Positions 1-64,000 of a stretch of 64,000 nucleotides of DNA are shown here, in pieces. The notes beneath the pieces were generated by a model. The model saw nothing but the letters and a program-made list of their open reading frames with translations. It did no database searches and was not told the origin of the DNA. The stretch is taken from contig NW_027266297.1 in the NCBI RefSeq assembly GCF_022045235.1, positions 37,076,001 to 37,140,000 of the forward strand. The letters are read 5' to 3'. Each line of letters opens with the position of its first letter. Positions within the stretch are counted from its first letter, which is position 1. The position numbers were made by a program, and so were the translations under genes. The DNA comes from Haliotis cracherodii. Lineage: Eukaryota.

Positions 1-227
1 ACAGTCAGCACAGTGCAAGAATACGATGACTAAGCAATTATAATGAAAGCGTGAGAGTGAGAGACTACTGGGTGGTGCACTGCATTATTTAGCCATATCA
101 CAGTCGTGGAGACCAAGGATGGGCTTCCCACATTGTACCAGTTCAGACTCTGTCTAAACCTTTTGAGTTTACTAGCCCGACACATCACTTGACGTTACTT
201 TCAGCAGATCATAGACTTAAAGTAGGG

Positions 228-501
228 GACCCGTGAAGATTCCGGGGTAGAATAGGTCTTCAGCAACCCATACTTGCCGTAAAAGACAACTATGCTTGTC
301 GTGAAAGGCGACTTACAGGATTGGGTGGTCAGGCTCGCTGACTTGGTTGATCCGTGTCATCGATCCCAATTGCGTGGATTGATGCTCATGATGTCAATCA
401 CTGGATTGTCTGGTTCAGACTCGATTATTTTACAGACCGCTGTCATATAGCTGGAATACTGCTGAGTGCGGCGTTAAACAACAAACCAACCAACCAACCA
501 A
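228..501 (+). mobile_element. SINE-like family C (GACCCGTGAAG head, no tRNA boxes, (AACC)n tail)
   Basis: About 270 bp; more than 20 related copies or fragments in the window. Confidence 0.85.
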
Positions 502-635
502 CTAAATGTAAATGATTTTTAAAGAACTTTTACGAGACTCAGACTAAAGACTAGCGACTGCATATGGAGCACAGGACCCAGACAAGTGGATGCCTTAACC
601 ACGTGGCTACCACAAAGCCCCTACATGGTCTAAGA

Positions 636-999
636 GGTGAGGTGAGGTGAAATTTGGTTTAACGTCGCGTCCAAGATTATTGCACTTATATAGTGACGTA
701 CATGAACGTGTGTGTGTGTGTGTGTGTGTGTGGCTGCTTGTACTAGACCGGACTGATGCCGATTTATAGTGCTAGCCCACTGAGATACCATGCTGCAGTT
801 TAACATGAATGCCCCACTCAGACACAGTATACTGACTCCGAGCCGACCAGTCCTTGCTTTAACCCCTTAATGCCGAGCGCCAGACAGGGTAACAACAAGT
901 ACCATCTTTTCACGTCTTTTGGTATGACGCGGCCGGGGATGGAACCCCGGACCTCCGCTCTCCGGGCGGACGCTCTACCACTAGACCACGGAGGCGGTC
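636..999 (-). mobile_element. tRNA-derived V-domain-like SINE (family B), full length
   Basis: A/B boxes, core GTCATACCAAAAGAC..GGTAC..CTGGCGCTCGGCATTAAGGG resembling the V-SINE domain, (CACCT)n tail, TSD ATGGTCTAAGA (625-635/1000-1010). Confidence 0.9.
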
Positions 1000-1056
1000 A
1001 TGGTCTAAGAAACAATGATACATCTATTTAGTCTAAACTACCGGCATACTACGTAC

Positions 1057-1263
1057 AGTGCATGGTGTTTTCTGGATGCCCCCTTTGATCTTGTAAGCAG
1101 CAGCACTGATGTCCTGGAACTTGATGACCTGTGGATTTTGGGGGTCACAGAACTCATCATGGACCTCAACATACTCTTCCTCCTCATCCTCATTCGGAGT
1201 CTTTGGATCCATCACGTACACGTCAAGGTTATCCTGACTGTCTGCTACCACCCCATTACAAGC
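1057..1263 (-). CDS. Exon of L-threonine ammonia-lyase (threonine dehydratase)/serine racemase-like PLP enzyme; gene continues leftwards out of the window
   Basis: Acceptor tttaagcag|GCT and donor ACT|gtacgt, 207 nt, phase 0-0. Peptide ...DEFCDPQNPQVIKFQDISAAAYKIKGGIQKTPCT matches the N-terminus of invertebrate threonine dehydratase-like proteins. The start could be the internal Met (MDPKTPN) or lie in an upstream exon. Confidence 0.8.
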
Positions 1264-2129
1264 CTGCTTAAAGGAACAAATTAGGACATTACTAATCCAT
1301 TTCTCTTTTAATGTACACAAGTATCCTTCAAAATCCTTAAGAAAATTAATAATTATTTTGACAATGAACTTCAAGCTACACGCAGTTATGGATTATATTC
1401 CAGAGTGAATAAATTTTGTAAGTTTGAGCCTTGTGTGGGAATTTCAACATAACACGTTGGACAGATAATCTGTAATTCTGATTTGCGAGCAGGTTATTCT
1501 TTATATTAGTATTTTTTTCTGAGAAAATGTGGAAAAATGTGGGTTTCCTTATCTCGGGGGTTGGGGGTGGGGGGTGGGGGGTGGGGGGGGGGGGTTTGGA
1601 CATCAGCTCAGCCTATTTTTGGATATGACATCACATAGAATAGCTTGATATTGTGGACAATGGATGATGACATTTTCAATTATTTGCGACAGTGACATCA
1701 CATAGCTAAGAGCCTCTTGGCAAACAATAAATATATATTGTTTATAAAGACACTGCATGTTAGACAAGAGGTCATATGTCAAGTAGGTCAAAAATGAAAG
1801 TGAGACTATATATGCAGAATAATACGATTAAAACATTGTACCTCCTCAATGTTATTTAGGTTAAAGTTTCTTCAGTTTGTTCATGCATTCATGTTTGAAT
1901 CACCACCACTGTATATGAACGCACAATAAGAAATTTCAAGTAAGCGGAAGACCAAAGACAAGTTGATTTCTTCCAGGCTAGTCCAGCTTACCTGTTGCTT
2001 ATGAAACTTTTCTGCCAATTTTTAACACTGTATAGATCAACAAATGGTCCAGACTTCTCCAAATGATAGAAAAACTGTTACATTAATCAATAACTACAAC
2101 AACCAAGTGAGAACTTTGAGAGTGTGCTG

Positions 2130-2400
2130 AGAGTGAGTGATCTGAGTTGGGTTAACGCTGCTTTAATATTCCAGTTATATCACAGCGTGTCCGCTTTAAA
2201 GTGTGAGGAAAGCCCAAAGTGATGCAGGTCTCACACGTTTACCACTTCGGTGAAATCCCAGGAGCGTTGTATGGTGCTGACAAACCTAGAAACATAATCA
2301 GGGCAAACTGGGATTTGAACCCATGATCATAAGTTTTTCGCCTACCCAAGGGAAGCAACTCTGAACAGAAAATTGTGGTGCCTTACTGGGCCATCCTTGC
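2130..2400 (-). mobile_element. tRNA-derived SINE family D, diverged
   Basis: Reverse-complement similarity to 31010-31289. Confidence 0.7.
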
Positions 2401-5400
2401 CCACAATGTGCTGAGAAAGATCAGCTAGCAACCCTTTGTCATTTTTCAGAAAGTTTCACATCTGAATATTTTGTCCATGTTGAATCCATGTGTGATGAGA
2501 GACTGTTGCTAATCTGAGAGAAGACAGCCACACTACCAGCCACAGTGTACATTGAGCAAACAGCTGAACATAGTATTGCACAGCCAAGATGACAACAACA
2601 CACATAGCAGTAACTCACCACGACTCGTGAATGACCTTCACTACAGCTAAGAACTTCCTACAGGATGCCCCAGATCAATTCTTGTTGCGGTGACTGACAT
2701 ACCTTTGGATGTGTGTCAAATGGGTTCGTGATATTCAAAACGAAAGATTTAACATGAACTGAGAATACTCAGTTCTGATTGGTCAATCAAAGTTATCAAA
2801 TCATTTCTGACGTTATTACCCATTAACCACATAATAAAATCTAGTTTTGTCCATATAATGCTGAAAAGCACATTTTACTCTGTCACTGCCAATCAATTAA
2901 GATATTTTCATTGTTACTTTAATTGGCAATATCGGTGTACATATTTTTATGGATTATAGATATATGATGTGACATACATGTGTAAATATTTCATTATCCC
3001 AAACTGGCTTCTACAGGAGATATCACTTGTGTGCATTACAATTATTTGCAGACCATATAACGTCAGGATTTATCAAATACATCAAAACTCATCAATAACA
3101 GTTAAAACCGCCTTAGCAATCCCCAAGAGTTTTTCAACCAAAATCGTTATAGGTAAAATATTAATATAAACTTCTCAGCCATAAACCCTGAGTAAACATC
3201 CTGACCAATGAAATTACAGCTCTCAGCTTTGGCAAATTTCAAACATTACAGGCATGTCAAAGTGAAACAAACTTGAGTTGTAAGTAAATTTTGGGAGCCA
3301 TACGTTAATGTATGCTGTAACTGAGTTAGCGTTATATTGAAGGGCGCAATAGTGAGGGAAAACTGTAAATAGACACAAATTACACATCTTCTACAAGCAG
3401 CATGTAATTTGTTACTGTAAACAATAATTTGTATGATTTTACAGAGACATTTTTTCATTAGATCATAGTAATGGTTACTGCAGGTATAATGAGATTGCTG
3501 CAGTTGCCTCTAGGAATCTAGTCATTGTGAAATGTTAGTGCATGTCTTCACTGAACGTTTCTCACAAAGTTATGGCCAAGACACTTCAAATAGTCAGCAT
3601 AAAAGTTTGATTTGATAAGTGCAAATGGTTATTTGAGTTAAAATTCATTAAAGCACTGAATATGGACAATATTTAACTTCGAGTATAATATAAAATGATT
3701 TTGTTTTAGTGCAGCATGGCCATAAAACGGTCACAATGATTTTGTTTGACATGTACTAATATCAGCCCACTACAGTGATAATCAGAGAAAACATGAAGAA
3801 TATTTCACATGAGTGAATTAATGTTGTTACACGACTGTGCATGTCTTGCTATCTAACTCCAATCCCACTTGTAGTTTTAATTACATTTTATATTTGGACG
3901 TAGTTAGGGTGAAGTATGATTGACTTGTGCACTAGGGTGTGTGTTTATTTATATACCCGGTAGTCACAGAACTCATGCAGTCTCTACACTGATATGAATG
4001 AGTAGTGAGTTATCCATGTGTAAGTATTACATATGAATTAAGACCCGTCTAAATATATTTTTCCTTGCTTTACTGATAAACATTCTGTGACAGAGTAAAA
4101 TACCAGGGCAATGGCCAGAGACACATGCCATTCTAGAACATTTTCATGATTTTATGAATATTGAATACCACATTTTCTATATATATTACCAATTTCAAAG
4201 AATATTTAGGACATTTTGGATAATATAAGGTTGACAACAAATTTATCTTACCGACATTCATTCCTACAAGTCCAGAATACATGTCCACAGTTTCACAGAG
4301 GTAGCAAATCTTGAACAAGACGGATTTGGATAAAAATGTTGGTTCACTTCAGAAACTCAACAGTACTTATGAGAGATAAGCATGTTACCTAAGATGTGTT
4401 CTGATTGATTTCTCAGCAGACGACATGAAATATGTACCCCACCTAGCCTGTGAGCGGCTATATGAAAAATAACCAATCAGAAGCTAGTATTTTAATGTAC
4501 GTTAAGATGAAAATCAGTGTCCTAGAATAGACCCAATAATGACCTGCTGTGTACCATGAGAGTATGTTTATTCATTTACCTTACTACTAGTAAGTAACAT
4601 TCAATCTCTTTTCAGAAAAATAAATATTGTTTACATAATTATATTTTTTACCTTACATCAAATATAACCTATTTATCCAAATTTAGTACTAAATCATATA
4701 CATGTGCATCTGTACATCATGACATATTCCTAGGCTAGCCAACAGAAACATAATTAGCTCCATCAGAGACCATATATGGTCTCTGGCTTCATTAATTTTA
4801 ATTTTTCAGGAATAGCCAGTTAAATGCTGACTAAGTTATAAATATGCTTGTTTTATCTCCAATAACAGCTGGCAATAAAATTCAGTCATATGAAAACAAT
4901 AGCATGCTTTATCTCTCTCACAAACACAGAGTGCTAGCAAATAAGTCAGTTATCTTAAACAAACTACAGACAAGGCAACAAAAACAAGCACTCACTTATC
5001 CTTGATCCAGAACAACAAAGCGAACTTGAATAACACAAAACCTCTTCAAGGATTTTACATTTTAACCATGCTTACAAACCACACAGTTTTAACAATTTCA
5101 TCCCTGATAATATAATACAACTTACAGATAATCTGATTACACCTCTCTAACCTCCATCCGAATAGATGTGATCTCACAACACGTGGTGAAATGAACCGTT
5201 GATGCTGTCACCAACTGTCACATCAGCTCACGCGGAGGTCGTCTGCCATGTGGACATTATTTGCATGTGACAAACATGTTTATGAGGGACTGCTGCTATT
5301 GGCTGCCACACACAGGCTGAGTGTTCACATTCCATAATAAATGAGGGATCAAGGCAAGTACCTTGTCTGACTCCTGTTGATGGAACAGGGAACGAACAGC

Positions 5401-5837
5401 CTGCTATTTGTTACACAGTGCATTATGGGAGGGTATTTCAAATACTTGTCAATTACTTGAAAAATAAGATATAATTAGCTTAGGTAAGAACAATATTCCT
5501 TATTATTTAGAATATTTTTTAATAATTCCTGATGCGATTTCTTTTAAAATTATTGTTTATAACATTTCTGGCTGGTACTCACATCTCAACTGGAATATTA
5601 ATTACCAGAGATGATAACTGTCACAATATGCTACTGCAGTGTTCATGCATGGTGTGCATTACTCATAATGGAAACATACACCAAACAGATGGAGCAGCTC
5701 AATCAAGCCTGTTGTATTAACTAGCATTAATTAGCATGATTAGTGGCCCGCTGATAATTAGGTTTGTCTGAAGCAAGCGATGTGGCGGTCTCCTTTTTCC
5801 CAATTATGATAACTTCAGGGTCTAGTGATCATGCCAG

Positions 5838-6645
5838 CCAATTCTTCATTCCCTCAATGTAATGAATAAATCCACTGTGTTTAAAGTAGAAAATGTACTT
5901 ACAGAAAAATGAATATGTATATTTTCATGACTACTCTAAAACAGATATGTTGGTATTGTATAGACTGATACTTTATAGTCACGAAAATAGGAGTGCAATT
6001 TGTACATACTTGGATTTTATATAAATGTCAAGTTAAAATCCAATTCTTCATTCCCTCAATGTAATGAATAAATCCACTGTTTTTAAAGTAGAAAATGTAC
6101 TTACGGAAAAATGAATATGTATATTTTCATGACTACTCTAAAACAGATATGGTGGTATTGTATAGACTGATACTTTACAGTCATGAAAATAGGAGTGCAA
6201 TTTGTACATACTTGGATTTTATATAAATGTCAAGTTAAAATCCAATTCTTCATTCCCTCAATGTAATGAATAAATCCACTGTTTTTAAAGTAGAAAATGT
6301 ACTTACGGAAAAATGAATATGTATATTTTCATGACTACTCTAAAACAGATATGGTGGTATTGTATAGACTGATACTTTACAGTCATGAAAATAGGAGTGC
6401 AATTTGTACATACTTGGATTTTATATAAATGTCAAGTTAAAATCCAATTCTTCATTCCCTCAATGTAATGAATAAATCCACTGTTTTTAAAGTAGAAAAT
6501 GTACTTACGGAAAAATGAATATGTATATTTTCATGACTACTCTAAAACAGATATGGTGGTATTGTATAGACTGATACTTTACAGTCATGAAAATAGGAGT
6601 GCAATTTGTACATACTTGGATTTTATATAAATGTCAAGGTAAAAG
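5838..6645. repeat. Tandem repeat, 202-bp unit x4, near-identical
   Basis: Unit starts CCAATTCTTCATTCCC at 5838, 6040, 6242 and 6444. Confidence 0.95.
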
Positions 6646-6687
6646 ATTGGGGGGAGGGGGGACATTAAAACAATGGGCAGATGATAT

Positions 6688-6730
<43 letters not shown>

Positions 6731-6749
6731 CAGTAGTAGTAGTAGTAGT
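6688..6749. repeat. (GTA)n microsatellite
   Basis: About 20 units; source of the poly-Ser ORF. Confidence 0.95.
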
Positions 6750-6994
6750 CTCAGTATGTTACAACAATGTACAGTCGTGGGGATTGTCTATAGAGGTAGC
6801 ATACAAATACACTTTCATGGAACTTGTTCGGCTGATACTTTGATTGTGACTGCTCCTGCCTACACTGACTGTGTTCATCACCGTGTTCACAAGTGTTATA
6901 AGAAGGTAGGTTTATTAAAGAAACATGCACAGATAATGCCCTCCAATTACTATTATACAGAGAATTTTGACTGCAGGAGCTGTTTTATGAAATA

Positions 6995-7145
6995 AGTCAG
7001 TTTTACTCCGCATTTAGCAATATTCCAGCAATCTCACATAACAGTGGGGGGACACCAGAAATGGGGCTTTACACGTTGTACCTATGTGGGGAATCGAAAC
7101 TGGCCTGACAAGCGATGGCTTTAACAGCTGAGCTTACCCAACGCC
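6995..7145 (-). mobile_element. tRNA-derived SINE family A, diverged
   Basis: Reverse-complement similarity to 58732-58900. Confidence 0.75.
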
Positions 7146-7778
7146 TGTTTTTCTGAAATAAAGTAGTCCAATTTGTTTTATGAGCCGACTGAGTTCTTAG
7201 CCGATATATATGCAGTTTAATCTTTTTGCTATATTTTATTTCAAGTCAATCTTGGCACGCAGATCTAGGACAACTGTTAGTGTAAAACAAGAGAGGCTTT
7301 TGTAAAAAAGACAAAACTTAACATGAAGAATGTGAAAGATTATGTAAGTCAGAAGAGTGAGTGAGTACATTCATCAAAAGCACATGCACGCCGCGGACAA
7401 GCTAGGCGCCCCAGGTTACACCATGAAGATGCCATCAAGATCTAAAAACAAGTATTTGAATGTTGCAGTAACAGCTGTCCTTTGGGAATGATTCAAGAAG
7501 TGGTGTGAAGACACTTAACATACAGATGTAGATAACAAATTAATCATGCAGCCTATGGCAGCCATCTTGAAAATGTTATTTTGTCTCATGGATAGGTCTG
7601 GGGTACACTAGCATCTAGTCTCTGAAATGAACATATTGTACAGAAAAAAACCCAGTTGTTCAATTATCTTAATAAAACTTAAATAAGGAGCCCAGAGACT
7701 CTTCATTTTCAGATACTACAGTAATCCAGACTTGCACACATTATAGACTTGCATGAGCTGTATTGGATATATTTGTAT

Positions 7779-8152
7779 TAGGGCTGGGACAGTAAATCGG
7801 GTACTTGAGTCGGGTGGGACCCGTGGTTAGTCATATGATATATTTATTTATGACATTAACAATAAAATTTCATGGTTACACTTTATAAGTACAAGTCGCT
7901 AATGTTCACATTTCTTTCTGACTGTGCACACATTCCTTCTGACTTTGATGCGTTTGACTAAAGACAAAGCTTCAGTCAACTTCAGTATATGCACGATCAG
8001 ATCGTTTTATACTATATATAAATACTTTTTGCCAGGGCTCCACTAAAAAACTTCCCATTTGAACATTTTGTACCTAAGAGTGGGTACCTGGGTAGGGTCA
8101 GGTAATAGTATGTCGAGTACCCGGGTAGTAAACTTAGACTCGTCCCAGCCTA
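7779..8152. mobile_element. hAT-type MITE
   Basis: TIR TAGGGCTGGGAC, 8-bp TSD ATTTGTAT; second copy at 34614-35021. Confidence 0.85.
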
Positions 8153-8675
8153 ATTTGTATCAGGGTCTGTATACCAGACTAGGTCTAGGGCTGTGGAGAT
8201 ACAGTTTTGTCAGGCTGCTTACATTAACAGTAATAATGCAGTACGAAACATGATGATAATGTATCGTGAATTTTTACGATAGTACACATAACACTATACA
8301 CTACTGAAAATGAAGCTAAGAGCCCAGTTTGGGCTAGTCGTCTCAAGTCTGAAGCCCCTGTTGGGAATTAATGGGATCCACTTGACCTTTAGGTTAGCTG
8401 CTGTGGTGTTTGAATCTAAGGAATTGTTAATTCTGTCACAGTTTCAACATTAGGGTTATGACAATCTAACCAACAAAAACATATGACTTTCATGATTAAT
8501 TTTGAGACACTGCACTGTAATTTCAGTATGTGATGAAACAGTCCATTGCATATAAAAGCAAACTTTTCGAAACAAAGTGAGAGATAAATTGTAGATTTCA
8601 GATGTACGAAATGAAAGGTATCCACAAAGACTACAACAGATTACACAGATAGAGACATAACACAGTCACAATGCA

Positions 8676-8827
8676 CAGGGGCCCACAAAGCGATCTTAGC
8701 AGTAAGGTGATCGTAACTCCCACACTTCAACCAGAAACCATGAAATAGATTTATTTTATAGTCTCTGCTTCAACATAGACTTACGACAGGTATAGCTCTA
8801 AGATCGCTTAGTGGAACAAAGCCCTGG
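8676..8827. mobile_element. Palindromic MITE (about 115-bp family) with a nested 36-bp insert
   Basis: Homologous to 27973-28087 and 41351-41465. Confidence 0.75.
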
Positions 8828-9164
8828 ACTTTTAGCAATACTCACCAATCATCTGGTGTTCGCAAAACAGTTCAAACTCATATCAACAAGCAGTCCTATA
8901 GAATGTGAGGGAATAGCATAACAACACAGTGGGAAATATCCTAGCTCCCTGACAGCAGCTGCTCATCGCTGTAGTGACTGGGCCCTGCATGGAGGGTGGG
9001 TCTGGAGGGTCAACAGTGTACACCACTCCACATGCTCAATCTGGCTTCAGTGTCTTCCCTGAGTGGTCACCCATCCATACAAACATCACCTAGCAACCAT
9101 CCCTCAACAGGGACTAGGCTCGAGCCAATTGGCAATCATAGTGTATTCAAAATGAGTTTTGTAC

Positions 9165-9303
9165 ATTCTTAGTCCACTAGTCCTTATAATGATAACATAT
9201 AGCAAAACCCTTAAAAATGGCAAACTTCTACTAGTCCTTAGGATACCTTAACTATTGGGCAGTTTGGCAAGGACTACAGGACTAGTGCCAGTTTCTAACA
9301 CTG
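9165..9303. mobile_element. About 150-bp MITE-like repeat (GGACTAGT family)
   Basis: Reverse-complement of copies at 30599-30754 and about 34017-34190; CAG..TAGAAA-type termini. Confidence 0.7.
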
Positions 9304-10469
9304 CTGTGTGTGTGTAAACTCAAATTTTATTGTTTGTACTGATCAAACTGTTAATAATAACTCTATTTACATAGAGAGACAATGCCTTAAGCTTGACATA
9401 TCACTGACTAAAACATCTAGTCCTAGTTTCAAAAGAAGCTGTATTCACAATGTGGGACTACCTTTGGATATATCATGATATATATTTTATGAAGTCTGAA
9501 TGAAAAGATTTTACAGGAAGTCAAATTAAGGATGAATTAATATAGGAATGGAAATCACCCCTAATCATTTATAATGACATTCTCGAGGATCCAGTTAAAT
9601 ATATAAACAGTTGTCCAATCAAATTACACACATCAAAGACTTATCTATATCATGTATATACGTCTTTGCACACATGTACAAGAGAAAATTTGAGGCAAGT
9701 TACTGACAAGAGGGACAGGGATCAATCCATTCCATTCATCACTTCTAAAATGGATGATGGTGCCAACCTCCTTTTGGTATGCCAAAAGCCAAAGCCTGTA
9801 AGAGTATTCCAGATCCTGCAGTGCAATATGCCTGATACCATGAAATGTTTATCTGATACCTAGATGCCAATATCTCAAAGATGAACTTTTTTGGGGTCTT
9901 TTTTCATGCAAAGAGCAACAAATCAATAAAATATTCCACCCTAAGCTCCCGAGCATGCAGGGTCATGTATTCTATGTGATAATACCAGTCCGATTTACTT
10001 GTACCAGCTGTGCACACTGACATGACTCAAGGGTTCTTAACTGATTGCCACTTAAGAATCTAAGGTAGTGAGTGGTTCCATGACAAGCTGATCAAGGACG
10101 CGCTAATGAGGGGAGTCAGTTAGTCATCTTTTTGTTATCAGTAATCAAATACAAGTGTAAATGATAGCTTGTATTTTTCATGAAGACTGAAAAATACCTC
10201 ATGTGACATGAACCTAATGGGACATGACTTCTCACTTGTATCGAAATACAAACTAATGTAATATAATTAGAATATAATATGTATATATACTATTTCATTA
10301 AAATCAGTTGAGATGTATTTGTGACAATCCAAATAATTGTTATGTGAATATATATTGAATATATGCAGACAACAATATTTTGAAATTTAATAAAACCAAA
10401 TAAATTACTGACTGAAATTAAACTGTCAATAACAAACCTCTTTACTATTACTTAAACGTCATATGATAA

Positions 10470-11160
10470 GGTCAAGGTCAAATTCAGGAAATGCCTTGTG
10501 TTGATTGGTCAATATGTAGTTGATGTCATAATACATCGGAGGTGTGTCATTTTAATCCAATCAGCTCAAAGTGTGTGGTAAAACTGTACGTTGACCAAAG
10601 CATCGTCTGCTTGGTGACTGTCGTTTTGCAAGGTCAATGTAAACACAAATCTCAGTTGGTGTCTATTTCTAATAATCGAACATGGACGTGTCAAGAGAGT
10701 ATCATGAAATAGGTGCGAAAATGTGGTTTCAACCGGTTTTACCCAAAACGAATGATTACGTGATGTTTTTGTCTTGGGGGTACTTTGTCGTGTGTACGTC
10801 AGTGATTCTGCCTTCCTTCGTGACACATTGATACTAAAAATATGTTCATTCTGTCCATCAATATACAAAATATGAATGAAATTATCAGTAAACAAGCGTC
10901 AAACTTTCCTGTATGAGATAAAAACTAGTTCAAAGCAGACTCAGTACACATGTATCAGTAACAATGTTATAAGATCAAAACAAAAACGCACGTCAAAATT
11001 AGTTTCTCCGTTCATAGCGCTTTTGTTGACTGGTCAGTTGATAGCCAAGTGCCTTCGGTTGGATCTCGTTGCGAGGGTATGATGTCCTTGCGGTCAGGCA
11101 CACTTCTGCGTAAATATATATACGGTCACGGCAGCTAGACACCAACACATGGGTGGGTGT
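10470..11160. promoter_or_regulatory. Putative promoter region between the divergent genes
   Basis: Repeat-free, locally CG-dinucleotide-rich; opposed CCAAT boxes (ATTGG about 10504, CCAAT about 10557); AGGTCA direct repeat about 10469-10480. Confidence 0.35.
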
Positions 11161-13501
11161 TTACGTTTTGATTGATGGAAGTGTTCGGTCACGTGACTCA
11201 TTCAATGCCCCCCATTACTCAAATACTAGATACCACACAGCTGCTAACAGTTATGATAACAAGTTTGAGTACTCAACTGAATCTACTTCGAAAACAGTTG
11301 TACATTGGGGTATATATCCAACTCATCTTTAATAGGGATAATCAGTTATGCCAGATATATTATATATACACATTGCATAGAATGAGAATCAGTTTTGTGT
11401 ATCAAAGAAGGATAAAAAATATCCCAAGCAAAAGTGGTGTGGTATACTTCGATAACATGCACCAAAGACGTATATAGATCTATATACGTTTGCATGCTTT
11501 GAATAGTATCGTAAGATTTTGCCCTGCGTAGCATACACGATAACACGTGAACTGAAACAATATCTTGTTTGTGAACTAAAATGACTTAAATAATACAAAA
11601 CCGATTACATAAGTAAATAATTTCAAGTTAAAGAGCAATTTACATAATTGTCTCGCGGCGTATAAAATTGTGAAATAATGTTTAATCTATAAATAATAAT
11701 TTCATTGTAATGTTTAAATTGATGAAACTGAAGACACTAGACAACCATATACATGTCTGGTATTCCAGACTGACAACAGCACCAACAATCAAGCGAATAT
11801 CGTAGACTGCACAGTGAGAAGGTAGAGGTGACAGGAAACTGAAGGAATATTTACCTACCTAGTGTTGAATGTTATTACACTGACATTTATTCCCAGAAAT
11901 AAAATTATCTTATTCAAAAATATATATCTACAAAATAAAAATCCAAATGGAGCCCAGAATAAACCTTAATTTAATGAGGCAATCTAGACTTGCCAAATCA
12001 TTCTAGACTTGAGTTGGATTCCTTTTTAAATGTTTTCTCTTGCGTCTGGGAGACAGACTATGGGATATTATAATTGCGAGGGGAAGTGAAATACATTGTT
12101 AGTCATAGTAACAATATAGCTCAGTACATGTATTTTCTTACATCGGGTGTTGAATGGTCATTGAATACGCATGGCTGATAGTTTATTCCAACTGACGCCT
12201 CTCTATCCATGTTTTGCCTTACATCCTGTGCTATATGGGATTAAAATCTTAGCCCTTTTCATTTCGACGTGTAGTGTTTGTTATATTAGTCGCGGTCGGA
12301 TTCGACCATTGTGCGGATTAATAATCATTTAACAGGTGTGTATGTGATTTTCTACCCAAAACTATTTTTGTACTCTTGGGGTTTTTGTACTCAAATCCTA
12401 AAACATATCTATTTAAGTATATAATTATATTTGTTTGTACCTTATACTGCAAATAATCACATGAATATAAAACTGTATACTTCATATTCCTACTAAAATA
12501 ATGCATAGCCAGACAGTGCCTCAAGTCAAAGGTCAAGCACTATATATAATCCCCAGGATTCACACGTTTCTACACAATCTACAACAGGTCTGGGAGCTGA
12601 ATCGCAGGACCGTTGGCTCTGGCAAGTTCACAGTACATGTCATCTGCCTTGAGTGCTTGTTTTGTAGGGTGTGCGATATGACTGGTATACAGGTGTATTG
12701 CCTGGACATCCTCAATACACATAGTATATAGCAATACGACCCTTCAGTATCGACGTCTTCCGTCCAATCCCATTAATGTATTATGTCAATAATCCTATTG
12801 ATGTTGTATGTCAATAATCCTATTGATGCAGTGTGTCAATAATGGATCAATATAACAGTAACTGTATATTTTGAAACTAATACAATAATGTAGGGAAAAT
12901 TTGATGGATACATAATTACATACTGGTTTGGGTAGAACATCACAAGAAATTTTGGGTACAAAATCACTACATCCCTTTGAGAGATTGTTGGGTTACTTAT
13001 TCAGACATGCATCACAGTATCATCACGCCCCTCATTACCACCATTATGATCTAACTAGAACAATGCAGTAATAATAATCCATTATGTGTTATTGTGTGTG
13101 TTAATTTATTGAAAATGTTTGACATGCTTAACGAGATAACACAGTAGCTGTCAAACATGAAACGATGAATCTGTGAAATATCAGAATATCGTTGGGTTAG
13201 ATATATATTTATGAAGTTTCTCCGATGATTTTAAAATAATCTAAAAAGACCTACAACAACTATCGAGAAATCGGTTATCTCTCAGCACAGTCAGCAGACG
13301 CCTTGAAATATACACGTTGTTATTAGTTGTTGCGAATATGTGATATATTTACACCAGGAACATGGCGGAAATGCAAGTAGATGGAAAGAATGTTGTCAAT
13401 ATGTGAGAAAAGTTAGTTAAATGGTGTGCATAAAATGTTTGGACCGTTATTTGCATATTATTCGCCTGTGCCATGATTGTTATACAGGATAACTCACAGA
13501 C

Positions 13502-13594
13502 ATGTCGTCCAAAGGGCGAAAACTGGCGAAAAATATTGGGAAATCCCTTCGCAAAAAGTTTACCGATTCAGAAGGTCGACCTGACCAGCAACAG
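13502..13594 (+). CDS. RhoGAP exon 1 (MSSKGRKLAKNIGKSLRKKFTDSEGRPDQQQ)
   Basis: acATGt start, CAG|gtaaca donor, phase 0 matches the next exon; basic N-terminus. Confidence 0.7.
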
Positions 13595-16500
13595 GTAACA
13601 ATCTAATAAAAAGTTTTGTCTGCAAGGTTTTTATGTCTGTGCTAAGCCTTTATATGTCTTAGCCACTGTCGCTGATTGTGTTTCTTGTATACGTACTGTA
13701 CCAATACAAGGAAACAAGAAGAACCGTATGCTTGTGAAAGTTTACAAAGTTTCTCAAAGTTTTGTTCATCCCGATAAAGTTTGACATTTCATAAAGATAA
13801 ACAGTCTAACGTCAAATATTGAGAAGAAGGTGGATATTTGTTAGTTTCTGTTACCAATAAAGCCAATAAGGTGTTGTTATGCTTGAAGAGGCACATACAG
13901 ACAGAACAATATGAATGTTTGTTTTTGGTTTTGATTTTGAGACAGATTTTGTAGATGTCTCACGCCATTGCTCATCCGTCAGAAACTGTTTTACTAGAAA
14001 TGTGATGTTGTCATCCTTCATTAAATCTATTTAAATAGTAACAAATTAATATCATTACAATTATTGAACATAATTGAACATAATTGAACATTGTTAATGC
14101 CTGCATCATAAATGTTTTCACCTGTTGTCCATATGATGGAATGTAACCAGAAATGTTTTGTGTTAATAGATTTAGTTTTTACCTGAAAATAATTTAACAG
14201 AAATTCAAACTATGTTGCTTTTCTGTCATGTGGGTTAAGATTTGAGCAATAGTAATCAAAGCAAAATGAACTCTCATCAATATTTCAGTATTGTACTTTA
14301 TGGCGGTTTTGTATAATCATGTTAGTGAATGAAATATGGAAAACCTCTTTAGCAAGGTTCATATTTGCCATAATAAGAGCCATTTGTGCTTAGAAACTTA
14401 ACAAAGGAGCTTATTAAAAACATACTTAATGTCAGAGATCAAGCGGGAGTGAACAAAATTAGCTCAAATGTTGGCGTAACTACATCTTCTGCAATAATAA
14501 GTTACCAGACGAGCTGACTGACAATCTGAAAAGTATTTGCTATTCAGGTAAGCATTATTAGACGATAAATACTGAAACATATAGACACCATAAAGAAGAT
14601 TTATTTTAATTATGTGACTAAACATTCTAAATGGCATACTTGCTATTTCTGTTAATGTTTTTTGAAGGATAATCAAAACTCAATGTCTGCGTGTACAATA
14701 TGCATTCCCTCTACATAGATAAAAGGAATACACATAAAACTAGAGACTGTCATGTAAATGTTCGAGCATAGTACTGGGCGCTTATAAACAATGATAAAGA
14801 CTACTTGCAGATTTGTGGTCAGTGGGTGCTGGAGCAGGGTACTATGTGAATACAGTCTGTTTAGAAATCTTTTGATAGGTATGAACACATCAGCTGTACA
14901 TTGGTATAACATTCCTTACTCTACATGTTTGTAAGACTGTCAAACAAAAGTAGGTCCTTGCTTCTTAGTACCAGTACTTTCACAAATTCTGATGCTCTGA
15001 TGTTTAGAATTAATGCATCACAAGAATAGTAGTCAATATTTGATCTCCTGTCCAAACTAACATCTAACACAGATGCATGATTAGAATCTGTAATACACAA
15101 GCTGAAATAATTGTGCTTTTTAGATTTATGAACAAGCAGTTTTCAAGTATGTTTGGAAAGTGTACATCCCTGGGGACAAGAGAAAATGTTATTTTGGTTC
15201 CGCTCCCGTAACACGATGAAGGAAGGTTACTTTTTATTCTTTTTGCACTTGATTATTCTGCTCCTCCATTGTTCGAACTTGCAATTCCTTAGCGAGTGAG
15301 TCAACTGGTTAACAAACATGAATCCTGAGTCTTCCCTGGGTGTGTAGTGGTATGCGTTGATGGAGTAAGGGATGGGTACCTCCATGTGTCGGCGACATGA
15401 CCTACTGTTGTTGTTCAGATGGATTTCTCCAACACGGTCCCTGGTCTCTCTTGAGATAACATGGTCCCAGCTCTCTCGAGACGACATGGTCCCAGCTCTC
15501 TCAAGACGACATGGTCCCAGATCTCTTGAGACAACATGGTCTCAGCTCTCAAGATGACATGGTCCCTCTCAAGATGACATGGTCACAGCTCTCTCGAGGC
15601 AACATGGTCCCAGCTCTCTTGAGACGACATGGTCACAGCTCTCTCGAGACAACATGGTCCCAGCTCTCTGGAGACGACATGGTCCCAGCTCTCATGAGAT
15701 GACATGGTCCCAGCTCTCTCAAGACGACATGGTCCCAGCTCTCTCGAGACAACATGGTCCCAGCTCTCTGGAGACGTCATGGTCCCAGCTCTCATGAGAT
15801 GATAATGTAGAGTTACAATATCAGGCTTAGACACAACCCTCAGCCTGCTAGTCCTGGCACCAAGAAAAATCTGCTACTGCTTGTATTCTCCCCAAATCTG
15901 TTTATCTTAAATACTCCGCTCGTCCTGAATACACTGTGGAGCAGTTAGATTAAGCTCATTGTCTCTACCCATTTTAGAGAAAATTATGAAATAGGTCAAG
16001 ACTTTCCACACCAAGGAAGATATCAGTATTTTCTTACACATGAAGAGAATTTTCGGTATTATTTCAATTTGGCTTTTAAAGGCTATCAGTGTCTGATGTC
16101 AGAGTGAAGGGTAACTTCTAATAGATACACTGGTATATTGCCACTCAAATAGAAATTGTTGGAGTCATGGCAATAGGAAGTGGGTTATATATAACACTTT
16201 ATTTGATGTTTTTTATCATGTCTTTCTCCCACCAGATGCTAATCAAACAGTTACAAAATGTACATAATGTGACACTGAGTTTTTGATGTTTGATTTATTT
16301 ATGTCAGCATGGTCAGATTGTCTAAAATATTCACGATATTACAATCCAGAGTACAAGGAACAAACACTGGATGTCGACGTCTTTTAAATGTCAGCTGGAG
16401 AAAGTTCATCTTCAGAAAGTGCAAGAATGTTTCATATGTCATAATGTTGCATTGTAAAGGAAATAATGATATGAGAAGCTGTAACAAAGCTTTCATTTCA

Positions 16501-19500
16501 GAAGTATTAGTATAATTACAATATATGATTGTAAAATATACCATGGAACTTTAATTTTTATTACAAATAAGAAAGTGAAATATAGATCATCGGTATTCAG
16601 ATTGAAAGTATACTACTCAAAAGAAGTTAAAGAACTCCTCTTTTGTTTCATATTAATATAGTTAATCTGTCATCTCATTACCAAATCGGGTGTTCTCTAA
16701 CCTCTTTTGTGAGTATTATATACCAGATCGTAAGTAATAGATCTTGAGTGTTAGTTACTGTTAATTGTGAAAATATCATGCACATTTTGCCAACCTGTAT
16801 AATAGTTAGCTGTATACGTTGCAGGAATCTGTTTATTCTGGAGGGCTAGAGATTGACCTGGGGGAGGGGCAGGTGGGCGGGGCAGGCCTCCTCCAGCCTA
16901 CTGCCCCAGGACAACAGAAAGTCCTGAAGAGCTCTTCCCTTGGGAGCATTCACAATGAAGATGGTAGTGCTGTGATTGTTGACCAGGATGACATCATAGC
17001 TCTTACCACTGATGTCAAAAGCTTCTCTGATGCCTTGGCCAAACTGAAGACTGCATTCACCTCGGGAACAGGTACTGTGTTCTACTTTACATTGACCATG
17101 TTGACTGACCCTGGCTCATTAGCTTCACAAGGTTATTCATCAGTTCATAGAGCACCCGAAGTTAGTGCTTGAGGAAACATGATCTGTTGAAGAATTTTCC
17201 ATGTCTCGATTTCCTGTTTGACTGTTTTTATGTGAAAAATTATTTTGTTTGAACATGTTGAATGAAATATATCAACACTTGTTGATTCAAGTTCAAATCC
17301 ATTATCGCCTTGTGTTGCCTTGATGGATCTAATACTGAAAATGAACAGTGAATTGTTTCGATTTTCTGTGGAGAATGACATCCTGTAGTTTCTCAGTTTT
17401 ATCAGACAAAGTATCTGCATAATAATTACATGCGTAGTGTCAAGTAAGAACATTTTTTTATTTTACAGCTGTGTTCAGTTTAGAAGTTCTTTTCATGTAG
17501 ACAAAGTATAAGATGTTGGATACTGGTAATGTAAGCATCTGGTGTGACTACTGCACAACAACCACTGTTCATATATTGGGGAACAGGATGTCAAGCAACA
17601 ACTGCTTCCTCTTACATAATGTTCCCTTTCTTTCAATTTCTTAGTTTTCAGTGAAAACAAATGAAACTGTCCCTCTTGGGCCTATTTTATTACAATATTG
17701 TGGAATAATTAAAAAAAATTCTTTTAAAACTAAAATCACCTTGCTTTTTCAATAAAATGTGATGTTGCAAGTTACATGAAAACACATGAATATGGCAAAT
17801 ATTTAGAAAGCACTTGACATTAATCAAGTTGTGTGTCTCTATTATTGAAATAACTGAATACTGTTGTGCAGGTGTCTCACAAACAAGAGACAGTTGGCCA
17901 TCTTGCATACATAGTACCCAGTACCCGTTCGTTTACCCGAATTCACTGAAGGGGTAGATCAACAGTGTAATTTTTCTATGCGCTTGACATTCAATTTTTT
18001 TTCTCCAAAATACTGAATCCGCTAGAGGGAGGTACGCATTATACATGGGTGCGCACTATACTCAAGAAAATACGGTATGTTTGCGACTGTTCAAAACAGC
18101 ATTAAACCCAACTCACTCACTCACTCACTCTATTGTAGAAACAGCTGATGAGGCTCATGTGCTGGCACACGAGCGTCTTGGGGAGGTCATCTGCATCCTC
18201 AAGAATGTCCTCAATCGCTATCCGGCGCTCCACTCCACTGATCTCTTCTCATCAGCGGGAACACTTATTGGAAAAATCAAAAGTAGGTATTGTTAAATTG
18301 AACTTCTTATGGTTGTCATTGCAAGCTAGTGCAAGTGCACATGGTGGAATGGGCGATCACCTGAAGACTGTTGTTGTTCCATAACATTGATATTTCATGT
18401 AACCAAAGTTTGTAAAAAGTATTTGGCGTATAACGTCACCCTCAGCAATATTCCAGCTATGTGACAGAGGTCTGTAAATAATTGAGTCTGGACCAGACAA
18501 TCACGTGATTGACATAATAAGCATCACTCTCTCAATTGGGATACAATGACATGCATCAAGCAAGGCTGAGTGCCTCACCATCTGATCCTGTTAGTCGCCC
18601 TTGTGACAAGCATGGGTTCCGAAGACCAATTCTAACCCTGATCTTCATCTGGAGTCCACTAATAAAGATCAGGTGGTTGTGGTATGCGGCCTTTCAGATT
18701 GTGTACAATTGTACCCTAACAGTGTGGATAGTGCCTGACTTGCTGTCCCAGACTCCCATCATGTACAGACAGTTGTGATATAGCTGGCATAGTGCTGACT
18801 GCGGTTTTAAACTACATTCACTTACTCAAACTGAGAATTAGCATATCCTGTCATTTGCCAGGAATCTGTTCTTTGGGGAGTTTATGTTTGTTTTTGTTAT
18901 GCCAAATGGCCATTTTGATAAGCCAAACGCACATTTAGGTACAAGGTCCTATGTGGTGATGTATTATGAATGCTTCAACAGTATTAAGAGACCACCTCCA
19001 TGGTCTAGTGGATCCAGACAAGNNNNNNNNNNNNNNNNNNNNNNNNNNNNNNNNNNNNNNNNNNNNNNNNNNNNNNNNNNNNNNNNNNNNNNNNNNNNNN
19101 NNNNNNNNNNNNNNNNNNNNNNNNNNNNNNNNNNNNNNNNNNNNNNNNNNNNNNNNNNNNNNNNNNNNNNNNNNNNNNNNNNNNNNNNNNNNNNNNNNNN
19201 NNNNNNNNNNNNNNNNNNNNNNNNNNNNNNNNNNNNNNNNNNNNNNNNNNNNNNNNNNNNNNNNNNNNNNNNNNNNNNNNNNNNNNNNNNNNNNNNNNNN
19301 NNNNNNNNNNNNNNNNNNNNNNNNNNNNNNNNNNNNNNNNNNNNNNNNNNNNNGTATTTTCAATCAGGTGCTGCAGCTTGATCAAAGACCCTGATAATTA
19401 TGTCTCCCTATTGTCACCACGTGTCATTGTGTAGCATAACTCATCTGTGTGTATGAATCATGTTAATCAACTACGATTTGTCCCGAAGGTCACAACTATG

Positions 19501-22500
19501 AGAGTACACGCGACCCCGATGTGATACAGGGTTTCTGCGATGCCATTGATCAGCTTGCCCTGGCTTTCAGCAGCAGGTAGGAAACAACACAGAGAATAGC
19601 ATAGAAATATAATCCAGATTAACTTAACACCTTTATCAGTTCCATCAACTGGTACTTCCATACACTGGGTACATACATAGTAAATGCACAGTGGCCTCGT
19701 GCTACAATTTGCAGTTCTGTGCTCAGGCCATTGGGGTAGCCTAGGGGTTAAAGCGTTTGCTCTTCACGTCAAAACCCGGGTTTGATTCCCCACATGGGCA
19801 CAATGTGTGAAGCCGATTTCTTGTGTCTCCCGACATGATATTGCTGGAATATTGCTAAAAGCGGCAAAAAACCATACACACTCACTCACTCACTCAGTTC
19901 TGTGCTCACAATCTTCATGAAGCCAAATATATATTTAAGTCAATCAGAAATGTCTTCAGACATTACCCCCTTTCCGAGCTATGTAAGCTGCCAGATGTAT
20001 TGTATGTTTGTTGTATATGAACATGTTGATGTTCTCCCCTGACACACCCCCTTGTCTCCCTGCAGTGTGTCGGAGTACCTGATGGGGGGTGGAGAACCGG
20101 AGCTGTCTGTGGACGCCAGAACAAAGGTGAGTCTGGGTCATCATCAGGGGGTACCTTGACAACCAATCACCCATAGTAATATGTTTGTTAGGATTTGTCA
20201 TGTGATCACAGTTATTCACGTCTCCATGGTTTCCAACTTATTTCTCTGTGGTGATGCAGAGGCAGAAAAGATTTTGTGTATCCAATGCTATTTGTAGGAC
20301 CCATCCTTGTAGATATTCCGGGTTACTATAGGTATGCAGGAGCCGATGCTGGTCATGCCAGGTTTGGTGACTATGTTGATTGCATGTCATTGTACCTCCA
20401 CTGTGTGGGACATTGCTCACAATATCAGACCGCCTCCGTTGTCTAGAGGTAGAGCGTCCGCCCAGAGTGCGGAAGGTTCGGGATTCAATCCCAGACCGCG
20501 TCATACCAAAAGACGTGAAAAGATGGTACTTGTTGTTACCCTGTCTGGCGCTCGGCATAAAGGGGCTAAAACAAGGACTGGTCGGCTCGGAGTCTGTATA
20601 AAGTGTCTGAGTGGGGCATTCATGTTAAACTGCGGCATGGTATCTCAGTGTGCTGGCACTATAAATCGGCATTAGTCCGGACTAGTACAAGCAGCCACAC
20701 ACACACACACATGTGCATGCACGTTGCTATATAATTGCAAAAATCGTTAAACCCCATTTCACCTCACCTCACCTCACAATATTAGTAACTAGTTTATATA
20801 TTTTATAGTGTTAATTATGAAAATGTTTGCAGATATTGGGAATATATACATCTAATGTCACATTGATGCCACGTGACATTATTACTGTCTTCAGTCAGTG
20901 GGAATTCCAGCTTCGAATTGATTCCAAGGAACACAGCTGGTCGTAAGAGGTGACTTAATGGATCAGGTGGTCAGGCTCCGTGACTAATTGCCTGTCATTG
21001 AATCTGACTGGGGATTGTTGTTCATAATATTCATCATTGGATTGTCTGGCCCAGATTTGCCCGCCTTTGCGGTCTTTTGGTAAAGTGTCCGCCCTGAGAG
21101 AAGAAGGTCTTGGGTTTGATCCCCGGCCGTGTCATACCAAAAGACGTTAAAAGATAGTACAAGTTACCCTGTGTAGCGCTCGGCATTAAGGGTCTAAAAC
21201 AAGGACTGGTCGGCTGAGAGTCAGTATACTGTGTCTGAGTGGAGTATTAATGATATTCTGCGGAAATGGTATCTCAGTGGGCTAGCACTATAAATCGGCA
21301 TCAGTCCGGACAAGTACAAGCAGCCACACAAACACACGTGCAGGCACGTCTCTATATAAGTGCAATAATCTTGGATGCGACGCTAAACCCGATTTCACCT
21401 CGCCACTTTTGGCCCAGATTCTATTAGTTACTATTAAAGAACAAACAAATAATAAGAATTGCCAAAGCATTTTCAGAAATGGCATGAAAAAGGTTTTTGT
21501 TCATCACTGTTTGTGATTATGTAGTATTATGTAGTATTATAGGTGGCTCAGGTGTCTAAGATGTCACTATTTGCTGACCAGGGTTTGAATCCCAGTTCAC
21601 CCCAATTATGTTTCTAGGTTTGTCAGTACCATACCCATGCTCATGGGTTTCACCAAAATTGTAAAGGTCTGAGTCCTGCATCACTTCGGGCTTTCCTCCC
21701 ACATTTAGCTGACACACCGTGATATGACTGGAACATTGTTCAAAGCGGTGTCAAACCCAACTCATTCACTCACTCACTCATATTATATGTGATCTGCTAT
21801 CTTTCCCCAGTCCTATGATAACCTGACCTCCTTGGGGAGAGAAAATCGTGATGGATCATCAACACTTAATGGTAAATCCTCTGGTGAGTTTGTTTTCAGC
21901 TGTCTTGTTATTGAGTGTGTTTGTGTAGTAGCTACAGATATCTCTAGATATTGAGATATATTATGTTGTCAGCTATGGCGTATTCACGCAACATTCATAA
22001 AATATGTTATACCCCCGTTTACGAAGTAAATCGGGGGGTATATAGCGTTCCGTCTGTCCGTCCTTCCATCCGAGCTTTTGTACGGCCCATAACTTTTTAA
22101 CCATGCACCCTAGCTTCACCAAACTTGCTCCACATATTTACCACAATGAGTACTTGTGCCTTATGCTAGTTTGAAGATTCTGAATTTTTTAATTTTTTCC
22201 ATTTCCATGGAAACATTAGAAACTTAAACTTTTAGGGTGGGTGTTTTGTACGGCCCATATCTTTTTAACAATGCACCCTAGCTTCATCAAACGTGCAACG
22301 CCCATTTACCACAATGAGTACTTGTGCCTTTTGCTAGTTTGAAGATTGTGATTTTTTTTTATTTGGAATCATGGTGAAACATAAATTTTGGGTAAAGTTT
22401 TTGTACGATCCATGTTTACAATATTATGTATCCTAGCTTCAGCAAACTTGCTACATTAACCACTATGATTGTTTTTTATCTTTTATAAAATTCTGAAAGT

Positions 22501-25500
22501 TTTCTCTTTTGCTGTTTCATGGAAACATGATGGAATTTAGAAATTTTGATGACTGGTTTTGTATAGCTCATGGGGTTACAAAGGAAAGGGCAGTTCCTCT
22601 GACTTAAAGCAACAGGTATATTTCATTAATTAACAAACTATTTACTATTTGTTGTTGACCAGCGGGGATAACGGGGGTATGTGAGCTTTGCTCACTTCTT
22701 TCTTGTTAGAAATATTGGAAGCCAATTTCTGATTGAACAAATTGAACTTAGGACTTCCTTTTAGTTTGTGAAATATATCATTATACAGCAATTCTAAATT
22801 TCTTAAACTTCCCATTGTAAAACAAATGTAAAACAAATTTTAGATTGTGAAAATTTGAGAAGATGATGTGCTCCTATTAAGCTTCAGATGACCATCAATT
22901 TAGTCCTGTGTTACAAAGACCTGCTATGTTGATAGGCATGTTGTCTGCGAGGGAGATCGATTCATCCCTGGTCCGCCTGGAGGCCGGCCTTGACCTTGCC
23001 CTACAGAGAGCGAAGGCGTGGTCCAAGTACGCCCGTGACATCATGACGTACATTGAGAAGAAAGCCCTGCTAGGTGAGGGGACCTACTCTTGTAGTGGTC
23101 AGATTGTATTCCGGAGAGCGCAAAGAAAGGTTTTTGGTTTGATACCCGGCCACGTCATACCAAAAGACATCAAAAGATGGTTACTTGTTAACCTGCCTTG
23201 CGTTTGGGATTAAAGGGATAAAACAAGGACTAATCGAATTGGAGTATACTGTGTGTGGGGGGGTATCCATGTTAAACTACGGCATGGTAGTTGCTATATA
23301 AAAGGCGACTATGCTTGTCGTGAAATGCGACTAACAGGATCGGGTGGTCAGGCTCGCTGACTTTGTTGATACATGTCATGTTGATACATGGATCGATGCT
23401 CATGATGACAATCACTGGATTGTCTGGTCCAGACTCGATTATTTTACGTGGTCATATAGCTGGAATATTGCTGAGTAGTGCGTTAAACAACAAACAAACA
23501 CAAACAAACAAGTTGCTATATAAGTGCAATAATCTTGAACGTAACGTTCAACCCCATGTACAAATGTAGCCATTATTTGATTTTTAGTTAGTGTACATTT
23601 TGATAAAATAACTGTTAGACCATTGTTGTTATTTTGGTCAATGCAAAGAGTCCAATGAGAAGCCATTACTTCAATGAATGTACGTCCTGAAGAAGCAGCC
23701 ATTTCATGGAAGCCAGTCGTTCAACCTCAACCATGACTGTTACAATATAGAGGTTCTTTGATTTACAGACAACACCATTATTAAACTAAAATAATTTCTT
23801 ATGATGGGTCAAGATTATTGTGGTAATGGAATAGTGTGTTTGTTTCAGAATGTGAATATTCGAAGAACTTGTCTCGGTTAGCACAAACCATGCGGCCTGT
23901 TTTAACGGATGAGGTATGTGGATATTGTCATGTTGTCTTCTTGATGACATAACATTGAACATAGGTTAGTCTCATAATGTAATTGTTTGCAGACATAGAA
24001 TTGATTATGATTTTATCGATGATTGCCTTAGTATCATCTGACACTATTCAACTGAGGTATGTTTACAAGATGTAGTTTATCTCACATCATTATTGAGGAT
24101 CATAATAGAGACGAATGGCACTAGGGCATGTTCATGATCTTATTAACTTTTGATAGGACATTCTTCTGTATCAATCTGAAGCCCTGATGTATAAATTTGA
24201 AGAAAGGTGATTATAGTGCTGCAAGTGAGATAATTCCTGTAGCCGTGAGTTACGACAGCCTTGACAGTAATCGTCATGTTTGTAGGTGACCTGGTACTTC
24301 TTCCCACAATCACTAGTGTGGGCAAGGTGACCCAGTGGTCTGAGACGCCTATTCTGAGATTTGGTCCTGAGATTACTCTGATTTAACTGAATTACTTTCA
24401 GTGTCAAGTTGAAAGTTGAGACCTCACTCACTCTCTGACTTACTTTTTCCTATTTGCAGGGTTTTCTTCCCCTACAATCAGTCTACTGCACAGTTCTAGC
24501 ACAGGTAAATCAACACTATTTCATCTGTCTGTTTTTGTGAGTCGTCATTGCAGAGTGGGAGCATGGGTGGGCCAGTTGTCTAGGGTGCCACAATATGCAG
24601 TGCAGAGTCGCATCCTTTGGGGGTGCCAGGAACTTTTTGTCGTGGGTACACTTCCTGGTTACCCCCGATCACATTTCTAGGTTTGTCAGCACCATACCCG
24701 TGCTCCTATGTTTCACCAAAGTGGTTAAATGGCTGAGACATGGATCACTATAAGCTTTCCTTCCACACTGAACTGAAATATAACTGGAATACTGTTCAGA
24801 GACTTTTATGTTTACCAGCTCTTACTCACTCACTCACTCATTGCACCTTGATAAACACACTGCCAGTTGTGAATGAAAAAATCAGAAACGTGTTTTGCAT
24901 ATTGAATATTGTAGATATTGAAATCACCACGTTGTTTCCAGTTTAAGTATGTGACTTGCACAAGTTGAACTGCTAGATTCTTTGTTTCCATCCACTTTGA
25001 CAAAGCCCTGTACATCTTGAAATCATTTGTAGCCTGTCCTCTTTAATGACCTTATTTTGTTTTACTAGGACATTGAATTTGCCAGCAACTGCCAGGCAAC
25101 CCAAGCTCTCCTGCAGACAAGCAAGTTTATTGAGGTGTGGTTGATTAACTTGGTTATGATTAATACCTTATCACAATACGTTCATATTAAGAAGGGTTTC
25201 TTAAAAATGTGATGCCTTTTCTTATTGTTCAAATAATTCATGTGCAGCAGTGCTGACATCTGATTCTGGGATTGAATCAAGAATTCATCCAGTTACGATC
25301 ATTGATACCTTTGAGGGGTCCAAGTTAGAATAGTTCAATCAGTAGTAGAAACGACCTGCGCTTCAGTTGGTCGGGCTCAGTGACTTGCTTGATTGCATGT
25401 CATCGTACCCAGATGGCGTGGATCGTTGCCGACAATATCAATCACTGGATCGTCCAATTGTTTACAGGCCACCGTCATATGGCTGGAAAATGTTTGGCAT

Positions 25501-28500
25501 AACAACAAACAAATATAATCCTTGATCTGTCAGTCCATACTTATGTTTTTTTTCCGAAAGTTTTATTTGACTTTTGTCCTACGTTAAGCTGATACGGTGT
25601 GATATAATGCAGCTGTTGTTCAATGGTGTTTGACTCATTCACTATCTCACTGAGATGACCAGCAAAACATCTCTTTTTGCCTTGAACAGCCATTGGCAGC
25701 TCGGAGGGCTGAGCATGACAAAGTGCGAAAGTCGGTCAAAGAAATCTGGGTCAGAGAGGTTAAGAAAATGGTGAGTAGATTGTTGCCTTGTCATATCACT
25801 ATCACTGTCACAAACGGACAATCCCCTGTAAAGATCTGGGTTAGAATAGGCCTGCACAACCCATACTAATCGAAAGAAGCGACAATGCTTGTTGAAGAGG
25901 CGACTTATGGGATCGGGTGGTCAGGCTTGCTGACTTGGTTGATGCATGTCATCATATCCCAATTCTGTAGCTAAATGCTCATTTAATCACTGGATTGTCT
26001 GGCTCAGACTTAATTATTTACAGACCATATTATATAGCTGGGATGTTGTTGAGCATTAAACAACAAACAAAACAAACTTGAAAGAACAAATAGAACAATA
26101 TGCAGTGCGAGGCTTTAGACTGCTATGGTCACTACAAGATCTGTGAGTGATTTTCCTGGCTGAATGGATGTTTCTCATAGTAGTCAAGGATTAGTTCTGA
26201 TATATCCACAGGTGGCCCAGTTGTCTAAGTTGCGTCCCTTGGGCATGCCAGAAACTTATGATTGTGTGTTCGAATCCCTGTTCGCCCTGATTATGTTTCT
26301 AGGTTTTTTCAGCACCATACCCGTGCTCGTGGGTTTCACCGAAGTGGTAAACGTCTGTGACCTGCATCACTTCAGGCTATCCTCCCACATTAAGCTGACA
26401 CGCCGCAATATAACTGGAATACTGTTAAAAGCAGCGTTAAACCCAACTCACTCACTCACTCATATATCAAGACTAGTACCATTAACTGAAGACAATATTG
26501 AAAGTTTGCTAAATGAGTAAGACAATTCCACACCCTTGATCTATTCATGTGGTAATTTCAAGACTCCTTCACTCACTGCGGATGTTGATATTATCTTGAA
26601 CTGTTTTTTGCACACAAGATGACTGGTAAGTAGTTTATGATTCCTTATGATTTGTGATTTGTTTTGTGTTTGAATAGATAAAACTTTCTTCACTGAACCA
26701 GGACAGAATTGGTCTCCACACTTCAGTACCCTTACTTATCATAAGGGCTGTCTATTATTGCTAGATCCGGGGTAAACTGGGTCTTCACAACCCATGCTTG
26801 CCTTAACAGGCAACTATGCTTGTCGTAAGAAGCGACTAACGGGATTTGGTGGTCAGGCGTGCTGACTTGTGTGAATCGATGTTCATGATGTCAGTCACTG
26901 GATTGTCTGGTCCAGACTCGATTATTTACAGACTGTCGTCATTTAGCTGTAATATTGCTGTGTGCAGCGTTAAACAACAAACAAACAAACAAAATAGAAT
27001 AGGTCCTAAGTAAGCTATGTGATTACCTTACCTTAATGTAACCTTGATCAAACCTTACTGTTTGAATGGCATGCTAGAAGGTGGTGAGTAAATCAGGAAA
27101 CATACAACTTTATCTTGTTCATAGATAATAACTTCTTGTCTTGCATTTTAGGTGTTTTAATGTAGATTCTTACATCGTTATGCCCAAGTCACATGTCCAC
27201 TGATGCTGGGAAAGATTAGTTTACGATGCCCGAAAAGGCTGAATATCGTCAAAAATCCTTTGGACACCCTCCAGCCACCGGCCAATCATCTTTGGTTTCA
27301 TGACTACTGCACCGATGTGTCACAGATGTGGGCAAAAATCTGTGGCCCGCGGGGGCATCGGTGTAATCCACCGATGCCCCCACATCGTCCGGCGACCATT
27401 TTATATGTGACTGAGGCATTATCAAGCTTGATAACAGTGAAAGAATCTACATTGCTAAGTTCAATACACCAGAAGTTTTCATCTATCAAGTTGTTGCATG
27501 TTTTCTTTTTCTCGTGTAAAACCTGTATCATTTTGAAATAGCCTCCCACATTCAGCTAGGACCAAAATGCAATTAACAGCAGCACTAACCCCTCACCACC
27601 TCGTCATTGTTCCTGGCTATTGTGTTCCAGCAAGATGCAGTGACAGGTCTACGCAAGGCCCAGCACATGTACATAGCACGGCAACAGGACTATGAGAAGG
27701 CACATGAACAGGCACAGAAAACAGACTCTGACAAACACGACAAGCGGAAGAAGCTGGAAGAGGACGCCATGCATAAAGTGGGTCACAGGATCAGCTTATC
27801 TCACCGTCATATTCATATTCAATACAACCATGTTAACATCAGTTGAATACTTCAGGGGATTTTGTGTTCATGGTTCAACATGTTCAAGACCTCTGATCGT
27901 AGAAGTGTATTAAATGTAAGGAGGTGTATGTTGTTTGTAAGCGTCTCTGTTTCAAGTCCAGTAATCAGCTCACCAGGGCCCAATTGCACAAAGCAATCTT
28001 AGCGCTAAGACTATCGTATATCTGTGTTAAAGTATGGGAGTTACGATCACCTTAGCGCTAAGATCGCTTTGTGCAAGTGGGTCCTGGTTTCAGTTCAACC
28101 CCCTGTGGGGATATTATGTTGTATTGGTCCCCAGCAACCTGTGCTGGTCATGAGAGGTGAATAAATGGATCGAATCGTCAGGATCGTTGACTTGTTGAAT
28201 GCATGTCACCTTATTCCGACAGCATGGATCGTTGCTTACAATATTAATCACTGGATTATCAGGTCCAAACGCGATTATGTACAGGCCCCTTATCATATAG
28301 CTGGGACAAAAAAAACATTCAGTTCATCCTTGATCCCTGTCACTATATATATAAGGTTGACCTTGTGACATACCTGCGTCTCTATCCTGCTTGTAGGCTG
28401 CGGAGGCTGAGACAACGTACAAGGCATGTGTAGTGGAGACAAACCATCGACAGCAGGAGCTCGACAAGATCAAGGTAGGTAACCCAGATGCATCATCCAT

Positions 28501-29337
28501 CTTGCCAGCCACTAACAAAAGTGGTATGCAGGGATCGAAACTGACATAAGTCCAGTGGTCCGAGACAAGTGATTTCCTTATAGACTGCCACATTTTCCCA
28601 TTTGGTTCATTGCAAATGAAGCAGATCATTTTGCTTACTAGTGAAAATAATTTTTTTATGTCTTACCCTGTTATGATTTTGTGCTCTTGAATTTGTGAGA
28701 GAAAAATTTAGAAACCGGCCCTTGTCCTATAGTCCTAAACTATAAAAGTGGTTAAAGCCTTTGCTCGTTAGCCGAAGGTTCGATTCCCGACATAGGTACA
28801 ATGTGTGAAGCCGATTTCTGGTGTCCCCCGCCGTGATATTGCTGGAATATTGCAAAAAGCAGCATAAAACCATACTCACTCACTCTTAAAGGTTTAAGTA
28901 CCCATGGAACTCGTTGAAATTTAAAGAAATTAAATGTTTCCTATTTAGTGACTACCATCGTGACTTCTACCTCTAAATTATGTATTGTCTTTGATTTTGG
29001 TTTTCAGGCAGAGTTATTGGGGAAGATACGAGAGCAGATACAGATGTGTGATCAAGTCATGAAATCTGTAAATATACCTTCAGATATATCCATATAGATA
29101 TCACTAAGACCAACCACATACTCACCCCAAACACCAAATACTTTGAAACTTGTATTTTTTTATATGTTCCATTTCATCACACATATCATAATTTTCAGCA
29201 ATCTACAGGACCGCCTCTGTGATCTAGTGGTAGAGTGTCTGCCCGGAGAGCGGAAGGGTTGGGGATTCGATCCCTGGCCTTTGTCATACCAAAAGACGTT
29301 TAAAGATGGTACTTGATATTGCCCTGCTCGGCTTAAA

Positions 29338-29378
<41 letters not shown>

Positions 29379-32300
29379 CACACTCACACTCTCTCTCTCT
29401 CTCTCTCTCTCCACACGCACACGCACACACGCATGTGCATGCACGTCTCTATATTAGTATACTTATTCCAGTTTCCTTCATACATACAACTGTACAATTA
29501 CACTTACGATGCTTACAGATATTTTCACATCCTTAAACAGATACCCGGTAATGATCTGGTCATATGTACATCTATGTCACTTGGTTCATGCATGTCATCA
29601 CATTCAAATTGTGGAGATCGATGCTCATGATGTCAATCACTGGATTGTCTGGTCCAGATTCAATTTTTTTTAGAAACAAACTAAGATCATTTTCAAATCT
29701 ATCATGTCTATGAACTGTTATTTTCAATAAATATTGATATTTTCAGGCCAGTGGAATGCAAGTAATATACTCCCCTGCCCCCAAAGTGTCTCACACCCAC
29801 AGTGCCCTGCCCCTACAGTGACACACACCCCCAAAGTGCCTCACCCCCACAATGCACAACCCCCACACTGGCCTGCCCCCACAGTGCCACACCCCCATAG
29901 TGCCCTGCCCCCACAGTGCCACATTCCCATAGTTCCACACCCCCACAGTGCCTTGCCCCCACAGTAACCCACCCCCACCGTGGCTTGCCCCTTCAGTGCC
30001 AAACTCACATAGTGCCCCCACCCCCACTGTGCCCCACCCTGCAGTGCCCCACCCACACTGCCAAAGCCCTATAGTGCCCCAACCCCACAGTGCCATTCCC
30101 ACACAGGGCCACACCCACACAGTGCCCTGCCCCCACACAGTGCCACACCCCGACAGTGAGTGTATGCTTGTGTTGCAGGTGACTGTGGAGTACTTCCAGC
30201 TGCTGCACACTGTATCCGCCCCCCTACCTGTACAGGTATGTCCATCTCTGTCCTCCGCACCACTCTGGTGTCTTGTATCATTACTGGGAGTCTGAATACC
30301 TTTCCTTTCAAATATTGAGATCCAGGGAGTAAAATTGGTTCAGATGAGATCTGAATATAATTGGTTTTAGTGAGAAGTATGTTGAAAGAGTATTGATTTC
30401 CTTGAACGTGATTTGCAATAATGTTCAGACTATCAGACTAGCACCACCATTATCATAATTTTCACAATTTTCACTTTCGATGTGCCATAACTCATTTCTT
30501 GTAAAAGAATATCTATACTGTGTAGGTTTTGGGCCCAGTGCCATAAGTTTAGTGCTATGTAAGTCTTGTAAATTACTTGTATTGGTGTACGACTATATCA
30601 GGGTTAAAAATTGGCACTAGTCCTGTAGTCCTTGCCAAACTGCACAATGGTTAAGGTATCATAAGGACTAGGAGAAATTTGCCATTTTAAAGGGGTTTGC
30701 TATATGTTATCAATATAAGTACTAGTAGACTAAATCTGTTCATTTCTACCGCTGGTATAATCCTTCTGTTCATTGGATTCCACATTAATGATCATGTTGT
30801 GTGTGCCCTCAGTTCCACACCCTGTGTGAGAGCAGCAAGACGTACGAGCCCGGCAGTCAGTACGCCGAGTTTGTCCGCAGACTCCCAATACCCACACCCA
30901 ATAGCGGCAAACTAGAACACTTCAGTTTTGAAGCATTTGTTGCTGGAGCCAAGTAAGTCTTGTCTTATGTGTTTGTTTGTTTCACTTTAATACTGACTTG
31001 TATAGAGAGGGGGCACGGGTGGCCCAGTCGTCTGAGGCGCCGCGATTCGCTGTGCAGAGTTGCGTCCCTTGGGCACGCTAGTAACCTATGATTGTGGTTT
31101 GGAATCCCGGTTCGCCCTGATTATGTTTCTAGTTTTGTCAGCACCATACCCGGGCTCGTGGGTTTCACCGAAGTGGTTAACGTCTGAGACCTGCTTTACT
31201 TCAGGCTTTCCTCCCACATTAAGCTGATACGCCGTGATTTAACTGGAATACTGTTAAAAGCGGCATTAAACCCAACTCACTCACTCACTCTTGTATAGAG
31301 AGAACCTTGTGGGGACTCCGCGTTAGAATACATCCCAGCAATCTATGCTGCCTGGTAAGAGGCTGTCAAATGTGATCAGGTGGTGACTCGGTGACTTGGT
31401 TCATTGAGATTATTTTATCCCGACAGCTTTGTTTGCTGCTCACAGTAGCAATCACTGGACCCGTGAAGATTCCGGGATAGAATAGGTCTTCCTCATCCCA
31501 TGCTTGCCGTAAAAGGTGACTAACGGGATCGGGGGGTCAGGCTCGCTGACTTGATTGAAGCATGTCATCGATCCCAATTGCGTAGATCGATGCTCATGAT
31601 ATTAATCACTGGATTGTCTGGTCCAGACTCGATTATTTACAGACCGCCGTCATATAGCTGGAATATTGCTGAGTGCGGCGTAAAACAACAAACCAACAAC
31701 AACAGTAGCAATCACTGGTTTGTGTGTTCCAGACTTGGTTATTTACAGACCACAGTCACAGCCACACACACAAATACACATGCATGCACGTCGCTATATA
31801 AGCGCAATAATCTTGGACGCAACGTTAAACCCAATTTCACCTCACCTCACCATAATACCACAGCATAATAACTGAGAGCACATGGCCCCTTATGTTGGAA
31901 CCCTTCAAGGTGTACTTCTCCTTTCAGGTATGGTGAAGGCCGGAAGCCCAGCACACAGTCTAATGGTTCCGCCTCTTCTGACATGATACCATCAAATGAA
32001 GGATCACCGGTGTCCTCTCCTAGGAAAGGTGAGTCTATGTTACTGACATCATGTAAACTATGTACAGGATTTGGGATGTATTTTGGCCTGTGTTGGCATG
32101 TGGTCCTATGCAAAGGTCACAGGTCACAAATCAGGTGAAGGTCATGGAGAGTAGGTGGATGGGTGACTGCATTTGGCAGCTTGACTTCTCAGCTTCTAGG
32201 GCTTCGGTCCTGCCCCACACTAAAGCACATGTGGTGTGTCCTAGGGCAAGTGACTTTATTCGAATGCCTCTGTTCACCCATCAGTGAGTAGGTACCTGGT

Positions 32301-35300
32301 TGGATCAGATAGGTTTGTGACTGTTAACCTTCTAGCACCTCACAGGGCCGATCGGGTAGCCTAGTGGTTAAAGCGTTAGCTCGTCACGCCGAAGACCCGA
32401 GTTCGATTCCCAACATGGGTACAATGTGTGAAACCCTTTTCTGGTGTCACCTGCCGTGATATTGCTGGAATATTGCTAAAAGCGACATAAAACCATACTC
32501 ACTCACTCACTCACTCACTCACTCACTCACTCACTCACCTCACCTCACAGGGAGCTTTGGGTTGTATGCTGCCAAGGGAGCTGAGAATAATAATGCCCCA
32601 GTGTGCTGTGGAAATACAGCACAATATAACTAGCCTCATTTTTATTTGATACTGTTACCAGCTTATGACGTTCTTAAATCTGTGTCCTGCTTGTTGTGTC
32701 CACATTAAATGACTTTAGGCCACCTTTTTACAAATTAGAAAAGAAATATGATGGTGTTAAGTACACATAGTTATTACGATTATATTGTAGTGGGATCAAA
32801 ATGATATGTATGTATTTTCACTTCAGACAAGAATCGAGGCCCTGTAAAGGCATGGGGTCATTCTGTGGGAATTGGTAGCGACACTGATAGTGCCAGTGGA
32901 AGTAGCAGCAACAAGTCACATGATTCATCGCCTAGCAACAGTCCCCATGCCAATATGAGGAGGCAACTTGTAGCCAGTCAGTCATTGGATGAATTAGCAG
33001 AAGAGGAGCCAGAAAAATATGCAAATGGTTTGTAAAAACTGAAATGGCCTTGAACTTAATCATGATATATATGCTTGATTGATAATTAGCTCCAGAAAAG
33101 CTTTTGTACAATATGTCATATGTGCCTTTTTGGTCTGCAGTTCTGATTCTGGATGAAACAAATAATAATGGACTTTTACCAACTTCTCTTCATGGAATGT
33201 CCCTCATGTAAGATAGGTCAAGATCATTTACCAATGCAGTTGATCAGTATTACAGGAGTCAGAAAGTTGCTTTTTAGATTTGTAACATCTTCAGTTGAGC
33301 ACAAATTTCTGGTTTTATTGTTGGGTATATATATATTGGATATATTCTGTCCAAGAATCCCTAGGGGTGATGTGGATGAGACTTTCATTGTTTTCTTGTA
33401 GGTGATGAACAGCGACGGAATCTCATCAAGAGAATAATGTCAGCCAGTGAAGATGTGGTAGGTGTTTGATTAAAATCTCAGAACAAAATATGCGAATAAT
33501 TTCCAAATTGACAGGAACTTAAGATTCTCTGTTCAGAAAAATATGAGTTGATGAGATGATTTGTCTTTAAGGATGAGTTAGTAAGAGGACTTATGGTTCC
33601 GATGTTACCTCAAGAACTGATCTAATCCTTTCTGGGTCAGTGGGGTAGGTTAATGGGTGAAGTGTTTGCCACACCAAATGCTCGGGTTTGATTCCTCCAG
33701 GAGTACAACGTATAAAGCCCTTTCTAGGTGTATTCTTGCTGGAGTTGTGCTAAAAATCGCTTTAAATTGGTGCACTTTACTTCAGCTGATAATTGCAAGT
33801 TTGCAGCGCCTGAAACTTAATGCTATGTGGTTTTAAGAATGATTTTTTCCATCAGCCAAACCGAGGTCGGCGGCACACAACATTTGGTGTAGACTTCCAG
33901 GAACAGGTGAACCAGTTTAAGATGGAGGTGCCACCCATTGTGTCCATGTGTCTGTCAGAGGTAGAACTGCGTGGACTCACCATCAAGGTAGGTTCAACAC
34001 CACGCAAATGTCAGTTTACACATTTAGTTGAATTTGCAGCATTAGAAATTGGCACTAGTCCTGTAGTCCTTCCCAAACTGCCCAATAGTAAAGGTATCCT
34101 AAGGACTAGTAGACATTTGCCATTTTTAAGGGTTTTGCTATATGTTATCACTATGAGGACTAGTGGAGTAAAACTGTTAGTCTCTACCGATGATTTGTAT
34201 CTTAAGCTAAATGTACCGTGTATTCCGAGTTATTGAAGCCTCAATGTATCCATTTCTCTACCCAGGGAATGTACAGAGTGTCCGGTGTGAAGAGTAAAGT
34301 GGAGAACTTGTGCAATAGGTTCGACATTGACCCGGACTCAGTCGACCTCTCAGAACAACACCCTAATGTCATCTCCAATGTGCTGAAACTCTACCTACGA
34401 CAGGTATGGTTTAAACCAGGTGTATCTACTAATGCAACCGTGTTTAAAAAGTAGCAATCTTTTACTTTGACAACTAGTCCAATGCTCAAGTTTACAGTTT
34501 CTACTGAAAGGAAAGCCAATGGACAGTTGGGCTTTGTCACCTTCAGTAGTTTAGTACAAGATTTGTATTCACTACGATCCTTTTATCACCCATGCATACA
34601 TGTGACTGCTGAGTAGGGCTGGGACGGGTAGCTGGGGTACTCAGGTCAGGTGGATACTGAGAAGCACCCGGATACCCGGACCTGTGGTTAGTCATGTGAT
34701 ATATTGTTTAAGGAAAAAAATTATCTAGAACTCTATGGTTAAACTACAAGTCACTAATGTTTGCATTTCTTTCTCACTATGCATGCATTCCTTCTGACTT
34801 TTATGTTTGAATAAAGATAAAACATAAGTCAACTTCAGTGTATTCATGACCTGATAGTTGTTTGTGTGTATTTAAATACATTTTGCCAGGGCTATGGTCA
34901 ATCTATTCCCAATTATACAAATTTGTACCTTTCTCTAGAGACCTTCAGCGATTACCCAGGTAGGGTTGGGTAATAGTGGCTTGGGTACCCGGGTAGTAAC
35001 TTTGGACTTGTCCCAGCCCTACTGCTTAGTGATGTATAAGAGACATGTGTCTATTTTCATCTGATGAAATGGAGCCTTGTATTACTGTGTGTAGAAACTT
35101 AGTGTGACCCATTACATTGGCTGATACTGAAGTAATGTGTAGAGCTCATGACCATACATGTTGCATGAACCAATGCCGTTTGTACAATATAATCTGAGTG
35201 CTCATTGGCCTGAGGAGTCTGTTCCCACATGCTGGGAGACCCATGAAGATTCCGGGTTAAAATAGGCCTTCAGCAACCCATGCTTGCCGTAAAAGGTAAC

Positions 35301-38300
35301 TATGCTTGTCTTAAAAGGCGACTAACAGGATCGGGTGGTCAGGCTCGCTGGATTGTCTGGTCCAGACTCTTAGTATTTTCAGACCGCCGTCATATAGCTG
35401 GAATATTGCTGAGTGCGGCGTTAAACAACAAACAAACAAACATGCCGGGACCAGGCCATGACTTGAATTGTTGGTTAAAAATAGCGACTGAACTGCAAAG
35501 TGGCTGTACATTTGTATTTCAGCTTCCAGAGCCCCTGTTGACGTTCCGGTTTTACTCAGATTTTATACATGTGGCAAAGGTATGTACACCTGATATGAGG
35601 AAAGATTTTATGCATGTGGCAAAACAGAAAAGTAAATCCATTTCATTCCTGTCTTCAATGATACCATAGCTTCTAAAGATCAGGGCACATAGGTGGCGCT
35701 GTCACGTAAACCGCCACAAGTACCCGTGCAGAGTTGCCAGATATAACTGTGATCGTGGGTTTGAATTCCAGATTCTCCCTGATTATGTTTCTAGGTTTGT
35801 CAGCACCATACCCCGCTGGTCATAATGCCTTTTTTGAATTTTAACTCCACAGTGTTACCCTGTTGGGATTCTGTGTTAGAACTGGCTCCCAGCAACCTCT
35901 GTTGGTCATAATGGCTTAGTGGATTGGATCGCCAGGCTTGTTGACTTGGTTCATGGTGTGTCATTGTTCCCCGATGGTGTGGATCATTGCTCACAAAATT
36001 AATTACTTGATTGACTGGTCTAGACTCCATTATTGACTGCTGTCGGGGCAGTCGGGTAGCCTAGTGGTTAAAGCGTTCGCTCGTCACGCCAACGACCCGG
36101 GTTCGAATCCCGACATGGGTACATTGTGTGAAGCCCATTTCTGGTGTCCCCCGCCTTGATTTTGCTGGAATATTGCTAATAGCGGCGTAAAACCAAACTC
36201 ACTCACTCACTCACTTATTGACTGCTCTCATATAGCAGGAATATTGCTGAGTGGAGCATTTTATAACAAACACACACACTCACCAGTATCAGATGTGGGC
36301 CAATACCTACAGACGTTAAAAGATGGTACTTGTTGTTGCCCTGTCTGGCGCTGGGCATTAAGGGGATAAGACAAGGACAGATGTGGGCCCACCTTTATGA
36401 CTGTTTCAGGCACACACACACTCACTCACTTGTTTCAGGAACACTCACTCACTCACTCACTCACTCACTCACTCACTCACTCACTCACTCACTCACTCAC
36501 TGAGATGTGGGCCCACTGTTTACCTCTGTGACTGTTTCAGGCACACACACTCTCACTCACTTGTTTCAGGAACACACACTCACTCACTCAGATGTGGGCC
36601 CACTGTTTACCTCTGTGACTGTTTCAGGCACACACACTCTCACTCACTTGTTTCAGGAACACTCACTCACTCACTCACTCACTCACTCACTCACTCACTC
36701 ACTCACTGAGATGTGGGCCCACTGTTTACCTCTGTGACTGTTTCAGGCACACACACTCTCACTCACTTGTTTCAGGAACACTCACTCACTCACTCACTCA
36801 CTCACTCACTCACTCACTCACTCACTGAGATGTGGGCCCACTGTTTACCTCTGTGACTGTTTCAGGCACACACACACTCACTCACTCGTTTCAGGAACAC
36901 TACTCACTCACTCACTCACTCACTCACTCACTCACTCACTGAGATGTGGGCCCACTGTTTACCTCTGTGACTGTTTCAGGAACACACACTCACTCACTCA
37001 CTCACTCACTCACTCAGATGTGGGCCCACTGTTTACCTCTGTGACTGTTTCAGGCACACACACTCTCACTCACTTGTTTCAGAACACACTCACTCACTCA
37101 CTCACTCACTCACTCACTCACTCACTCACTCACTGTTTACCTCTGTGACTGTTTCAGGCACACACTCACTCACTCGTTTCAGGAACACTCACTCACTCAC
37201 TCAGATGTGGGCCCACTGTTTACCTCTGTGACTGTTTCAGGAACATACATCAGGTGTTATGAGTAGCCTGAAGACGATAGAGAAGTTGTCCTATCTGGTT
37301 CGGATGCTGCCTCCTTCCAACTTTAAAACCTGTGCTGTTCTCATGCATCATCTACAAAGGTAAATAATCAAATCACCACAGAATTCCACGGATTTCGTTA
37401 CGTCAAGTGTCACTTTTGTGATACATGCCATTACAATATACACATAAATCATGTAGACCTCAGCTAACTTTCAGTGTGCTTTTTTTGAGTAAAAACATTC
37501 TCATCCCTTCTCTCTTGGGGCAGTGAGGTAGCCTAGTTGTTAAGGCAATCGTCATCACACTAAAGGCCTGTGTTCGATTCCCCAAATGAATGCAGTGTGT
37601 GAAGCTCATTTCTGATGTCCTGGTCCATGATATGACAACAATGCAGTCCTGACAACACCCAGCATGAACGCAGTTTATCTGCCTTACAGCACAAAAAACA
37701 AGATCCTGATCCTCTGACATGTACCCATCTTTCATAGTTATTACCAGAGAGCCAATTGCGTGATTATTTTACCTTGTTTCATTCATCTAAGAGTGTGTTG
37801 TATAGAAATTTGAATACATTATCAGGGTAGCCGCTCACTCTGATGTGAACCAGATGAGCTCCAGCAACCTGGGCATCGTCTTCGGCCCAACACTACTCCG
37901 ACCAGCGTAAGTAACACTACTCCGACCAGCGTAAGTAACACTACTCCGACCAGCGTAAGTAACACCACTCCGACCAGCGTAAGTAACACCACTCCGACCA
38001 GCGTAAATAACACTTCTCCGACCAGCTTAAATAACACTACTCCGACCAGCGTAAGTAACACCACTCCGACCAGCGTAACACTACTCCGACCAGTGTGAGT
38101 AACACTACTCCGACCAGCGTGAGTAACACTACTCCGACCAGCGTGAGTAACACCACTCCGACCAGCGTAAGTAACACCACTCCGACCAGCGTAAATAACA
38201 CTTCTCCGACCAGCTTAAATAACACTACTCCGACCAGCGTAAGTAACACCACTCCGACCAGCGTAACACTACTCCGACCAGTGTGAGTAACACTACTCCG

Positions 38301-41300
38301 ACCAGCGTGAGTAACACTACTCCGACCAGCGTGAGTAACACCACTCCGACCAGCGTAACACTACTCCGACCAGTGTGAGTAACACTACTCCGACCAGCGT
38401 GAGTAACACTACTCCGACCAGCGTGAGTAACACCACTCCGACCAGCGTGAGTAACACTACTCCGACCAGTGTGAGTAACACTACTCCGACCAGCGTGAGT
38501 AACACCACTCCGACCAGCGTGAGTAACACTACGCCGACCAGCGTAAGTAACACTACTCCGACCAGCGTAAGTAACACTACACCGACCAGTGTAAGTAACA
38601 GCTGACAAGCCATCCACCCTGTGGACTGTATATGCTGGGTTTAAGTGAGATAGACATACGTATAATTTTCATAATACATGTATGGAAGATTCATCTACAG
38701 AATAGCAGTGTCTGAGTAATAAGGCAGAAAAATGTTTGTGTTTTCTTTGATACAATTATCATGTTATGTTAGTAAGAAGAATACTGATCTCCATTGTGTG
38801 ACTTATTAACAAAATAAGCCACTTATGATGTTTTGGGTTTTTTTTCATTTCTATATTGATGTCAATATTGATTCGGGTATATCACTGTCCAGAATTTAAG
38901 AAGGTGATAGCCAACAGCCGTCTTGGAAAACATTCTTCTCAATTAATTTCAAAATTACAACAAAAAAGATTTACATGTCATTGCGTTTCTGTGATTATGC
39001 AGGGAAGGAACAGCCTCGCTAGCCTCTCTGGTGGACACACCACACCAAACCCGGGCCATTGAACTACTTATCTCATCAGCACAGGTATCTAGCATAGCAA
39101 CATGAAATCAACACTTCCAATGCAAACTTTTCTGAATACTGCCGTGTATCATGAGTCCCTCCAGTGGGAATTGCAGGTCTCCTGTACTTACTGCTGGTAG
39201 AAAGACCTCAGACCCCAGTGAAGATCCGGCCTAGAATTGGTCTTCAGCAAACCCATGCCCATAAAAAGCCACTAACGGGATCGGGTGGTCAGACGCACTG
39301 ACTTGGTTGATGCATGTCATTGTATCCGAATTACATAGATTGATACTCATGATGCCAATCACTGGATTGTCTAGTCCGCTTACTGCCGTCATATAGCTGA
39401 AATATTGCTGAGTCAGGTAGTAAACAACAAACAAACATACCTGACTTAGCAGGGATAGAAATATCTACTGGACCGAAGAGTAACAACATATGACAATACC
39501 CCCTTAGGATACCTTTGACATTAACAAAACTGGTCCTGGCCAGTGGGCTGGCTGTAACTTCCATTCCTGCTAAGATGAGGTGATTTGTCAGATTGCATGT
39601 CATTGCATCCTGATGCCATTGATCATTGATCAATTGGGATCATTGTCAATGGTTTGCCTGGTCCTGACTGTTTTCTGATATAATTAAAATAGTGCTGACT
39701 GCAGCATTAAACTAAACAGCATTCACTCACTCACTGTAATGAAAAAACACAAGATGTGACTTTCAAAAGTGTTGTGTTTGAAATAAGAAATTCGAATATG
39801 AGTGTTTGTCTTTATTGTGTACAGTTCCCATACCAGGCTGTTGATGTGACATGTGTTGTAATGAACATGTTCCGTCTCTGTTACAGACCATTTTTGGTCC
39901 TGGAGCTGACTATCAGCTTATAGGAGGTGAGACACCGGTGGAGGAGCTGCCCGATCCAGCACCCCAAGCAGCCAGACAGACAAAATCAGGTAGTCCATCC
40001 ACTCATCCTAGAGTCCCGAAACTGAGGGGTCTAGTGGACAGAGCGTTCACTCATCCTAGTGTCCATAAACTGTGAGGGGGGCAGTCAGGGGGTCTAGTGG
40101 ATAGAGTGTTCACTCATCCTACAGTACACGAACTGTGAGTGGGGCAGTCTAGTGGATAGAGCGCTCACTCATCCTACAGTACACGAACTGTGAGTGGGGC
40201 AGTCTAGTGGATAGAGCGTTCACTCATCCTACAGTACACGAACTGTGAGTGGGGCAGACTAGTGGATAGAGTGTTCACTCATCCTACAGTACACGAACTG
40301 TGAGTGGGGCAGTCTAGTGGATAGAGTGTTCACTCATCCTACAGTACACGAACTTTGAGTGGGGCAGACTAGTGGATAGAGTGTTCACTCATCCTACAGT
40401 ACACGAACTGTGAGTGGGGCAGACTAGTGGATAGAGTGTTCACTCATCCTACAGTACACAAACTTTGAGGGGTGCAGTCTAGTGGACAGAGCGTTCACTC
40501 ATCCTAGTGTCCATAAACTGTGAGGGGGGCCAGTCAGGGGGTCTAGTGGATAGAGTGTTCACTCATCCTACAGTACACGAACTGTGAGTGGGGCAGTCTA
40601 GTGGATAGAGTGTTCACTCATCCTACAGTACACGAACTGTGAGTGGGGCAGACTAGTGGATAGAGTGTTCACTCATCCTACAGTACACAAACTTTGAGGG
40701 GTGCAGTCTAGTGGACAGAGCGTTCACTCATCCTAGTGTCCATAAACTGTGAGGGGGGCCAGTCAGGGGGTCTAGTGGATAGAGTGTTCACTCATCCTAC
40801 AGTACACGAACTGTGAGTGGGGCAGTCTAGTGGATAGAGTGTTCACTCATCCTACAGTACACGAACTGTGAGTGGGGCAGTCTAGTGGATAGAGCGTTCA
40901 CTCATCCTACAGTACACGAACTATGAGTGGGGCAGTCGAGTGGATAGAGTGTTCACTCATCCTACAGTACACGAACTTTGAGGGGGGCAGTCTAGTGGAT
41001 AGAGTGTTAGCTCATGCTGATAACCTGGGTGAATTCTCACATTCAGGGTTTCAGCTGTGAGTGAGTGAGTGGGGTTTTACGCCGCTTTTAGCAATATTCC
41101 AGCAATATCACGGCGGGAACACCAGAAATGGGCTTCACACATTGTACCCATGTCGGGAATCGAACCCGGGTCTTCGGCGTGACGAGCGAACGCTTTAACC
41201 ACTAGGCTACCCGACCGCCCTCAGGGTTTCAGATCATTTCATGTTTTGCGACACAGACTGATTGTCATCTAAAACGATCTGAGGATATTTTTCAAATTTG

Positions 41301-44300
41301 GTAATGAAATGGAAGAATTTCCTGTCGAGTGGATAAGATCATGAAAATGTCCTGGGCCCACTTGCACAAAGCCACCTTAGTGGTAAGACCATCGTAACTC
41401 CCATACTTTAACATAGACTTACAATAGTGTTCGCACTAAGATTGGTTTGTGCAAGTGGGCCTTGATGTCAGTGTCTCTACCACACTCACTGTACACCGGT
41501 ACAGTCTGTGAAGCCTATTCTTGATGTCCCCCGCCGTGATGTGACTGGAATAGGGCTTATAGAGATGTAATACGCCACTCACAGAACTGCGATTAGCATG
41601 ACAGTAAGGTATGTGATACATGAGGTTTGGTTGTCATGACAAGTCTCATTACTTCCATATGATCATATGATCATATGATGTCTGTCTTTCAGAAACCAAG
41701 GAAGTCTTGACCGTGTCTGTACCATCGGAGCCTCCGTCAGTGAAACTTCCTTCAAGGTATGTTGAGGCTTGATTACACTAATTGTATTGTTGTGGTATAG
41801 GCAGAAGTCACAAAGTGACTTAGACAGGCTTTCCTTCAACACTGATGCCTGAGTATTTTCACTGACATTTACCAATTAATGACAAAACCAACAATCAGTC
41901 AAGTGTGACTTTATTCTTTTCACGATATGCTGCACATGATTTCCAAACTTAACACGCTGATCCTGCACGAGACAAAAGTGATGTGATGTGTTCATGAGCA
42001 TCGGTTCACACAACATATCACTATGTTCATTGTGCATCAAACCAATCTAATATCTCTTGAATATGAGTAAGTCTTCATATAATAACCAACATGTGTGGTA
42101 TTTGCGTTTCATTTGGTGGTGTGTATATTATCACATTGGAAACATCTCTTCTTAACATACATACTTCTCTATATATTTCTATGGTTCATGTTTCTTTTGG
42201 TGGTGAGTATCTATCAGTGTAAGACATTAACAGATATCCTAGGCCTTTGATGTAGTTTGATTATTTGATCTAATACTCTCCCAAAAAGTTTTCTGATTGC
42301 TCCATGCTTTCTCTTGTAATGTCTAATGCAGGACCGCCTCCGTGGTCTAGTGGTAGAGTGTCCGCCCGGAGAGCGGAAGGTCCGGGGTTCGATCTCTGCG
42401 TCATACCAAAAGACGTTAAAAGATAGTACTTGTTGTTACCCTGTCAGGCGCTCGGCATTAAGGGGCTTAAACAAGGACTGGTCGGCTCAGAGTCTGTATA
42501 CAGTGTCTTGAGTGGGGTATTCATGTTAAACTGTGGCATGGTATCTCAGTGTGCTAGCACTATAAATCGGCATCACTCTGGACTTGTACAAGCAGCCACA
42601 GACACACGTGCATGCACGTCGCTATATAAGTGCAATAATCTTGGACTCGACGTTAAACCCAATTTCACCTCACCTCACCTCTAATGCAGGATCATACAAA
42701 TACTTTATCTGAACTCTCAAAGGGAGATAAGCCTGACTGTATCTGTCCCTTGATCAATGTTGTTGTTTTTCCAGCAGCCAGCCTGTGGATGTGGCAGCCG
42801 TGGACAAGATCGTGCAGCCGGCGGACGAGGTTGACGGGGACAGCTCCAAGGTACTGTCCTCCCCTTCACACTTCATGGCACTGGCAGGAAGGATCACAAA
42901 CAGTCTAACGCTAGTCTCAAAGTCTGACTCATTGAAGGAAATAGTACCTAGATCTAGGGGCAAACAGACTTGTGCAGCCTTTTTTCCAAATGTGTATTGT
43001 CTTTGGTCCATATATCACATCAGCTCCTTTTATCTCATTTGCTAAGATAATGACTGGTATGGCTTAGATTTAGCTAAGTAAACATTAGTACTCAGGCACC
43101 ACTTGCATAAGCATCAAAAAGCTGATATAAATTTATTCTCTTTTTGTTTTGAGAAGAAAAGGTCACTGCCAACACCAGTTGTTCAAACCTTTTTGCCAGA
43201 AAAGTGGCCAAGTTGTTGAGCTTTCGACTGTTACGATCATGCCTGCCACACGTTGTTTTGATATTTTGGTCACCAGGCACCTATCTTACTTTTCTGCAAT
43301 TACTCATCGCTGATAGGAAGCGATGTTACTCATAGTGACATGATTGAGGTTTTCTCTCAGATTGTCCTTCACATACATTATGGGTTAGTTCAATGGATTG
43401 GAAAGTAAGTTATTAGAAGAAGGGATAATCCAGAAAAATATATTTGTGCTTTAACAATCCAGTATTATTATGATTGACATAACCTGTATTAGACAGATTG
43501 TACATAAATATCCTCACCATTACACCTGTAGTGGTCTGATTCATTTACTGTCTTAGGATCCAGGGTCCTCAGAGTCCATCAGCTAGAACTTTGGAGGGAT
43601 TCTGAAATAATATTGACATGTGTTTATTTCTTATGCCACCAGTCCTCATGTATTTCCTTGCCACGTCTTATTGCAGACCTCGGGGGCGGAGTTTGTACTG
43701 CCTGGCAGTATGAGCCCCGGGAAGAGTGACAATATGTCTCCCACAAGCACACTGACCGAGGGTAAACTACTGACTACCCCACTTAGCATGACACGGCTTA
43801 CGTAGCAGCCTGCTTGTGGGCTGCCGCCCCGGCTGTAGCCTCAGTGCCTGCTGGCTCAGCATCTAATACTCCATTAACTGCTCGCTCATCATTTTCTTGC
43901 AACCATGTCAGAATCATAGTGGAAAAGCCCATTGATAAGATAATTATTGAATATTTTAAATAATTTTTTTAGAGGTTTTTACAATGACTTTTTGGAAGTT
44001 TATACCAAATAGGTACTACAGCATATTAATCTCTAGTGTACATACTGTGTAAGATTTTTTTTTTTTTTTAAATATCAATATCTACAGGCATTTTGATAAG
44101 GTGAATTTGACAATAATATTATATTTTTAATGTATTATATCAGTGTTTGGTGTTAGGATGAACATTGTGTCTTGTCCATTCCTGATGTTTACAAGTTCAA
44201 TTTTAGATTTTGCAAGGCTAACTACAAGTTCAATTGCAGTTTTGGGTAAAGCAGGGATGCATTTAGTGATCACAACTTAATATGCAAGTGCAATATGAAT

Positions 44301-47300
44301 TCATATGATCAATTTGAAAAAATACCACAAAGTCTGCTATAAACTTCCAAATGTATTTATATAGGTCAGTGGGCTAAATCCTCTTGTCCTCTACGACTTT
44401 AACACTGTTGATTCTGAGTGTGTTGGATAAATGATGAGTCTGTGTGTCTTCATCTAACACAATGCCTGAAAGGAGTCATTCACAACAAGTGTGTCTTGCT
44501 GAGTTGGCATCTAGCTGTTTCATATTCATCCCATGTATTCCATTTGCTTTAGATTGTTTGACAGCTGATGTTGCACACTGCACAGTTGTTTACTGGCTCC
44601 ATCATGTCATCATGGCTGCTGTTGCAGATTCACATTCACATTCATCCTCAATTCATCTTTCAACCCTGACTCAACCCAGATGGAACTTAATACTTTCAAA
44701 TACTTGCCCAAATCAGGTTTTATGTGGTAGATATATCCAGGGATGAGAGTCTTCCGCGGATCTATGAATTTCTGCAAACTTCCGCAAACTTTAGTGACCA
44801 CAAATTTGTTAAAATCTGAGGGCTTGAGCCATAAACACCTAAAAATATGGACCATGCTCCATTGCAAAGAAGTTCCACCTGAAAAGGAAAATATCCATTC
44901 TCATCCCTATATAGCTAAGGTATCAGTGATATCTATCGCCCAGACTTGCCCTCTTTGCAAAGCATCCGTTCTTGATCTGTGAAGTATTGAAATGGCTGTC
45001 AGTCTGTTTGAAAAGTGTTTCAGTATAAGTGTCAGTATGAGAGTCATTGAATGCAAAATATTTCAATGATTAGGGTGTTCTTGTCTAAATCCTCCCTTTA
45101 GCAGCACCTGCAACAACATCTACTTTAGGTGATAGCTAACTGTGCGCTTCTATTTAAACACTGGATATTTAAGGCTGAATAGTATGTTCTTTTCATCCAG
45201 TTCATTACTTGTGTGAGTAGATTGTTCTAGGATATCAAGGCATTCAGAGCATTTTTTATTGTTATCTTTGTTTGTAAAAAGACTTGTCAGTTTTATCAGG
45301 ACACTGCCACATACCGTCTCTCTGAGACAAGACACCCAGATCGGTAAACTCCTTTCAGACCGCCCACCAGTGTGTGCTAGCCATCATCCTCATCTGTAGC
45401 TTCATCACATATCTAACATCTCACTCTATAACGCTCCGCTGGGAGATAAACGCTGTATCACAACATCTGCATGTCTCTCATGTGGGCAGATATACTCTAG
45501 TGGTAGAACCATAGACTGCACCTCTCCCTTTTGGAGACTACTCTCACTACAAATGTGATCATGTTATCTGCATGTCTCTCTTGTGGGCAAATATACACGT
45601 AGTGGTAGAACCATAGACTGCACCTTTTTCATTGGAGAATACTCACTACAGATATCGGCATGTTATGTGCATGTCTCTCTTGTGGGCAAATATACACGTA
45701 GTGGTGGAACCATAGACTGCACCTTTCTCCGTTGGAGATACCCTCTGCAGATGTTGGCATGTTGACATGAGGGATGTACTGTAGCTGTAGCTGATACAGG
45801 TCATAATACATCAGTGATATGGATTGATTCTGCCAGGGTGTCGCATGTCATGGAGAATGTTACACTGTACGACATACCTGCCTGTTGTAATTTGTTGCAT
45901 TATGAGACTGCGGTACAGTGTCTGATATTGCTGGGATGCATTATTGGGTCGTATTCCTTGTATGGGTTAAACGTTTCATTTCAAATCTGGTATTAATGCA
46001 AGTGGGTATGAACTTTTGTCATGGTATTAAGATGTGAAATGTGTGTGATGTGCATGTATGAGAACCGAGTAAGAGTTACCTCCCTTGCATGTACTATACC
46101 TCTTCAAGCTATCATGACATATTGCAGCATGGAATACAACATATATAAACATCATTATTCACAGTGTATATCAGTGTATTTATCAGTTTGAATTGTAGTG
46201 AAGGCTTCTAAATAATACATGGATATGCAACATTGTTTTTATTAACAAGTGCACACTATACTCTGTACGATTTATTAATGCATGTATATTGTACTAACTA
46301 AAATATTTATAATGGTTTAACCATTGAATTTGTCAAAATAAAAGGAAATTATTATTGAGAGTGTTGCACCGAGATTGTGTTCGGCATATTGTATATAAAT
46401 CCTTAAGAAACAGTATGTTGCATTTGACTTATTTTAGTTTCTGTCGGTCAGTGGTACTGACCCGTGAAGATCAGGAGTAGAATAGGTCTTCAGCAACCCA
46501 TGCTTGCCGTAAAAGGCAACTATGCTTGTCATAAGAGGCGACTAACGGGATCGGGTGGTCAGGCTCGCTGACTTGGTTGATCATGTTGATGCATGTCATT
46601 ATGTCCCAATTGCGTGGATCGATGCTCATGATTCAATCCCTGGATTACCTGGTCTAGACTCGATTATTTACAGATCACCTTCAAATAGTTTGAATATTAC
46701 TGAGGGCGGCTTTAAACAACAAACAAACAAACGGTATTGGTACTGTGGAAACTATGGCAACTGTCACATTAACTAGTCATTGTAGGGTTGCTTTTAGAAC
46801 TCTTTAACCTAGATCTATCAGACTTATGAAAGACCTTCCATGTTTTGGTTGTCAGTAGAATAATTGTTGATTATGGCACTTCTGATTTTTGTCATTCTGA
46901 TATTTTCCTATTCAAGTAAATTTTCTAAAATGTCTACACATTAGCTTTTAATGAGCATGGACATCCCCCAATCAACTTTTGGTGGTCCCACTTTTGGAAG
47001 GAAGAGGGCCAGCTAGGATTATCTCCCTTTTGGGGATTTCCGGGTTAGATTGGCCCACAGCAACCTATGCTTGTTGTAAGAGGCGACTTAATGAATCAGG
47101 TGGTCAGGCTTCGGGGCAAAGTTAATGTACTAGACAATGTTGGATCGTTGCTCATGATATCAATCAGTGTTTTCTTCTGGTCCAGACTTGATTATTTACA
47201 TGAGGCCATCATATAGTAGGAATATGAAGGCAGCTTTCAACATTAAAAGACACATTTGACAAGCTATGACTTAAACACAATATCTCGATGCAACACTATA

Positions 47301-50300
47301 ATTGGGTTCCGAACTAGTGGGTTATATTTTTTTCAGGGTTCAGTACTTGAGCCTCCAGGATAACAGTCCTGAAACACTGGCCACATAACAAGCCCTTACT
47401 GTAGCAGCACTAACCAAGCATGACAACACATATCCACCCCAGTATTGAAACATACTAAATCACTTCAAGCTGTTCTGTTATTTGGTACTGGCTGATTTCT
47501 TCATAAACCAACAAAAATTCCAAATTTACAATGATGTGCATGCTTATGGTTCATCTGTGAATATTATGTTCAGAACTACCTAGAACTCCTGCTAGATTTA
47601 TAATGCTGTCAGGTTTTGTTCTCAACCATTAGGATATGAGTTAGAATTGGTCTTAAGCAACCCATGCTTGTCGTCAGAGGCGATTAATGGGATAAGGTGG
47701 TCAGACTCGCTGACTTGGTTGATGCATGTAATCATATCCCAATTACTTAGATCAATGTTCACTATATCAATCACTGGGTTATCTGGTCAAGACTTGATTA
47801 TTTACAGACCTCCGTCCTATAGCTATAATATTGCTGAGTGCGGTGTTAAATAACAAACAAACAAATATCTCGCCAGTATACAGAGACCCTGGTCGTAAGA
47901 GGCAACCAAATGGATCAGCTGGCCAGACTGTTGATGGTGTGTCATCGTACCCGACAGCGTGGATCGTTCACAATACCAATCACTGGATTGTCTGGTCCAG
48001 ACTAATTATTTAGAGCCTGCAAACAAACATCTGAACGAAGGTGTTGTTTTGCTGAATGAAACATTATTAACTTTGTGTTCTGTGTTGATATCATGAGACT
48101 TTACATCTTTCTACATGGCCATGCTGGAATGTAAATATGCAGGTTATAATTTACATTATGCTAATTTGAAATTTTGTTTTATGTTTAAGAAGAGGTCAGC
48201 CTAAACCTGTTTGGTATTGCATGAATACTGCATGATTGCATGCCCACACTCACTCACTCACTCCATGTGAAGTCGTGGACTGAGATTAAACCTTGTGAAT
48301 CTTGACTAAGTCAGTAGACCAACACAGTAATGAGAATGCCTTCAGTGTAATTGCATGATTATATTAAATTAAACCCAATTACCTCACATTTTGAAAAAAG
48401 CTGTAAAAATAAGACATGGTGGAGAGACAGGACATTTCGTCATGGCGTGCTGTGATTTGCTTCTTTGAGACTCTAGAGTAAGGTCGGTATTTCAGGAGAC
48501 GATGAGTGGAATGATTTAGATCTCCAATCGGATGATGAGTTGCCGGATAATTTGCTTCCGGACGACTCGACTACTCCCGGCTCGGCCAATCATCAAGCTG
48601 TGCTTACTCCACACTGCATGGCAGGTAATATCAACACCACCTGTTCAAGTGATATACCCATGTTATCTACCAGAATACAGCGCTGTGAAAACCAAGCATA
48701 TGTACAAGAAACATCCATGTCTTTACAAGAAACTAAAGTACCAACAAGTAGACCCAAAGTCTTTCTCCTCTTCTTGCCCATTTCACAAAGCAGTCTTAGC
48801 ATTACAACTACCTTACTTTACCACTGACTGATAGTCGAAGTGCGCAACTTCTTTGTGAAACAGGCCCCAGATTTGTTTAATGGATCAATCATAATTAGGT
48901 GTATATGATTGTTTTATTTTTGTCAGCACTCTTTATGGGCACAGTTTTATGCAGATTGTAACATTTTTATTTGACCGTATTTTGTTTATATGCACCGTTT
49001 CAATAGTTGTTACTAAAATACAACAAAACATTTCCAGCTTGTAATACATGCAGATACATACCAAACAAACTTTGAACAACAAACGCAACATTCAGACACA
49101 TACCAAACAAACTTTGAGCAATAAACACAACATTCAGACACATACCAAACAAACTTTGGACAACGAACACAACATTCAGACACATACCAAACAAACTTTG
49201 AGCAATAAACACAACATTCAGACACATACCAAACAAACTTTGGACAACGAACACAACATTCAGACACATACCAAACAAACTTTGAGCAATAAACACAACA
49301 TTCAGACACATACCAAACAAACTTTGGACAAAGAACACAACATTCAGACACATACCAAACAAACTTTGGACAACGAACACAACATTCAGACACATACCAA
49401 ACAAACTTTGAGCAATACATACAACATTCAGTTTCACATACAAACGAAACTTTGAACAATAAACACAAAAGAGACAAGTATGGCTATGATTAATGTTGAT
49501 TATATGTTTCTCTATGGGGAAATGAGGGTGTATGTTCCAGGACGTCTGTGTGTTAAGGAATAAATAGTTGCGGTGTGTTAACTTGCTGTCCATCTCCCAA
49601 CAGAGTTGTGCAGTCATGAGAGTTGTCTGCCCTTTATTGAGGTGGAGGAGAGTGAGATGGCGTATACATGTATTGTTAGCAGCACCACAGTGCGTAAGTG
49701 GCCTTCAAGTGATGTGTTACCTTGGCTGTGTCACCTCCCTGCCCTTTACTCAAAACTGCTGGAAAACTGTTACCCACTTCGTACTGGTAGTGTGATACCT
49801 CGCGAGAAAAAAGATTCAACTCTTCAGAATCACTTGACTTGGGTGATTTATGGCCTTAACAAGGTAAAATTCAAGTCATAAGAACAACACTTTTTTTTGT
49901 CTGCTCAAACTTCATGGCAAACCTGTCCCAATGTTATGTAGAACACTAATAATGATGTGAAGACCTAGTCTGAAACTAGACAACAGACTGTGGAGCATAG
50001 TCTTTCTGTAAACATTAATGTTGTACCAGCTCAAGTATGTTAGAAATACAAGTGCAGAAAGAAACACTGCTGCATTAAATGTATCTTGAAGTTGAACCAT
50101 TTGACCCTATTCAGAAACTTTAGATTTAGAATATACAAATCAAGTTTTGGTTAAATTTATAGATGGATAATATACCTAACTGTGATGAAGCAGCTGATAG
50201 TTTAAGCTTGAATTAATAATGCATTTCCCTGCTGTCGCAGTGTTTGATTCTAAGACTTGTGATGGCCACAACTTGACTCTGATGGGTCATAGTTTACCAG

Positions 50301-53300
50301 CAACACAATGACGGTGATTCCCTTCTCACACAAGGTGCCTAATGCACTCTTCATCTGCAAAGTGTCCAATATTTGTTCAAGCAAGGCTTTGCTTTCAAGG
50401 TGTCAACTTTTTGAAGCAACCCTTTACTTACATGGCGTCCACTTTTTTGAAGCAATCATTTACTTACATGGCGTCCACATTTTGAAGCAACTCTTTACTT
50501 ACATGGCGTCCACTTTTTGAAGCAACCCTTTACTTACATGGCGTCCACTGTTTGAAGCAATCCTTCACTTACCAGATATCAAGTTCCAAGTCACATTAAC
50601 CCAACTTTTTTTTCAGACTGTTTTGCAGTGGATTTAACAGTTTGCATTTCAGATAGGAAGATGCAGCGAAACTCTTGGCCATGGACTGTACTCATATTAG
50701 TGTTGATACAAACTAGCAAAACTACAGCCATTTGAAAGAGTGATCAACAGGTTTTTGTATTTCAACATTAATGTGAACAAACCAGAGACCAGATTTCCCT
50801 TGCTTATTAAAGTCCTATGGTAGATCATACCCCCTGTTTTGATCTGCTATTTTACATTGGGTCTCTAGGGGGTTCTTTAGAAGGATAGACACCAGTTATG
50901 TTGAGTGTACTGTTGTGTTCCCTTATCCAACAAGCAGTGGTGTGCTCAGCTGATTCCCATACTCCAGACTTGTAGGTACTCCCGTTTAGGTATGCCACAT
51001 GGGAATACGTCCTCAAGTCAAACTATTATCTGGAACTCTCAAGTTAGAACAGTAGCTTGGAATATATTTACACAGATTGTATCCTAAATTTCCTGGGTAC
51101 CTTTAAGATGAGGAAAATTGTTGGCTTCAGCTGTTGATTGGTCAAATTGGGATGGAAACCGGACAGTGACATGATTTGCATTAAACCCTAAATGTTAGAA
51201 CCATGAGAATAACTTTACAAGGAAATACAACGGAAAGCATGCTGAAAAGGCATTACCCAATTTGACTCGAATGAAAACCTAGGAAGAATTGGTGTTTTGG
51301 TTTTGGTTTTTAGAACTTTGTACTCTGTTTCAGCCCTCCAGTTCCCCCACTTCCCCTATTGACAGGTAACAGTGTGTAGATATAACTACTTATCTACCTA
51401 CCACGGTGACAGGGCTTTACGTATGTCATATATACCAGGTTGTAGTGGTTGATGAGGCTCACCCTGTGGCAGTCACGACGGTGCAAATCATGTGCAGTGA
51501 GAGATTGACAGATCACCAACATGCATGCATGCACTTACCTGCAGGCAGGGAAGATGACTGAAATATGATTACCGTATTCAACGTAATAAGAGCCTACGGC
51601 GATATTTGCCAATATTTGGACAAGTGAACAATCCCAATTAGCACCCCTTCCGATTGATCAATTTACACAAAACTTATTTATTCGCGTATAATACGCACTC
51701 GTGTGTCACAAGCACCCTTAATAATGGGCAATTAAATTCTGGAATAATATATCTGTCGTATATAAACATTTCAGGCTGTCAGCATAAACCACAAAATTTA
51801 TCTTTCAACTCAGTTTTTTTTTCACCCAAATAATATTCTAATAAGAGCCCCCTATTTCTAATTTTGAGAGCGCCCTAGGCGCTTATTAAGTCGAATACGG
51901 TAGTCATTGTTTGCTACAATACTTTTTTTTGTTTAACTGAAAATGCAAACATATTCAAAGTTTGTTTGTGTTTGAACTGTTTCAGTTATTTTTTCTACAA
52001 ATTAAGACATGGAATAAGACTTGTTTGTGTCAGATTAGTCCCATGGTTCTCATGATTTGGTTGACCCCTGTCAAGATCCGGGTTAGAATTGGCCTTCAGA
52101 GGTGACCAGCAGGATCAGGTGGTTGGGTTCACTGACTTGGTCGATGCATGTCATTGTATCCCAATTGCGTAGATTGGTGCTCATGATTTTCAGACTGCTG
52201 TCATATAGCTGGAATATTGCTGAGTGCGACATTGAATAACAAACAAACTGGACTGGACAGGACTGGACTGGTTGACTGGACTTTGGTTGTAAGAACAATG
52301 CAAAACTGGACCAGAGCGCCCTGGACTGTTCGACTGGACCTCGTTACTTTGGACTTAGCCTGTACAACTGCCCATAATGGAGAATCCTAAGAGGCACTAC
52401 TGTATTTGCTGTGATATGCGCCCTGGGCACCTAGAAAAGTGACAGAGGGTCGCTAAACTATACACAACAAATTAAATTTGTTCAGGAGATCGATCCATTG
52501 TGGATAAACTTAGTTCAAACATCAATGAAACTAATATTTTTTCAATGATAATTACTGGGCAGTTAAAATTACCCCCTTCTCTGTAATATGCACACAGAGA
52601 TATGGACATCATGTGAATTATCAGTCTTAGGGAGGCTTATAAAGATTTTTTACAAGTTGGTCAGGGGACACTTTTTGGAAAGGGGCACATAATATGGCAA
52701 ATACAGTAACTGTAAAGAATTAGAGAAATGTAATGGTTGTATCCACACAGTTCATAACATAGATTAGCTTGTGTAACAAGTTGGTGAACCAACAGATGTA
52801 CCAATATCACAACTACAACCCGTATTACTAAGCATTGCACAAGGTACACTCGGCTGGTAGGGACTGCAGGTCAAAATACGTCCTCACTACCCCATGCTAG
52901 TCTTTGAGTGGTGATGATGAGTTTGTGGTCATTACCATGATTACAGTTTGTGACATGGCTGGTAGTGCCCCAACAGTGGGCTGGTTGATCATGCTTTCAA
53001 TGACAGTCAGACTCTGGTTATTTCCTTGCTGCTATAACATAGCTGTAATATTGCTGACTGTGGTATAAAACATCATTCACTCACTTAATGAGTTCACACT
53101 TACGGAACACAGTTTGCACTAACATTGCACAGTGATTTGCACCCCGTTACAAGTACTGCGTTGTGGATTTTTCAGCAGTCTAGTTTGGACTGTTGTGTTG
53201 TGGCGGTGATGAAAGATGATGTTTCAAGGGTTGATGCATGCGAAGGGTCTAGGGTCAGTGGGGACAGGTCAGTGGCTTCATTCACTCATTTCTAGATGGG

Positions 53301-56300
53301 TCAGCAAGGATCATACCTACAATTTGTAAGGACAAACTTTTATTCTTGGATCGCACACCTATGTAGGTTGAACCCTGCAGTTTGCAGGTGAAATGTTGAA
53401 ATACAGGTCACCAAGGCAGCAGTTATCCAACTTACTATATTTTTTGGTTGTGAATCTCACAGGGACATAATTAATTTTATGTTTTGATGCTAACAGCTGA
53501 TCAATTGTACATTACATGAGCCCTTATGTAAAATAGCCATGAAGAGTATTGGCGATTCGTATGAAAATTACTTAAAACTGAAGTAGAGTCTCTTTACTTT
53601 ACACAAATACTGATATATATATATCTTTTTCATGTTTGTTCATAGTGTAGCATGTTCCAAAGATTTTTGGGTGCTTTCAATGTCAATGTCGGGGCGGTGG
53701 GGTGGCCTAGAGGTTAAGGTGTTTGCTTGTCACGCCGAAAATCTGGGTTCGATTCCCCATATGGTTACAATGTTTGAAGCCCATTTCTGGTGTCACCCGA
53801 TGTGATATTGCTGGAATATTGCTTAAAGCGGCATAAAACCATTCCCACTCACTTTATTTTTAATTCACATTTTAAGATTAAATTTAAAGTATTTTTTCTT
53901 GCAAAAAGTCATGTGAAAATTACTTTTATGAAGTAAACAATGCCATTGGTAAAGTTAAATATGGTTTTATTGCAGAGTTAATATCCAGGGATGAAAATTT
54001 TCCTCCGATTTCGTTCCGTCAACTGTCACTATTGTGAAATATGACATTTCAGTACACAAGGGTCTCCCAGAACCCCAGCTAAATTTCAGTGTGCTTTTTT
54101 AAAAAAAAACCCGACATTCTCATCCCTGAGTATCATTCTGAAAGTCTGATTCCTGGAACTGTTAACATGTCGGGATGGGGCGATGAAGGTAGGAACAGCT
54201 TCCCATTGATAGAAATTAGTGAGTGAAAAAGCTACCTGTCAACCTCAGTCTGCATGTACAGTCTGAGAAATGCATGTTTTGTTGGTTGTTTTTCTGTTAT
54301 CCTGTTTTTGTGCAAGACAGTTGTCTGGCTACATTGTTTGCAGTGTAGATTAATACATTGTGCTTTATACCCCTTGTGGGCTATGCTTCCTGATGATAAT
54401 CAGCAGTGTTGAGCCATGTTTGAATCACCTAACAGGTGCTTGTTTCATGATGTCATTCATTAGCTTGTGCATGTCATTGCCTTTCATTTCAGAATTCCAT
54501 AAGCTTGTGTGTCATTGCTATTAGAAGCTACGGTTTGAGTAGCTGATGACCGCAAACAGGTGCTCAATTCAGGATGGGAATATTAAATGACTAATTGTAT
54601 TACGACCTTCATCAGGTAGCAGTGTATTCATTTAAGATTTTAATCCTTCTTTTGTAATGTCTTATAGAAGTTGAATAGAGTTTGAATATAGATATAGAAT
54701 TACAACAAATATGAGTTATTAATTATTGCTAAATGCCGCATCAGCCATCCCGTTGCTTGGTTTCCCTTTCATATCCTGGATTTATCAACCCTTGAAGTTC
54801 CGGGGTAGAATAGGTCTTCTCCAACCCATACTTGCCGTAAAAGGCGACTATGATTGTCGTAAGAGGCGACTAACGGGATCGGGGGGTCAGACTCGCTGAC
54901 TTGGTTGATGCATGTCATTGATCCCAATTGCGTGGATTGATGCTTATGATGTCAATCACTGGATGGTCTGGTACAGACTTGATTATTTACAGACCGCCGT
55001 CATATAGCTGGAATATTGCTGAGCGCGGCGTTAAACAACAAACCAACCAACCAACCAACCAACCTGGATTTATCTCTATTCATTATCATCAGTATTCATT
55101 AGATGTGTGTCCTTGATTGACCCAAGATACCATTCCAAGGTTTATTTAAAGAAGACTGTTTCTTGTGATCTTAGAAACAAATTTGCTTCCAAATGGATTT
55201 TGGTATTACCTCCCCTTTGTTCATCAGTTCAGTAACCGTAACCATGGTTACATGGTGTGTATTCTTGTTGTTTCAGGGCAAGCAGTAGTGAAAGTGAGTC
55301 AGAGCAGCAGTACTTCCAGACCCGCCTCTAGTCCAACGCCCCCACCCCGCCCGACCACACCTGATGCCCCATCCTCTGCAGCACTTGCATCTAGTCCAGC
55401 CCTCACCAAGAGGTCATCCGTCCAGGAGCCCAAGCCTAAGCCTACTCTGAGTCTGATAGCATGTGGAGATGTCGACTCATCTGTAAACCTGGGCAGTGAA
55501 CACTACGCCTTCTTGCCACCTAGTCCTATCAAAGTTGTCATCTCGGAGGCTGGAGATTCCGACGACGCCCACACGGAAGAGATCCAGGTGCGAGCTCCGC
55601 GGAAACCTCTTCCCTCCGAGACATCACCATTGCCTGCAATGGCTGCAGTGTCTACAACCAAGTCGCCAACTCGTCAGGGCTCTCCACCCAAAAGGGTTAC
55701 TCGTTCAGGATCAGGGTCAATAACTAAGTCAGATAGTCAGCACAGGTCCTCAGGTACTTCTGGAACCTCTTTACCCAGCTTGCCCTCGAAACCTGAATCT
55801 CGACGATATACATCTCAGACAGGGAGCTCCCCGAGGAAGGGTTCCATGGGGTCCAGTCACCCTGTCCGAACATCTGTCACCACCGTGCCAACATCCTCCA
55901 GGGTCTGTCTGAGTCGGTCTATGACTGCTGGAGCTCCTGCCTCCGTACCTAGAAGGTTGGCGACCTCCAGCTCCATGACCTCAAGGTCACACACAAGCAG
56001 TTCCCTGTCAAAGTCATCTGCCCCTGCGAGACGAAGCCTGGAACTGACATCTTCCCCATCGCGACAAATGCAGACGACAAGTGTAGGATCGTTACATTCT
56101 CGTCAGCGTCACTCGTCCGGGGGTGAGGGTGTCAACAGGTCTCCCCCTAAATCAGTAGAACGGAAGAACAGCGGCAGTTCAGCATCAAGTGGTTCAGGAA
56201 GGAGGAGTCACGACCGTTGTCATAGAGACCATCCAACTTCTGGATCCGTTACCGAGACAAATGTCACTTCCTCCACCTCTTCCGCAACCCCCTGCACCAA

Positions 56301-56334
56301 GATCAGTCAGGACAGAACGCCCCGATTTGTTTAA
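13502..56334 (+). CDS. ARHGAP45: Rho GTPase-activating protein, ARHGAP45/ARHGAP29/GMIP family (F-BAR + RhoGAP), 31 exons, about 1354 aa
   Basis: join(13502-13594,16825-17071,18139-18282,19489-19576,20066-20126,21811-21883,22936-23073,23849-23913,24460-24504,25069-25134,25690-25770,27631-27777,28397-28474,29008-29067,30179-30235,30813-30952,31928-32028,32827-33027,33402-33457,33856-33987,34266-34403,35523-35579,37241-37359,37826-37906,39003-39084,39887-39989,41693-41756,42775-42850,43677-43761,48496-48624,55277-56334). All introns are GT-AG and the frame stays open. Family motifs: LAFSSSVSEYLMG, GLDLALQRAKAWSKY, TLCESSKTYEPGSQY, GMYRVSG, LKLYLRQLPEP, NLGIVFGPTL, C-terminal PRFV. The symbol is the closest vertebrate family member; the gene is probably a co-orthologue of all three. 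Confidence 0.9.
15432..15803. repeat. Minisatellite, 25-bp unit (GACATGGTCCCAGCTCTCTCRAGAC), about 14 copies
   Basis: Directly visible periodicity. Confidence 0.93.
16825..17071 (+). CDS. RhoGAP exon 2
   Basis: ttgcag|GAA ... ACAG|gtactg; DIIALTTDVKSFSDALAKLK. Confidence 0.85.
18139..18282 (+). CDS. RhoGAP exon 3
   Basis: ttgtag|AA ... AAAA|gtaggt; AHERLGEVICILKNVLNRYPALHS. Confidence 0.9.
18430..18650 (-). mobile_element. Family C copy, antisense (rare orientation)
   Basis: Reverse-complement of the family C consensus; followed by a diverged + fragment 18666-18830. Confidence 0.75.
19023..19353. other. Assembly gap (N run)
   Basis: Run of N inside intron 3; flanking exons are phase-compatible, so no exon need be missing. 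Confidence 1.
19489..19576 (+). CDS. RhoGAP exon 4
   Basis: cgaag|GT ... AG|gtagga; FCDAIDQLALAFSS. Confidence 0.88.
19730..19895 (+). mobile_element. SINE family A
   Basis: tRNA A/B boxes, shared tail, (ACTC)n. Confidence 0.85.
20066..20126 (+). CDS. RhoGAP exon 5
   Basis: ctgcag|T ... AAG|gtgagt; VSEYLMG. Confidence 0.88.
20428..20775 (+). mobile_element. SINE family B nested in a family C copy
   Basis: Full length, TSD CTCACAATATYA. Confidence 0.88.
21060..21405 (+). mobile_element. SINE family B
   Basis: Full-length similarity to 42332-42680. Confidence 0.85.
21540..21780 (+). mobile_element. SINE family D
   Basis: Similarity to 31010-31289, (ACTC)n tail. Confidence 0.8.
21811..21883 (+). 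CDS. RhoGAP exon 6
   Basis: ccccag|TCC ... CTG|gtgagt; SYDNLTSL. Confidence 0.82.
22008..22708 (+). mobile_element. Helentron-associated non-autonomous element (HINE/DINE-1-like)
   Basis: 5' TTATACCCCCG with nearby inverted CGGGGGGTATA, (GTCY)n microsatellite, internal tandem repeats of about 165 bp, 3' CGGGGGTAT plus GTGAGC-TTT-GCTCAC hairpin and CTTGTT end. Confidence 0.75.
22936..23073 (+). CDS. RhoGAP exon 7 (start of F-BAR)
   Basis: gatag|GC ... TAG|gtgagg; EAGLDLALQRAKAWSKYARDIMTYIEKK. Confidence 0.92.
23085..23555 (+). mobile_element. Family B SINE interrupted by a 5'-truncated family C copy
   Basis: TSD AGTTGCTATATAA at 23289-23301 and 23511-23523. Confidence 0.8.
23849..23913 (+). 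CDS. RhoGAP exon 8 (F-BAR)
   Basis: tttcag|AA ... GAG|gtatgt; ECEYSKNLSRLA. Confidence 0.9.
24460..24504 (+). CDS. RhoGAP exon 9 (F-BAR)
   Basis: ttgcag|GGT ... CAG|gtaaat; GFLPLQSVYCTVLAQ. Confidence 0.88.
24560..24840 (+). mobile_element. SINE family D, diverged
   Basis: Similarity to 31010-31289. Confidence 0.75.
25069..25134 (+). CDS. RhoGAP exon 10 (F-BAR)
   Basis: tactag|GAC ... GAG|gtgtgg; DIEFASNCQATQALLQTSKFIE. Confidence 0.88.
25690..25770 (+). CDS. RhoGAP exon 11 (F-BAR)
   Basis: aacag|CCA ... ATG|gtgagt; PLAARRAEHDKVRKSVKEIW. Confidence 0.9.
25820..26077 (+). mobile_element. Family C copy
   Basis: Consensus similarity, (AAAC)n tail. Confidence 0.8.
26205..26463 (+). mobile_element. 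SINE family D with internal deletion
   Basis: Similarity to 31010-31289. Confidence 0.8.
26763..26993 (+). mobile_element. Family C copy
   Basis: Consensus similarity, (AAAC)n tail. Confidence 0.8.
27631..27777 (+). CDS. RhoGAP exon 12 (F-BAR)
   Basis: ttccag|CAA ... AAA|gtgggt; LRKAQHMYIARQQDYEKA. Confidence 0.9.
27973..28087. mobile_element. Palindromic MITE, about 115 bp
   Basis: About 40-bp terminal inverted repeats CCAGGGCCCAMTTGCACAAAGCRATCTTAGCGCTAAG. Confidence 0.85.
28397..28474 (+). CDS. RhoGAP exon 13 (F-BAR)
   Basis: ttgtag|GCT ... AAG|gtaggt; AAEAETTYKACV. Confidence 0.9.
28745..28885 (+). mobile_element. SINE family A
   Basis: Consensus similarity. Confidence 0.8.
29008..29067 (+). 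CDS. RhoGAP exon 14 (F-BAR)
   Basis: tttcag|GCA ... TCT|gtaaat; IREQIQMCDQVMKS. Confidence 0.88.
29208..29452 (+). mobile_element. SINE family B with internal deletion and expanded (CA)n/(CT)n
   Basis: Head and V-like core followed directly by the microsatellite segment. Confidence 0.8.
29770..30157. repeat. Degenerate C-rich minisatellite (about 16-bp CCCCACAGTGCC core)
   Basis: Visible periodicity; abuts the exon 15 acceptor. Confidence 0.85.
30179..30235 (+). CDS. RhoGAP exon 15 (F-BAR)
   Basis: ttgcag|GTG ... CAG|gtatgt; VTVEYFQLLHTVSAPLPVQ. Confidence 0.9.
30813..30952 (+). CDS. RhoGAP exon 16
   Basis: cctcag|TTC ... AA|gtaagt; FHTLCESSKTYEPGSQYAEFV. Confidence 0.9.
31010..31289 (+). 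mobile_element. SINE family D, full length
   Basis: tRNA-like head, shared tail, TSD CTTGTATAGAGAG (30997-31009/31290-31302). Confidence 0.9.
31458..31701 (+). mobile_element. Family C, full length, nested in an older family C copy
   Basis: TSD ACAGTAGCAATCACTG (31442-31457/31702-31717). Confidence 0.9.
31928..32028 (+). CDS. RhoGAP exon 17
   Basis: tttcag|G ... AAG|gtgagt; Ser-rich linker, phase 2-1 consistent. Confidence 0.82.
32345..32540 (+). mobile_element. SINE family A
   Basis: Full length, TSD CACCTCACAGGG. Confidence 0.9.
32827..33027 (+). CDS. RhoGAP exon 18
   Basis: cttcag|AC ... ATG|gtttgt; SDTDSASGSSS...SQSLDEL. Confidence 0.85.
33402..33457 (+). CDS. RhoGAP exon 19
   Basis: ttgtag|GT ... 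GTG|gtaggt; needed to bridge phase 1 to phase 0. Confidence 0.78.
33856..33987 (+). CDS. RhoGAP exon 20 (start of GAP domain)
   Basis: catcag|CCA ... AAG|gtaggt; TFGVDF...VPPIVSMCLSEVELRGL. Confidence 0.93.
34266..34403 (+). CDS. RhoGAP exon 21 (arginine finger)
   Basis: acccag|GGA ... CAG|gtatgg; GMYRVSG (catalytic Arg intact), ISNVLKLYLRQ. Confidence 0.95.
34614..35021. mobile_element. hAT-type MITE
   Basis: TIR TAGGGCTGGGAC, TSD CTGCTKAG. Confidence 0.85.
35238..35441 (+). mobile_element. Family C with internal deletion
   Basis: Head and tail intact, middle missing. Confidence 0.82.
35523..35579 (+). CDS. RhoGAP exon 22
   Basis: tttcag|CTT ... AAG|gtatgt; LPEPLLTFRFYSDFI. Confidence 0.93.
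36045..36214 (+). mobile_element. SINE family A
   Basis: Full length, TSD TTATTGACTGCT. Confidence 0.9.
36378..37245 (+). repeat. Compound tandem array of the exon 23 splice acceptor plus (ACTC)n
   Basis: Repeated AGATGTGGGCCCACTGTTTACCTCTGTGACTGTTTCAG|G. Confidence 0.92.
37241..37359 (+). CDS. RhoGAP exon 23
   Basis: tttcag|GAA ... AG|gtaaat; LVRMLPPSNFKTCAVLMHHLQR. Confidence 0.9.
37826..37906 (+). CDS. RhoGAP exon 24
   Basis: tatcag|G ... GC|gtaagt; NQMSSSNLGIVFGPTLLRP. Confidence 0.94.
37889..38600 (+). repeat. 24-bp minisatellite made of the exon 24 end plus splice donor, about 30 copies
   Basis: Unit AACACTACTCCGACCAGC|GTRAGT. Confidence 0.95.
39003..39084 (+). CDS. RhoGAP exon 25 (end of GAP domain)
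   Basis: atgcag|G ... CAG|gtatct; SLASLVDTPHQTRAIELLI. Confidence 0.92.
39210..39437 (+). mobile_element. Family C copy
   Basis: Consensus similarity. Confidence 0.78.
39887..39989 (+). CDS. RhoGAP exon 26
   Basis: ttacag|ACC ... CAG|gtagtc; TIFGPG. Confidence 0.85.
39998..41010 (+). repeat. 55-bp minisatellite, about 18 copies
   Basis: Unit CACTCATCCTACAGTACACGAACTGTGAGTGGGGCAGTCTAGTGGATAGAGTGTT. Confidence 0.95.
41057..41220 (-). mobile_element. SINE family A, antisense, young
   Basis: Near-consensus sequence, TSD TCAGGGTTTCAG. Confidence 0.9.
41351..41465. mobile_element. Palindromic MITE (same family as 27973-28087)
   Basis: GGGCCCACTTGCACAAA ... TTTGTGCAAGTGGGCC. Confidence 0.8.
41693..41756 (+). 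CDS. RhoGAP exon 27
   Basis: ctttcag|AA ... AG|gtatgt; phase 1-2. Confidence 0.75.
42332..42680 (+). mobile_element. SINE family B, full length
   Basis: TSD CTAATGCAG. Confidence 0.9.
42775..42850 (+). CDS. RhoGAP exon 28
   Basis: ttccag|C (NAGNAG alternative at 42778) ... AAG|gtactg; phase 2-0. Confidence 0.78.
43677..43761 (+). CDS. RhoGAP exon 29
   Basis: ttgcag|ACC ... AGG|gtaaac; phase 0-1. Confidence 0.78.
45468..45765. repeat. About 100-bp tandem repeat x3, diverged
   Basis: TGCATGTCTCTC..GTGGGCA..AGTGGT.GAACCATAGACTGCACC occurs three times. Confidence 0.85.
46459..46731 (+). mobile_element. Family C, full length
   Basis: Consensus similarity. Confidence 0.85.
47630..47865 (+). 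mobile_element. Family C copy (older fragments at about 47030-47240 and 47880-48030)
   Basis: Consensus similarity. Confidence 0.75.
48496..48624 (+). CDS. RhoGAP exon 30
   Basis: tttcag|GA ... CAG|gtaata; DDEWNDLDLQSDDELPDNLLPDD, phase 1-1. Confidence 0.75.
49050..49465. repeat. 42-bp minisatellite, about 10 copies, two alternating variants
   Basis: ACATTCAGACACATACCAAACAAACTTTG(AGCAATA/GACAACG)AACACA. Confidence 0.93.
49604..49693 (+). CDS. Candidate symmetric cassette exon (90 nt, phase 1-1)
   Basis: gtccatctcccaacag|AG ... GC|gtaagt; open in the required frame (ELCSHESCLPFIEVEESEMAYTCIVSSTTV); no homology support. Confidence 0.45.
50408..50572. repeat. About 35-bp minisatellite x5
   Basis: TTTGAAGCAACCCTTTACTTACATGGCGTCCAC. 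Confidence 0.9.
51314..51365 (+). CDS. Candidate frame-shifting mini-exon (acceptor 51314 or 51334)
   Basis: ttttggtttttag| and ctgtttcag| acceptors, AG|gtaaca donor; encodes ...PSSSPTSPIDR and ends in phase 2. Confidence 0.4.
51570..51902. mobile_element. Tc1/mariner-pogo-type MITE
   Basis: TA-flanked TIR CCGTATTCRAC.TAATAAG; second copy at 61036-61341. Confidence 0.78.
52064..52247 (+). mobile_element. Family C copy with deletions
   Basis: Consensus similarity. Confidence 0.75.
53690..53853 (+). mobile_element. SINE family A
   Basis: Consensus similarity. Confidence 0.85.
54787..55062 (+). mobile_element. Family C, full length
   Basis: TSD CCTGGATTTATC (54775-54786/55063-55074). Confidence 0.9.
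55277..56334 (+). CDS. RhoGAP terminal coding exon (Ser/Pro/Thr-rich disordered tail ending DRTPRFV*)
   Basis: tttcag|GG; long GC-richer ORF; C-terminal PxFV as in vertebrate ARHGAP29/45. Confidence 0.88.
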
Positions 56335-58731
56335 TACTCTATTTTAGGTATATCAAAATCTAGTGCTTAGCTGTTGCTAGTGTTGTGTCATATTGTTTGT
56401 GAAAATCGTGAACAGTGTTTATTTAGCTGAAAGCATTGCAATCCCCTTTTTTCTGATGACCCCCACAGGTTGAGGCTGAATCATGGAAGTATTGACTGTT
56501 TTTAAACTTTTTTTGATTTATGTCCAAATTGAGTTGATTTGGATACATTTGTTGTATAGTTTGAAATGTACGTGTATTTGTTCTTGTTATTGTAGATATA
56601 TTACTAATCATAGGCACATGGAACTTATCCATAGCTGATATTTATTTATGCAATCAAAGCTTATTTTTTGTATCAGGCATGTACTTTTGTAAATGGCATG
56701 AATCATAAATTGGATAGATTCTGTGGTATCATTTACAGAAATGCCTGCCAGTAGCTGTAGGAGAAGTGTGTTTGAACAAAGTGCGTAGTTGTGATGTAGA
56801 TTACTGCAATGATGACGGGGCACAGGAATCATGTTAGTGCTATTTGATTGATACTTTCTGTGCCACCTGTCACTGAATGCATATTTCATGTTATGCCGTA
56901 TTTTACCTAATGAGCATCCGATGTGTTATTGGTTGCCTCCCAAACAATTAATGTGAGATTTGATCATCCCTCCCTGTACATTATACTGTGAATTGTACAT
57001 GCATTAACATCGTTTACGATGCCTTAATCTAGGTTCTGTGAAAGAATTCATGTTTCAGTTTGTTTAGCTGCACATTTTTTTGGAAAGGTCAGGGGAGTGG
57101 GGCAGCCTTGTTACGGTTTGCTCATCCAATTGCATTCTGGTGTCCCCCGCCGTGATATTGCTGGAATATTGCATAAGGCGGCGTAAAACTGTACTCACTC
57201 ACCTATCCAACTGCAGCTGCAGTTAGTTTTGGATCTGGCCATTATAAATGTCAAACACAATTTTACCTTGAAAGGGCCACTTTGGTATGTAATGTATGTC
57301 CTGGGTGCTTACTGAGTAGAATACAGTGTGTTTATTGCACACATGGAATACAGGGATGATATTGAAACTTGAAAATAGTTCTTGTTCTAAGGAAACTGTT
57401 GCTATAACATATGCAGTGTTCCATCATCGTTGAAAACTAGCTCCCGAAGTATTGATCCCCAATAACAGGTGCCCCCTCCCTCCGTGTGGTTACTTGGTCC
57501 AGCAGGTGCCCATGCACATGCACCCTCCCTCAATCAGGATTCCTGGGTTCCCGGATTAAACACTGCATATGTATAGGAATGGAATAGAAAAATGGCATAT
57601 GACAAGTCAAACAAGTATCTGAAATGTGATATGGTTGTGTCTTCCAATAGCCTAGACAAGAAATGATGCCATTTGTGATATTGTCAAATCTAAGAGATTT
57701 ACTATGCGTTACGCCAGTTTGATATTATTTTGCTGAACTATGGTAGATATTATTGTGTAGATTGACGTTGGTGATGAGTAGCGTGGTGCTTAGAAAAATC
57801 TCATCAAAACCCTCCACACGCAGCCCAGCGTGGTTACCTTGCTATGTAATGACTCTTCAGTAGAGGGTATAATTATTACACAGCATATAGAATATATGAT
57901 AGTTGCATGGCCACATACTTAACAGACCTGCGCTGGTACCACTTCCTGATTGATGACGGCCATTTATCAGGTAGGATTCAGTAGCTGTATCTACCCATCT
58001 GCATCTGCATACATTTCCATACAGCCACAATGTTATTTGTCAATCCCTGATTGGACATTATGCTCACAGTGCCAAGGCCATTTCATATACTCTCAGTAGT
58101 GCATAGAGACGGATACAACAGCCAGTAGGTCATTATCACATTGTTCACATGTCGAAACCTGTAGACAGTTGGAATTCCTGCTGTATTATTCTTATCATAT
58201 AGAGCTTAAGTTTATGTATTTTGTATACAATTAGGCAAAGGATGTATGCATGTTATTAAATTGTTCATATATTATGAATATGTATATCAATTGTTTTAAC
58301 ACTAACCCCATCAATTTTTTCTGTATGTAGTTAAAAGGGTGCTTTCATTTCATTCATTGTGCATATTAACAATTTCGTATAAGGTTACAATTAACTAGTA
58401 CAGTTTTTTTGAATGGGTGACATAGTATTCAGCCACTTTCTGAATGTTTCCCAAAATTTATTAAAGACTTTGTGTACAGTTCTAGATATTTTTCTATATG
58501 GGTGCTTTAAGTTGTTTACACACATACTTTATTATCATAAGGGAAGGGGATAGTGCTCCTGTATTATGTTAAAGGCAGAGAAATGTCCCCTCTAATGTAG
58601 CACTCAAGCCTGGAGGACCTGTTTCTTCATCCTGTCTGTCTAGGAGATGGAACTATGCACCTGGGTAGAGTGAAGCACCACCCTGTCTTTCTTGTCATGT
58701 ATCCTCTACTTCCATGTGTCTTTTGGAGTGC

Positions 58732-58900
58732 GGGGCGGTCGGGTAGCCTAGCGGTTAAAGCGTTCGCTCGTCACGCTGAAGACCCGGGTTCGAATCCCGA
58801 CATGGGTACAATGTGTGAAGCCCATTTCTGGTGTCCCCTGCCGTGATATTGCTGGAATATTGCTAAAAGCGGCGTAAAACCAAACTCACTCACTCATTCA
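58732..58900 (+). mobile_element. SINE family A, full length, in the putative 3'UTR
   Basis: TSD CTTTTGGAGTGC. Confidence 0.9.
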
Positions 58901-58913
58901 CTTTTGGAGTGCA

Positions 58914-59041
58914 CCACTGTTAGCAATGTTCCAGCAATATCATGGCCAGCGGGGTGCACCAGAAATGGCCTTCACACATTCATTGTCCACATGAGGAGAA
59001 TCAAACCCAGACCTTTGGCATGACGGACGAAAACTTTAACC
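58914..59041 (-). mobile_element. SINE family A, antisense, diverged
   Basis: Reverse-complement similarity to the adjacent copy. Confidence 0.75.
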
Positions 59042-61035
59042 CCTTATCATCATTTTTTTGGAAATATCTACATTTCATCAATGTCAAATAAAACCAATAC
59101 CTGCTGAAATTTGATACTAAAACAATGTATGTTTCTTCGTTTGGTCAAAAATACAAAATCATATTTATTAGATGCAAAGAAGGTGAGGAAGCAATGGAAG
59201 GGATAGTCAAATAACTATTGTCAGGAACAAGCACAAGACATTCTAAGAGTCAATTTCAGTTTCTGTATGCCAGCAGGACCAGGTCCCTTTGTAATAAAAT
59301 ACAAATATGTTTTATGGCTGTTTATAAACGGAAATAGTAGGTGGTGCTTAGCTTTCGTCCGGGTGTGTGTATATTTATTTGTTGCCTTCTGTGATAGATT
59401 TCAATGTGGCCGTTATGTATTCTTCCTGGTCTTGGGGAGTGAAACAGTCAGTCCTGTCCTAATGTGTTGTCCCAAACTTACGTTTGCAAAAATCATTTTC
59501 TGTCAAATCTCTACTGACCTATTGCAGGGTCCGAAATAAATATGAGTCAGCTAGTTGAGATTAGTAAGATCGGGGAGCTAGTGATGTTTCCTTGTGCACT
59601 ACTTTTTAACCATTAAGTAGTTGGGTACCCTGTAACTGATTGTTTTTGCGAATTGGTGAAAATAACAATTAATTTCCTACCCTGTATTGAGTGCACATAC
59701 CGGTACATGAGGCACACTGTGTGTGTGGTGTCATTGTTGACATGTTAGTCTATCTGTGACTAATTCATGAAGCAGTTATAAGGGGAATTTTTCAGGTGAC
59801 CATAAGTCAAGCTTTCATCCCATAATGGATGGGGGCATTTTTTCGCGGTTTCGGGATTTGTGGTTACTTTGCTCTGACCAGGTGTGTTTGTGGCTACAGT
59901 GAATGGTGCTACATGATTTGCAAGTTTACACCACGGAAACATTTTGTACACAACTAAACTTTAGGAAGGGTTGACGACCTTCAACATCCTGTGTCTTTTC
60001 TTTACGATCGTGATTTAAAATTTGTGCTGATGTAAACCATAAATACTACACCAAACTCTTGCCATACCCACCAGCCATGACAGATAATGGTCATGTTAAA
60101 AAAAACAGGTGTTCTTTTACTTTTTTTCAGGGTTATTTTTGGCAGCTGTTCAAAATTTGTTTGGGCAAGAATTATTAGTTGTCCAATCTCTTAATTACAT
60201 GTATGGCAAGTTTTAGTCATAATTAACATATATCTTGTTTGTGACCTGTTCTCTTGTCGCTAAAGAGTTATTATTTTCACAAAAGTTGAAAGTTTTATTT
60301 GTTGCGTCCGATAAGAACAGGGATCATGACATGCAATGTTCAAATGTAGACATTTAACAAGTGGAAGTTCATTGAAAAATAGTTTACATATTATGTGTGA
60401 CGCAGAGCACTTCAAGAAATAGTTCCTTAGATAATTGATGCAGAGATCATAAATGCCTATTATTGATTATTGGGGAAAATGTCAAAACGATAAAATGTTA
60501 TAATTTTGCGAATACATGTGTAATTTAAAAAATAAATTATATTAAATAATGATGACAATGTGTAACTTGTTATGTGAATTTCTTATAAGGTCTAATCTAA
60601 CATTATTTATGATTGGTCAGTTGAGCTATCAGATTAAAAACAGCGATAGATCATTAAGTAGTAACTACTTTCTATCAACAACTGCTTTTCCCTTGTCTTG
60701 TTTATTCACAAGCTGTCATGATAAAACTGGAATACTGCGGACTGGCTTGAAACAAGTGTCCAGTAGAGCAGCACTTGTCCTCCATGTCCCATAGTGTATA
60801 TTGCCATGCTTCAGCTTGACTGTTTACATTCGAGTAGGTTGTATAACTACATTCCTTCCCACTAGGGGGAAGTCCCAGCTCTGGTACAATACCTAGTTGA
60901 GAATCTGTGTAAGCTTGGTTGTAGGAAATAGTTACTCTCTGCCTTGCCTCTCCTGCTTTGTTTAGTATTACACACCCACCTGTTCTATAATTAATCAGTT
61001 ACATGTACATTTGCAGTCACACATTATTGGCAAGT

Positions 61036-61341
61036 ACCGTATTCGACGTAATAAGCGCCTTGCTCTAATAAGCACCCTAGGCGATATTTGTTAATATATT
61101 GGCTAGTGAACAATCCCAATTTATTCATGTATAATATGCACTCGTGTATTATATGCACCCTTAATAACGCGCAATTAAAAGTCTGTAAAAATATATCTGT
61201 CGTGTAAAATACGAACAGACTTTTCTTTTGTATCATTTCAGGCTGCAAGCATACACCATGAAAGTTACGATCTTTCAACGCTTTCACCAAAATAATATTC
61301 GAATACGACCCCATTTCTAATTTTGAGATCGCCCTGAGCCC
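61036..61341. mobile_element. Tc1/mariner-pogo-type MITE
   Basis: TA-flanked TIR CCGTATTCGACGTAATAAG; homologous to 51570-51902. Confidence 0.78.
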
Positions 61342-63219
61342 TTATTACGTCGAATATGGTAGTTAAACAAGTGTATTGATGCAGGGACAATCCTATACTG
61401 CAGCATCTCTCCCCATTCAGACTCTGCTTGTGTTGGGGAATATGAAACTACAAATGTTTTTTGTGCAAGAAATACCAACAGCATTCTATCCAGTGGACAA
61501 ATATGACTTGAATTTAGACTCGGGAATGAGGGATATATTTTAATAACAACTTTGAAAGAGAGGAAGTTGACATCATTTATAATGTTGGTAAGATACAGGG
61601 CATGATGGTGTATTCTGATACTCATTTTCTCACTTTTGTTTTTGAACAAATGTCACTCACATTGTACTGCATAGCACAGTATGGCTAATTGTAGAATATT
61701 ATGTTCTGTGAATCCCACAATTGGTCCTTGATATTTGGACATCCTGCCTTATTTCAGTCTAGATTCAGAATTTGATTTAACAATGAAGATCCTTTAAAAG
61801 TTCAAGAATAAAGTCCATCTATTCTCCCTGCAAACAATCAGCCATTGGCCAAACCTATCCCTTGGGAGGAAGTGGCTATGGTTGCTGTGGTCTTTAACCA
61901 CACAAACTTTCCTTCCCAAGTCTACAGCTTCTCACACAGATGAAGAATATATTCAAAATTTGTTCCTGATGAAACCCCACTTTGTTTGGGATACTAATTT
62001 CCCATTGTATGTGTATATTTATAACCAATTCATCTTTTTTTCCAATGTTTTTGTCATTGCAAGTTACCGGTATTGCAAAATCCTGTACTTTAAGCATTGC
62101 GGGTTATATTGGCGAGTCCCAAGTCACTTTACAACTACATGTACTACAAGTATACTATATGCTAATTGTTGGCAGGACGTATATGTCCGGCCAGGTCATG
62201 TGGGGTATATCTACTTAATGGAACCTGTATACAGCATTCAAGTTTACTCTTATGTTTTCATGTTTATGTCTTTGCATTTCAGTACCTTGTGTTGTTTTCG
62301 TAAACATGAATCTCTTGTGTTGAATGAAAATTTCTGTAATGCTACACCCAAAAATGATTTTGTTGTGGCCCTATGGTGAATATATGGCAGACATACCTCA
62401 GACATTATGACTATACTTTCAATGAAACTAAACTTCTTGTCAGGAAAGGAAAATGTGTTTTCGCAATTTGTTTCATGGTTATTTTAGTGAGAAAGACTAA
62501 CAATCGTATGGACTGTTAACTTGCTTAGTCCTAGTCACATCCGTTGTCTCAAACCTGCGTCACTTTGTCCATCACAGATTCCATTGGGGTCATGTAATGA
62601 TGTATATTCACAGATGTTTCTTTCTTCAAATAGTTTAATCTGCAGAAGAGGAAATTAATTGGTATCAATTTCGCAGATGATCAAATCTTTGATCTTTAGG
62701 ATTCTGCATTAGAGGATGTTAGATTTGTAGTCCCACTGTCTAGTATATAAGCAGTAATAAGTTAAAGATGTTTTAGTTCACACTGTTGACTTATTATAGG
62801 ATAAGCATAACAATCTTGTAACGTTATTGCCAAGTGTAATCATTGAGAAAATCCATGACAATGTAATCAGTATTGAGAGAATGTAGGTTAATATGGTTGT
62901 GTAGCTCTTACTTGTAAGTTCCATGGGAACTATTTTCTCCTAGATTCGTCCACCCCATTCTAGTGTTGTGATCTGGCTTGTAGACCTCAGTGTATTTTTG
63001 ACTGTCTTTGTCCTAGCTGTTACAATCATTGTGAAAATTCTAGTCAATTTTTTTTCTAGGGTCACACGACCCACCCAGTACCCACTTTTTCAACCATATC
63101 TATTATTTTACCAAGGTGTTATGCTATATATGAGCAATACTTGTATTTGACTTTTCTGCTTTACCAGCAAGGTATTCTGTACTGATATGCTGTATTGAGC
63201 ATACTAACATTTTGTATAT

Positions 63220-63225
63220 AATAAA
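63220..63225 (+). terminator. Candidate distal polyadenylation signal of the RhoGAP gene
   Basis: AATAAA preceded by TGTA elements and followed by a GT-rich tract (ctgtgtttgt); other AATAAA sites lie near 59087, 59293, 60531 and 61807. Confidence 0.4.
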
Positions 63226-63280
63226 CATACAAATATATATTAAGTACTAATCACTGTGTTTGTCATCCTTATTTGCTCAG

Positions 63281-63520
63281 GCAGCCTCCGTGGTTGAGTG
63301 GAGAGAGTGTCTGTATGGAGAGGAAGGTCAGGGTTCAGTCCCCGGCCACATCACACCAAAAGACGTTAAAAGATAGTACTTGTTGTTTCCCTGCCTGACG
63401 ATTGGCACTATGGGGCTAAAACAAGGACCGGTCGGATCGGTGTCAGTATACTGTGTCTGAGTGGGATATTTATGTTAAACTGTGGTGTGGTATTTCAGTG
63501 AGCAGGCACTATAAAACTTG
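63281..63520 (+). mobile_element. SINE family B, 3'-truncated
   Basis: Consensus similarity. Confidence 0.8.
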
Positions 63521-64000
63521 TCCCTGTACAGAGTTGTGTCCCTCAGTCCAATGGATCTACTGGTCATCCTATGAGTGTGTGTTTATTGGGAGACAAACAG
63601 TATGCATTTTAAGATTAGCAGATTTTATTGAGTATTTGATGGCCAGAAATTTCATTTTGAACCGACAATGTTCAATACAATAGTTATCCATTATTTTCTG
63701 AAGCACACTCTTTCTCAACCTCCAACTAAATCAAGGTTGTTCTTGTTCAAACTTAATATTTTATCAACGTGACATCCATTTTGCCAAACTGAAAGGCATG
63801 TTTTTCACATTCTGGATTGAATTTTTGTTTACAGTTACCAACAAAGATATTCATGAGCAGTAAATAGCCTTGAGATTTCTGTGCTTCAATTCCCATTTGA
63901 GCAAATTTCTCAACCAATCAGATAGCAGACACACACTCTATTTGTTTTACAATCTTTGGCCATGTCGTGCTCAAGGGTTTCAACCAAGATGTTAACATGC

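Follow-up and report, generated by a model that had tools for sequence, protein, structure and literature searches.

The RhoGAP locus and its junction features

The window, the whole 64,000-nucleotide stretch of Haliotis cracherodii DNA analysed here, carries on its forward strand an ARHGAP45/29-like RhoGAP gene whose 31 coding exons and 30 GT-AG introns (13502-56334) were defined by mapping protein P0001 letter for letter as an exact spliced match. P0001 is named by its source rho GTPase-activating protein 45-like of H. cracherodii, and one 46-residue exon is a 100% match to abalone rho GTPase-activating protein 45/29-like proteins. The exon numbers used in the initial annotation agree with this exact GT-AG chain and are correct. 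Tandem Repeats Finder (TRF) detects eight large arrays in the gene, four at exon-intron junctions and four in mid-intron positions; the latter had been absent from the features first listed. Exon entries below follow the P0001 exon chain.

13502..56334, + strand: ARHGAP45/29-like RhoGAP gene (exact spliced match to P0001)
15446-15793, 45465-45763, 49046-49468 and 50379-50572: mid-intron large arrays of the same gene (TRF)
29778..30158, + strand: degenerate C-rich 16-nt minisatellite, 23.7 copies at 67% matches (TRF), no splice site in the unit
30179..30235, + strand: exon 15
35523..35579, + strand: exon 22
35604..35624, + strand: single intronic duplicate of the final 21 nt of exon 22, 19/21 identical, without the donor GT
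about 36402..37245, + strand: compound array across the exon 23 acceptor, holding 15 TTTCAG decoys and interleaved (CACT)n tracts
37241..37359, + strand: exon 23, whose acceptor is the final copy in the array; the X13 and X12 contigs begin at 37239
37826..37906, + strand: exon 24, whose donor is the first array copy; the X13 and X12 contigs diverge just past 37906
37889..38600, + strand: donor-spanning 24-nt minisatellite of 30 units, each made up of 18 nt of exon and the donor hexamer
39887..39989, + strand: exon 26
about 40000..41015, + strand: 55-nt minisatellite starting about 10 nt past the exon 26 donor (39989)

Five junction-anchored duplications had been described in this gene, and all five lie where they were reported; only two of them, however, copy a splice site (the exon 23 and exon 24 arrays), while two abut one and the fifth is a lone copy. 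In the exon 23 array, 16 TTTCAG acceptors are found, the last of which is the authentic acceptor at 37241. The 30 units of the exon 24 array comprise 26 that are 24 nt long or terminal and three of 20 nt; an AACA microhomology lies at either end of the array, and an in-frame stop directly follows its first donor. In both arrays the unit runs head to tail across the exon-intron boundary and cryptic AG/GT signals are kept within the units, as in the amphioxus mirages discussed below: among the decoys, 8 acceptors and 22 donors reach a score no more than 1 bit below that of the authentic site, the exon 24 donor itself being weak (score 4.2).

No boundary-spanning unit is present in the C-rich array, the 55-nt array or the exon 22 copy. 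The C-rich array ends 20 nt upstream of exon 15 (30179) and leaves the acceptor outside, and the 55-nt array likewise excludes the exon 26 donor and copies no splice site; both are ordinary minisatellites. The end of exon 22 (35559-35579) recurs 45 nt downstream as a lone copy, and because the intervening 24 nt are unrepeated and the copy is devoid of the GT, this feature does not qualify as a tandem junction duplication. An origin of the 55-nt and C-rich units from a dispersed family was rejected, as a search of the species' own genome matched only the home locus and, for the 55-nt unit, a weak (72-76%) sequence on contig C5, a blank search not being equivalent to rarity.

Splicing at the arrays

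Use of the last acceptor of the exon 23 array and the first donor of the exon 24 array was seen in contigs from both of two RNA-like runs, X13 and X12, whose RNA label is presumed. Aligned over positions 37205-37925, these contigs run from 37239 to 37916 without the 466 nt of intron 23 (GT-AG), and the mismatches at their downstream end are those that a continuation into exon 25 would give. Transcript contigs drop rare splice forms, and the usage seen is that of the major forms; as shown for these major transcript contigs, the main transcript splices from the last acceptor and the first donor. Normal splicing, another mark of the amphioxus mirages, is accordingly undisturbed in 2/2 RNA-like runs, with the proviso that rare forms drop out of contigs. 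It is because the first donor and last acceptor are used that the arrays seem to grow on the intron side. The earlier statement that all of them expand intronward follows from this choice of splice sites.

The proposal that such duplications provide a route to intron gain or sliding is not borne out here. At the protein level, the three abalone sequences compared, P0001, P0002 and P0003, are alike across the 14/15, 22/23, 24/25 and 26/27 exon joins, where none has gained or lost a residue, and P0007 is of equal length across the 24/25 join. An RNA-templated origin was also considered and rejected: the spanning units hold the authentic intron start, and the copy at locus L206 lacks the next exon behind it. 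Between intron 24 and the beginning of exon 25, 8/12 nt agree, a level matched by 2/359 sampled introns.

Enrichment of arrays at splice junctions

The association of arrays with junctions was measured in 140 stretches of 10 kb of H. cracherodii DNA that carry kinesin, SLC6, kinase or aldehyde dehydrogenase genes, a sample of four conserved families rather than of the whole genome (myosin and Ras genes stand outside the counts). Exons were located by local profiles and splice sites placed by weight matrices, a procedure that was exact at 39/47 sites of the RhoGAP gene before filtering. It yielded 702 exon hits, of which 36 inside arrays were discarded; 1,069 of 1,332 exon ends were kept after filters, and removal of three paralogous loci with common arrays left 1,040 junctions. 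Three stretches without repeat output were counted as empty.

Enrichment over background had been predicted from the RhoGAP gene, and in these independent genes it was found: array edges are 2.7-fold in excess within 25 nt of splice sites (38 edges over 50,344 nt, compared with 142 over 513,368 nt at distances of 100-1,500 nt), with a locus-bootstrap 95% interval of 1.9-3.8. All four families display the excess (observed versus expected, 12 v 4.8, 18 v 6.9, 6 v 1.7 and 2 v 0.8). It stands at 2.3-fold in non-repeat DNA, and dilution of the background by mobile elements was rejected as the sole cause, the excess dropping merely from 2.8 to 2.3. Under a null in which arrays are reshuffled within introns, 27/65 lie at a junction against 16.9 expected (1.6-fold, P = 0.0008). 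The excess fades within 50-100 nt of the junction and is asymmetric. In the terminal 25 nt of exons, just ahead of donors, edges occur at 4.6 times background, and donor-spanning arrays number 16 against 3.1 expected; acceptor-spanning arrays are hardly or not enriched at the sampled junctions (5 v 3.9 and 5 v 5.9 expected).

Such an array is found at 55/1,040 sampled junctions, or about 1 in 19. The RhoGAP gene, with arrays at 4/60 junctions, departs from the deep-intron rate (0.83 expected, P = 0.01) and conforms to the junction rate of its genome (3.2 expected, P = 0.39); it is ordinary within that genome. The junction enrichment, as measured in this sample of four gene families, is real, moderate and genome-wide.

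Copy number and the question of birth or later fate

The excess resides in arrays that have grown. Near junctions in non-repeat DNA, arrays of at least 5 copies number 32 versus 10.8 expected, whereas duplicates of 2-4 copies show no junction excess (7 versus 10.2 expected); the split between high- and low-copy classes gives a Fisher P = 5e-4. The same pattern emerges in verified introns under the within-intron null, where 19/35 high-copy arrays lie at a junction against 8.9 expected (a result reached in 0/20,000 simulations) and low-copy arrays lie there in 9/60 cases against 11.1 expected. Since extra duplications should appear in the young class, birth focused on junctions is unsupported, and the initial annotation's phrase "repeated birth" at these sites finds no counterpart in either set of low-copy duplicates. 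Its alternative, in which chance duplications are retained only where they extend into the intron, accounts for the geometry, but alone it would not raise array density above the neutral intron rate.

Other properties of the high-copy class were also compared. Arrays spanning junctions have a median of 16.4 copies versus 6.05 for mid-intron arrays (P = 0.003); unit identity, tried as a measure of age, revealed no difference (88.5 v 89.5%). The GC content of high-copy arrays is 45.6% versus 38.3% for intron DNA, and GC explains a 1.35-1.8-fold effect at donors. As an explanation by itself GC was rejected, since the excess it predicts is 1.0-1.5-fold over all arrays and does not go beyond 1.9-fold in the high-copy class. 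Donors spanned by arrays are stronger than others (9.7 v 8.3; 21 v 503 donors, P = 0.005), and the idea that arrays compensate for weak splice sites was discarded on this ground.

Persistence in congeners and paralogs

Sequencing data of other abalones bear on the age of the arrays. In organisms B and C the depth of the 24-nt unit is 9 to 24 times that of the flanks, and in organism C back-joints run through variant 24-nt units. The 55-nt unit occurs in organisms B, C and D as high-depth short contigs with loose ends leading into further units, and a 55-nt back-joint was found in run X2 of organism A, a run that may share its source with the window DNA. On this evidence the arrays are real, and no fewer than two of them are older than the split of these species. 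Units vary and depths differ widely among the congeners, contig depth being distinct from copy number and the contigs not separating alleles. The core of the acceptor array is without extra depth in B and C, and one C contig departs from it upstream of 37212, the uncovered part proving nothing in either direction.

Paralogs within the genome, amounting to three groups from one gene family, tell of similar persistence. L234 and L237 have in common a 55-nt acceptor array whose units are 88-91% identical within and about 67% between loci, and L231 and L239 have in common a 32-nt junction array. The introns of paralogs with common junction arrays are otherwise unalignable and their mid-intron arrays differ; copy numbers can lie far apart, at 56 versus 8. 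In introns, the share of sequence taken up by dispersed repeats is 4-8% in the 50 nt next to a junction and rises to 29-36% at distances of 100-800 nt; this scarcity near exons indicates that DNA beside exons turns over less.

Origin of the excess

We lean, with some caution, towards the view that the two- to three-fold excess arises after birth, with exon-pinned arrays of the mirage type outlasting and outgrowing mid-intron ones. This reading in terms of persistence is favored because introns near exons are poor in mobile elements and paralogs keep their junction arrays. A short stretch would be duplicated between microhomologies anywhere in a gene, probably by slippage, as the AACA at the exon 24 array suggests. 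Splicing would keep the first donor and last acceptor, the sites seen in the major transcript contigs, such that extra copies become intronic; use of a downstream donor of the exon 24 array would, from its sequence, read into the stop. Selection may then remove cases that disturb splicing, and the spanned donors are stronger than average, as expected of such a filter. GC-rich units, like those at exon ends, may expand more readily, to judge from the association described above. Finally, unit turnover would renew arrays while mobile elements and deletions replace mid-intron DNA, a step consistent with the persistence seen in paralogs and congeners, and the exon may shield one flank of an array from deletion. 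Several observations sit uneasily with persistence: the donor-side peak is sharper than long deletions alone might give, donors and acceptors differ in their enrichment, the sense-strand bias for G and CAGGT is not predicted, and the exon 24 donor is itself weak.

A first alternative is expansion coupled to splicing or transcription, whereby units bearing splice motifs or rich in G on the sense strand stall the polymerase or spliceosome, or form R-loops, and grow faster in the germ line; we hold it to be unlikely. The peak is sharpest across donors, and the higher copy number of spanning arrays fits with it. A sense-strand G-skew is seen in 80/115 high-copy mid-intron arrays (mean +0.16, background intron 0.002) and in 49/101 low-copy ones. 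Motifs in the former favor the sense over the antisense strand (CAGGT 19 v 5, GTAAG 10 v 0), as do splice-like motifs in general (acceptor-like 21 v 1, donor-like 24 v 10), and regional strand skew was rejected as the source, with 63 concordant and 56 discordant pairs as expected. Yet 76 of the 115 arrays tested for G-skew are not placed between a verified pair of exons, and some (L274, L287) touch exons absent from the annotation; inside known introns, once three arrays matching their own junctions are removed, 20/32 are G-skewed, close to the 18/33 of low-copy arrays; and 7/8 large arrays of the RhoGAP gene are skewed the opposite way, towards C on the sense strand. It is enticing to speculate that splice signals themselves drive minisatellite growth in abalone, units with a sense-strand donor or acceptor motif growing faster through co-transcriptional spliceosome binding or R-loops, with intron length evolving by splice-site amplification. 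If true, this would explain why more than half of the high-copy arrays of verified introns (19/35) lie at junctions, though we consider the idea a long way from probable.

Junction-focused birth could be rescued by supposing that selection purges most young duplicates and leaves an excess only among old survivors, an improbable account in our estimation. Donor-spanning arrays must indeed originate at a junction, and lone exon-end copies, of which that of exon 22 is one, occur at 2/505 donors versus 2/2,500 random places, counts too small to decide. Against such purging, low-copy arrays show no enrichment even at intronic positions, where only weak selection is anticipated, and among survivors the ratio of high- to low-copy arrays should match the mid-intron value of 78:74 but is 32:7 at junctions. 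Chance contact in a minisatellite-rich genome with short introns draws on the 14-15% of the 1.4 Mb covered by arrays of period at least 10, on the mid-intron position of half the large arrays of the RhoGAP gene and its typical junction count, and on the reduction to 1.6-fold under the within-intron null. The excess nonetheless holds after paralog removal, repeat masking, locus bootstrap and that same null; the chance explanation is largely refuted within the sample and can be given very little credence. A functional explanation, in which splice-site copies are retained to tune splicing or protect long introns, appears highly improbable as well. Arrays do persist across species, and the length of the ABCA7 VNTR alters splicing according to the accessible text of PMC5954066; but spanned sites are stronger rather than weaker, the contigs show authentic sites only, 2/4 junction arrays copy no splice site, and paralogs have the disparate copy numbers given above.

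Significance and relation to known systems

With the excess measured and confined to grown arrays, the origin of mirages becomes a testable question of birth versus persistence versus expansion, answerable by aligned abalone genomes. Genomes like that of H. cracherodii also supply hundreds of natural tests of first-donor/last-acceptor choice, and they carry a warning for annotation, as copies of exon ends give false homology hits, 27 of them in one kinesin intron.

Among known systems, the intron-gain model offers one point of reference. The idea that introns arise when sequence containing a splice site is tandemly duplicated goes back to Rogers 1989, as cited in the accessible part of PMC3087553, and PMC2812944, as far as its available text goes, describes repeat-driven intron changes in human paralogs. 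The raw material, duplicated splice-site sequence, is alike in these models and here; in the abalone gene, however, no new or shifted intron was seen and the protein is unchanged at these junctions. PMC10078293, in its available portion, concerns splicing effects and not position, and a search by titles and abstract starts, mostly of non-subscription journals, found no background-controlled genome-wide test of such enrichment.

Two human VNTRs provide close structural parallels, as judged from the available portions of their reports. In F7 intron 7 (PMC1557585), the first unit of a 37-bp VNTR is likewise formed by the exon end and donor, and the most upstream donor is chosen while identical donors further down remain idle. 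That array contains 5-9 donors, compared with 30 units here, and was studied by mutagenesis rather than through transcript contigs. The 25-bp VNTR of ABCA7 intron 18 (PMC5954066) similarly starts at and includes the donor and is variable in length. Its length changes splicing and disease risk, with a second donor sometimes used, whereas no such effect was seen here in contigs that drop rare forms.

The closest relatives of the abalone arrays are the amphioxus mirages, reported for Adh3, the globins BflGb6 and BflGb9, troponin C and PGBD5 in the accessible text of PMC3087553 and PMC3902484, of which the globin paper calls their origin unclear. As described there, mirages are tandem repeats across either exon-intron boundary that contain cryptic AG/GT signals, and the abalone arrays resemble them in this organization as well as in normal splicing, concerted unit turnover and the occurrence of several per genome, the amphioxus units being 10-160 nt long. 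The host here is a mollusc, and 2/4 arrays merely abut a junction. The arrays themselves accordingly belong to a known kind; what is added, and what sets this analysis apart from the amphioxus work in those sources, is an excess measured against background and confined to high-copy arrays, that is, to arrays that have grown.

Junction-derived arrays in other genes

Arrays carrying splice-junction sequence occur in several of the 10-kb stretches sampled from other genes of the same genome. In the kinesin stretch L173 (G000:C12:51661500-51671499), some 26 copies of an 83-nt unit lie within one intron (L173:4313-6800), and each copy combines the donor with roughly the last 25 codons of an exon. 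These exon-end copies gave rise to 27 false exon hits, and the array was left out of the count of tandem-array edges near splice junctions. A kinase gene carries 9.5 copies of a 75-nt unit (L287:1824-2533, gene strand), inside which most of one short exon plus its donor seems to lie. In three further stretches (L188, L261 and L199) the arrays sit in mid-intron and their units match a junction of their own intron; these are former junction arrays, by now detached from the junction.

Two configurations were seen among SLC6 genes. In L253, a 44-nt array fills the entire 1,774 nt of an intron (854-2628, gene strand) from donor to acceptor; the collapsed length is about 38-44 nt, and the intron is a candidate for having been built or inflated through duplication. 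Three SLC6 paralogs (L232, L234 and L237) have in common a donor-spanning 121-nt duplication with 88-90% identity, as high as that of their exons, and their introns outside the duplication are without alignment.

The RhoGAP gene and its surroundings

The start of intron 24 (37907-37918) resembles the start of exon 25 (39003-39014) at 8 of 12 nt, and the last unit of the 24-nt donor array (38590-38601) resembles that exon start at 10 of 12. Likeness of an intron start to the next exon at level 8 was found in 2 of 359 sampled introns; that between intron 24 and exon 25 may be due to chance. Further downstream, the exon 28 acceptor reads CAGCAG (42772-42778), where P0002, another abalone protein, has one extra serine, and exon 30 (48496-48624) is absent from P0002; these differences likely reflect alternative splicing.

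Upstream of the first coding exon, a near-perfect 202-nt repeat is present in 4 copies (5838-6644). An open frame on the minus strand (1036-1392) resembles an exon belonging to a neighbouring gene, which may be serine/threonine dehydratase-like.

Other contigs of the genome

About 14 myosin-head genes form a tandem cluster at G000:C12:64586973-64958118. On contig C74, kinesin and kinase matches (G000:C74:4486-5433 and C74:24214-24885) are both devoid of introns and contain 20 and 10 in-frame TAA/TAG codons, respectively, and no TGA. By this codon usage the contig looks like one read with a ciliate code, and its presence in the assembly likely reflects a contaminant or symbiont.

Follow-up and report, generated by a model that had tools for sequence, protein, structure and literature searches.

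A covarying pseudoknot RNA shared by an LP-type SINE of Haliotis cracherodii, its partner LINE and viral 3' UTRs: a candidate exoribonuclease-resistant fold

How non-LTR elements with neither a Pol III head nor a known ribozyme obtain full-length RNA is an open question. The closest described elements are the Haliotis LP-SINEs Hdi_LP and Hmi_LP, 255 bp long, whose first ~70 bp are, according to the accessible text of PMC4758252, common to Nimb-17_LMi, I-3_DR and RTE-9_CPB. The same text proposes a promoter head, draws an analogy to the trypanosome ribozyme and leaves the partner LINE unidentified. Ribozymes have been described at the 5' end of elements from six LINE clades (PMC5786205, in excerpt) and in the UTRs of linear RNA viruses, where they mostly precede ORFs or form tandem pairs (PMC13725137, in excerpt). 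Exoribonuclease-resistant RNAs (xrRNAs) of flaviviruses often occur in tandem, and the available sections of a 2021 review report that cellular xrRNAs had not yet been found (PMC8374639).

We analysed a window of 64,000 nucleotides from H. cracherodii (contig NW_027266297.1, positions 37,076,001 to 37,140,000), in which 33 profile matches to one repeat family make up 7.8% of the length. Full-length copies of ~240-265 bp have a fixed 5' start and a 3' end formed by a (CAAA/CCAA)n tail, in agreement with an earlier note on this DNA that had described an abundant family with a fixed start and a LINE-type tail. Judging from its sequence, the element is almost certainly a retroposon of the 'LP-SINE' type (Matetovici et al. 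2016, PMC4758252); it is probably identical with Hdi_LP, to which it was compared by length (255 bp). The features of the window used below are these:

228..490, + strand: full-length copy, long subfamily, hairpin duplicated
31317-31459, resuming at 31707-31759: older copy of the same family (profile matches) around the 31458 insertion
31442..31457, + strand: 5' target-site duplication (TSD) of the 31458 copy, 16 bp, or 17 with the shared G
31458..31701, + strand: SINE copy, LP-type, short subfamily with one hairpin, nested in the older copy
31458..31459, + strand: 5'-terminal GA of this copy, the two nucleotides between the start of the element and the CCCG stem
31460..31476, + strand: pseudoknot A, with stem 1 (31460-63 paired with 31473-76), the single-U loop 1 (31464) and the 5' strand of stem 2 (31465-71)
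31479..31484, + strand: AGAAUA, end of the conserved linker
31485..31491, + strand: 3' strand of the 7-bp stem 2
31492..31504, + strand: stem 3, 4 bp, broken in the 31458 copy (2/4 pairs)
31506..31520, + strand: hairpin with a G-UAARA-NN-C loop, putatively T-loop-like
31520..31530, + strand: CUAA joiner and 3' strand of stem 4
31536..31550, + strand: SINE-specific hairpin, beyond the shared domain
31643..31701, + strand: 3' stem-loop of LINE type with the repeat tail; the LINE that shares the head has a homologous 3' end
31702..31718, + strand: 3' TSD of the 31458 copy
35238..35437, + strand: copy with a complete head and an internal deletion
46459..46728, + strand: full-length copy, long subfamily
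54787..55047, + strand: full-length copy with a 12-bp TSD

Five copies had been said to share one start, which is exact for the first 11 nucleotides at 228, 31458 and 46459, while the copy at 35238 carries one mismatch and that at 54787 two (the latter was missed by an 11-mer search allowing ≤1 mismatch). The TSDs had been given as 12-16 bp, and this stands for the 12 bp at 54787 but not for the 17 bp at 31458, the 8 bp at 46459 or the mere 6-mers at 228 and 35238. A TSD of 8-20 bp flanks 30 of the 68 copies with an intact start, and in 19 of these 30 it stops 2 or 1 nt short of the CCCG stem; GA is the 5' terminus in 53 of 68 family copies. The base of stem 1 is where retroposed copies begin. 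In the main young subfamily (copies 228, 35238, 46459 and 54787) the hairpin is duplicated in tandem over ~21 nt. We counted 106 head-bearing matches in 1.14 Mb of genic DNA, which would extrapolate to roughly 10^5 heads in the 1.18-Gb genome provided that the genic sample is typical.

The head does not derive from a tRNA by the tests applied. ARAGORN finds no tRNA in it and, as the earlier note had stated, there is no pair of A and B boxes at the tRNA spacing that defines tRNA-derived SINE2 elements; the pair is present in a tRNA-derived SINE at 32346-32600 that served as a control. Loose box scans gave A-like matches within the hairpin and B-like matches in 2 of 5 copies.

The evidence for an RNA fold is comparative. 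From 24 representatives tried, 19 copies were aligned without reference to structure, the other five being four with long inserts and one without a usable anchor. Paired cells amount to 90.6% of 342 against 72.6±1.6% in shuffles, none of 500 reaching the observed value, and two-sided changes number 66 against 21.9; registers slid as controls are 30-52% paired. Two-sided changes occur at 7/7 pairs of stem 2 and 3/4 of stem 3, and covariation is strong in these two helices, while stem 1 and the stem of the hairpin hardly vary and therefore give little information. With anchors chosen by sequence only, in 23 representatives including mis-parsed ones, stem 2 is paired at 130/161 positions (shuffle 92.1±5.5) and stem 3 at 76/92 (shuffle 52.3±3.8). 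The shuffles ignore relatedness; the rows nevertheless span SINEs, LINEs, RNA viruses and DNA viruses. AGAAT is invariant in the 19 rows, though it was used there as an anchor, and the invariance of the core 17-mer is partly circular because most homologues were retrieved with it. Pairing of the stem-3 loop with the strand that follows CUAA would form stem 4, an optional second pseudoknot, which is supported by a register-free count (80 against 60.2, 0/5000 shuffles) but is 55.6% paired and not significant at fixed columns. Taken alone, the 31458 copy folds no better than its shuffles (z -0.28, nested folding only), and the support is for this reason comparative, not energetic. The linker accommodates inserts reaching about 55 nt or more. 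The hairpin loop follows the pattern G-UAARA-NN-C, with variation at position 3, and by this pattern would fit a T-loop, which is marked by U.A closing, a purine at position 4 and two bulged bases, except for the A at position 2, which departs from the riboswitch consensus (YGNRA)NY.

Several pairings proposed in the earlier note had to be redrawn. Its H-type pseudoknot was in the right register and covaries, but stem 2 has 7 bp and the additional T-A pair is paired in only 47% of homologues. A middle hairpin exists, in the register GUCG/CGAC (97.4% paired) and not as TTGYC/GGCRA (83.2%); the GTCAG hairpin is present in the sequence but outside the shared domain, and the alternative helix GATTCCG/CGGGATC, 41.9% paired, is abandoned. 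Its general proposal of a structured RNA in place of a tRNA head is upheld by the covariation across families, by the occurrence in RNA-virus contigs and by Rfam, where neither window positions 31000-36000 nor 8 homologous loci gave a relevant match at E≤10, twister, pistol, hatchet, hammerhead and hairpin ribozymes included. The openly accessible literature searched, judged for the xrRNA context by titles and the beginnings of abstracts, holds no account of the 18-mer or of the fold in a SINE, ribozyme or xrRNA context, apart from PMC4758252 on the element itself. The head fold thus appears to be a conserved RNA structure undescribed in Rfam and the open literature searched, in an element of an already known type.

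The core 17-mer was found at 120 or more metagenome loci, mostly in SINE-like families with different bodies, the first base of the head differing between families, and at 5 viral loci, to which relaxed patterns added L160, L161, L361 and L365. Seven distinct small viral contigs carry the motif (L032, L033 with its near-duplicate L035, L034, L036, L161, L361 and L365), and in 7/7 it lies in sense 3' of the last long ORF, with 25-119 nt between the stop codon and AGAAUA and the contig end 71-215 nt away. An RdRp was identified by Pfam in L034, L036 and L161; L033 has a tetravirus-type capsid with Peptidase_A21; L032 and L361 are RdRp-like by ESM features, the L032 protein having no Pfam and no PDB match, and L365 is unassigned. 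Two copies of the motif stand in tandem in L032. L361 and L365 were retrieved with a hairpin-free pattern, yet both have stem 2 paired 7/7 and a hairpin, G-UAAGA-NN-C, that differs in stem and bulge. L160 is a 212-kb DNA virus in which the motif is intergenic, about 215 nt upstream of an ORF start. A broader viral pattern yielded mostly chance matches, with a 7/7 stem 2 in only 4 of 56 parsed, and the 115 loci parsed from further broad patterns did not include any additional complete motif. L176 and most early relaxed-pattern matches were discarded as chance, being located inside ORFs. A stop-codon read-through pseudoknot was considered, several viral copies lying 6-14 nt past the stop, and rejected for want of a long ORF downstream.

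Some related occurrences deserve mention. One metagenome contig (L055:1370-1520) has two complete heads in tandem. A 150-kb viral contig (L415:1490-1545, minus strand) contains an element like pseudoknot A alone (7-bp stem 1, U, 7-bp stem 2, AGAAUA) directly upstream of a Shine-Dalgarno-like sequence, which may be chance or a separate motif. The motif also appears within bacterial symbiont genome records (L173-L175), likely from host DNA in those assemblies, and in L175 it is followed by a LINE-like 5' UTR and an ORF with a weak zinc knuckle.

The earlier note had suggested looking for a LINE with the same 5' end, and the same genome contains one of ~6.2 kb, with an ORF1 and an ORF2 bearing endonuclease, RT and RNase H. 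Its domain content places it in the I group (Nimb), which has an ORF1 knuckle and an endonuclease-RT-RNase H ORF2, though the ORF1 zinc knuckle match is weak (E 0.05). The head motif lies near the 5' end in 15 of 20 LINE loci chosen by endonuclease match, and in L211. Alignment of the SINE with the LINE head gives 78-80% over SINE positions 15-58 and 90% over 66-85, and the LINE 3' ends are homologous to the SINE tail (8/8 with scores of 44-57 against maxima of 36-41 in 300 shuffles). The LINE has 60 nt in front of the full motif and starts at an extra pseudoknot-A module (module 1) built of a 7-bp stem, U, a 7-bp stem and an A-rich linker, without a hairpin of its own. All 21 LINE heads compared share the first G and begin G-GCACTCG; the exact module-1 junction is present in 569 of 608 heads, this total being a minimum, and among the first 100 second-module sites listed 90 have it, the other 10 being module 1 with point changes. 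None of the 10 candidates inspected for a start at the complete motif (the second module) begins there. The joiner of the LINE heads is CCAA in 13, CTAA in 11, CCGA in 5 and another sequence in 3. The family is young and intact (L229:1355-7531, minus strand, and the related loci L211 and L227-L242; at least 608 heads), and its heads lie in dense clusters, with C2:20.9-21.75 Mb holding about 70 of the first 100 listed.

The compensatory changes and the presence of the motif in RdRp-encoding contigs indicate a role at the RNA level, and it is plausible that the head defines the 5' end of the RNA. The reading that we favour, with a probability of roughly 40%, is that the head is a new fold of xrRNA-like RNA. 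The head common to the SINE, the partner LINE and the viral 3' UTRs would bring 5'-to-3' decay to a halt at its first stem, the T-loop-like hairpin docking onto the AGAAUA linker and so enclosing the 5' strand. Xrn1/Xrn2 would trim host read-through or excised-intron RNA back to the head, leaving a decay-protected RNA with a unit start, and the LINE reverse transcriptase would copy this SINE RNA from the shared tail; in the viruses the block would yield a subgenomic 3'-UTR RNA. We prefer this reading because one activity would cover the position at the start of viral 3' UTRs, the tandem copies, the boundary at the stem base and the harmlessness in introns. Against it, the LINE starts at module 1 and none of the copies examined has its start at the complete motif, although trimming of RNA that leaked through module 1 would place starts there, so that the data fit a true transcription start equally well. 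The 5' overhang is merely 1-2 nt, the motif matches none of the xrRNA classes compared (Rfam, and the coremin consensus as given in the available part of PMC10520033), the second loop base A lies outside the T-loop consensus, and stem 4 is absent from some viruses. A wider proposal is rather doubtful, namely that this fold is a mobile module swapped among LINEs, SINEs, RNA viruses and a DNA virus, which lets decay enzymes carve a promoter-less SINE from host transcripts.

It is less likely than the xrRNA reading, and on the whole unlikely, that the fold binds a protein or the ribosome, as a cap-independent translation enhancer or a mimic of the tRNA elbow, while an overlapping Pol II start sets the 5' end. 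Such an element would serve translation from the viral 3' UTR, translation of LINE ORF1 and delivery of the SINE to ribosomes making reverse transcriptase. 3' translation enhancers sit just after the stop codon, where the motif is found in viruses of cap-poor type; the hairpin is T-loop-like, every LINE copy checked has the same start site, 5' of the complete motif, and in the DNA virus L160 the motif is intergenic and upstream of an ORF. However, an extra promoter function would be required to keep the boundary at the base of stem 1 across families with different stem sequences, and the first bases of the heads vary between families.

The earlier note had suggested that the head may be a ribozyme, in which case a new class of ribozyme would cut just 5' of stem 1 and free the element from host transcripts. 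This has the LINE and viral precedents mentioned above, and it would suit the precise start 1-2 nt before a helix and the compact fold with conserved unpaired bases, but we regard it as quite improbable. Ribozymes in introns can be tolerated. The orientation of copies was counted in 1.14 Mb of dynein and myosin genes (L247-L300, L500-L559), their intragenic status being extrapolated from domain spans. Heads counted as intact, in which stems 1-2, linker and loop are all preserved, are 20:5 sense to antisense and broken heads 47:13 (Fisher p=1.0), so sense heads are not depleted; strictly intact heads are 8:1, the control tRNA-SINE 95:22, and head-bearing copies 84:22 against 50:7 for headless ones (p=0.20). 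A narrower pattern in a smaller sample, the first 0.58 Mb, gave 2:3, the sole result pointing toward depletion. The LINE retains module 1, which argues against efficient cutting before the complete motif and also speaks somewhat against trimming to that motif, keeping a true transcription start in play. Furthermore, the joiner varies in LINE heads and differs in L361 and L365, a cut in the viral 3' UTR would sever the 3' end of the genome, and Rfam has no ribozyme match. Efficient self-cleavage of the head is therefore disfavoured, as judged from these sequence comparisons. A peak of 5' starts at model positions 61-63 was traced to diverged single-hairpin copies and does not mark a cut site, and HDV, twister, pistol, hatchet and hairpin layouts, mapped by eye, did not fit.

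The whole SINE family is strongly sense-oriented in genes (272:59 in the 1.14 Mb), and in the ARHGAP29/45-like gene of the window (16800-56400) SINEs are 26:2 sense, possibly because antisense tails would supply splice acceptors. The region G000:C12:64.59-64.96 Mb contains about 14 tandem myosin-head gene units.

Explanations beyond the four named here are, taken together, also improbable. That the head is only a LINE-derived internal promoter acting at the DNA level (the 'LINE promoter' of Matetovici et al. 2016) is very improbable and as a sole function largely refuted, in spite of the extreme 5' position and fixed start, by the compensatory changes, the occurrence in contigs that encode an RdRp and lack a DNA stage, and the tolerated linker insertions of about 55 nt or more, although a promoter may overlap the fold.

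If the xrRNA reading is true, the genome would encode a cellular xrRNA in about 10^5 copies, and there would be a third route, besides promoters and ribozymes, for setting the 5' end of a retroposon. Whatever its function, an RNA family absent from Rfam ties the starts of retroposons to viral 3' UTRs. The present analysis adds the SINE context, a partner LINE sharing head and tail and carrying an extra module, and the genic orientation test; the covariation model defines a 70-nt RNA with exact compensatory mutants.

HDV-like ribozymes are built as a nested double pseudoknot, and their RNA begins at G1 of a 7-bp helix. The head resembles them in a 7-bp helix starting with G and in a hairpin followed by C-N-R-A. 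It differs in that its helices do not follow the nested order P1-P2-P3-P1.1-P4, P3, L3 and P1.1 are missing, the candidate P2 helix is unsupported, the joiner is not invariant, and in the copies 7 nt precede the 7-bp helix, with no peak of starts at position 8. Like the head, HDV-like ribozymes are short 5' domains swapped among unrelated LINEs (R2, RTE and Ingi/L1Tc, in the excerpted PMC5786205), and they also occur in the non-autonomous derivatives of these LINEs. The T-loops of FMN and cobalamin riboswitches share with the hairpin a five-base U...RA loop with two bulged bases on a short stem (bioRxiv 10.1101/2022.12.26.521914, in part), whereas the second base is A and the bulge GG or AU in the head.

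Viral xrRNAs, as presented in the available sections of PMC8374639, are comparable in their location at the start of the viral 3' UTR, their tandem copies, a compact fold that depends on a pseudoknot (the head has at least one) and a defined 5' boundary. In contrast, the head consists of an H-type pseudoknot, a stem and a T-loop-like hairpin, without the three-way-junction layout of the flaviviral (1a, 1b, 2) and Tombus/Luteo classes. It also sits at retroposon 5' ends, and its loop is UAARANN, not the YGAD or YGNNAD of the coremin consensus, in which a 4-bp hairpin is followed by a spacer and a second hairpin (PMC10520033, in part). A further mark of xrRNAs is a ring of 15-16 nt around the 5' end, to which the predicted enclosure of the 5' strand in the head would correspond. 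With the LP-SINEs the element shares the LINE-derived head of ~70 bp, the length of ~255 bp, TSDs, 3' tandem repeats and the lack of a tRNA head, and the scallop head labelled 'Nimb-17 homology' (Fig. S2 of PMC4758252) has the same core 17-mer and layout. The 'Snail' SINE consensus (Pan_3) in the supplement of that paper, as far as accessible, has the linker and the core 17-mer at its head, yet stands outside the LP-SINE list. The accessible text of PMC4758252 reports neither structure nor viral homologues; here a partner LINE shares both the head and the tail of the SINE.

Follow-up and report, generated by a model that had tools for sequence, protein, structure and literature searches.

A minisatellite of eight tandem copies of its own acceptor region precedes exon 23 in an abalone RhoGAP45/29-like gene

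Tandem repeats that span exon-intron boundaries, known as mirages, have been described in the amphioxus Adh3, globin, troponin C and PGBD5 genes, where the accessible portions of the reports describe splicing as undisturbed (PMC3087553; PMC3902484). The first of these reports describes turnover at BflGb6 in which inner units are homogenised and boundary units are diverged (PMC3087553). In the human F7 gene, the first unit of a 37-bp VNTR in intron 7 spans the exon-intron boundary, and the identical pseudo-sites are functional but silent; use of the exon-adjacent site was explained there by 5'-to-3' scanning, as far as the accessible text goes (PMC1557585). On the acceptor side, human CBS 844ins68 duplicates the last 52 intron and first 16 exon bases, and the part of the report at hand states that splicing goes to the downstream 3' splice site and removes the extra copy (PMC7490669). 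An intronic 27-bp minisatellite of variable copy number is known from abalone and is not described as boundary-crossing in the available part of its report (PMC6905558). Our search of the open-access literature found no published mollusc mirage, and our literature search found no VNTR with an acceptor in every unit.

Here we describe a repeat of this kind in the abalone Haliotis cracherodii, within a window of 64,000 nucleotides, the whole stretch of DNA that was analysed and to which all coordinates refer. The source gene of the array is an intact 31-exon abalone RhoGAP45/29-like gene. Its last long exon in the window is 100% identical to P0001, named rho GTPase-activating protein 45-like (Haliotis cracherodii) by NCBI, which has relatives at 99% in H. 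rufescens and 88% in H. rubra. Exact mapping of P0001 gave 31 exons over 13502-56331 with GT-AG introns; the internal exons (n=29) have a median length of 82 nt and a maximum of 247 nt. Intron 22 is 1661 nt long, and its final 860 bp are the array. The exon number 23 and the donor at 35579 given in a preliminary description of this DNA are correct. Elsewhere in the gene, the acceptor of exon 28 is a CAGCAG tandem at 42775-42778, and the one-residue difference between RefSeq isoforms X1 and X2 possibly comes from it. A short open frame on the minus strand at 1033-1392 looks like an exon of an opposite-strand neighbour gene and may resemble the N-terminus of a threonine/serine dehydratase. The features used below are listed here with their evidence, which includes sequencing runs taken as RNA (X5, X6, X9 and X15), and runs of DNA of the same organism, organism A, from another study (X7 and X8), and of a relative, organism B (X10 and X12).

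35523..35579, plus strand: exon 22, ending ...FIHVAK in phase 0, with its donor at 35580 (exact P0001 mapping; X6 and X15 RNA contigs)
36042..36226, plus strand: putative young SINE-like insertion, tRNA-derived, flanked by a 12-nt target-site duplication and ending in an (ACTC)n tail, labelled from its sequence and very high depth
36228..36289, plus strand: putative 3' end of an older SINE-like element, with a tail of AC/ACTC, common to organism B (X12 contig 36228-36341)
36290..36378, plus strand: first 12 nt of the unit, then a fragment of a dispersed repeat, 76 nt long; the same 12-mer is found again at 36378, as in a target-site duplication
36379..37202, plus strand: eight decoy units of 68-124 nt each, delimited by sequence; unit 1 is present in X8 DNA (36340-36430)
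37203..37240, plus strand: last unit, the authentic 3' splice site, with a branch-point-like TTTAC at -19 and AG at 37239-37240 (X7 DNA contig 37203-37438; RNA contigs enter at 37239)
37241..37359, plus strand: exon 23, 119 nt, in the RhoGAP domain, EHTSG...HLQR (P0001 mapping; spliced joint 37357-37824, GT..AG, in X5 and X9)
37826..37906, plus strand: exon 24, 81 nt, whose donor is unit 1 of the adjoining donor array (P0001 mapping and RNA contigs)
37889..38600, plus strand: separate donor-side mirage after exon 24, a 24-nt unit x 30 (18 exon nt and 6 intron nt) unrelated to the unit of the acceptor array

The acceptor array is a compound minisatellite of nine units (36379-37245, ~860 bp), the final one holding the real acceptor, in agreement with the earlier estimate that about 40 nt before exon 23 are repeated some eight times. 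Each decoy unit consists of the last 36-38 intronic nt with their AG, then, in seven of the eight units, a 25-29 nt piece that ends in a short second acceptor, and an (ACTC)3-14 spacer. TTTCAG occurs 16 times (36409-37240), as the real acceptor at 37240 and 15 decoys, which bears out the roughly 15 acceptor-like sites first reported. That inventory missed eight further AG/ATGTGG sites, seven of them within 36379..37202 and the eighth at 37204. The decoys had also been called equivalent, which holds for about half of them: seven share 27-55 identical upstream nt with the real site, but the other eight share only 12 nt (one decoy, in the first unit) or 7-8 nt (seven decoys). Similarly, the first exon bases GAACA, described as part of the repeated segment, are present, but they follow the long acceptor copy in only one of eight units (36979), and the six other occurrences follow short second acceptors. 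Just 0-5 exon bases are copied in the decoy units. The inner units at 36590 and 36709 are identical over 119 nt and the first unit is diverged, as judged by inspection and not from a tree. A 22-mer of the unit occurs seven times in the 1.18-Gb genome, every time inside the array, so the repeats arose by local duplication, far beyond chance. A transposon origin of the unit was considered and rejected, the 22-mer being confined to this single locus. Folding of the last units, run as a prediction with no shuffle control, gave a long hairpin over 37137-37290.

The preliminary description placed the start of the coding exon at the last of these sites, and proteins and RNA contigs agree. All 16 Haliotis RefSeq proteins (three clusters, four species) read from HVAK directly into EHTSG; therefore, the productive junction is 35579 to 37241, as deduced from its two sides together with the RefSeq models. 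The run comparisons covered both flanks of the array. On the exon 23 side, both RNA runs compared (X5 and X9, one study) yielded a single spliced contig that enters at 37239 and skips intron 23, the two extra letters at the entry being the AG common to the end of exon 22. Upstream of this entry the X5 contig carries 2396 letters, matching 2268 coding bases plus a short leader. The depth of the bin 37218-37244 is wholly accounted for by the spliced contig (4.28 = 19.2 x 6/27; 3.46 = 15.6 x 6/27), and the X5 and X9 RNA contigs included no other contig over 37218-37238 and no decoy-joined contig. On the exon 22 side, both RNA runs compared (X6 and X15, two studies) have one contig that spans 35520-35580 and ends there; dispersed-repeat contigs swamped this comparison, with 392 joints beyond those listed, so that a joint leading from 35579 to the first unit may have gone unseen there. 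A depth patch of X6 near 36411, at a 21-nt scale, is indistinguishable from unrelated AC-repeat transcripts. The RNA status of X5 and X9 was deduced from contigs that skip intron 23 at GT..AG, and that of X6 and X15 from contigs that stop at the borders of exon 22, in both cases not from run records. All these comparisons used assembled contigs; the one run with raw reads, X21, is miRNA-seq. At depths of 15-27 these contigs show the major form; by our estimate, decoy use below about a tenth would be invisible in them, and decay would hide more.

When compared with the described systems, as far as their available accounts reach, four of five mirage features (PMC3087553) are found at exon 23: the gene's own boundary is duplicated in tandem (nine units), the AG is kept in all eight copies (15 TTTCAG decoys), splicing is regular, as seen for the major form only in the X5 and X9 contigs and in 16 of 16 proteins, and the inner units evolve in concert with a diverged first unit, again by inspection. 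The fifth feature is haplotype length instability. As in BflGb6, minisatellite-like copies of the intron 3' end and exon start retain the AG; and as in the amphioxus mirages, splicing is normal, inner units are homogenised next to a diverged boundary unit, and copies can form at 5' as well as 3' boundaries, here at exons 23 and 24. Unlike those mirages, this one has a mollusc host and not a cephalochordate one, copies just the few exon bases noted above, and is built of compound units with a short second acceptor and an (ACTC)n microsatellite spacer; its units of 68-124 nt compare with 150-160 in BflGb6 and 10-72 in Adh3. The F7 VNTR likewise has identical sites beside an exon with the exon-adjacent one in use, but it lies on the donor side. 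Scanning in the 5'-to-3' direction, as proposed for F7, fits our adjoining exon 24 donor array and alone cannot pick the last acceptor of the exon 23 array. CBS 844ins68 shares the acceptor-side boundary copy and the use of the downstream 3' splice site; it differs in having one extra copy against eight in abalone, and in the available text it has no microsatellite spacer.

To rate the decoys, we built an acceptor matrix from the gene's 29 other acceptors, a small set with a leave-one-out median of 7.3. The real site scored 9.2 and the seven long decoys 9.2-10.2, with the other eight TTTCAG sites at 2.7-6.1 and the eight AG/ATGTGG sites at -8.7 to 2.3. Since seven decoys score as high as the real site, sequence strength fails to explain which acceptor is chosen. 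The two nearest decoys had been said to add 58 and 83 nt, which is right for TTTCAG decoys but overlooks the nearest alternative AG, at 37204, a weak site that adds 36 nt in frame and meets a TGA stop after eight codons. Among the 15 TTTCAG decoys, four keep the reading frame, and each of these meets a stop. More generally, entry at any of the 24 alternative AGs leads to a premature stop, which falls between residues 759 and 890 of 1353 and no less than 710 nt upstream of the last junction; a stop well ahead of the last junction, a feature of regulated unproductive splicing, is thus found for all of them. Transcripts with such premature stops are degraded under the usual rule for nonsense-mediated decay, a general rule and not one drawn from abalone data. 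By that rule, any leak through the decoys would be removed, with no resulting protein variant. Exons starting at the upstream alternative AGs would be 155-979 nt long, only three of them under 247 nt. The first 40 bases after the real site contain 25 purines and 11 G, when compared with 15-18 purines and 4-7 G in the CA-rich sequence after four decoys checked. As to donors, the array has no GTA and weak GTG sites only.

We also examined how the array relates to its neighbours and to exon edges in general. The exon 24 donor array contains 27 copies of the donor 18-mer within two mismatches; the X5 and X9 RNA contigs leave at the first donor, and back-joints in this array are present in DNA of both X7 (another study) and X10 (organism B). 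Further downstream, a 55-nt minisatellite of 16.5 copies (40029-41015) begins ~40 nt past the exon 26 donor, and its unit resembles the first intron bases after exon 26, without the donor itself. Within this gene, two of 60 splice sites (acceptor 23 and donor 24) head such an array, against 0.64 expected from the rate at which random intronic 18-mers are terminal repeat copies (P = 0.13). At 40 other loci of the genome, arrays were found at 5 of 191 kinase exon edges and 63 of 3000 control positions (Fisher p = 0.60), in a rough test of low power whose edges are approximate, being the ends of profile hits +/- 40 nt. This base rate comes from 40 short-hit places of 135 matches, which gave 104 exon hits, and the edges that could be tested were 96 starts and 95 ends; the 30 best kinase loci, mostly intronless, contributed solely to profile training, for which 18 were taken. 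Arrays of this kind show neither strong enrichment nor strong avoidance at exon edges. The candidate arrays ending near kinase exon edges, at putative splice sites, are at loci L041, L047, L048, L056 and L069. Among the kinase loci, G000:C12:28406365-28415066 (L006-L011) holds six near-identical intronless genes in tandem at ~1.6-kb spacing.

An array rich in (ACTC)n, with a unit count of nine taken from the assembly alone, might partly or wholly be an assembly artefact, that is, inflated copies of a microsatellite-rich stretch. We regard this as barely conceivable. The units differ in heritable-looking ways, and the array's two ends recur in DNA of the same organism from another study. There, X8 holds the diverged first unit (36340-36430), 2 nt shorter in its AC run and with 36 further letters that do not fit, and an X7 contig runs from 37203 through exon 23, joining the last unit to the exon. 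X8 has short contigs that give no per-allele copy number; likewise, the extra depth of X7 over the unit (156 versus 58) is not a copy number. In organism B, whose intron differs from the reference by 11 substitutions and two gaps in 285 nt (~4-5% divergence), one X10 contig carries a 58-nt back-joint from 37233 to 37176, with a long acceptor followed by spacer. X10 has no cover on exon 23, a hole that counts as no evidence, and the repeated unit of organism B is therefore not placed before the orthologous exon; X12 shows that the sequence just upstream of the array (36228-36341) is common to both organisms. With the first and last units in DNA of another study and a tandem unit in organism B, the repeat is genuine and not a product of assembly. 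From sequence comparison, it is also probably older than the split from organism B.

This age is one of the points that favour a functional reading, in which the decoys form a tunable unproductive-splicing switch that diverts transcripts to nonsense-mediated decay, with copy number setting RhoGAP dose, perhaps together with the exon 24 donor array. With a tandem unit also in organism B, the array has probably outlived one species split or more, and we count this against the neutral reading that we prefer. Seven decoys that nearly match the real site in intronic context and equal it in score, a stop after each decoy, and the flanking of exons 23-24 by two arrays would suit a switch as well. However, no decoy-joined contig was seen in X5 or X9, nearly any insertion into an intron would bring stops, arrays show no enrichment at exon edges, and the mirages described so far leave splicing normal in the available portions of the reports (PMC3087553; PMC3902484), so that we consider a switch unlikely. 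The bolder proposal that a copy-number-variable acceptor array, jointly with an outward-facing exon 24 donor array, sends transcripts to decay in step with its length, as a heritable RhoGAP dose dial, strikes us as quite improbable. If it were true, the seven near-identical decoys would offer a natural experiment in vivo on the choice that a mollusc makes among identical 3' splice sites, and measurable decoy use tied to array length would amount to a splicing-based expression variant as well as a test of acceptor choice. Alternatively, the decoys might give rise to variant proteins or represent an intermediate of intron gain, in which a unit is recruited as a new exon, as in the model proposed for amphioxus globins in the accessible part of that report (PMC3087553). 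In-frame TTTCAG decoys, four of 15, are what such a reading would need, but every one of them meets a stop, the array offers weak GTG sites and no GTA donor, few exon bases are copied, and no such isoform is found among the 16 RefSeq proteins. We hold this reading to be very improbable, and a new coding exon from the array was rejected on account of the stops and the lack of a strong donor.

Taken together, we consider it very probable that this array is a mirage minisatellite on the acceptor side, in which the intron 22/exon 23 boundary has been copied eight times in tandem. The copies likely arose by slippage or unequal crossing-over and are likely neutral, with the assembled RNA entering at the last copy. 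The preliminary description had allowed that a lack of decoy use would make the array neutral rather than regulatory. Because no decoy contig was seen and such arrays are no commoner at exon edges, the neutral reading is favoured; by that earlier reasoning too, the evidence points to a neutral array.

As to the origin of such a neutral array, the elements upstream of it suggest a possible course of events. The SINE-like insertion at 36042-36226 is present in X8 (organism A) and absent from organism B, where an X12 contig joins 36042 to 36228 directly, and it appears to be a recent species-level insertion marker. The older SINE-like 3' end likely seeded the spacer microsatellite and the microhomology with the exon start. 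The dispersed-repeat fragment has similar sequence at ~42413 and high depth at 36295-36362, and in the stretch directly before the array, two short segments show microhomology to the start of exon 23. A ~50-60 nt duplication would have followed from microhomology of the first exon bases with the SINE-like tail that lies ~45-60 nt before the acceptor; either of the two microhomologies could seed slippage across the acceptor. Growth of the freed spacer as (ACTC)n may have come next, the short acceptor may have been added by a second slip, of 29 nt, and turnover or unequal exchange would have homogenised the inner units into the present ones. A basic unit of ~50-60 nt would accord with the simple 58-nt unit seen in organism B and with the unit of 74 nt at 36942. 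At exon 3 of the same gene, an (ACTC)n SINE-like tail (~18100-18138) reaches ~10 nt before the AG and makes up most of the pyrimidine tract.

This course of events bears on the proposal that exon definition must select the last of many sites. The last site is indeed the one used, as the proteins and RNA contigs show, but nothing special needs to be selected, since whenever an acceptor is duplicated in tandem, the copy that still adjoins the exon is the original wild-type site. The array is likely slippage debris whose exon-adjacent copy is functional by construction: after duplication, that copy would be the original site with an intact exon, and the gene would be unchanged if that site wins. 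The simplest account of its winning may be pairing across the 119-nt exon with the donor at 37360, aided by exonic enhancers in the purine-rich exon start, and the decoys would be disfavoured by the CA-rich spacer that follows them and by the 155-979 nt exons they would create. Cross-exon definition would be a reasonable cause of the last-site choice. A decoy-rich array of this type could mislead gene prediction. The abalone array extends mirages, as the available accounts describe them, to a mollusc, and it is another example of repeat-rich invertebrate genes tolerating tandem copies of their own splice sites.

What the first reader, a model, noticed from the sequence alone, without database searches (positions are those of the whole stretch)
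51314..55331. Dual-frame terminal exon: two alternative C-termini, each ending in a PDZ-ligand-like motif
Seen: entered in phase 1, the exon at 55277 encodes a tail of about 350 aa ending DRTPRFV*. Entered in phase 2, the same bases read ASSSESESEQQYFQTRL* (stop 55329-55331). Seen: a mini-exon with good signals (51314-51365, 52 nt, phase 1 to 2; or 50653-50687 plus 51334-51365) performs exactly this shift and gives the coherent peptide PSSSPTSPIDR-ASSSESES. Established: ARHGAP29/PARG1 binds a PTPN13 PDZ domain through C-terminal PQFV, x-T-x-L is the class I PDZ consensus, and a stop in the last exon escapes EJC-dependent NMD. Inference: a splicing switch removes the disordered tail and swaps PDZ partners.
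Basis: partly seen in the sequence, partly recalled or inferred. Interest (0 to 1): 0.78.

Follow-up and report, generated by a model that had tools for sequence, protein, structure and literature searches.

The report
Tail-switching mini-exon in abalone RhoGAP

Summary
The window is Haliotis cracherodii. The gene is the RefSeq "rho GTPase-activating protein 45-like" gene of the ARHGAP29/45/GMIP family.

Public RefSeq isoforms of relatives show that the core mini-exon 51334-51365 is genuine.
- H. rufescens X4 ends …HCMA-ALQFPHFPY*. Gigantopelta X3 ends ALQFPDFPY*. Pomacea X4 and X5 end ALKFPNFPY*. The window encodes LQFPHFPY* exactly, with its TGA at 51360-62.
- H. rubra X4 ends …SK-PSSSPTFPIDR-ARSSESESEQQYFQTRL*.
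- Splicing 42850 directly to 55277 gives GKQ*. So relatives' models use all three frames at the start of the last exon.

Transcript contigs from 4 of 4 runs show no spliced mini-exon. One 4895-nt contig skips it.

The TRL frame cannot be conserved outside Haliotis.

Verdict: this is a conserved, stop-carrying tail-switch exon. It removes the 352-aa tail and its ancient …PRFV end. The dual-frame PDZ swap is probably a by-product. The idea is ordinary in kind and is not described in the papers I searched.

The parts
42775..42850 (+). Exon 'a'. It has tandem (NAGNAG) acceptors at 42775 and 42778, ends …DGDSSK in phase 0, and has its donor GT at 42851-52. In relatives it is the upstream partner of the mini-exon (TRL* isoform) or of 55277 (GKQ* isoform).
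   Evidence: sequence. P0001 and P0002 differ by one Ser here. H. rubra X4 and the X5/X6 isoforms continue from …SK.
43677..43761 (+). Exon 'b'. It is 85 nt, moves the phase from 0 to 1, and encodes TSGAEFVLPGSMSPGKSDNMSPTSTLTE.
   Evidence: sequence. It matches P0001 residues 931-958.
48496..48624 (+). Exon 'c'. It is 129 nt, keeps phase 1, and encodes GDDEWNDLDLQSDDELPDNLLPDDS…LTPHCMA. It is a cassette exon, skipped in isoform X3.
   Evidence: sequence. P0003 (X3) lacks these 43 residues.
51334..51365 (+). Conserved 32-nt alternative mini-exon 'm'. The acceptor is ...ctgtttcag and the donor is acag|gtaaca. In phase 1 (after exon c or b) it reads (A)LQFPHFPY*. In phase 0 (after exon a) it reads PSSSPTSPID and leaves 2 nt over.
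   Evidence: It is identical to the C-terminus of H. rufescens X4. It is 8 of 9 identical to G. aegis X3 and 7 of 9 to Pomacea X4/X5. It matches H. rubra X4 in phase 0.
51360..51362 (+). TGA stop of the short …FPY* isoform, 3 nt upstream of the last exon junction.
   Evidence: translation of 51336-51365 reads LQFPHFPY*Q.
51314..51333 (+). It is unsupported.
   Evidence: The peptide it would add (…LCTLFQ…) occurs in 0 of 177 proteins. The signal pair is not beyond chance.
50653..50687 (+). It is unsupported.
   Evidence: The donor act|gtactc scores -4.8. Its peptide occurs in 0 of 177 proteins. X1 and X5 have zero depth here, and the depth in X4 and X6 comes from unspliced contigs.
55277..56334 (+). 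Coding part of terminal exon 't' in the main frame (phase 1). It encodes a 352-aa Ser/Thr/Pro-rich tail ending DRTPRFV*.
   Evidence: It is 100% identical to P0001 residues 1003-1353. Transcript contigs lie on 55274/55276-56400 in X1, X4 and X6, and from 55279 in X5.
55277..55331 (+). The stretch read in three frames in relatives' isoforms. Phase 1 gives the long tail. Phase 0 gives GKQ* (stop at 55286-88). Phase 2 gives ASSSESESEQQYFQTRL* (stop at 55329-31).
   Evidence: H. rufescens X5/X6 end GKQ*, H. rubra X5/X6 end GKK*, and H. rubra X4 ends …QTRL*.
56335..57163 (+). 3' UTR, at least to about 57163. The contigs of X1, X4 and X6 all end there, at the edge of a dispersed repeat.
   Evidence: In one search, records 8, 15 and 31 run 763-765 letters beyond 56400. 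One search shows the sequence.

Best explanation
Bases 51334-51365 are a conserved 32-nt alternative cassette exon of the Haliotis cracherodii ARHGAP29/45-like RhoGAP gene.

Three optional exons lie between exon a (ends 42850, phase 0) and the terminal exon t (55277). They are b (85 nt), c (129 nt) and m (32 nt). Their combination sets the C-terminus:
- a-b-c-t or a-b-t: t is entered in phase 1. This gives the 352-aa disordered tail ending in the ancient …DRTPRFV motif, the counterpart of the PDZ-binding end of vertebrate ARHGAP29/PARG1.
- …c-m-t or b-m-t: m is read in phase 1 and stops at its own TGA, 3 nt before the last junction. The protein ends …MA-ALQFPHFPY* and lacks the tail and the FV motif. 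This is the conserved, presumably selected product.
- a-m-t: m is read in phase 0 and t in phase 2. The protein ends PSSSPTSPIDR-ASSSESESEQQYFQTRL*.
- a-t: t is read in phase 0 and the protein ends GKQ*.

Shown here: the sequence features in the window, and the matching isoforms in relatives.

Inferred: that H. cracherodii itself splices this way, that FPY* is the functional short form, and that its effect is to uncouple the GAP from a PTPN13-like PDZ scaffold. I read TRL* and GKQ* as tail-less by-products of combined exon skipping, not as a designed second PDZ ligand.
For: - Gene identity. The tail is 100% identical to XP_071119563.1 of H. cracherodii. Pfam finds RHG29_45_N, GMIP-like FCH and RhoGAP.
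- The window's 51336-51362 translates to LQFPHFPY*. This is identical to the end of H. rufescens X4, …HCMAALQFPHFPY (P0011). Gigantopelta aegis X3 ends …HFMAALQFPDFPY (P0018). Pomacea canaliculata X4 and X5 end …ALKFPNFPY (P0144, P0141). That is 4 of 177 fetched proteins. They come from 3 of the 6 gastropod genera whose isoform clusters I listed.
- H. rubra X4 (P0014) gives the a-m-t product with the TRL* end. The X5/X6 isoforms give GKQ* or GKK*. The window reads the same.
- The one mini-exon difference inferred between H. cracherodii and H. rubra (PTSP versus PTFP, most simply tcc to ttc) is silent in the FPY frame (ttc to ttt).
- The TRL frame is not conserved beyond Haliotis. The first 18 main-frame residues of exon t are almost all different in Gigantopelta, so the overlapping frame must differ too.
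- The dominant transcript skips m. X1 contig 8 (4895 nt) lies on 55276-56400 and runs on for 3007 letters with no piece in 50450-55275.
- The FV end is conserved from cnidarians to chordates.
Against: - There is no direct RNA evidence for m inclusion in H. cracherodii. None of the 4 runs laid (X1, X4, X5, X6) shows it spliced. All depth over m is explained by unspliced intronic contigs in X4 and X6, or is zero in X1 and X5.
- Contigs drop rare variants. The joint table was swamped by repeats (208 joints not shown).
- The H. cracherodii isoforms in the protein collection (X1-X3) all have the long tail.
- The relatives' isoforms are computational RefSeq models. I could not see the read support behind them.
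Per-frame substitution rates are therefore untested.
- The three FPY-frame replacements among genera (Q to K, H to D, H to N) can each be made by a first-position change, which is a third position in the other frame. That is also compatible with some constraint on the phase-0 reading. By chance it is about 1 in 8.
- The function of …FPHFPY is unknown.
Confidence: 0.8

Rival explanations
1. A frame-shifting mini-exon is entered from 48624. It is either 51314-51365 (52 nt) or 50653-50687 plus 51334-51365. It moves exon t from phase 1 to phase 2 and gives …ELCTLFQPSSSPTSPIDR-ASSSES…QTRL*.
For: The frames are open and the arithmetic is right. The 51314 acceptor and 51365 donor score about as well as the gene's real donor on a crude matrix.
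Against: Neither extra peptide occurs in any of 177 family proteins. Relatives enter m at 51334. From exon c that reading stops inside m. The 50687 donor is poor. A comparable chance candidate arises in 17% of shuffled introns. No contig shows it.
Confidence: 0.03
2. The a-m-t isoform ending …QQYFQTRL* is a regulated, functional product in abalones. Its T-x-L end is a class I PDZ ligand, so exon choice re-targets the GAP to a different PDZ scaffold.
For: H. rubra X4 carries exactly this end. Its stop is at the same place, and 16 of 17 residues are identical to the window's reading. TRL fits [ST]-x-[VIL]. The base rate of that pattern among random open stretches here is 88 of 2584, or 3.4%. Some bivalve short isoforms also end in PDZ-like -TTV or -SSI.
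Against: It is annotated in 1 of 4 Haliotis species and 1 of 177 proteins. Once the FPY peptide is fixed, no stop codon is possible in phase 0 of m, so that frame is forced open by the genetic code. Seventeen open codons in a random frame have a probability of about 0.44. Between H. cracherodii and H. rubra there are 2 inferred differences in the 55 overlapping bases, about the average for the tail. The frame cannot be conserved in Gigantopelta.
Confidence: 0.12
3. m is a conserved 'poison' cassette. Its role is to lower output of the long isoform through unproductive splicing. The short peptide itself has no function.
For: m carries an in-frame stop and is deeply conserved. It is absent from the dominant transcripts. 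Inclusion would leave a 3' UTR of about 1.9 kb, which can trigger decay independently of exon junctions. That last point is recalled background.
Against: The stop lies 3 nt before the last junction, well inside the 50-55-nt window that escapes junction-dependent decay (recalled rule). The same 9-residue architecture follows either exon b or exon c in Pomacea. Short tail-less isoforms are common as annotated proteins across molluscs.
Confidence: 0.12
4. The mini-exon isoforms are annotation noise. They would come from spurious low-level splicing picked up by the gene-prediction pipeline, with no biological role.
For: They are model (XP_) proteins. No spliced m appears in 4 runs of contigs.
Against: Independent annotations of three gastropod lineages give the same 9-residue end with 7-9 of 9 identities. 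The tail that follows in the genome is barely alignable between those lineages: 35% identity between Haliotis and Gigantopelta.
Confidence: 0.05

Closest known systems
Vertebrate ARHGAP29 (PARG1) and its C-terminal interaction with PDZ4 of PTPN13/PTPL1
   Same: The domain set is the same: RHG29_45_N, GMIP-like FCH and RhoGAP. The long disordered tail ends in x-F-V. The PARG1-PDZ4 interaction is listed in a PTPN13 review table (PMC7763032, passage seen). The original paper, Saras et al. 1997, appears in the reference list of PMC12240320.
   Different: That the human end is 'PQFV' is recalled. No paper in the library search linked it to PARG1. The abalone end is PRFV. No C1 domain was detected at E<=0.01. 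Binding to a mollusc PTPN13-like PDZ domain is untested.
Plasma-membrane Ca2+-ATPase (PMCA/ATP2B) 'site C' splicing (recalled, not checked here)
   Same: Inclusion of a small cassette exon changes the frame or introduces an early stop. One variant then keeps a C-terminal PDZ ligand and the other loses it.
   Different: The gene family is different. Here the conserved cassette carries its own stop 3 nt before the last junction. Two further exon-skipping combinations read the last exon in the other two frames.
NMDA receptor GRIN1 C2/C2' cassette (recalled, not checked here)
   Same: Alternative splicing at the last exon exposes a second reading that ends in a PDZ-binding motif.
   Different: In GRIN1 the alternative end is conserved and has been shown to bind PDZ proteins. 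Here the TRL* end is confined to Haliotis models and is untested.
RefSeq isoform models of sister species (H. rufescens X4-X6, H. rubra X4-X6, G. aegis X3-X4, P. canaliculata X4-X6)
   Same: They show the same exon choices and the same peptides as the window encodes.
   Different: No such short isoform of H. cracherodii is in the protein collection searched. For this genome the mini-exon appears to be unannotated.

Membership tests
ARHGAP29/ARHGAP45/GMIP RhoGAP family | RhoGAP catalytic domain | tested here: met
   PF00620 at E=7.8e-44 on P0001 residues 673-823. It also scores 5.7e-10 on the exon at 34206-34400.
ARHGAP29/ARHGAP45/GMIP RhoGAP family | N-terminal RHG29_45_N domain plus a GMIP-like FCH (F-BAR-like) domain | tested here: met
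   PF24235 at 2.8e-39 and PF22699 at 5.8e-34.
ARHGAP29/ARHGAP45/GMIP RhoGAP family | C1 (phorbol-ester/DAG-type) zinc finger before the GAP domain | tested here: not met
   There is no PF00130 hit at E<=0.01 on P0001. The precomputed Pfam lists show PF00130 for arthropod and deuterostome relatives but for none of the listed mollusc proteins. This looks like divergence of the mollusc lineage and does not exclude membership.
ARHGAP29/ARHGAP45/GMIP RhoGAP family | Long-isoform C-terminus x-F-V | tested here: met
   The window ends DRTPRFV*. Of the family proteins of 1100 aa or more, 74 of 94 end in FV, and 73 of all 177 end in P-x-F-V.
   The join is not seen in contigs of 4 of 4 runs, but contigs cannot show absence. 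It is present by homology in models of H. rubra, H. rufescens, G. aegis and Pomacea.
   Within Haliotis 16 of 17 residues are identical, but that is no better than the tail's average divergence. In Gigantopelta the overlapping main-frame residues are almost all different, so the alternative frame cannot be the same. No orthologous DNA was available.
Class I PDZ ligand | C-terminal [S/T]-x-hydrophobic-COOH | tested here: met
   …QTRL* fits the pattern. The base rate of [ST]x[VIL] ends among 2584 random open stretches of the window is 3.4%. …FPY* and …GKQ* do not fit.
Class I PDZ ligand | Binding to a PDZ domain | not testable with these tools
   This needs pull-down or peptide-array experiments.
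NMD-targeting poison exon | Stop codon more than 50-55 nt upstream of the last exon junction | tested here: not met
   The TGA at 51360-62 is 3 nt from the exon end at 51365. The 50-55-nt rule itself is recalled.

The most novel reading that the evidence does not exclude
The first 55 bases of the terminal exon are truly used in all three reading frames. Combinations of three optional exons of 85, 129 and 32 nt (lengths 1, 0 and 2 modulo 3) act as a combinatorial code for the C-terminus, giving PRFV, FPY, TRL or GKQ. The TRL end would then be a working class I PDZ ligand, so the RhoGAP is re-addressed between PDZ scaffolds. A parallel exists in bivalves, whose short isoforms end in -TTV, -SSI or -ADV.
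Probability: 0.12. Interest if true: 0.6.

Novelty: new member of a known kind. Interest (0 to 1): 0.35.

Why it matters
The finding locates a 32-nt conserved exon that the H. cracherodii isoforms in the collection lack. It corrects how that exon is read. It also shows that molluscs toggle the presence of an ancient C-terminal x-F-V motif on an ARHGAP29/45-type RhoGAP by splicing. In vertebrate PARG1 this motif is the handle for the PTPN13 PDZ scaffold.

This gives a simple, testable case of isoform-specific targeting of Rho inactivation. It also shows how exon lengths of 1, 0 and 2 modulo 3 let one terminal exon be read in three frames. The principle, splicing that adds or removes a C-terminal PDZ ligand, is well known, so this is an instructive example and not a new mechanism.

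Tried and rejected
1. Chance test of the 52-nt candidate. I used a crude splice matrix whose frequencies I recalled, so it is only a relative ranking. With thresholds set just under the candidate's own scores, the intron 48625-55276 holds 21 acceptors, 8 donors and 8 pairs of 20-250 nt. One of those pairs is frame-shifting and open: the candidate itself. In 200 mononucleotide shuffles, 17% held at least one such pair. Signals alone therefore prove nothing.

2. RNA evidence. The look-up of sequencing runs listed 24 runs. None of the holders is on record as RNA. I laid 4 of the 24 (X1, X4, X5, X6), one per study, to spread tissues. The result was negative for a spliced mini-exon. Its limits are stated in the Against line.

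3. Tail homology. A HMMER search of 1.84 billion representatives with the 351-aa tail gave 1 hit, the species' own protein. The tail evolves too fast for deep comparison.

4. A search with the last 57 residues of P0011 found only 2 clusters, both represented by long isoforms. It was not useful for finding FPY ends elsewhere. The cluster listings did that job.

The planned per-frame substitution analysis of m and of 55277-55331 could not be done. Only inferences from pairs of overlapping protein frames were possible.

6. Literature.
- 'PQFV' gave 10 papers, none about PARG1 (listing). I read one passage, which concerned PKC alpha.
- ARHGAP29 + PDZ-binding + isoform gave 30 papers; I saw 10 in the listing, all on YAP/TAZ topics.
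- Haliotis + alternative splicing + RhoGAP gave 1 irrelevant paper (listing).
So I found no description of this switch in those three searches. Supplements were closed and not consulted, and I do not expect them to bear on this.

7. The four earlier notes on this window concern tandem repeats and a retroposon at 29.7-41 kb. They did not affect this reading.

Full report
WHAT IS THERE

The window carries, on the + strand, a gene with GMIP-like FCH and RhoGAP exons. A HMMER search with the 351-aa translation of 55279-56331 found a single protein among 1.84 billion representatives. It is 100% identical over residues 1003-1353. That protein is XP_071119563.1, 'rho GTPase-activating protein 45-like isoform X2' of Haliotis cracherodii, the black abalone. 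It has RHG29_45_N, GMIP-like FCH and RhoGAP domains.

The 3' exons, read from the sequence and the protein, are these:
- a: 42775/42778-42850, ends in phase 0 with …DGDSSK.
- b: 43677-43761, 85 nt.
- c: 48496-48624, 129 nt, ends …HCMA plus one base.
- t: from 55277.

CHECK OF THE OBSERVATION

- The donor follows 48624 and the acceptor precedes 55277.
- The main frame ends DRTPRFV*, stop at 56332-34.
- The second frame from 55278 reads ASSSESESEQQYFQTRL*, stop at 55329-31.
- AG acceptors precede 51314 and 51334, and a GT donor follows 51365.
- Bases 51334-51363 read PSSSPTSPID.

As a signal pair, the 52-nt candidate is not beyond chance. With thresholds set just below its own scores, 17% of 200 shuffled introns held an equally good open frame-shifting candidate. 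The 50687 donor is poor.

THE TURNING POINT

- H. rufescens X4 (XP_048256287.1) ends …LTPHCMA-ALQFPHFPY.
- Gigantopelta aegis X3 ends …HFMA-ALQFPDFPY.
- Pomacea canaliculata X4 ends …HCIA-ALKFPNFPY. Its X5 ends …TAPL-ALKFPNFPY, where the exon follows the b-equivalent.

The window's 51336-51365 translates to LQFPHFPY*Q. With the phase-1 base of exon c and the first two bases of the mini-exon, the first codon is Ala. So when exon m (51334-51365, 32 nt) is entered from exon c or b, it is read in phase 1 and terminates at its own TGA (51360-62), 3 nt before its donor.

H. rubra X4 (XP_046545546.1) ends …DGDRSK-PSSSPTFPIDR-ARSSESESEQQYFQTRL. It arises when m is entered from exon a in phase 0, skipping b and c. 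The 32 nt then put exon t in phase 2.

H. rufescens X5/X6 and H. rubra X5/X6 join a directly to t and end GKQ* or GKK*. The window reads GKQ* at 55277-88. G. aegis X4 ends GE*.

So relatives' models use all three frames of the start of exon t. The frame is set by which of the three optional exons are included. Their lengths are 1, 0 and 2 modulo 3.

WHICH READING IS CONSERVED

The FPY* end occurs in 4 of the 177 proteins fetched. It is found in 3 of the 6 gastropod genera whose clusters I listed: Haliotis, Gigantopelta and Pomacea, but not Littorina, Babylonia or Biomphalaria. Identity is 7-9 of 9 residues. The tail that follows in the genome is only 35% identical between Haliotis and Gigantopelta.

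The TRL* end occurs in 1 of 177 proteins. In Gigantopelta the first 18 main-frame residues of exon t (GGVRHAVVGSSLSQPTSS) differ almost entirely from the Haliotis residues (GQAVVKVSQSSSTSRPAS). The overlapping frame therefore cannot encode the same peptide there.

Within Haliotis, the H. rubra main-frame changes are A to E and V to A. Together with the S to R change in the TRL frame, they imply two base changes in the 55 shared bases. That is about the tail's average, so I see no sign of suppressed variation.

That m is open in phase 0 carries no weight. Given the FPY peptide, the genetic code leaves no possible stop in that frame (my inference). Seventeen open codons in a random frame are expected 44% of the time.

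The one mini-exon difference inferable between H. cracherodii and H. rubra (S to F in phase 0) is silent in the FPY frame. Against my reading, the three FPY-frame replacements among genera (Q to K, H to D, H to N) can all be first-position changes, which are third positions in the other frame. Without DNA from the relatives this cannot be resolved.

EXPRESSION

The look-up of sequencing runs listed 24 runs, none of the holders on record as RNA. I laid 4 of them (X1, X4, X5, X6, one per study) on 50450-56400.

They behave as transcriptomes. X1 contig 8 (4895 nt, depth 19.2) lies on 55276-56400 and continues for 3007 letters with no piece in the 4.8 kb upstream. X5 has zero depth in most intron bins.

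Depth in the bin 51246-51444 is as follows:
- X1: 0.41, all from an intronic contig at 51416-51591 (29 x 2.8 / 199 = 0.408).
- X5: 0.
- X6: 2.77, equal to one contiguous contig at 51286-51444 that runs through both mini-exon borders.
- X4: 9.63, equal to one contiguous contig at 51129-51569.

So 0 of 4 runs show m spliced in. The same bookkeeping excludes the 50653-50687 exon.

There are caveats. Contigs drop rare variants. 208 joints, dominated by intronic repeats, were not shown. In X4 and X6 the exon-t contig stops exactly at the acceptor (55274 and 55276). That indicates more than one upstream partner, and X4 has an unspliced contig across the acceptor.

The H. cracherodii isoforms in the collection (X1-X3) all carry the long tail. 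X3 skips exon c.

HOW IT MOST LIKELY WORKS

The long isoform ends in …DRTPRFV. This x-F-V end is shared by 74 of the 94 family proteins of 1100 aa or more, from corals to amphioxus and vertebrate ARHGAP29. In human PARG1 the C-terminus binds PDZ4 of PTPN13. I saw the review table passage and the Saras 1997 citation in a reference list. The 'PQFV' detail is recalled and was not found in the library.

Inclusion of m, or skipping of b and c, yields tail-less proteins that keep the FCH and GAP domains but lose this handle. All three short forms place the stop in the last exon or 3 nt before the last junction. By the recalled 50-55-nt rule they should escape junction-dependent decay.

I therefore read m as a conserved tail-switch exon (confidence 0.8). 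TRL* is a by-product, with a 0.12 chance of being a real PDZ ligand.

COMPARISON AND NOVELTY

Splicing that toggles a C-terminal PDZ ligand is a known kind. PMCA site C and GRIN1 C2/C2' are examples (both recalled). The isoforms exist as RefSeq models in sister species. I found no paper on them in three searches (listings only). The mini-exon appears unannotated in H. cracherodii. This makes it a new member of a known kind, of moderate interest.

Noticed in passing
window 42773-42778: Tandem (NAGNAG) acceptor, cag|cag, at the start of exon a. It explains the one-serine difference between RefSeq isoforms X1 (1354 aa) and X2 (1353 aa).
   Followed up: partly
window 48496-48624: Exon c (129 nt, in frame) is a cassette skipped in isoform X3 of H. 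cracherodii, H. rufescens and H. rubra. It carries a conserved acidic motif, DLDLQSDDELPDxLLPDDS, and ends in LTPHC[MI]A, which is conserved in Haliotis, Gigantopelta, Pomacea and Littorina.
   Followed up: partly
proteins P0030, P0032, P0038, P0090, P0157, P0159, P0162 (bivalves): Bivalve orthologues have two kinds of short alternative C-termini after the b or c equivalents. One is a 9-10-residue aromatic end: VQLEYYGYL in Mytilus and VQLECYGLLY in Pecten. The other is PDZ-like: …EFITTV in Dreissena and Potamilus, …CTIVSSI in Pecten, and …YTVMADV in Mytilus. The tail switch may be a feature of molluscs as a whole.
   Followed up: no
177 family proteins: The long-isoform end [DE]R-x-P-x-F-V is conserved from cnidarians (Stylophora …REPQFV) through spiders, echinoderms, hemichordates and amphioxus to fish and frog ARHGAP29 (…REAHFV). 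Of all 177 proteins, 81 end in FV.
   Followed up: partly
window 51445-52240, 53634-54031, 54629-55026: Intronic dispersed repeats attract contigs with summed depths of 10^4 to 4x10^5 in all four runs. They produce most of the spurious joints and loose ends. They look like the abundant retroposon family that earlier notes on this window mention.
   Followed up: no
window about 57163: The transcript contigs of X1, X4 and X6 all end 763-765 letters beyond 56400, where a copy of a dispersed repeat begins. The true poly(A) site may lie further downstream.
   Followed up: no
window 19023-19353: A run of 331 N (assembly gap or masked). It was left alone.
   Followed up: no
X6 contig 24 stops aligning at 50514 inside it.
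   Followed up: no
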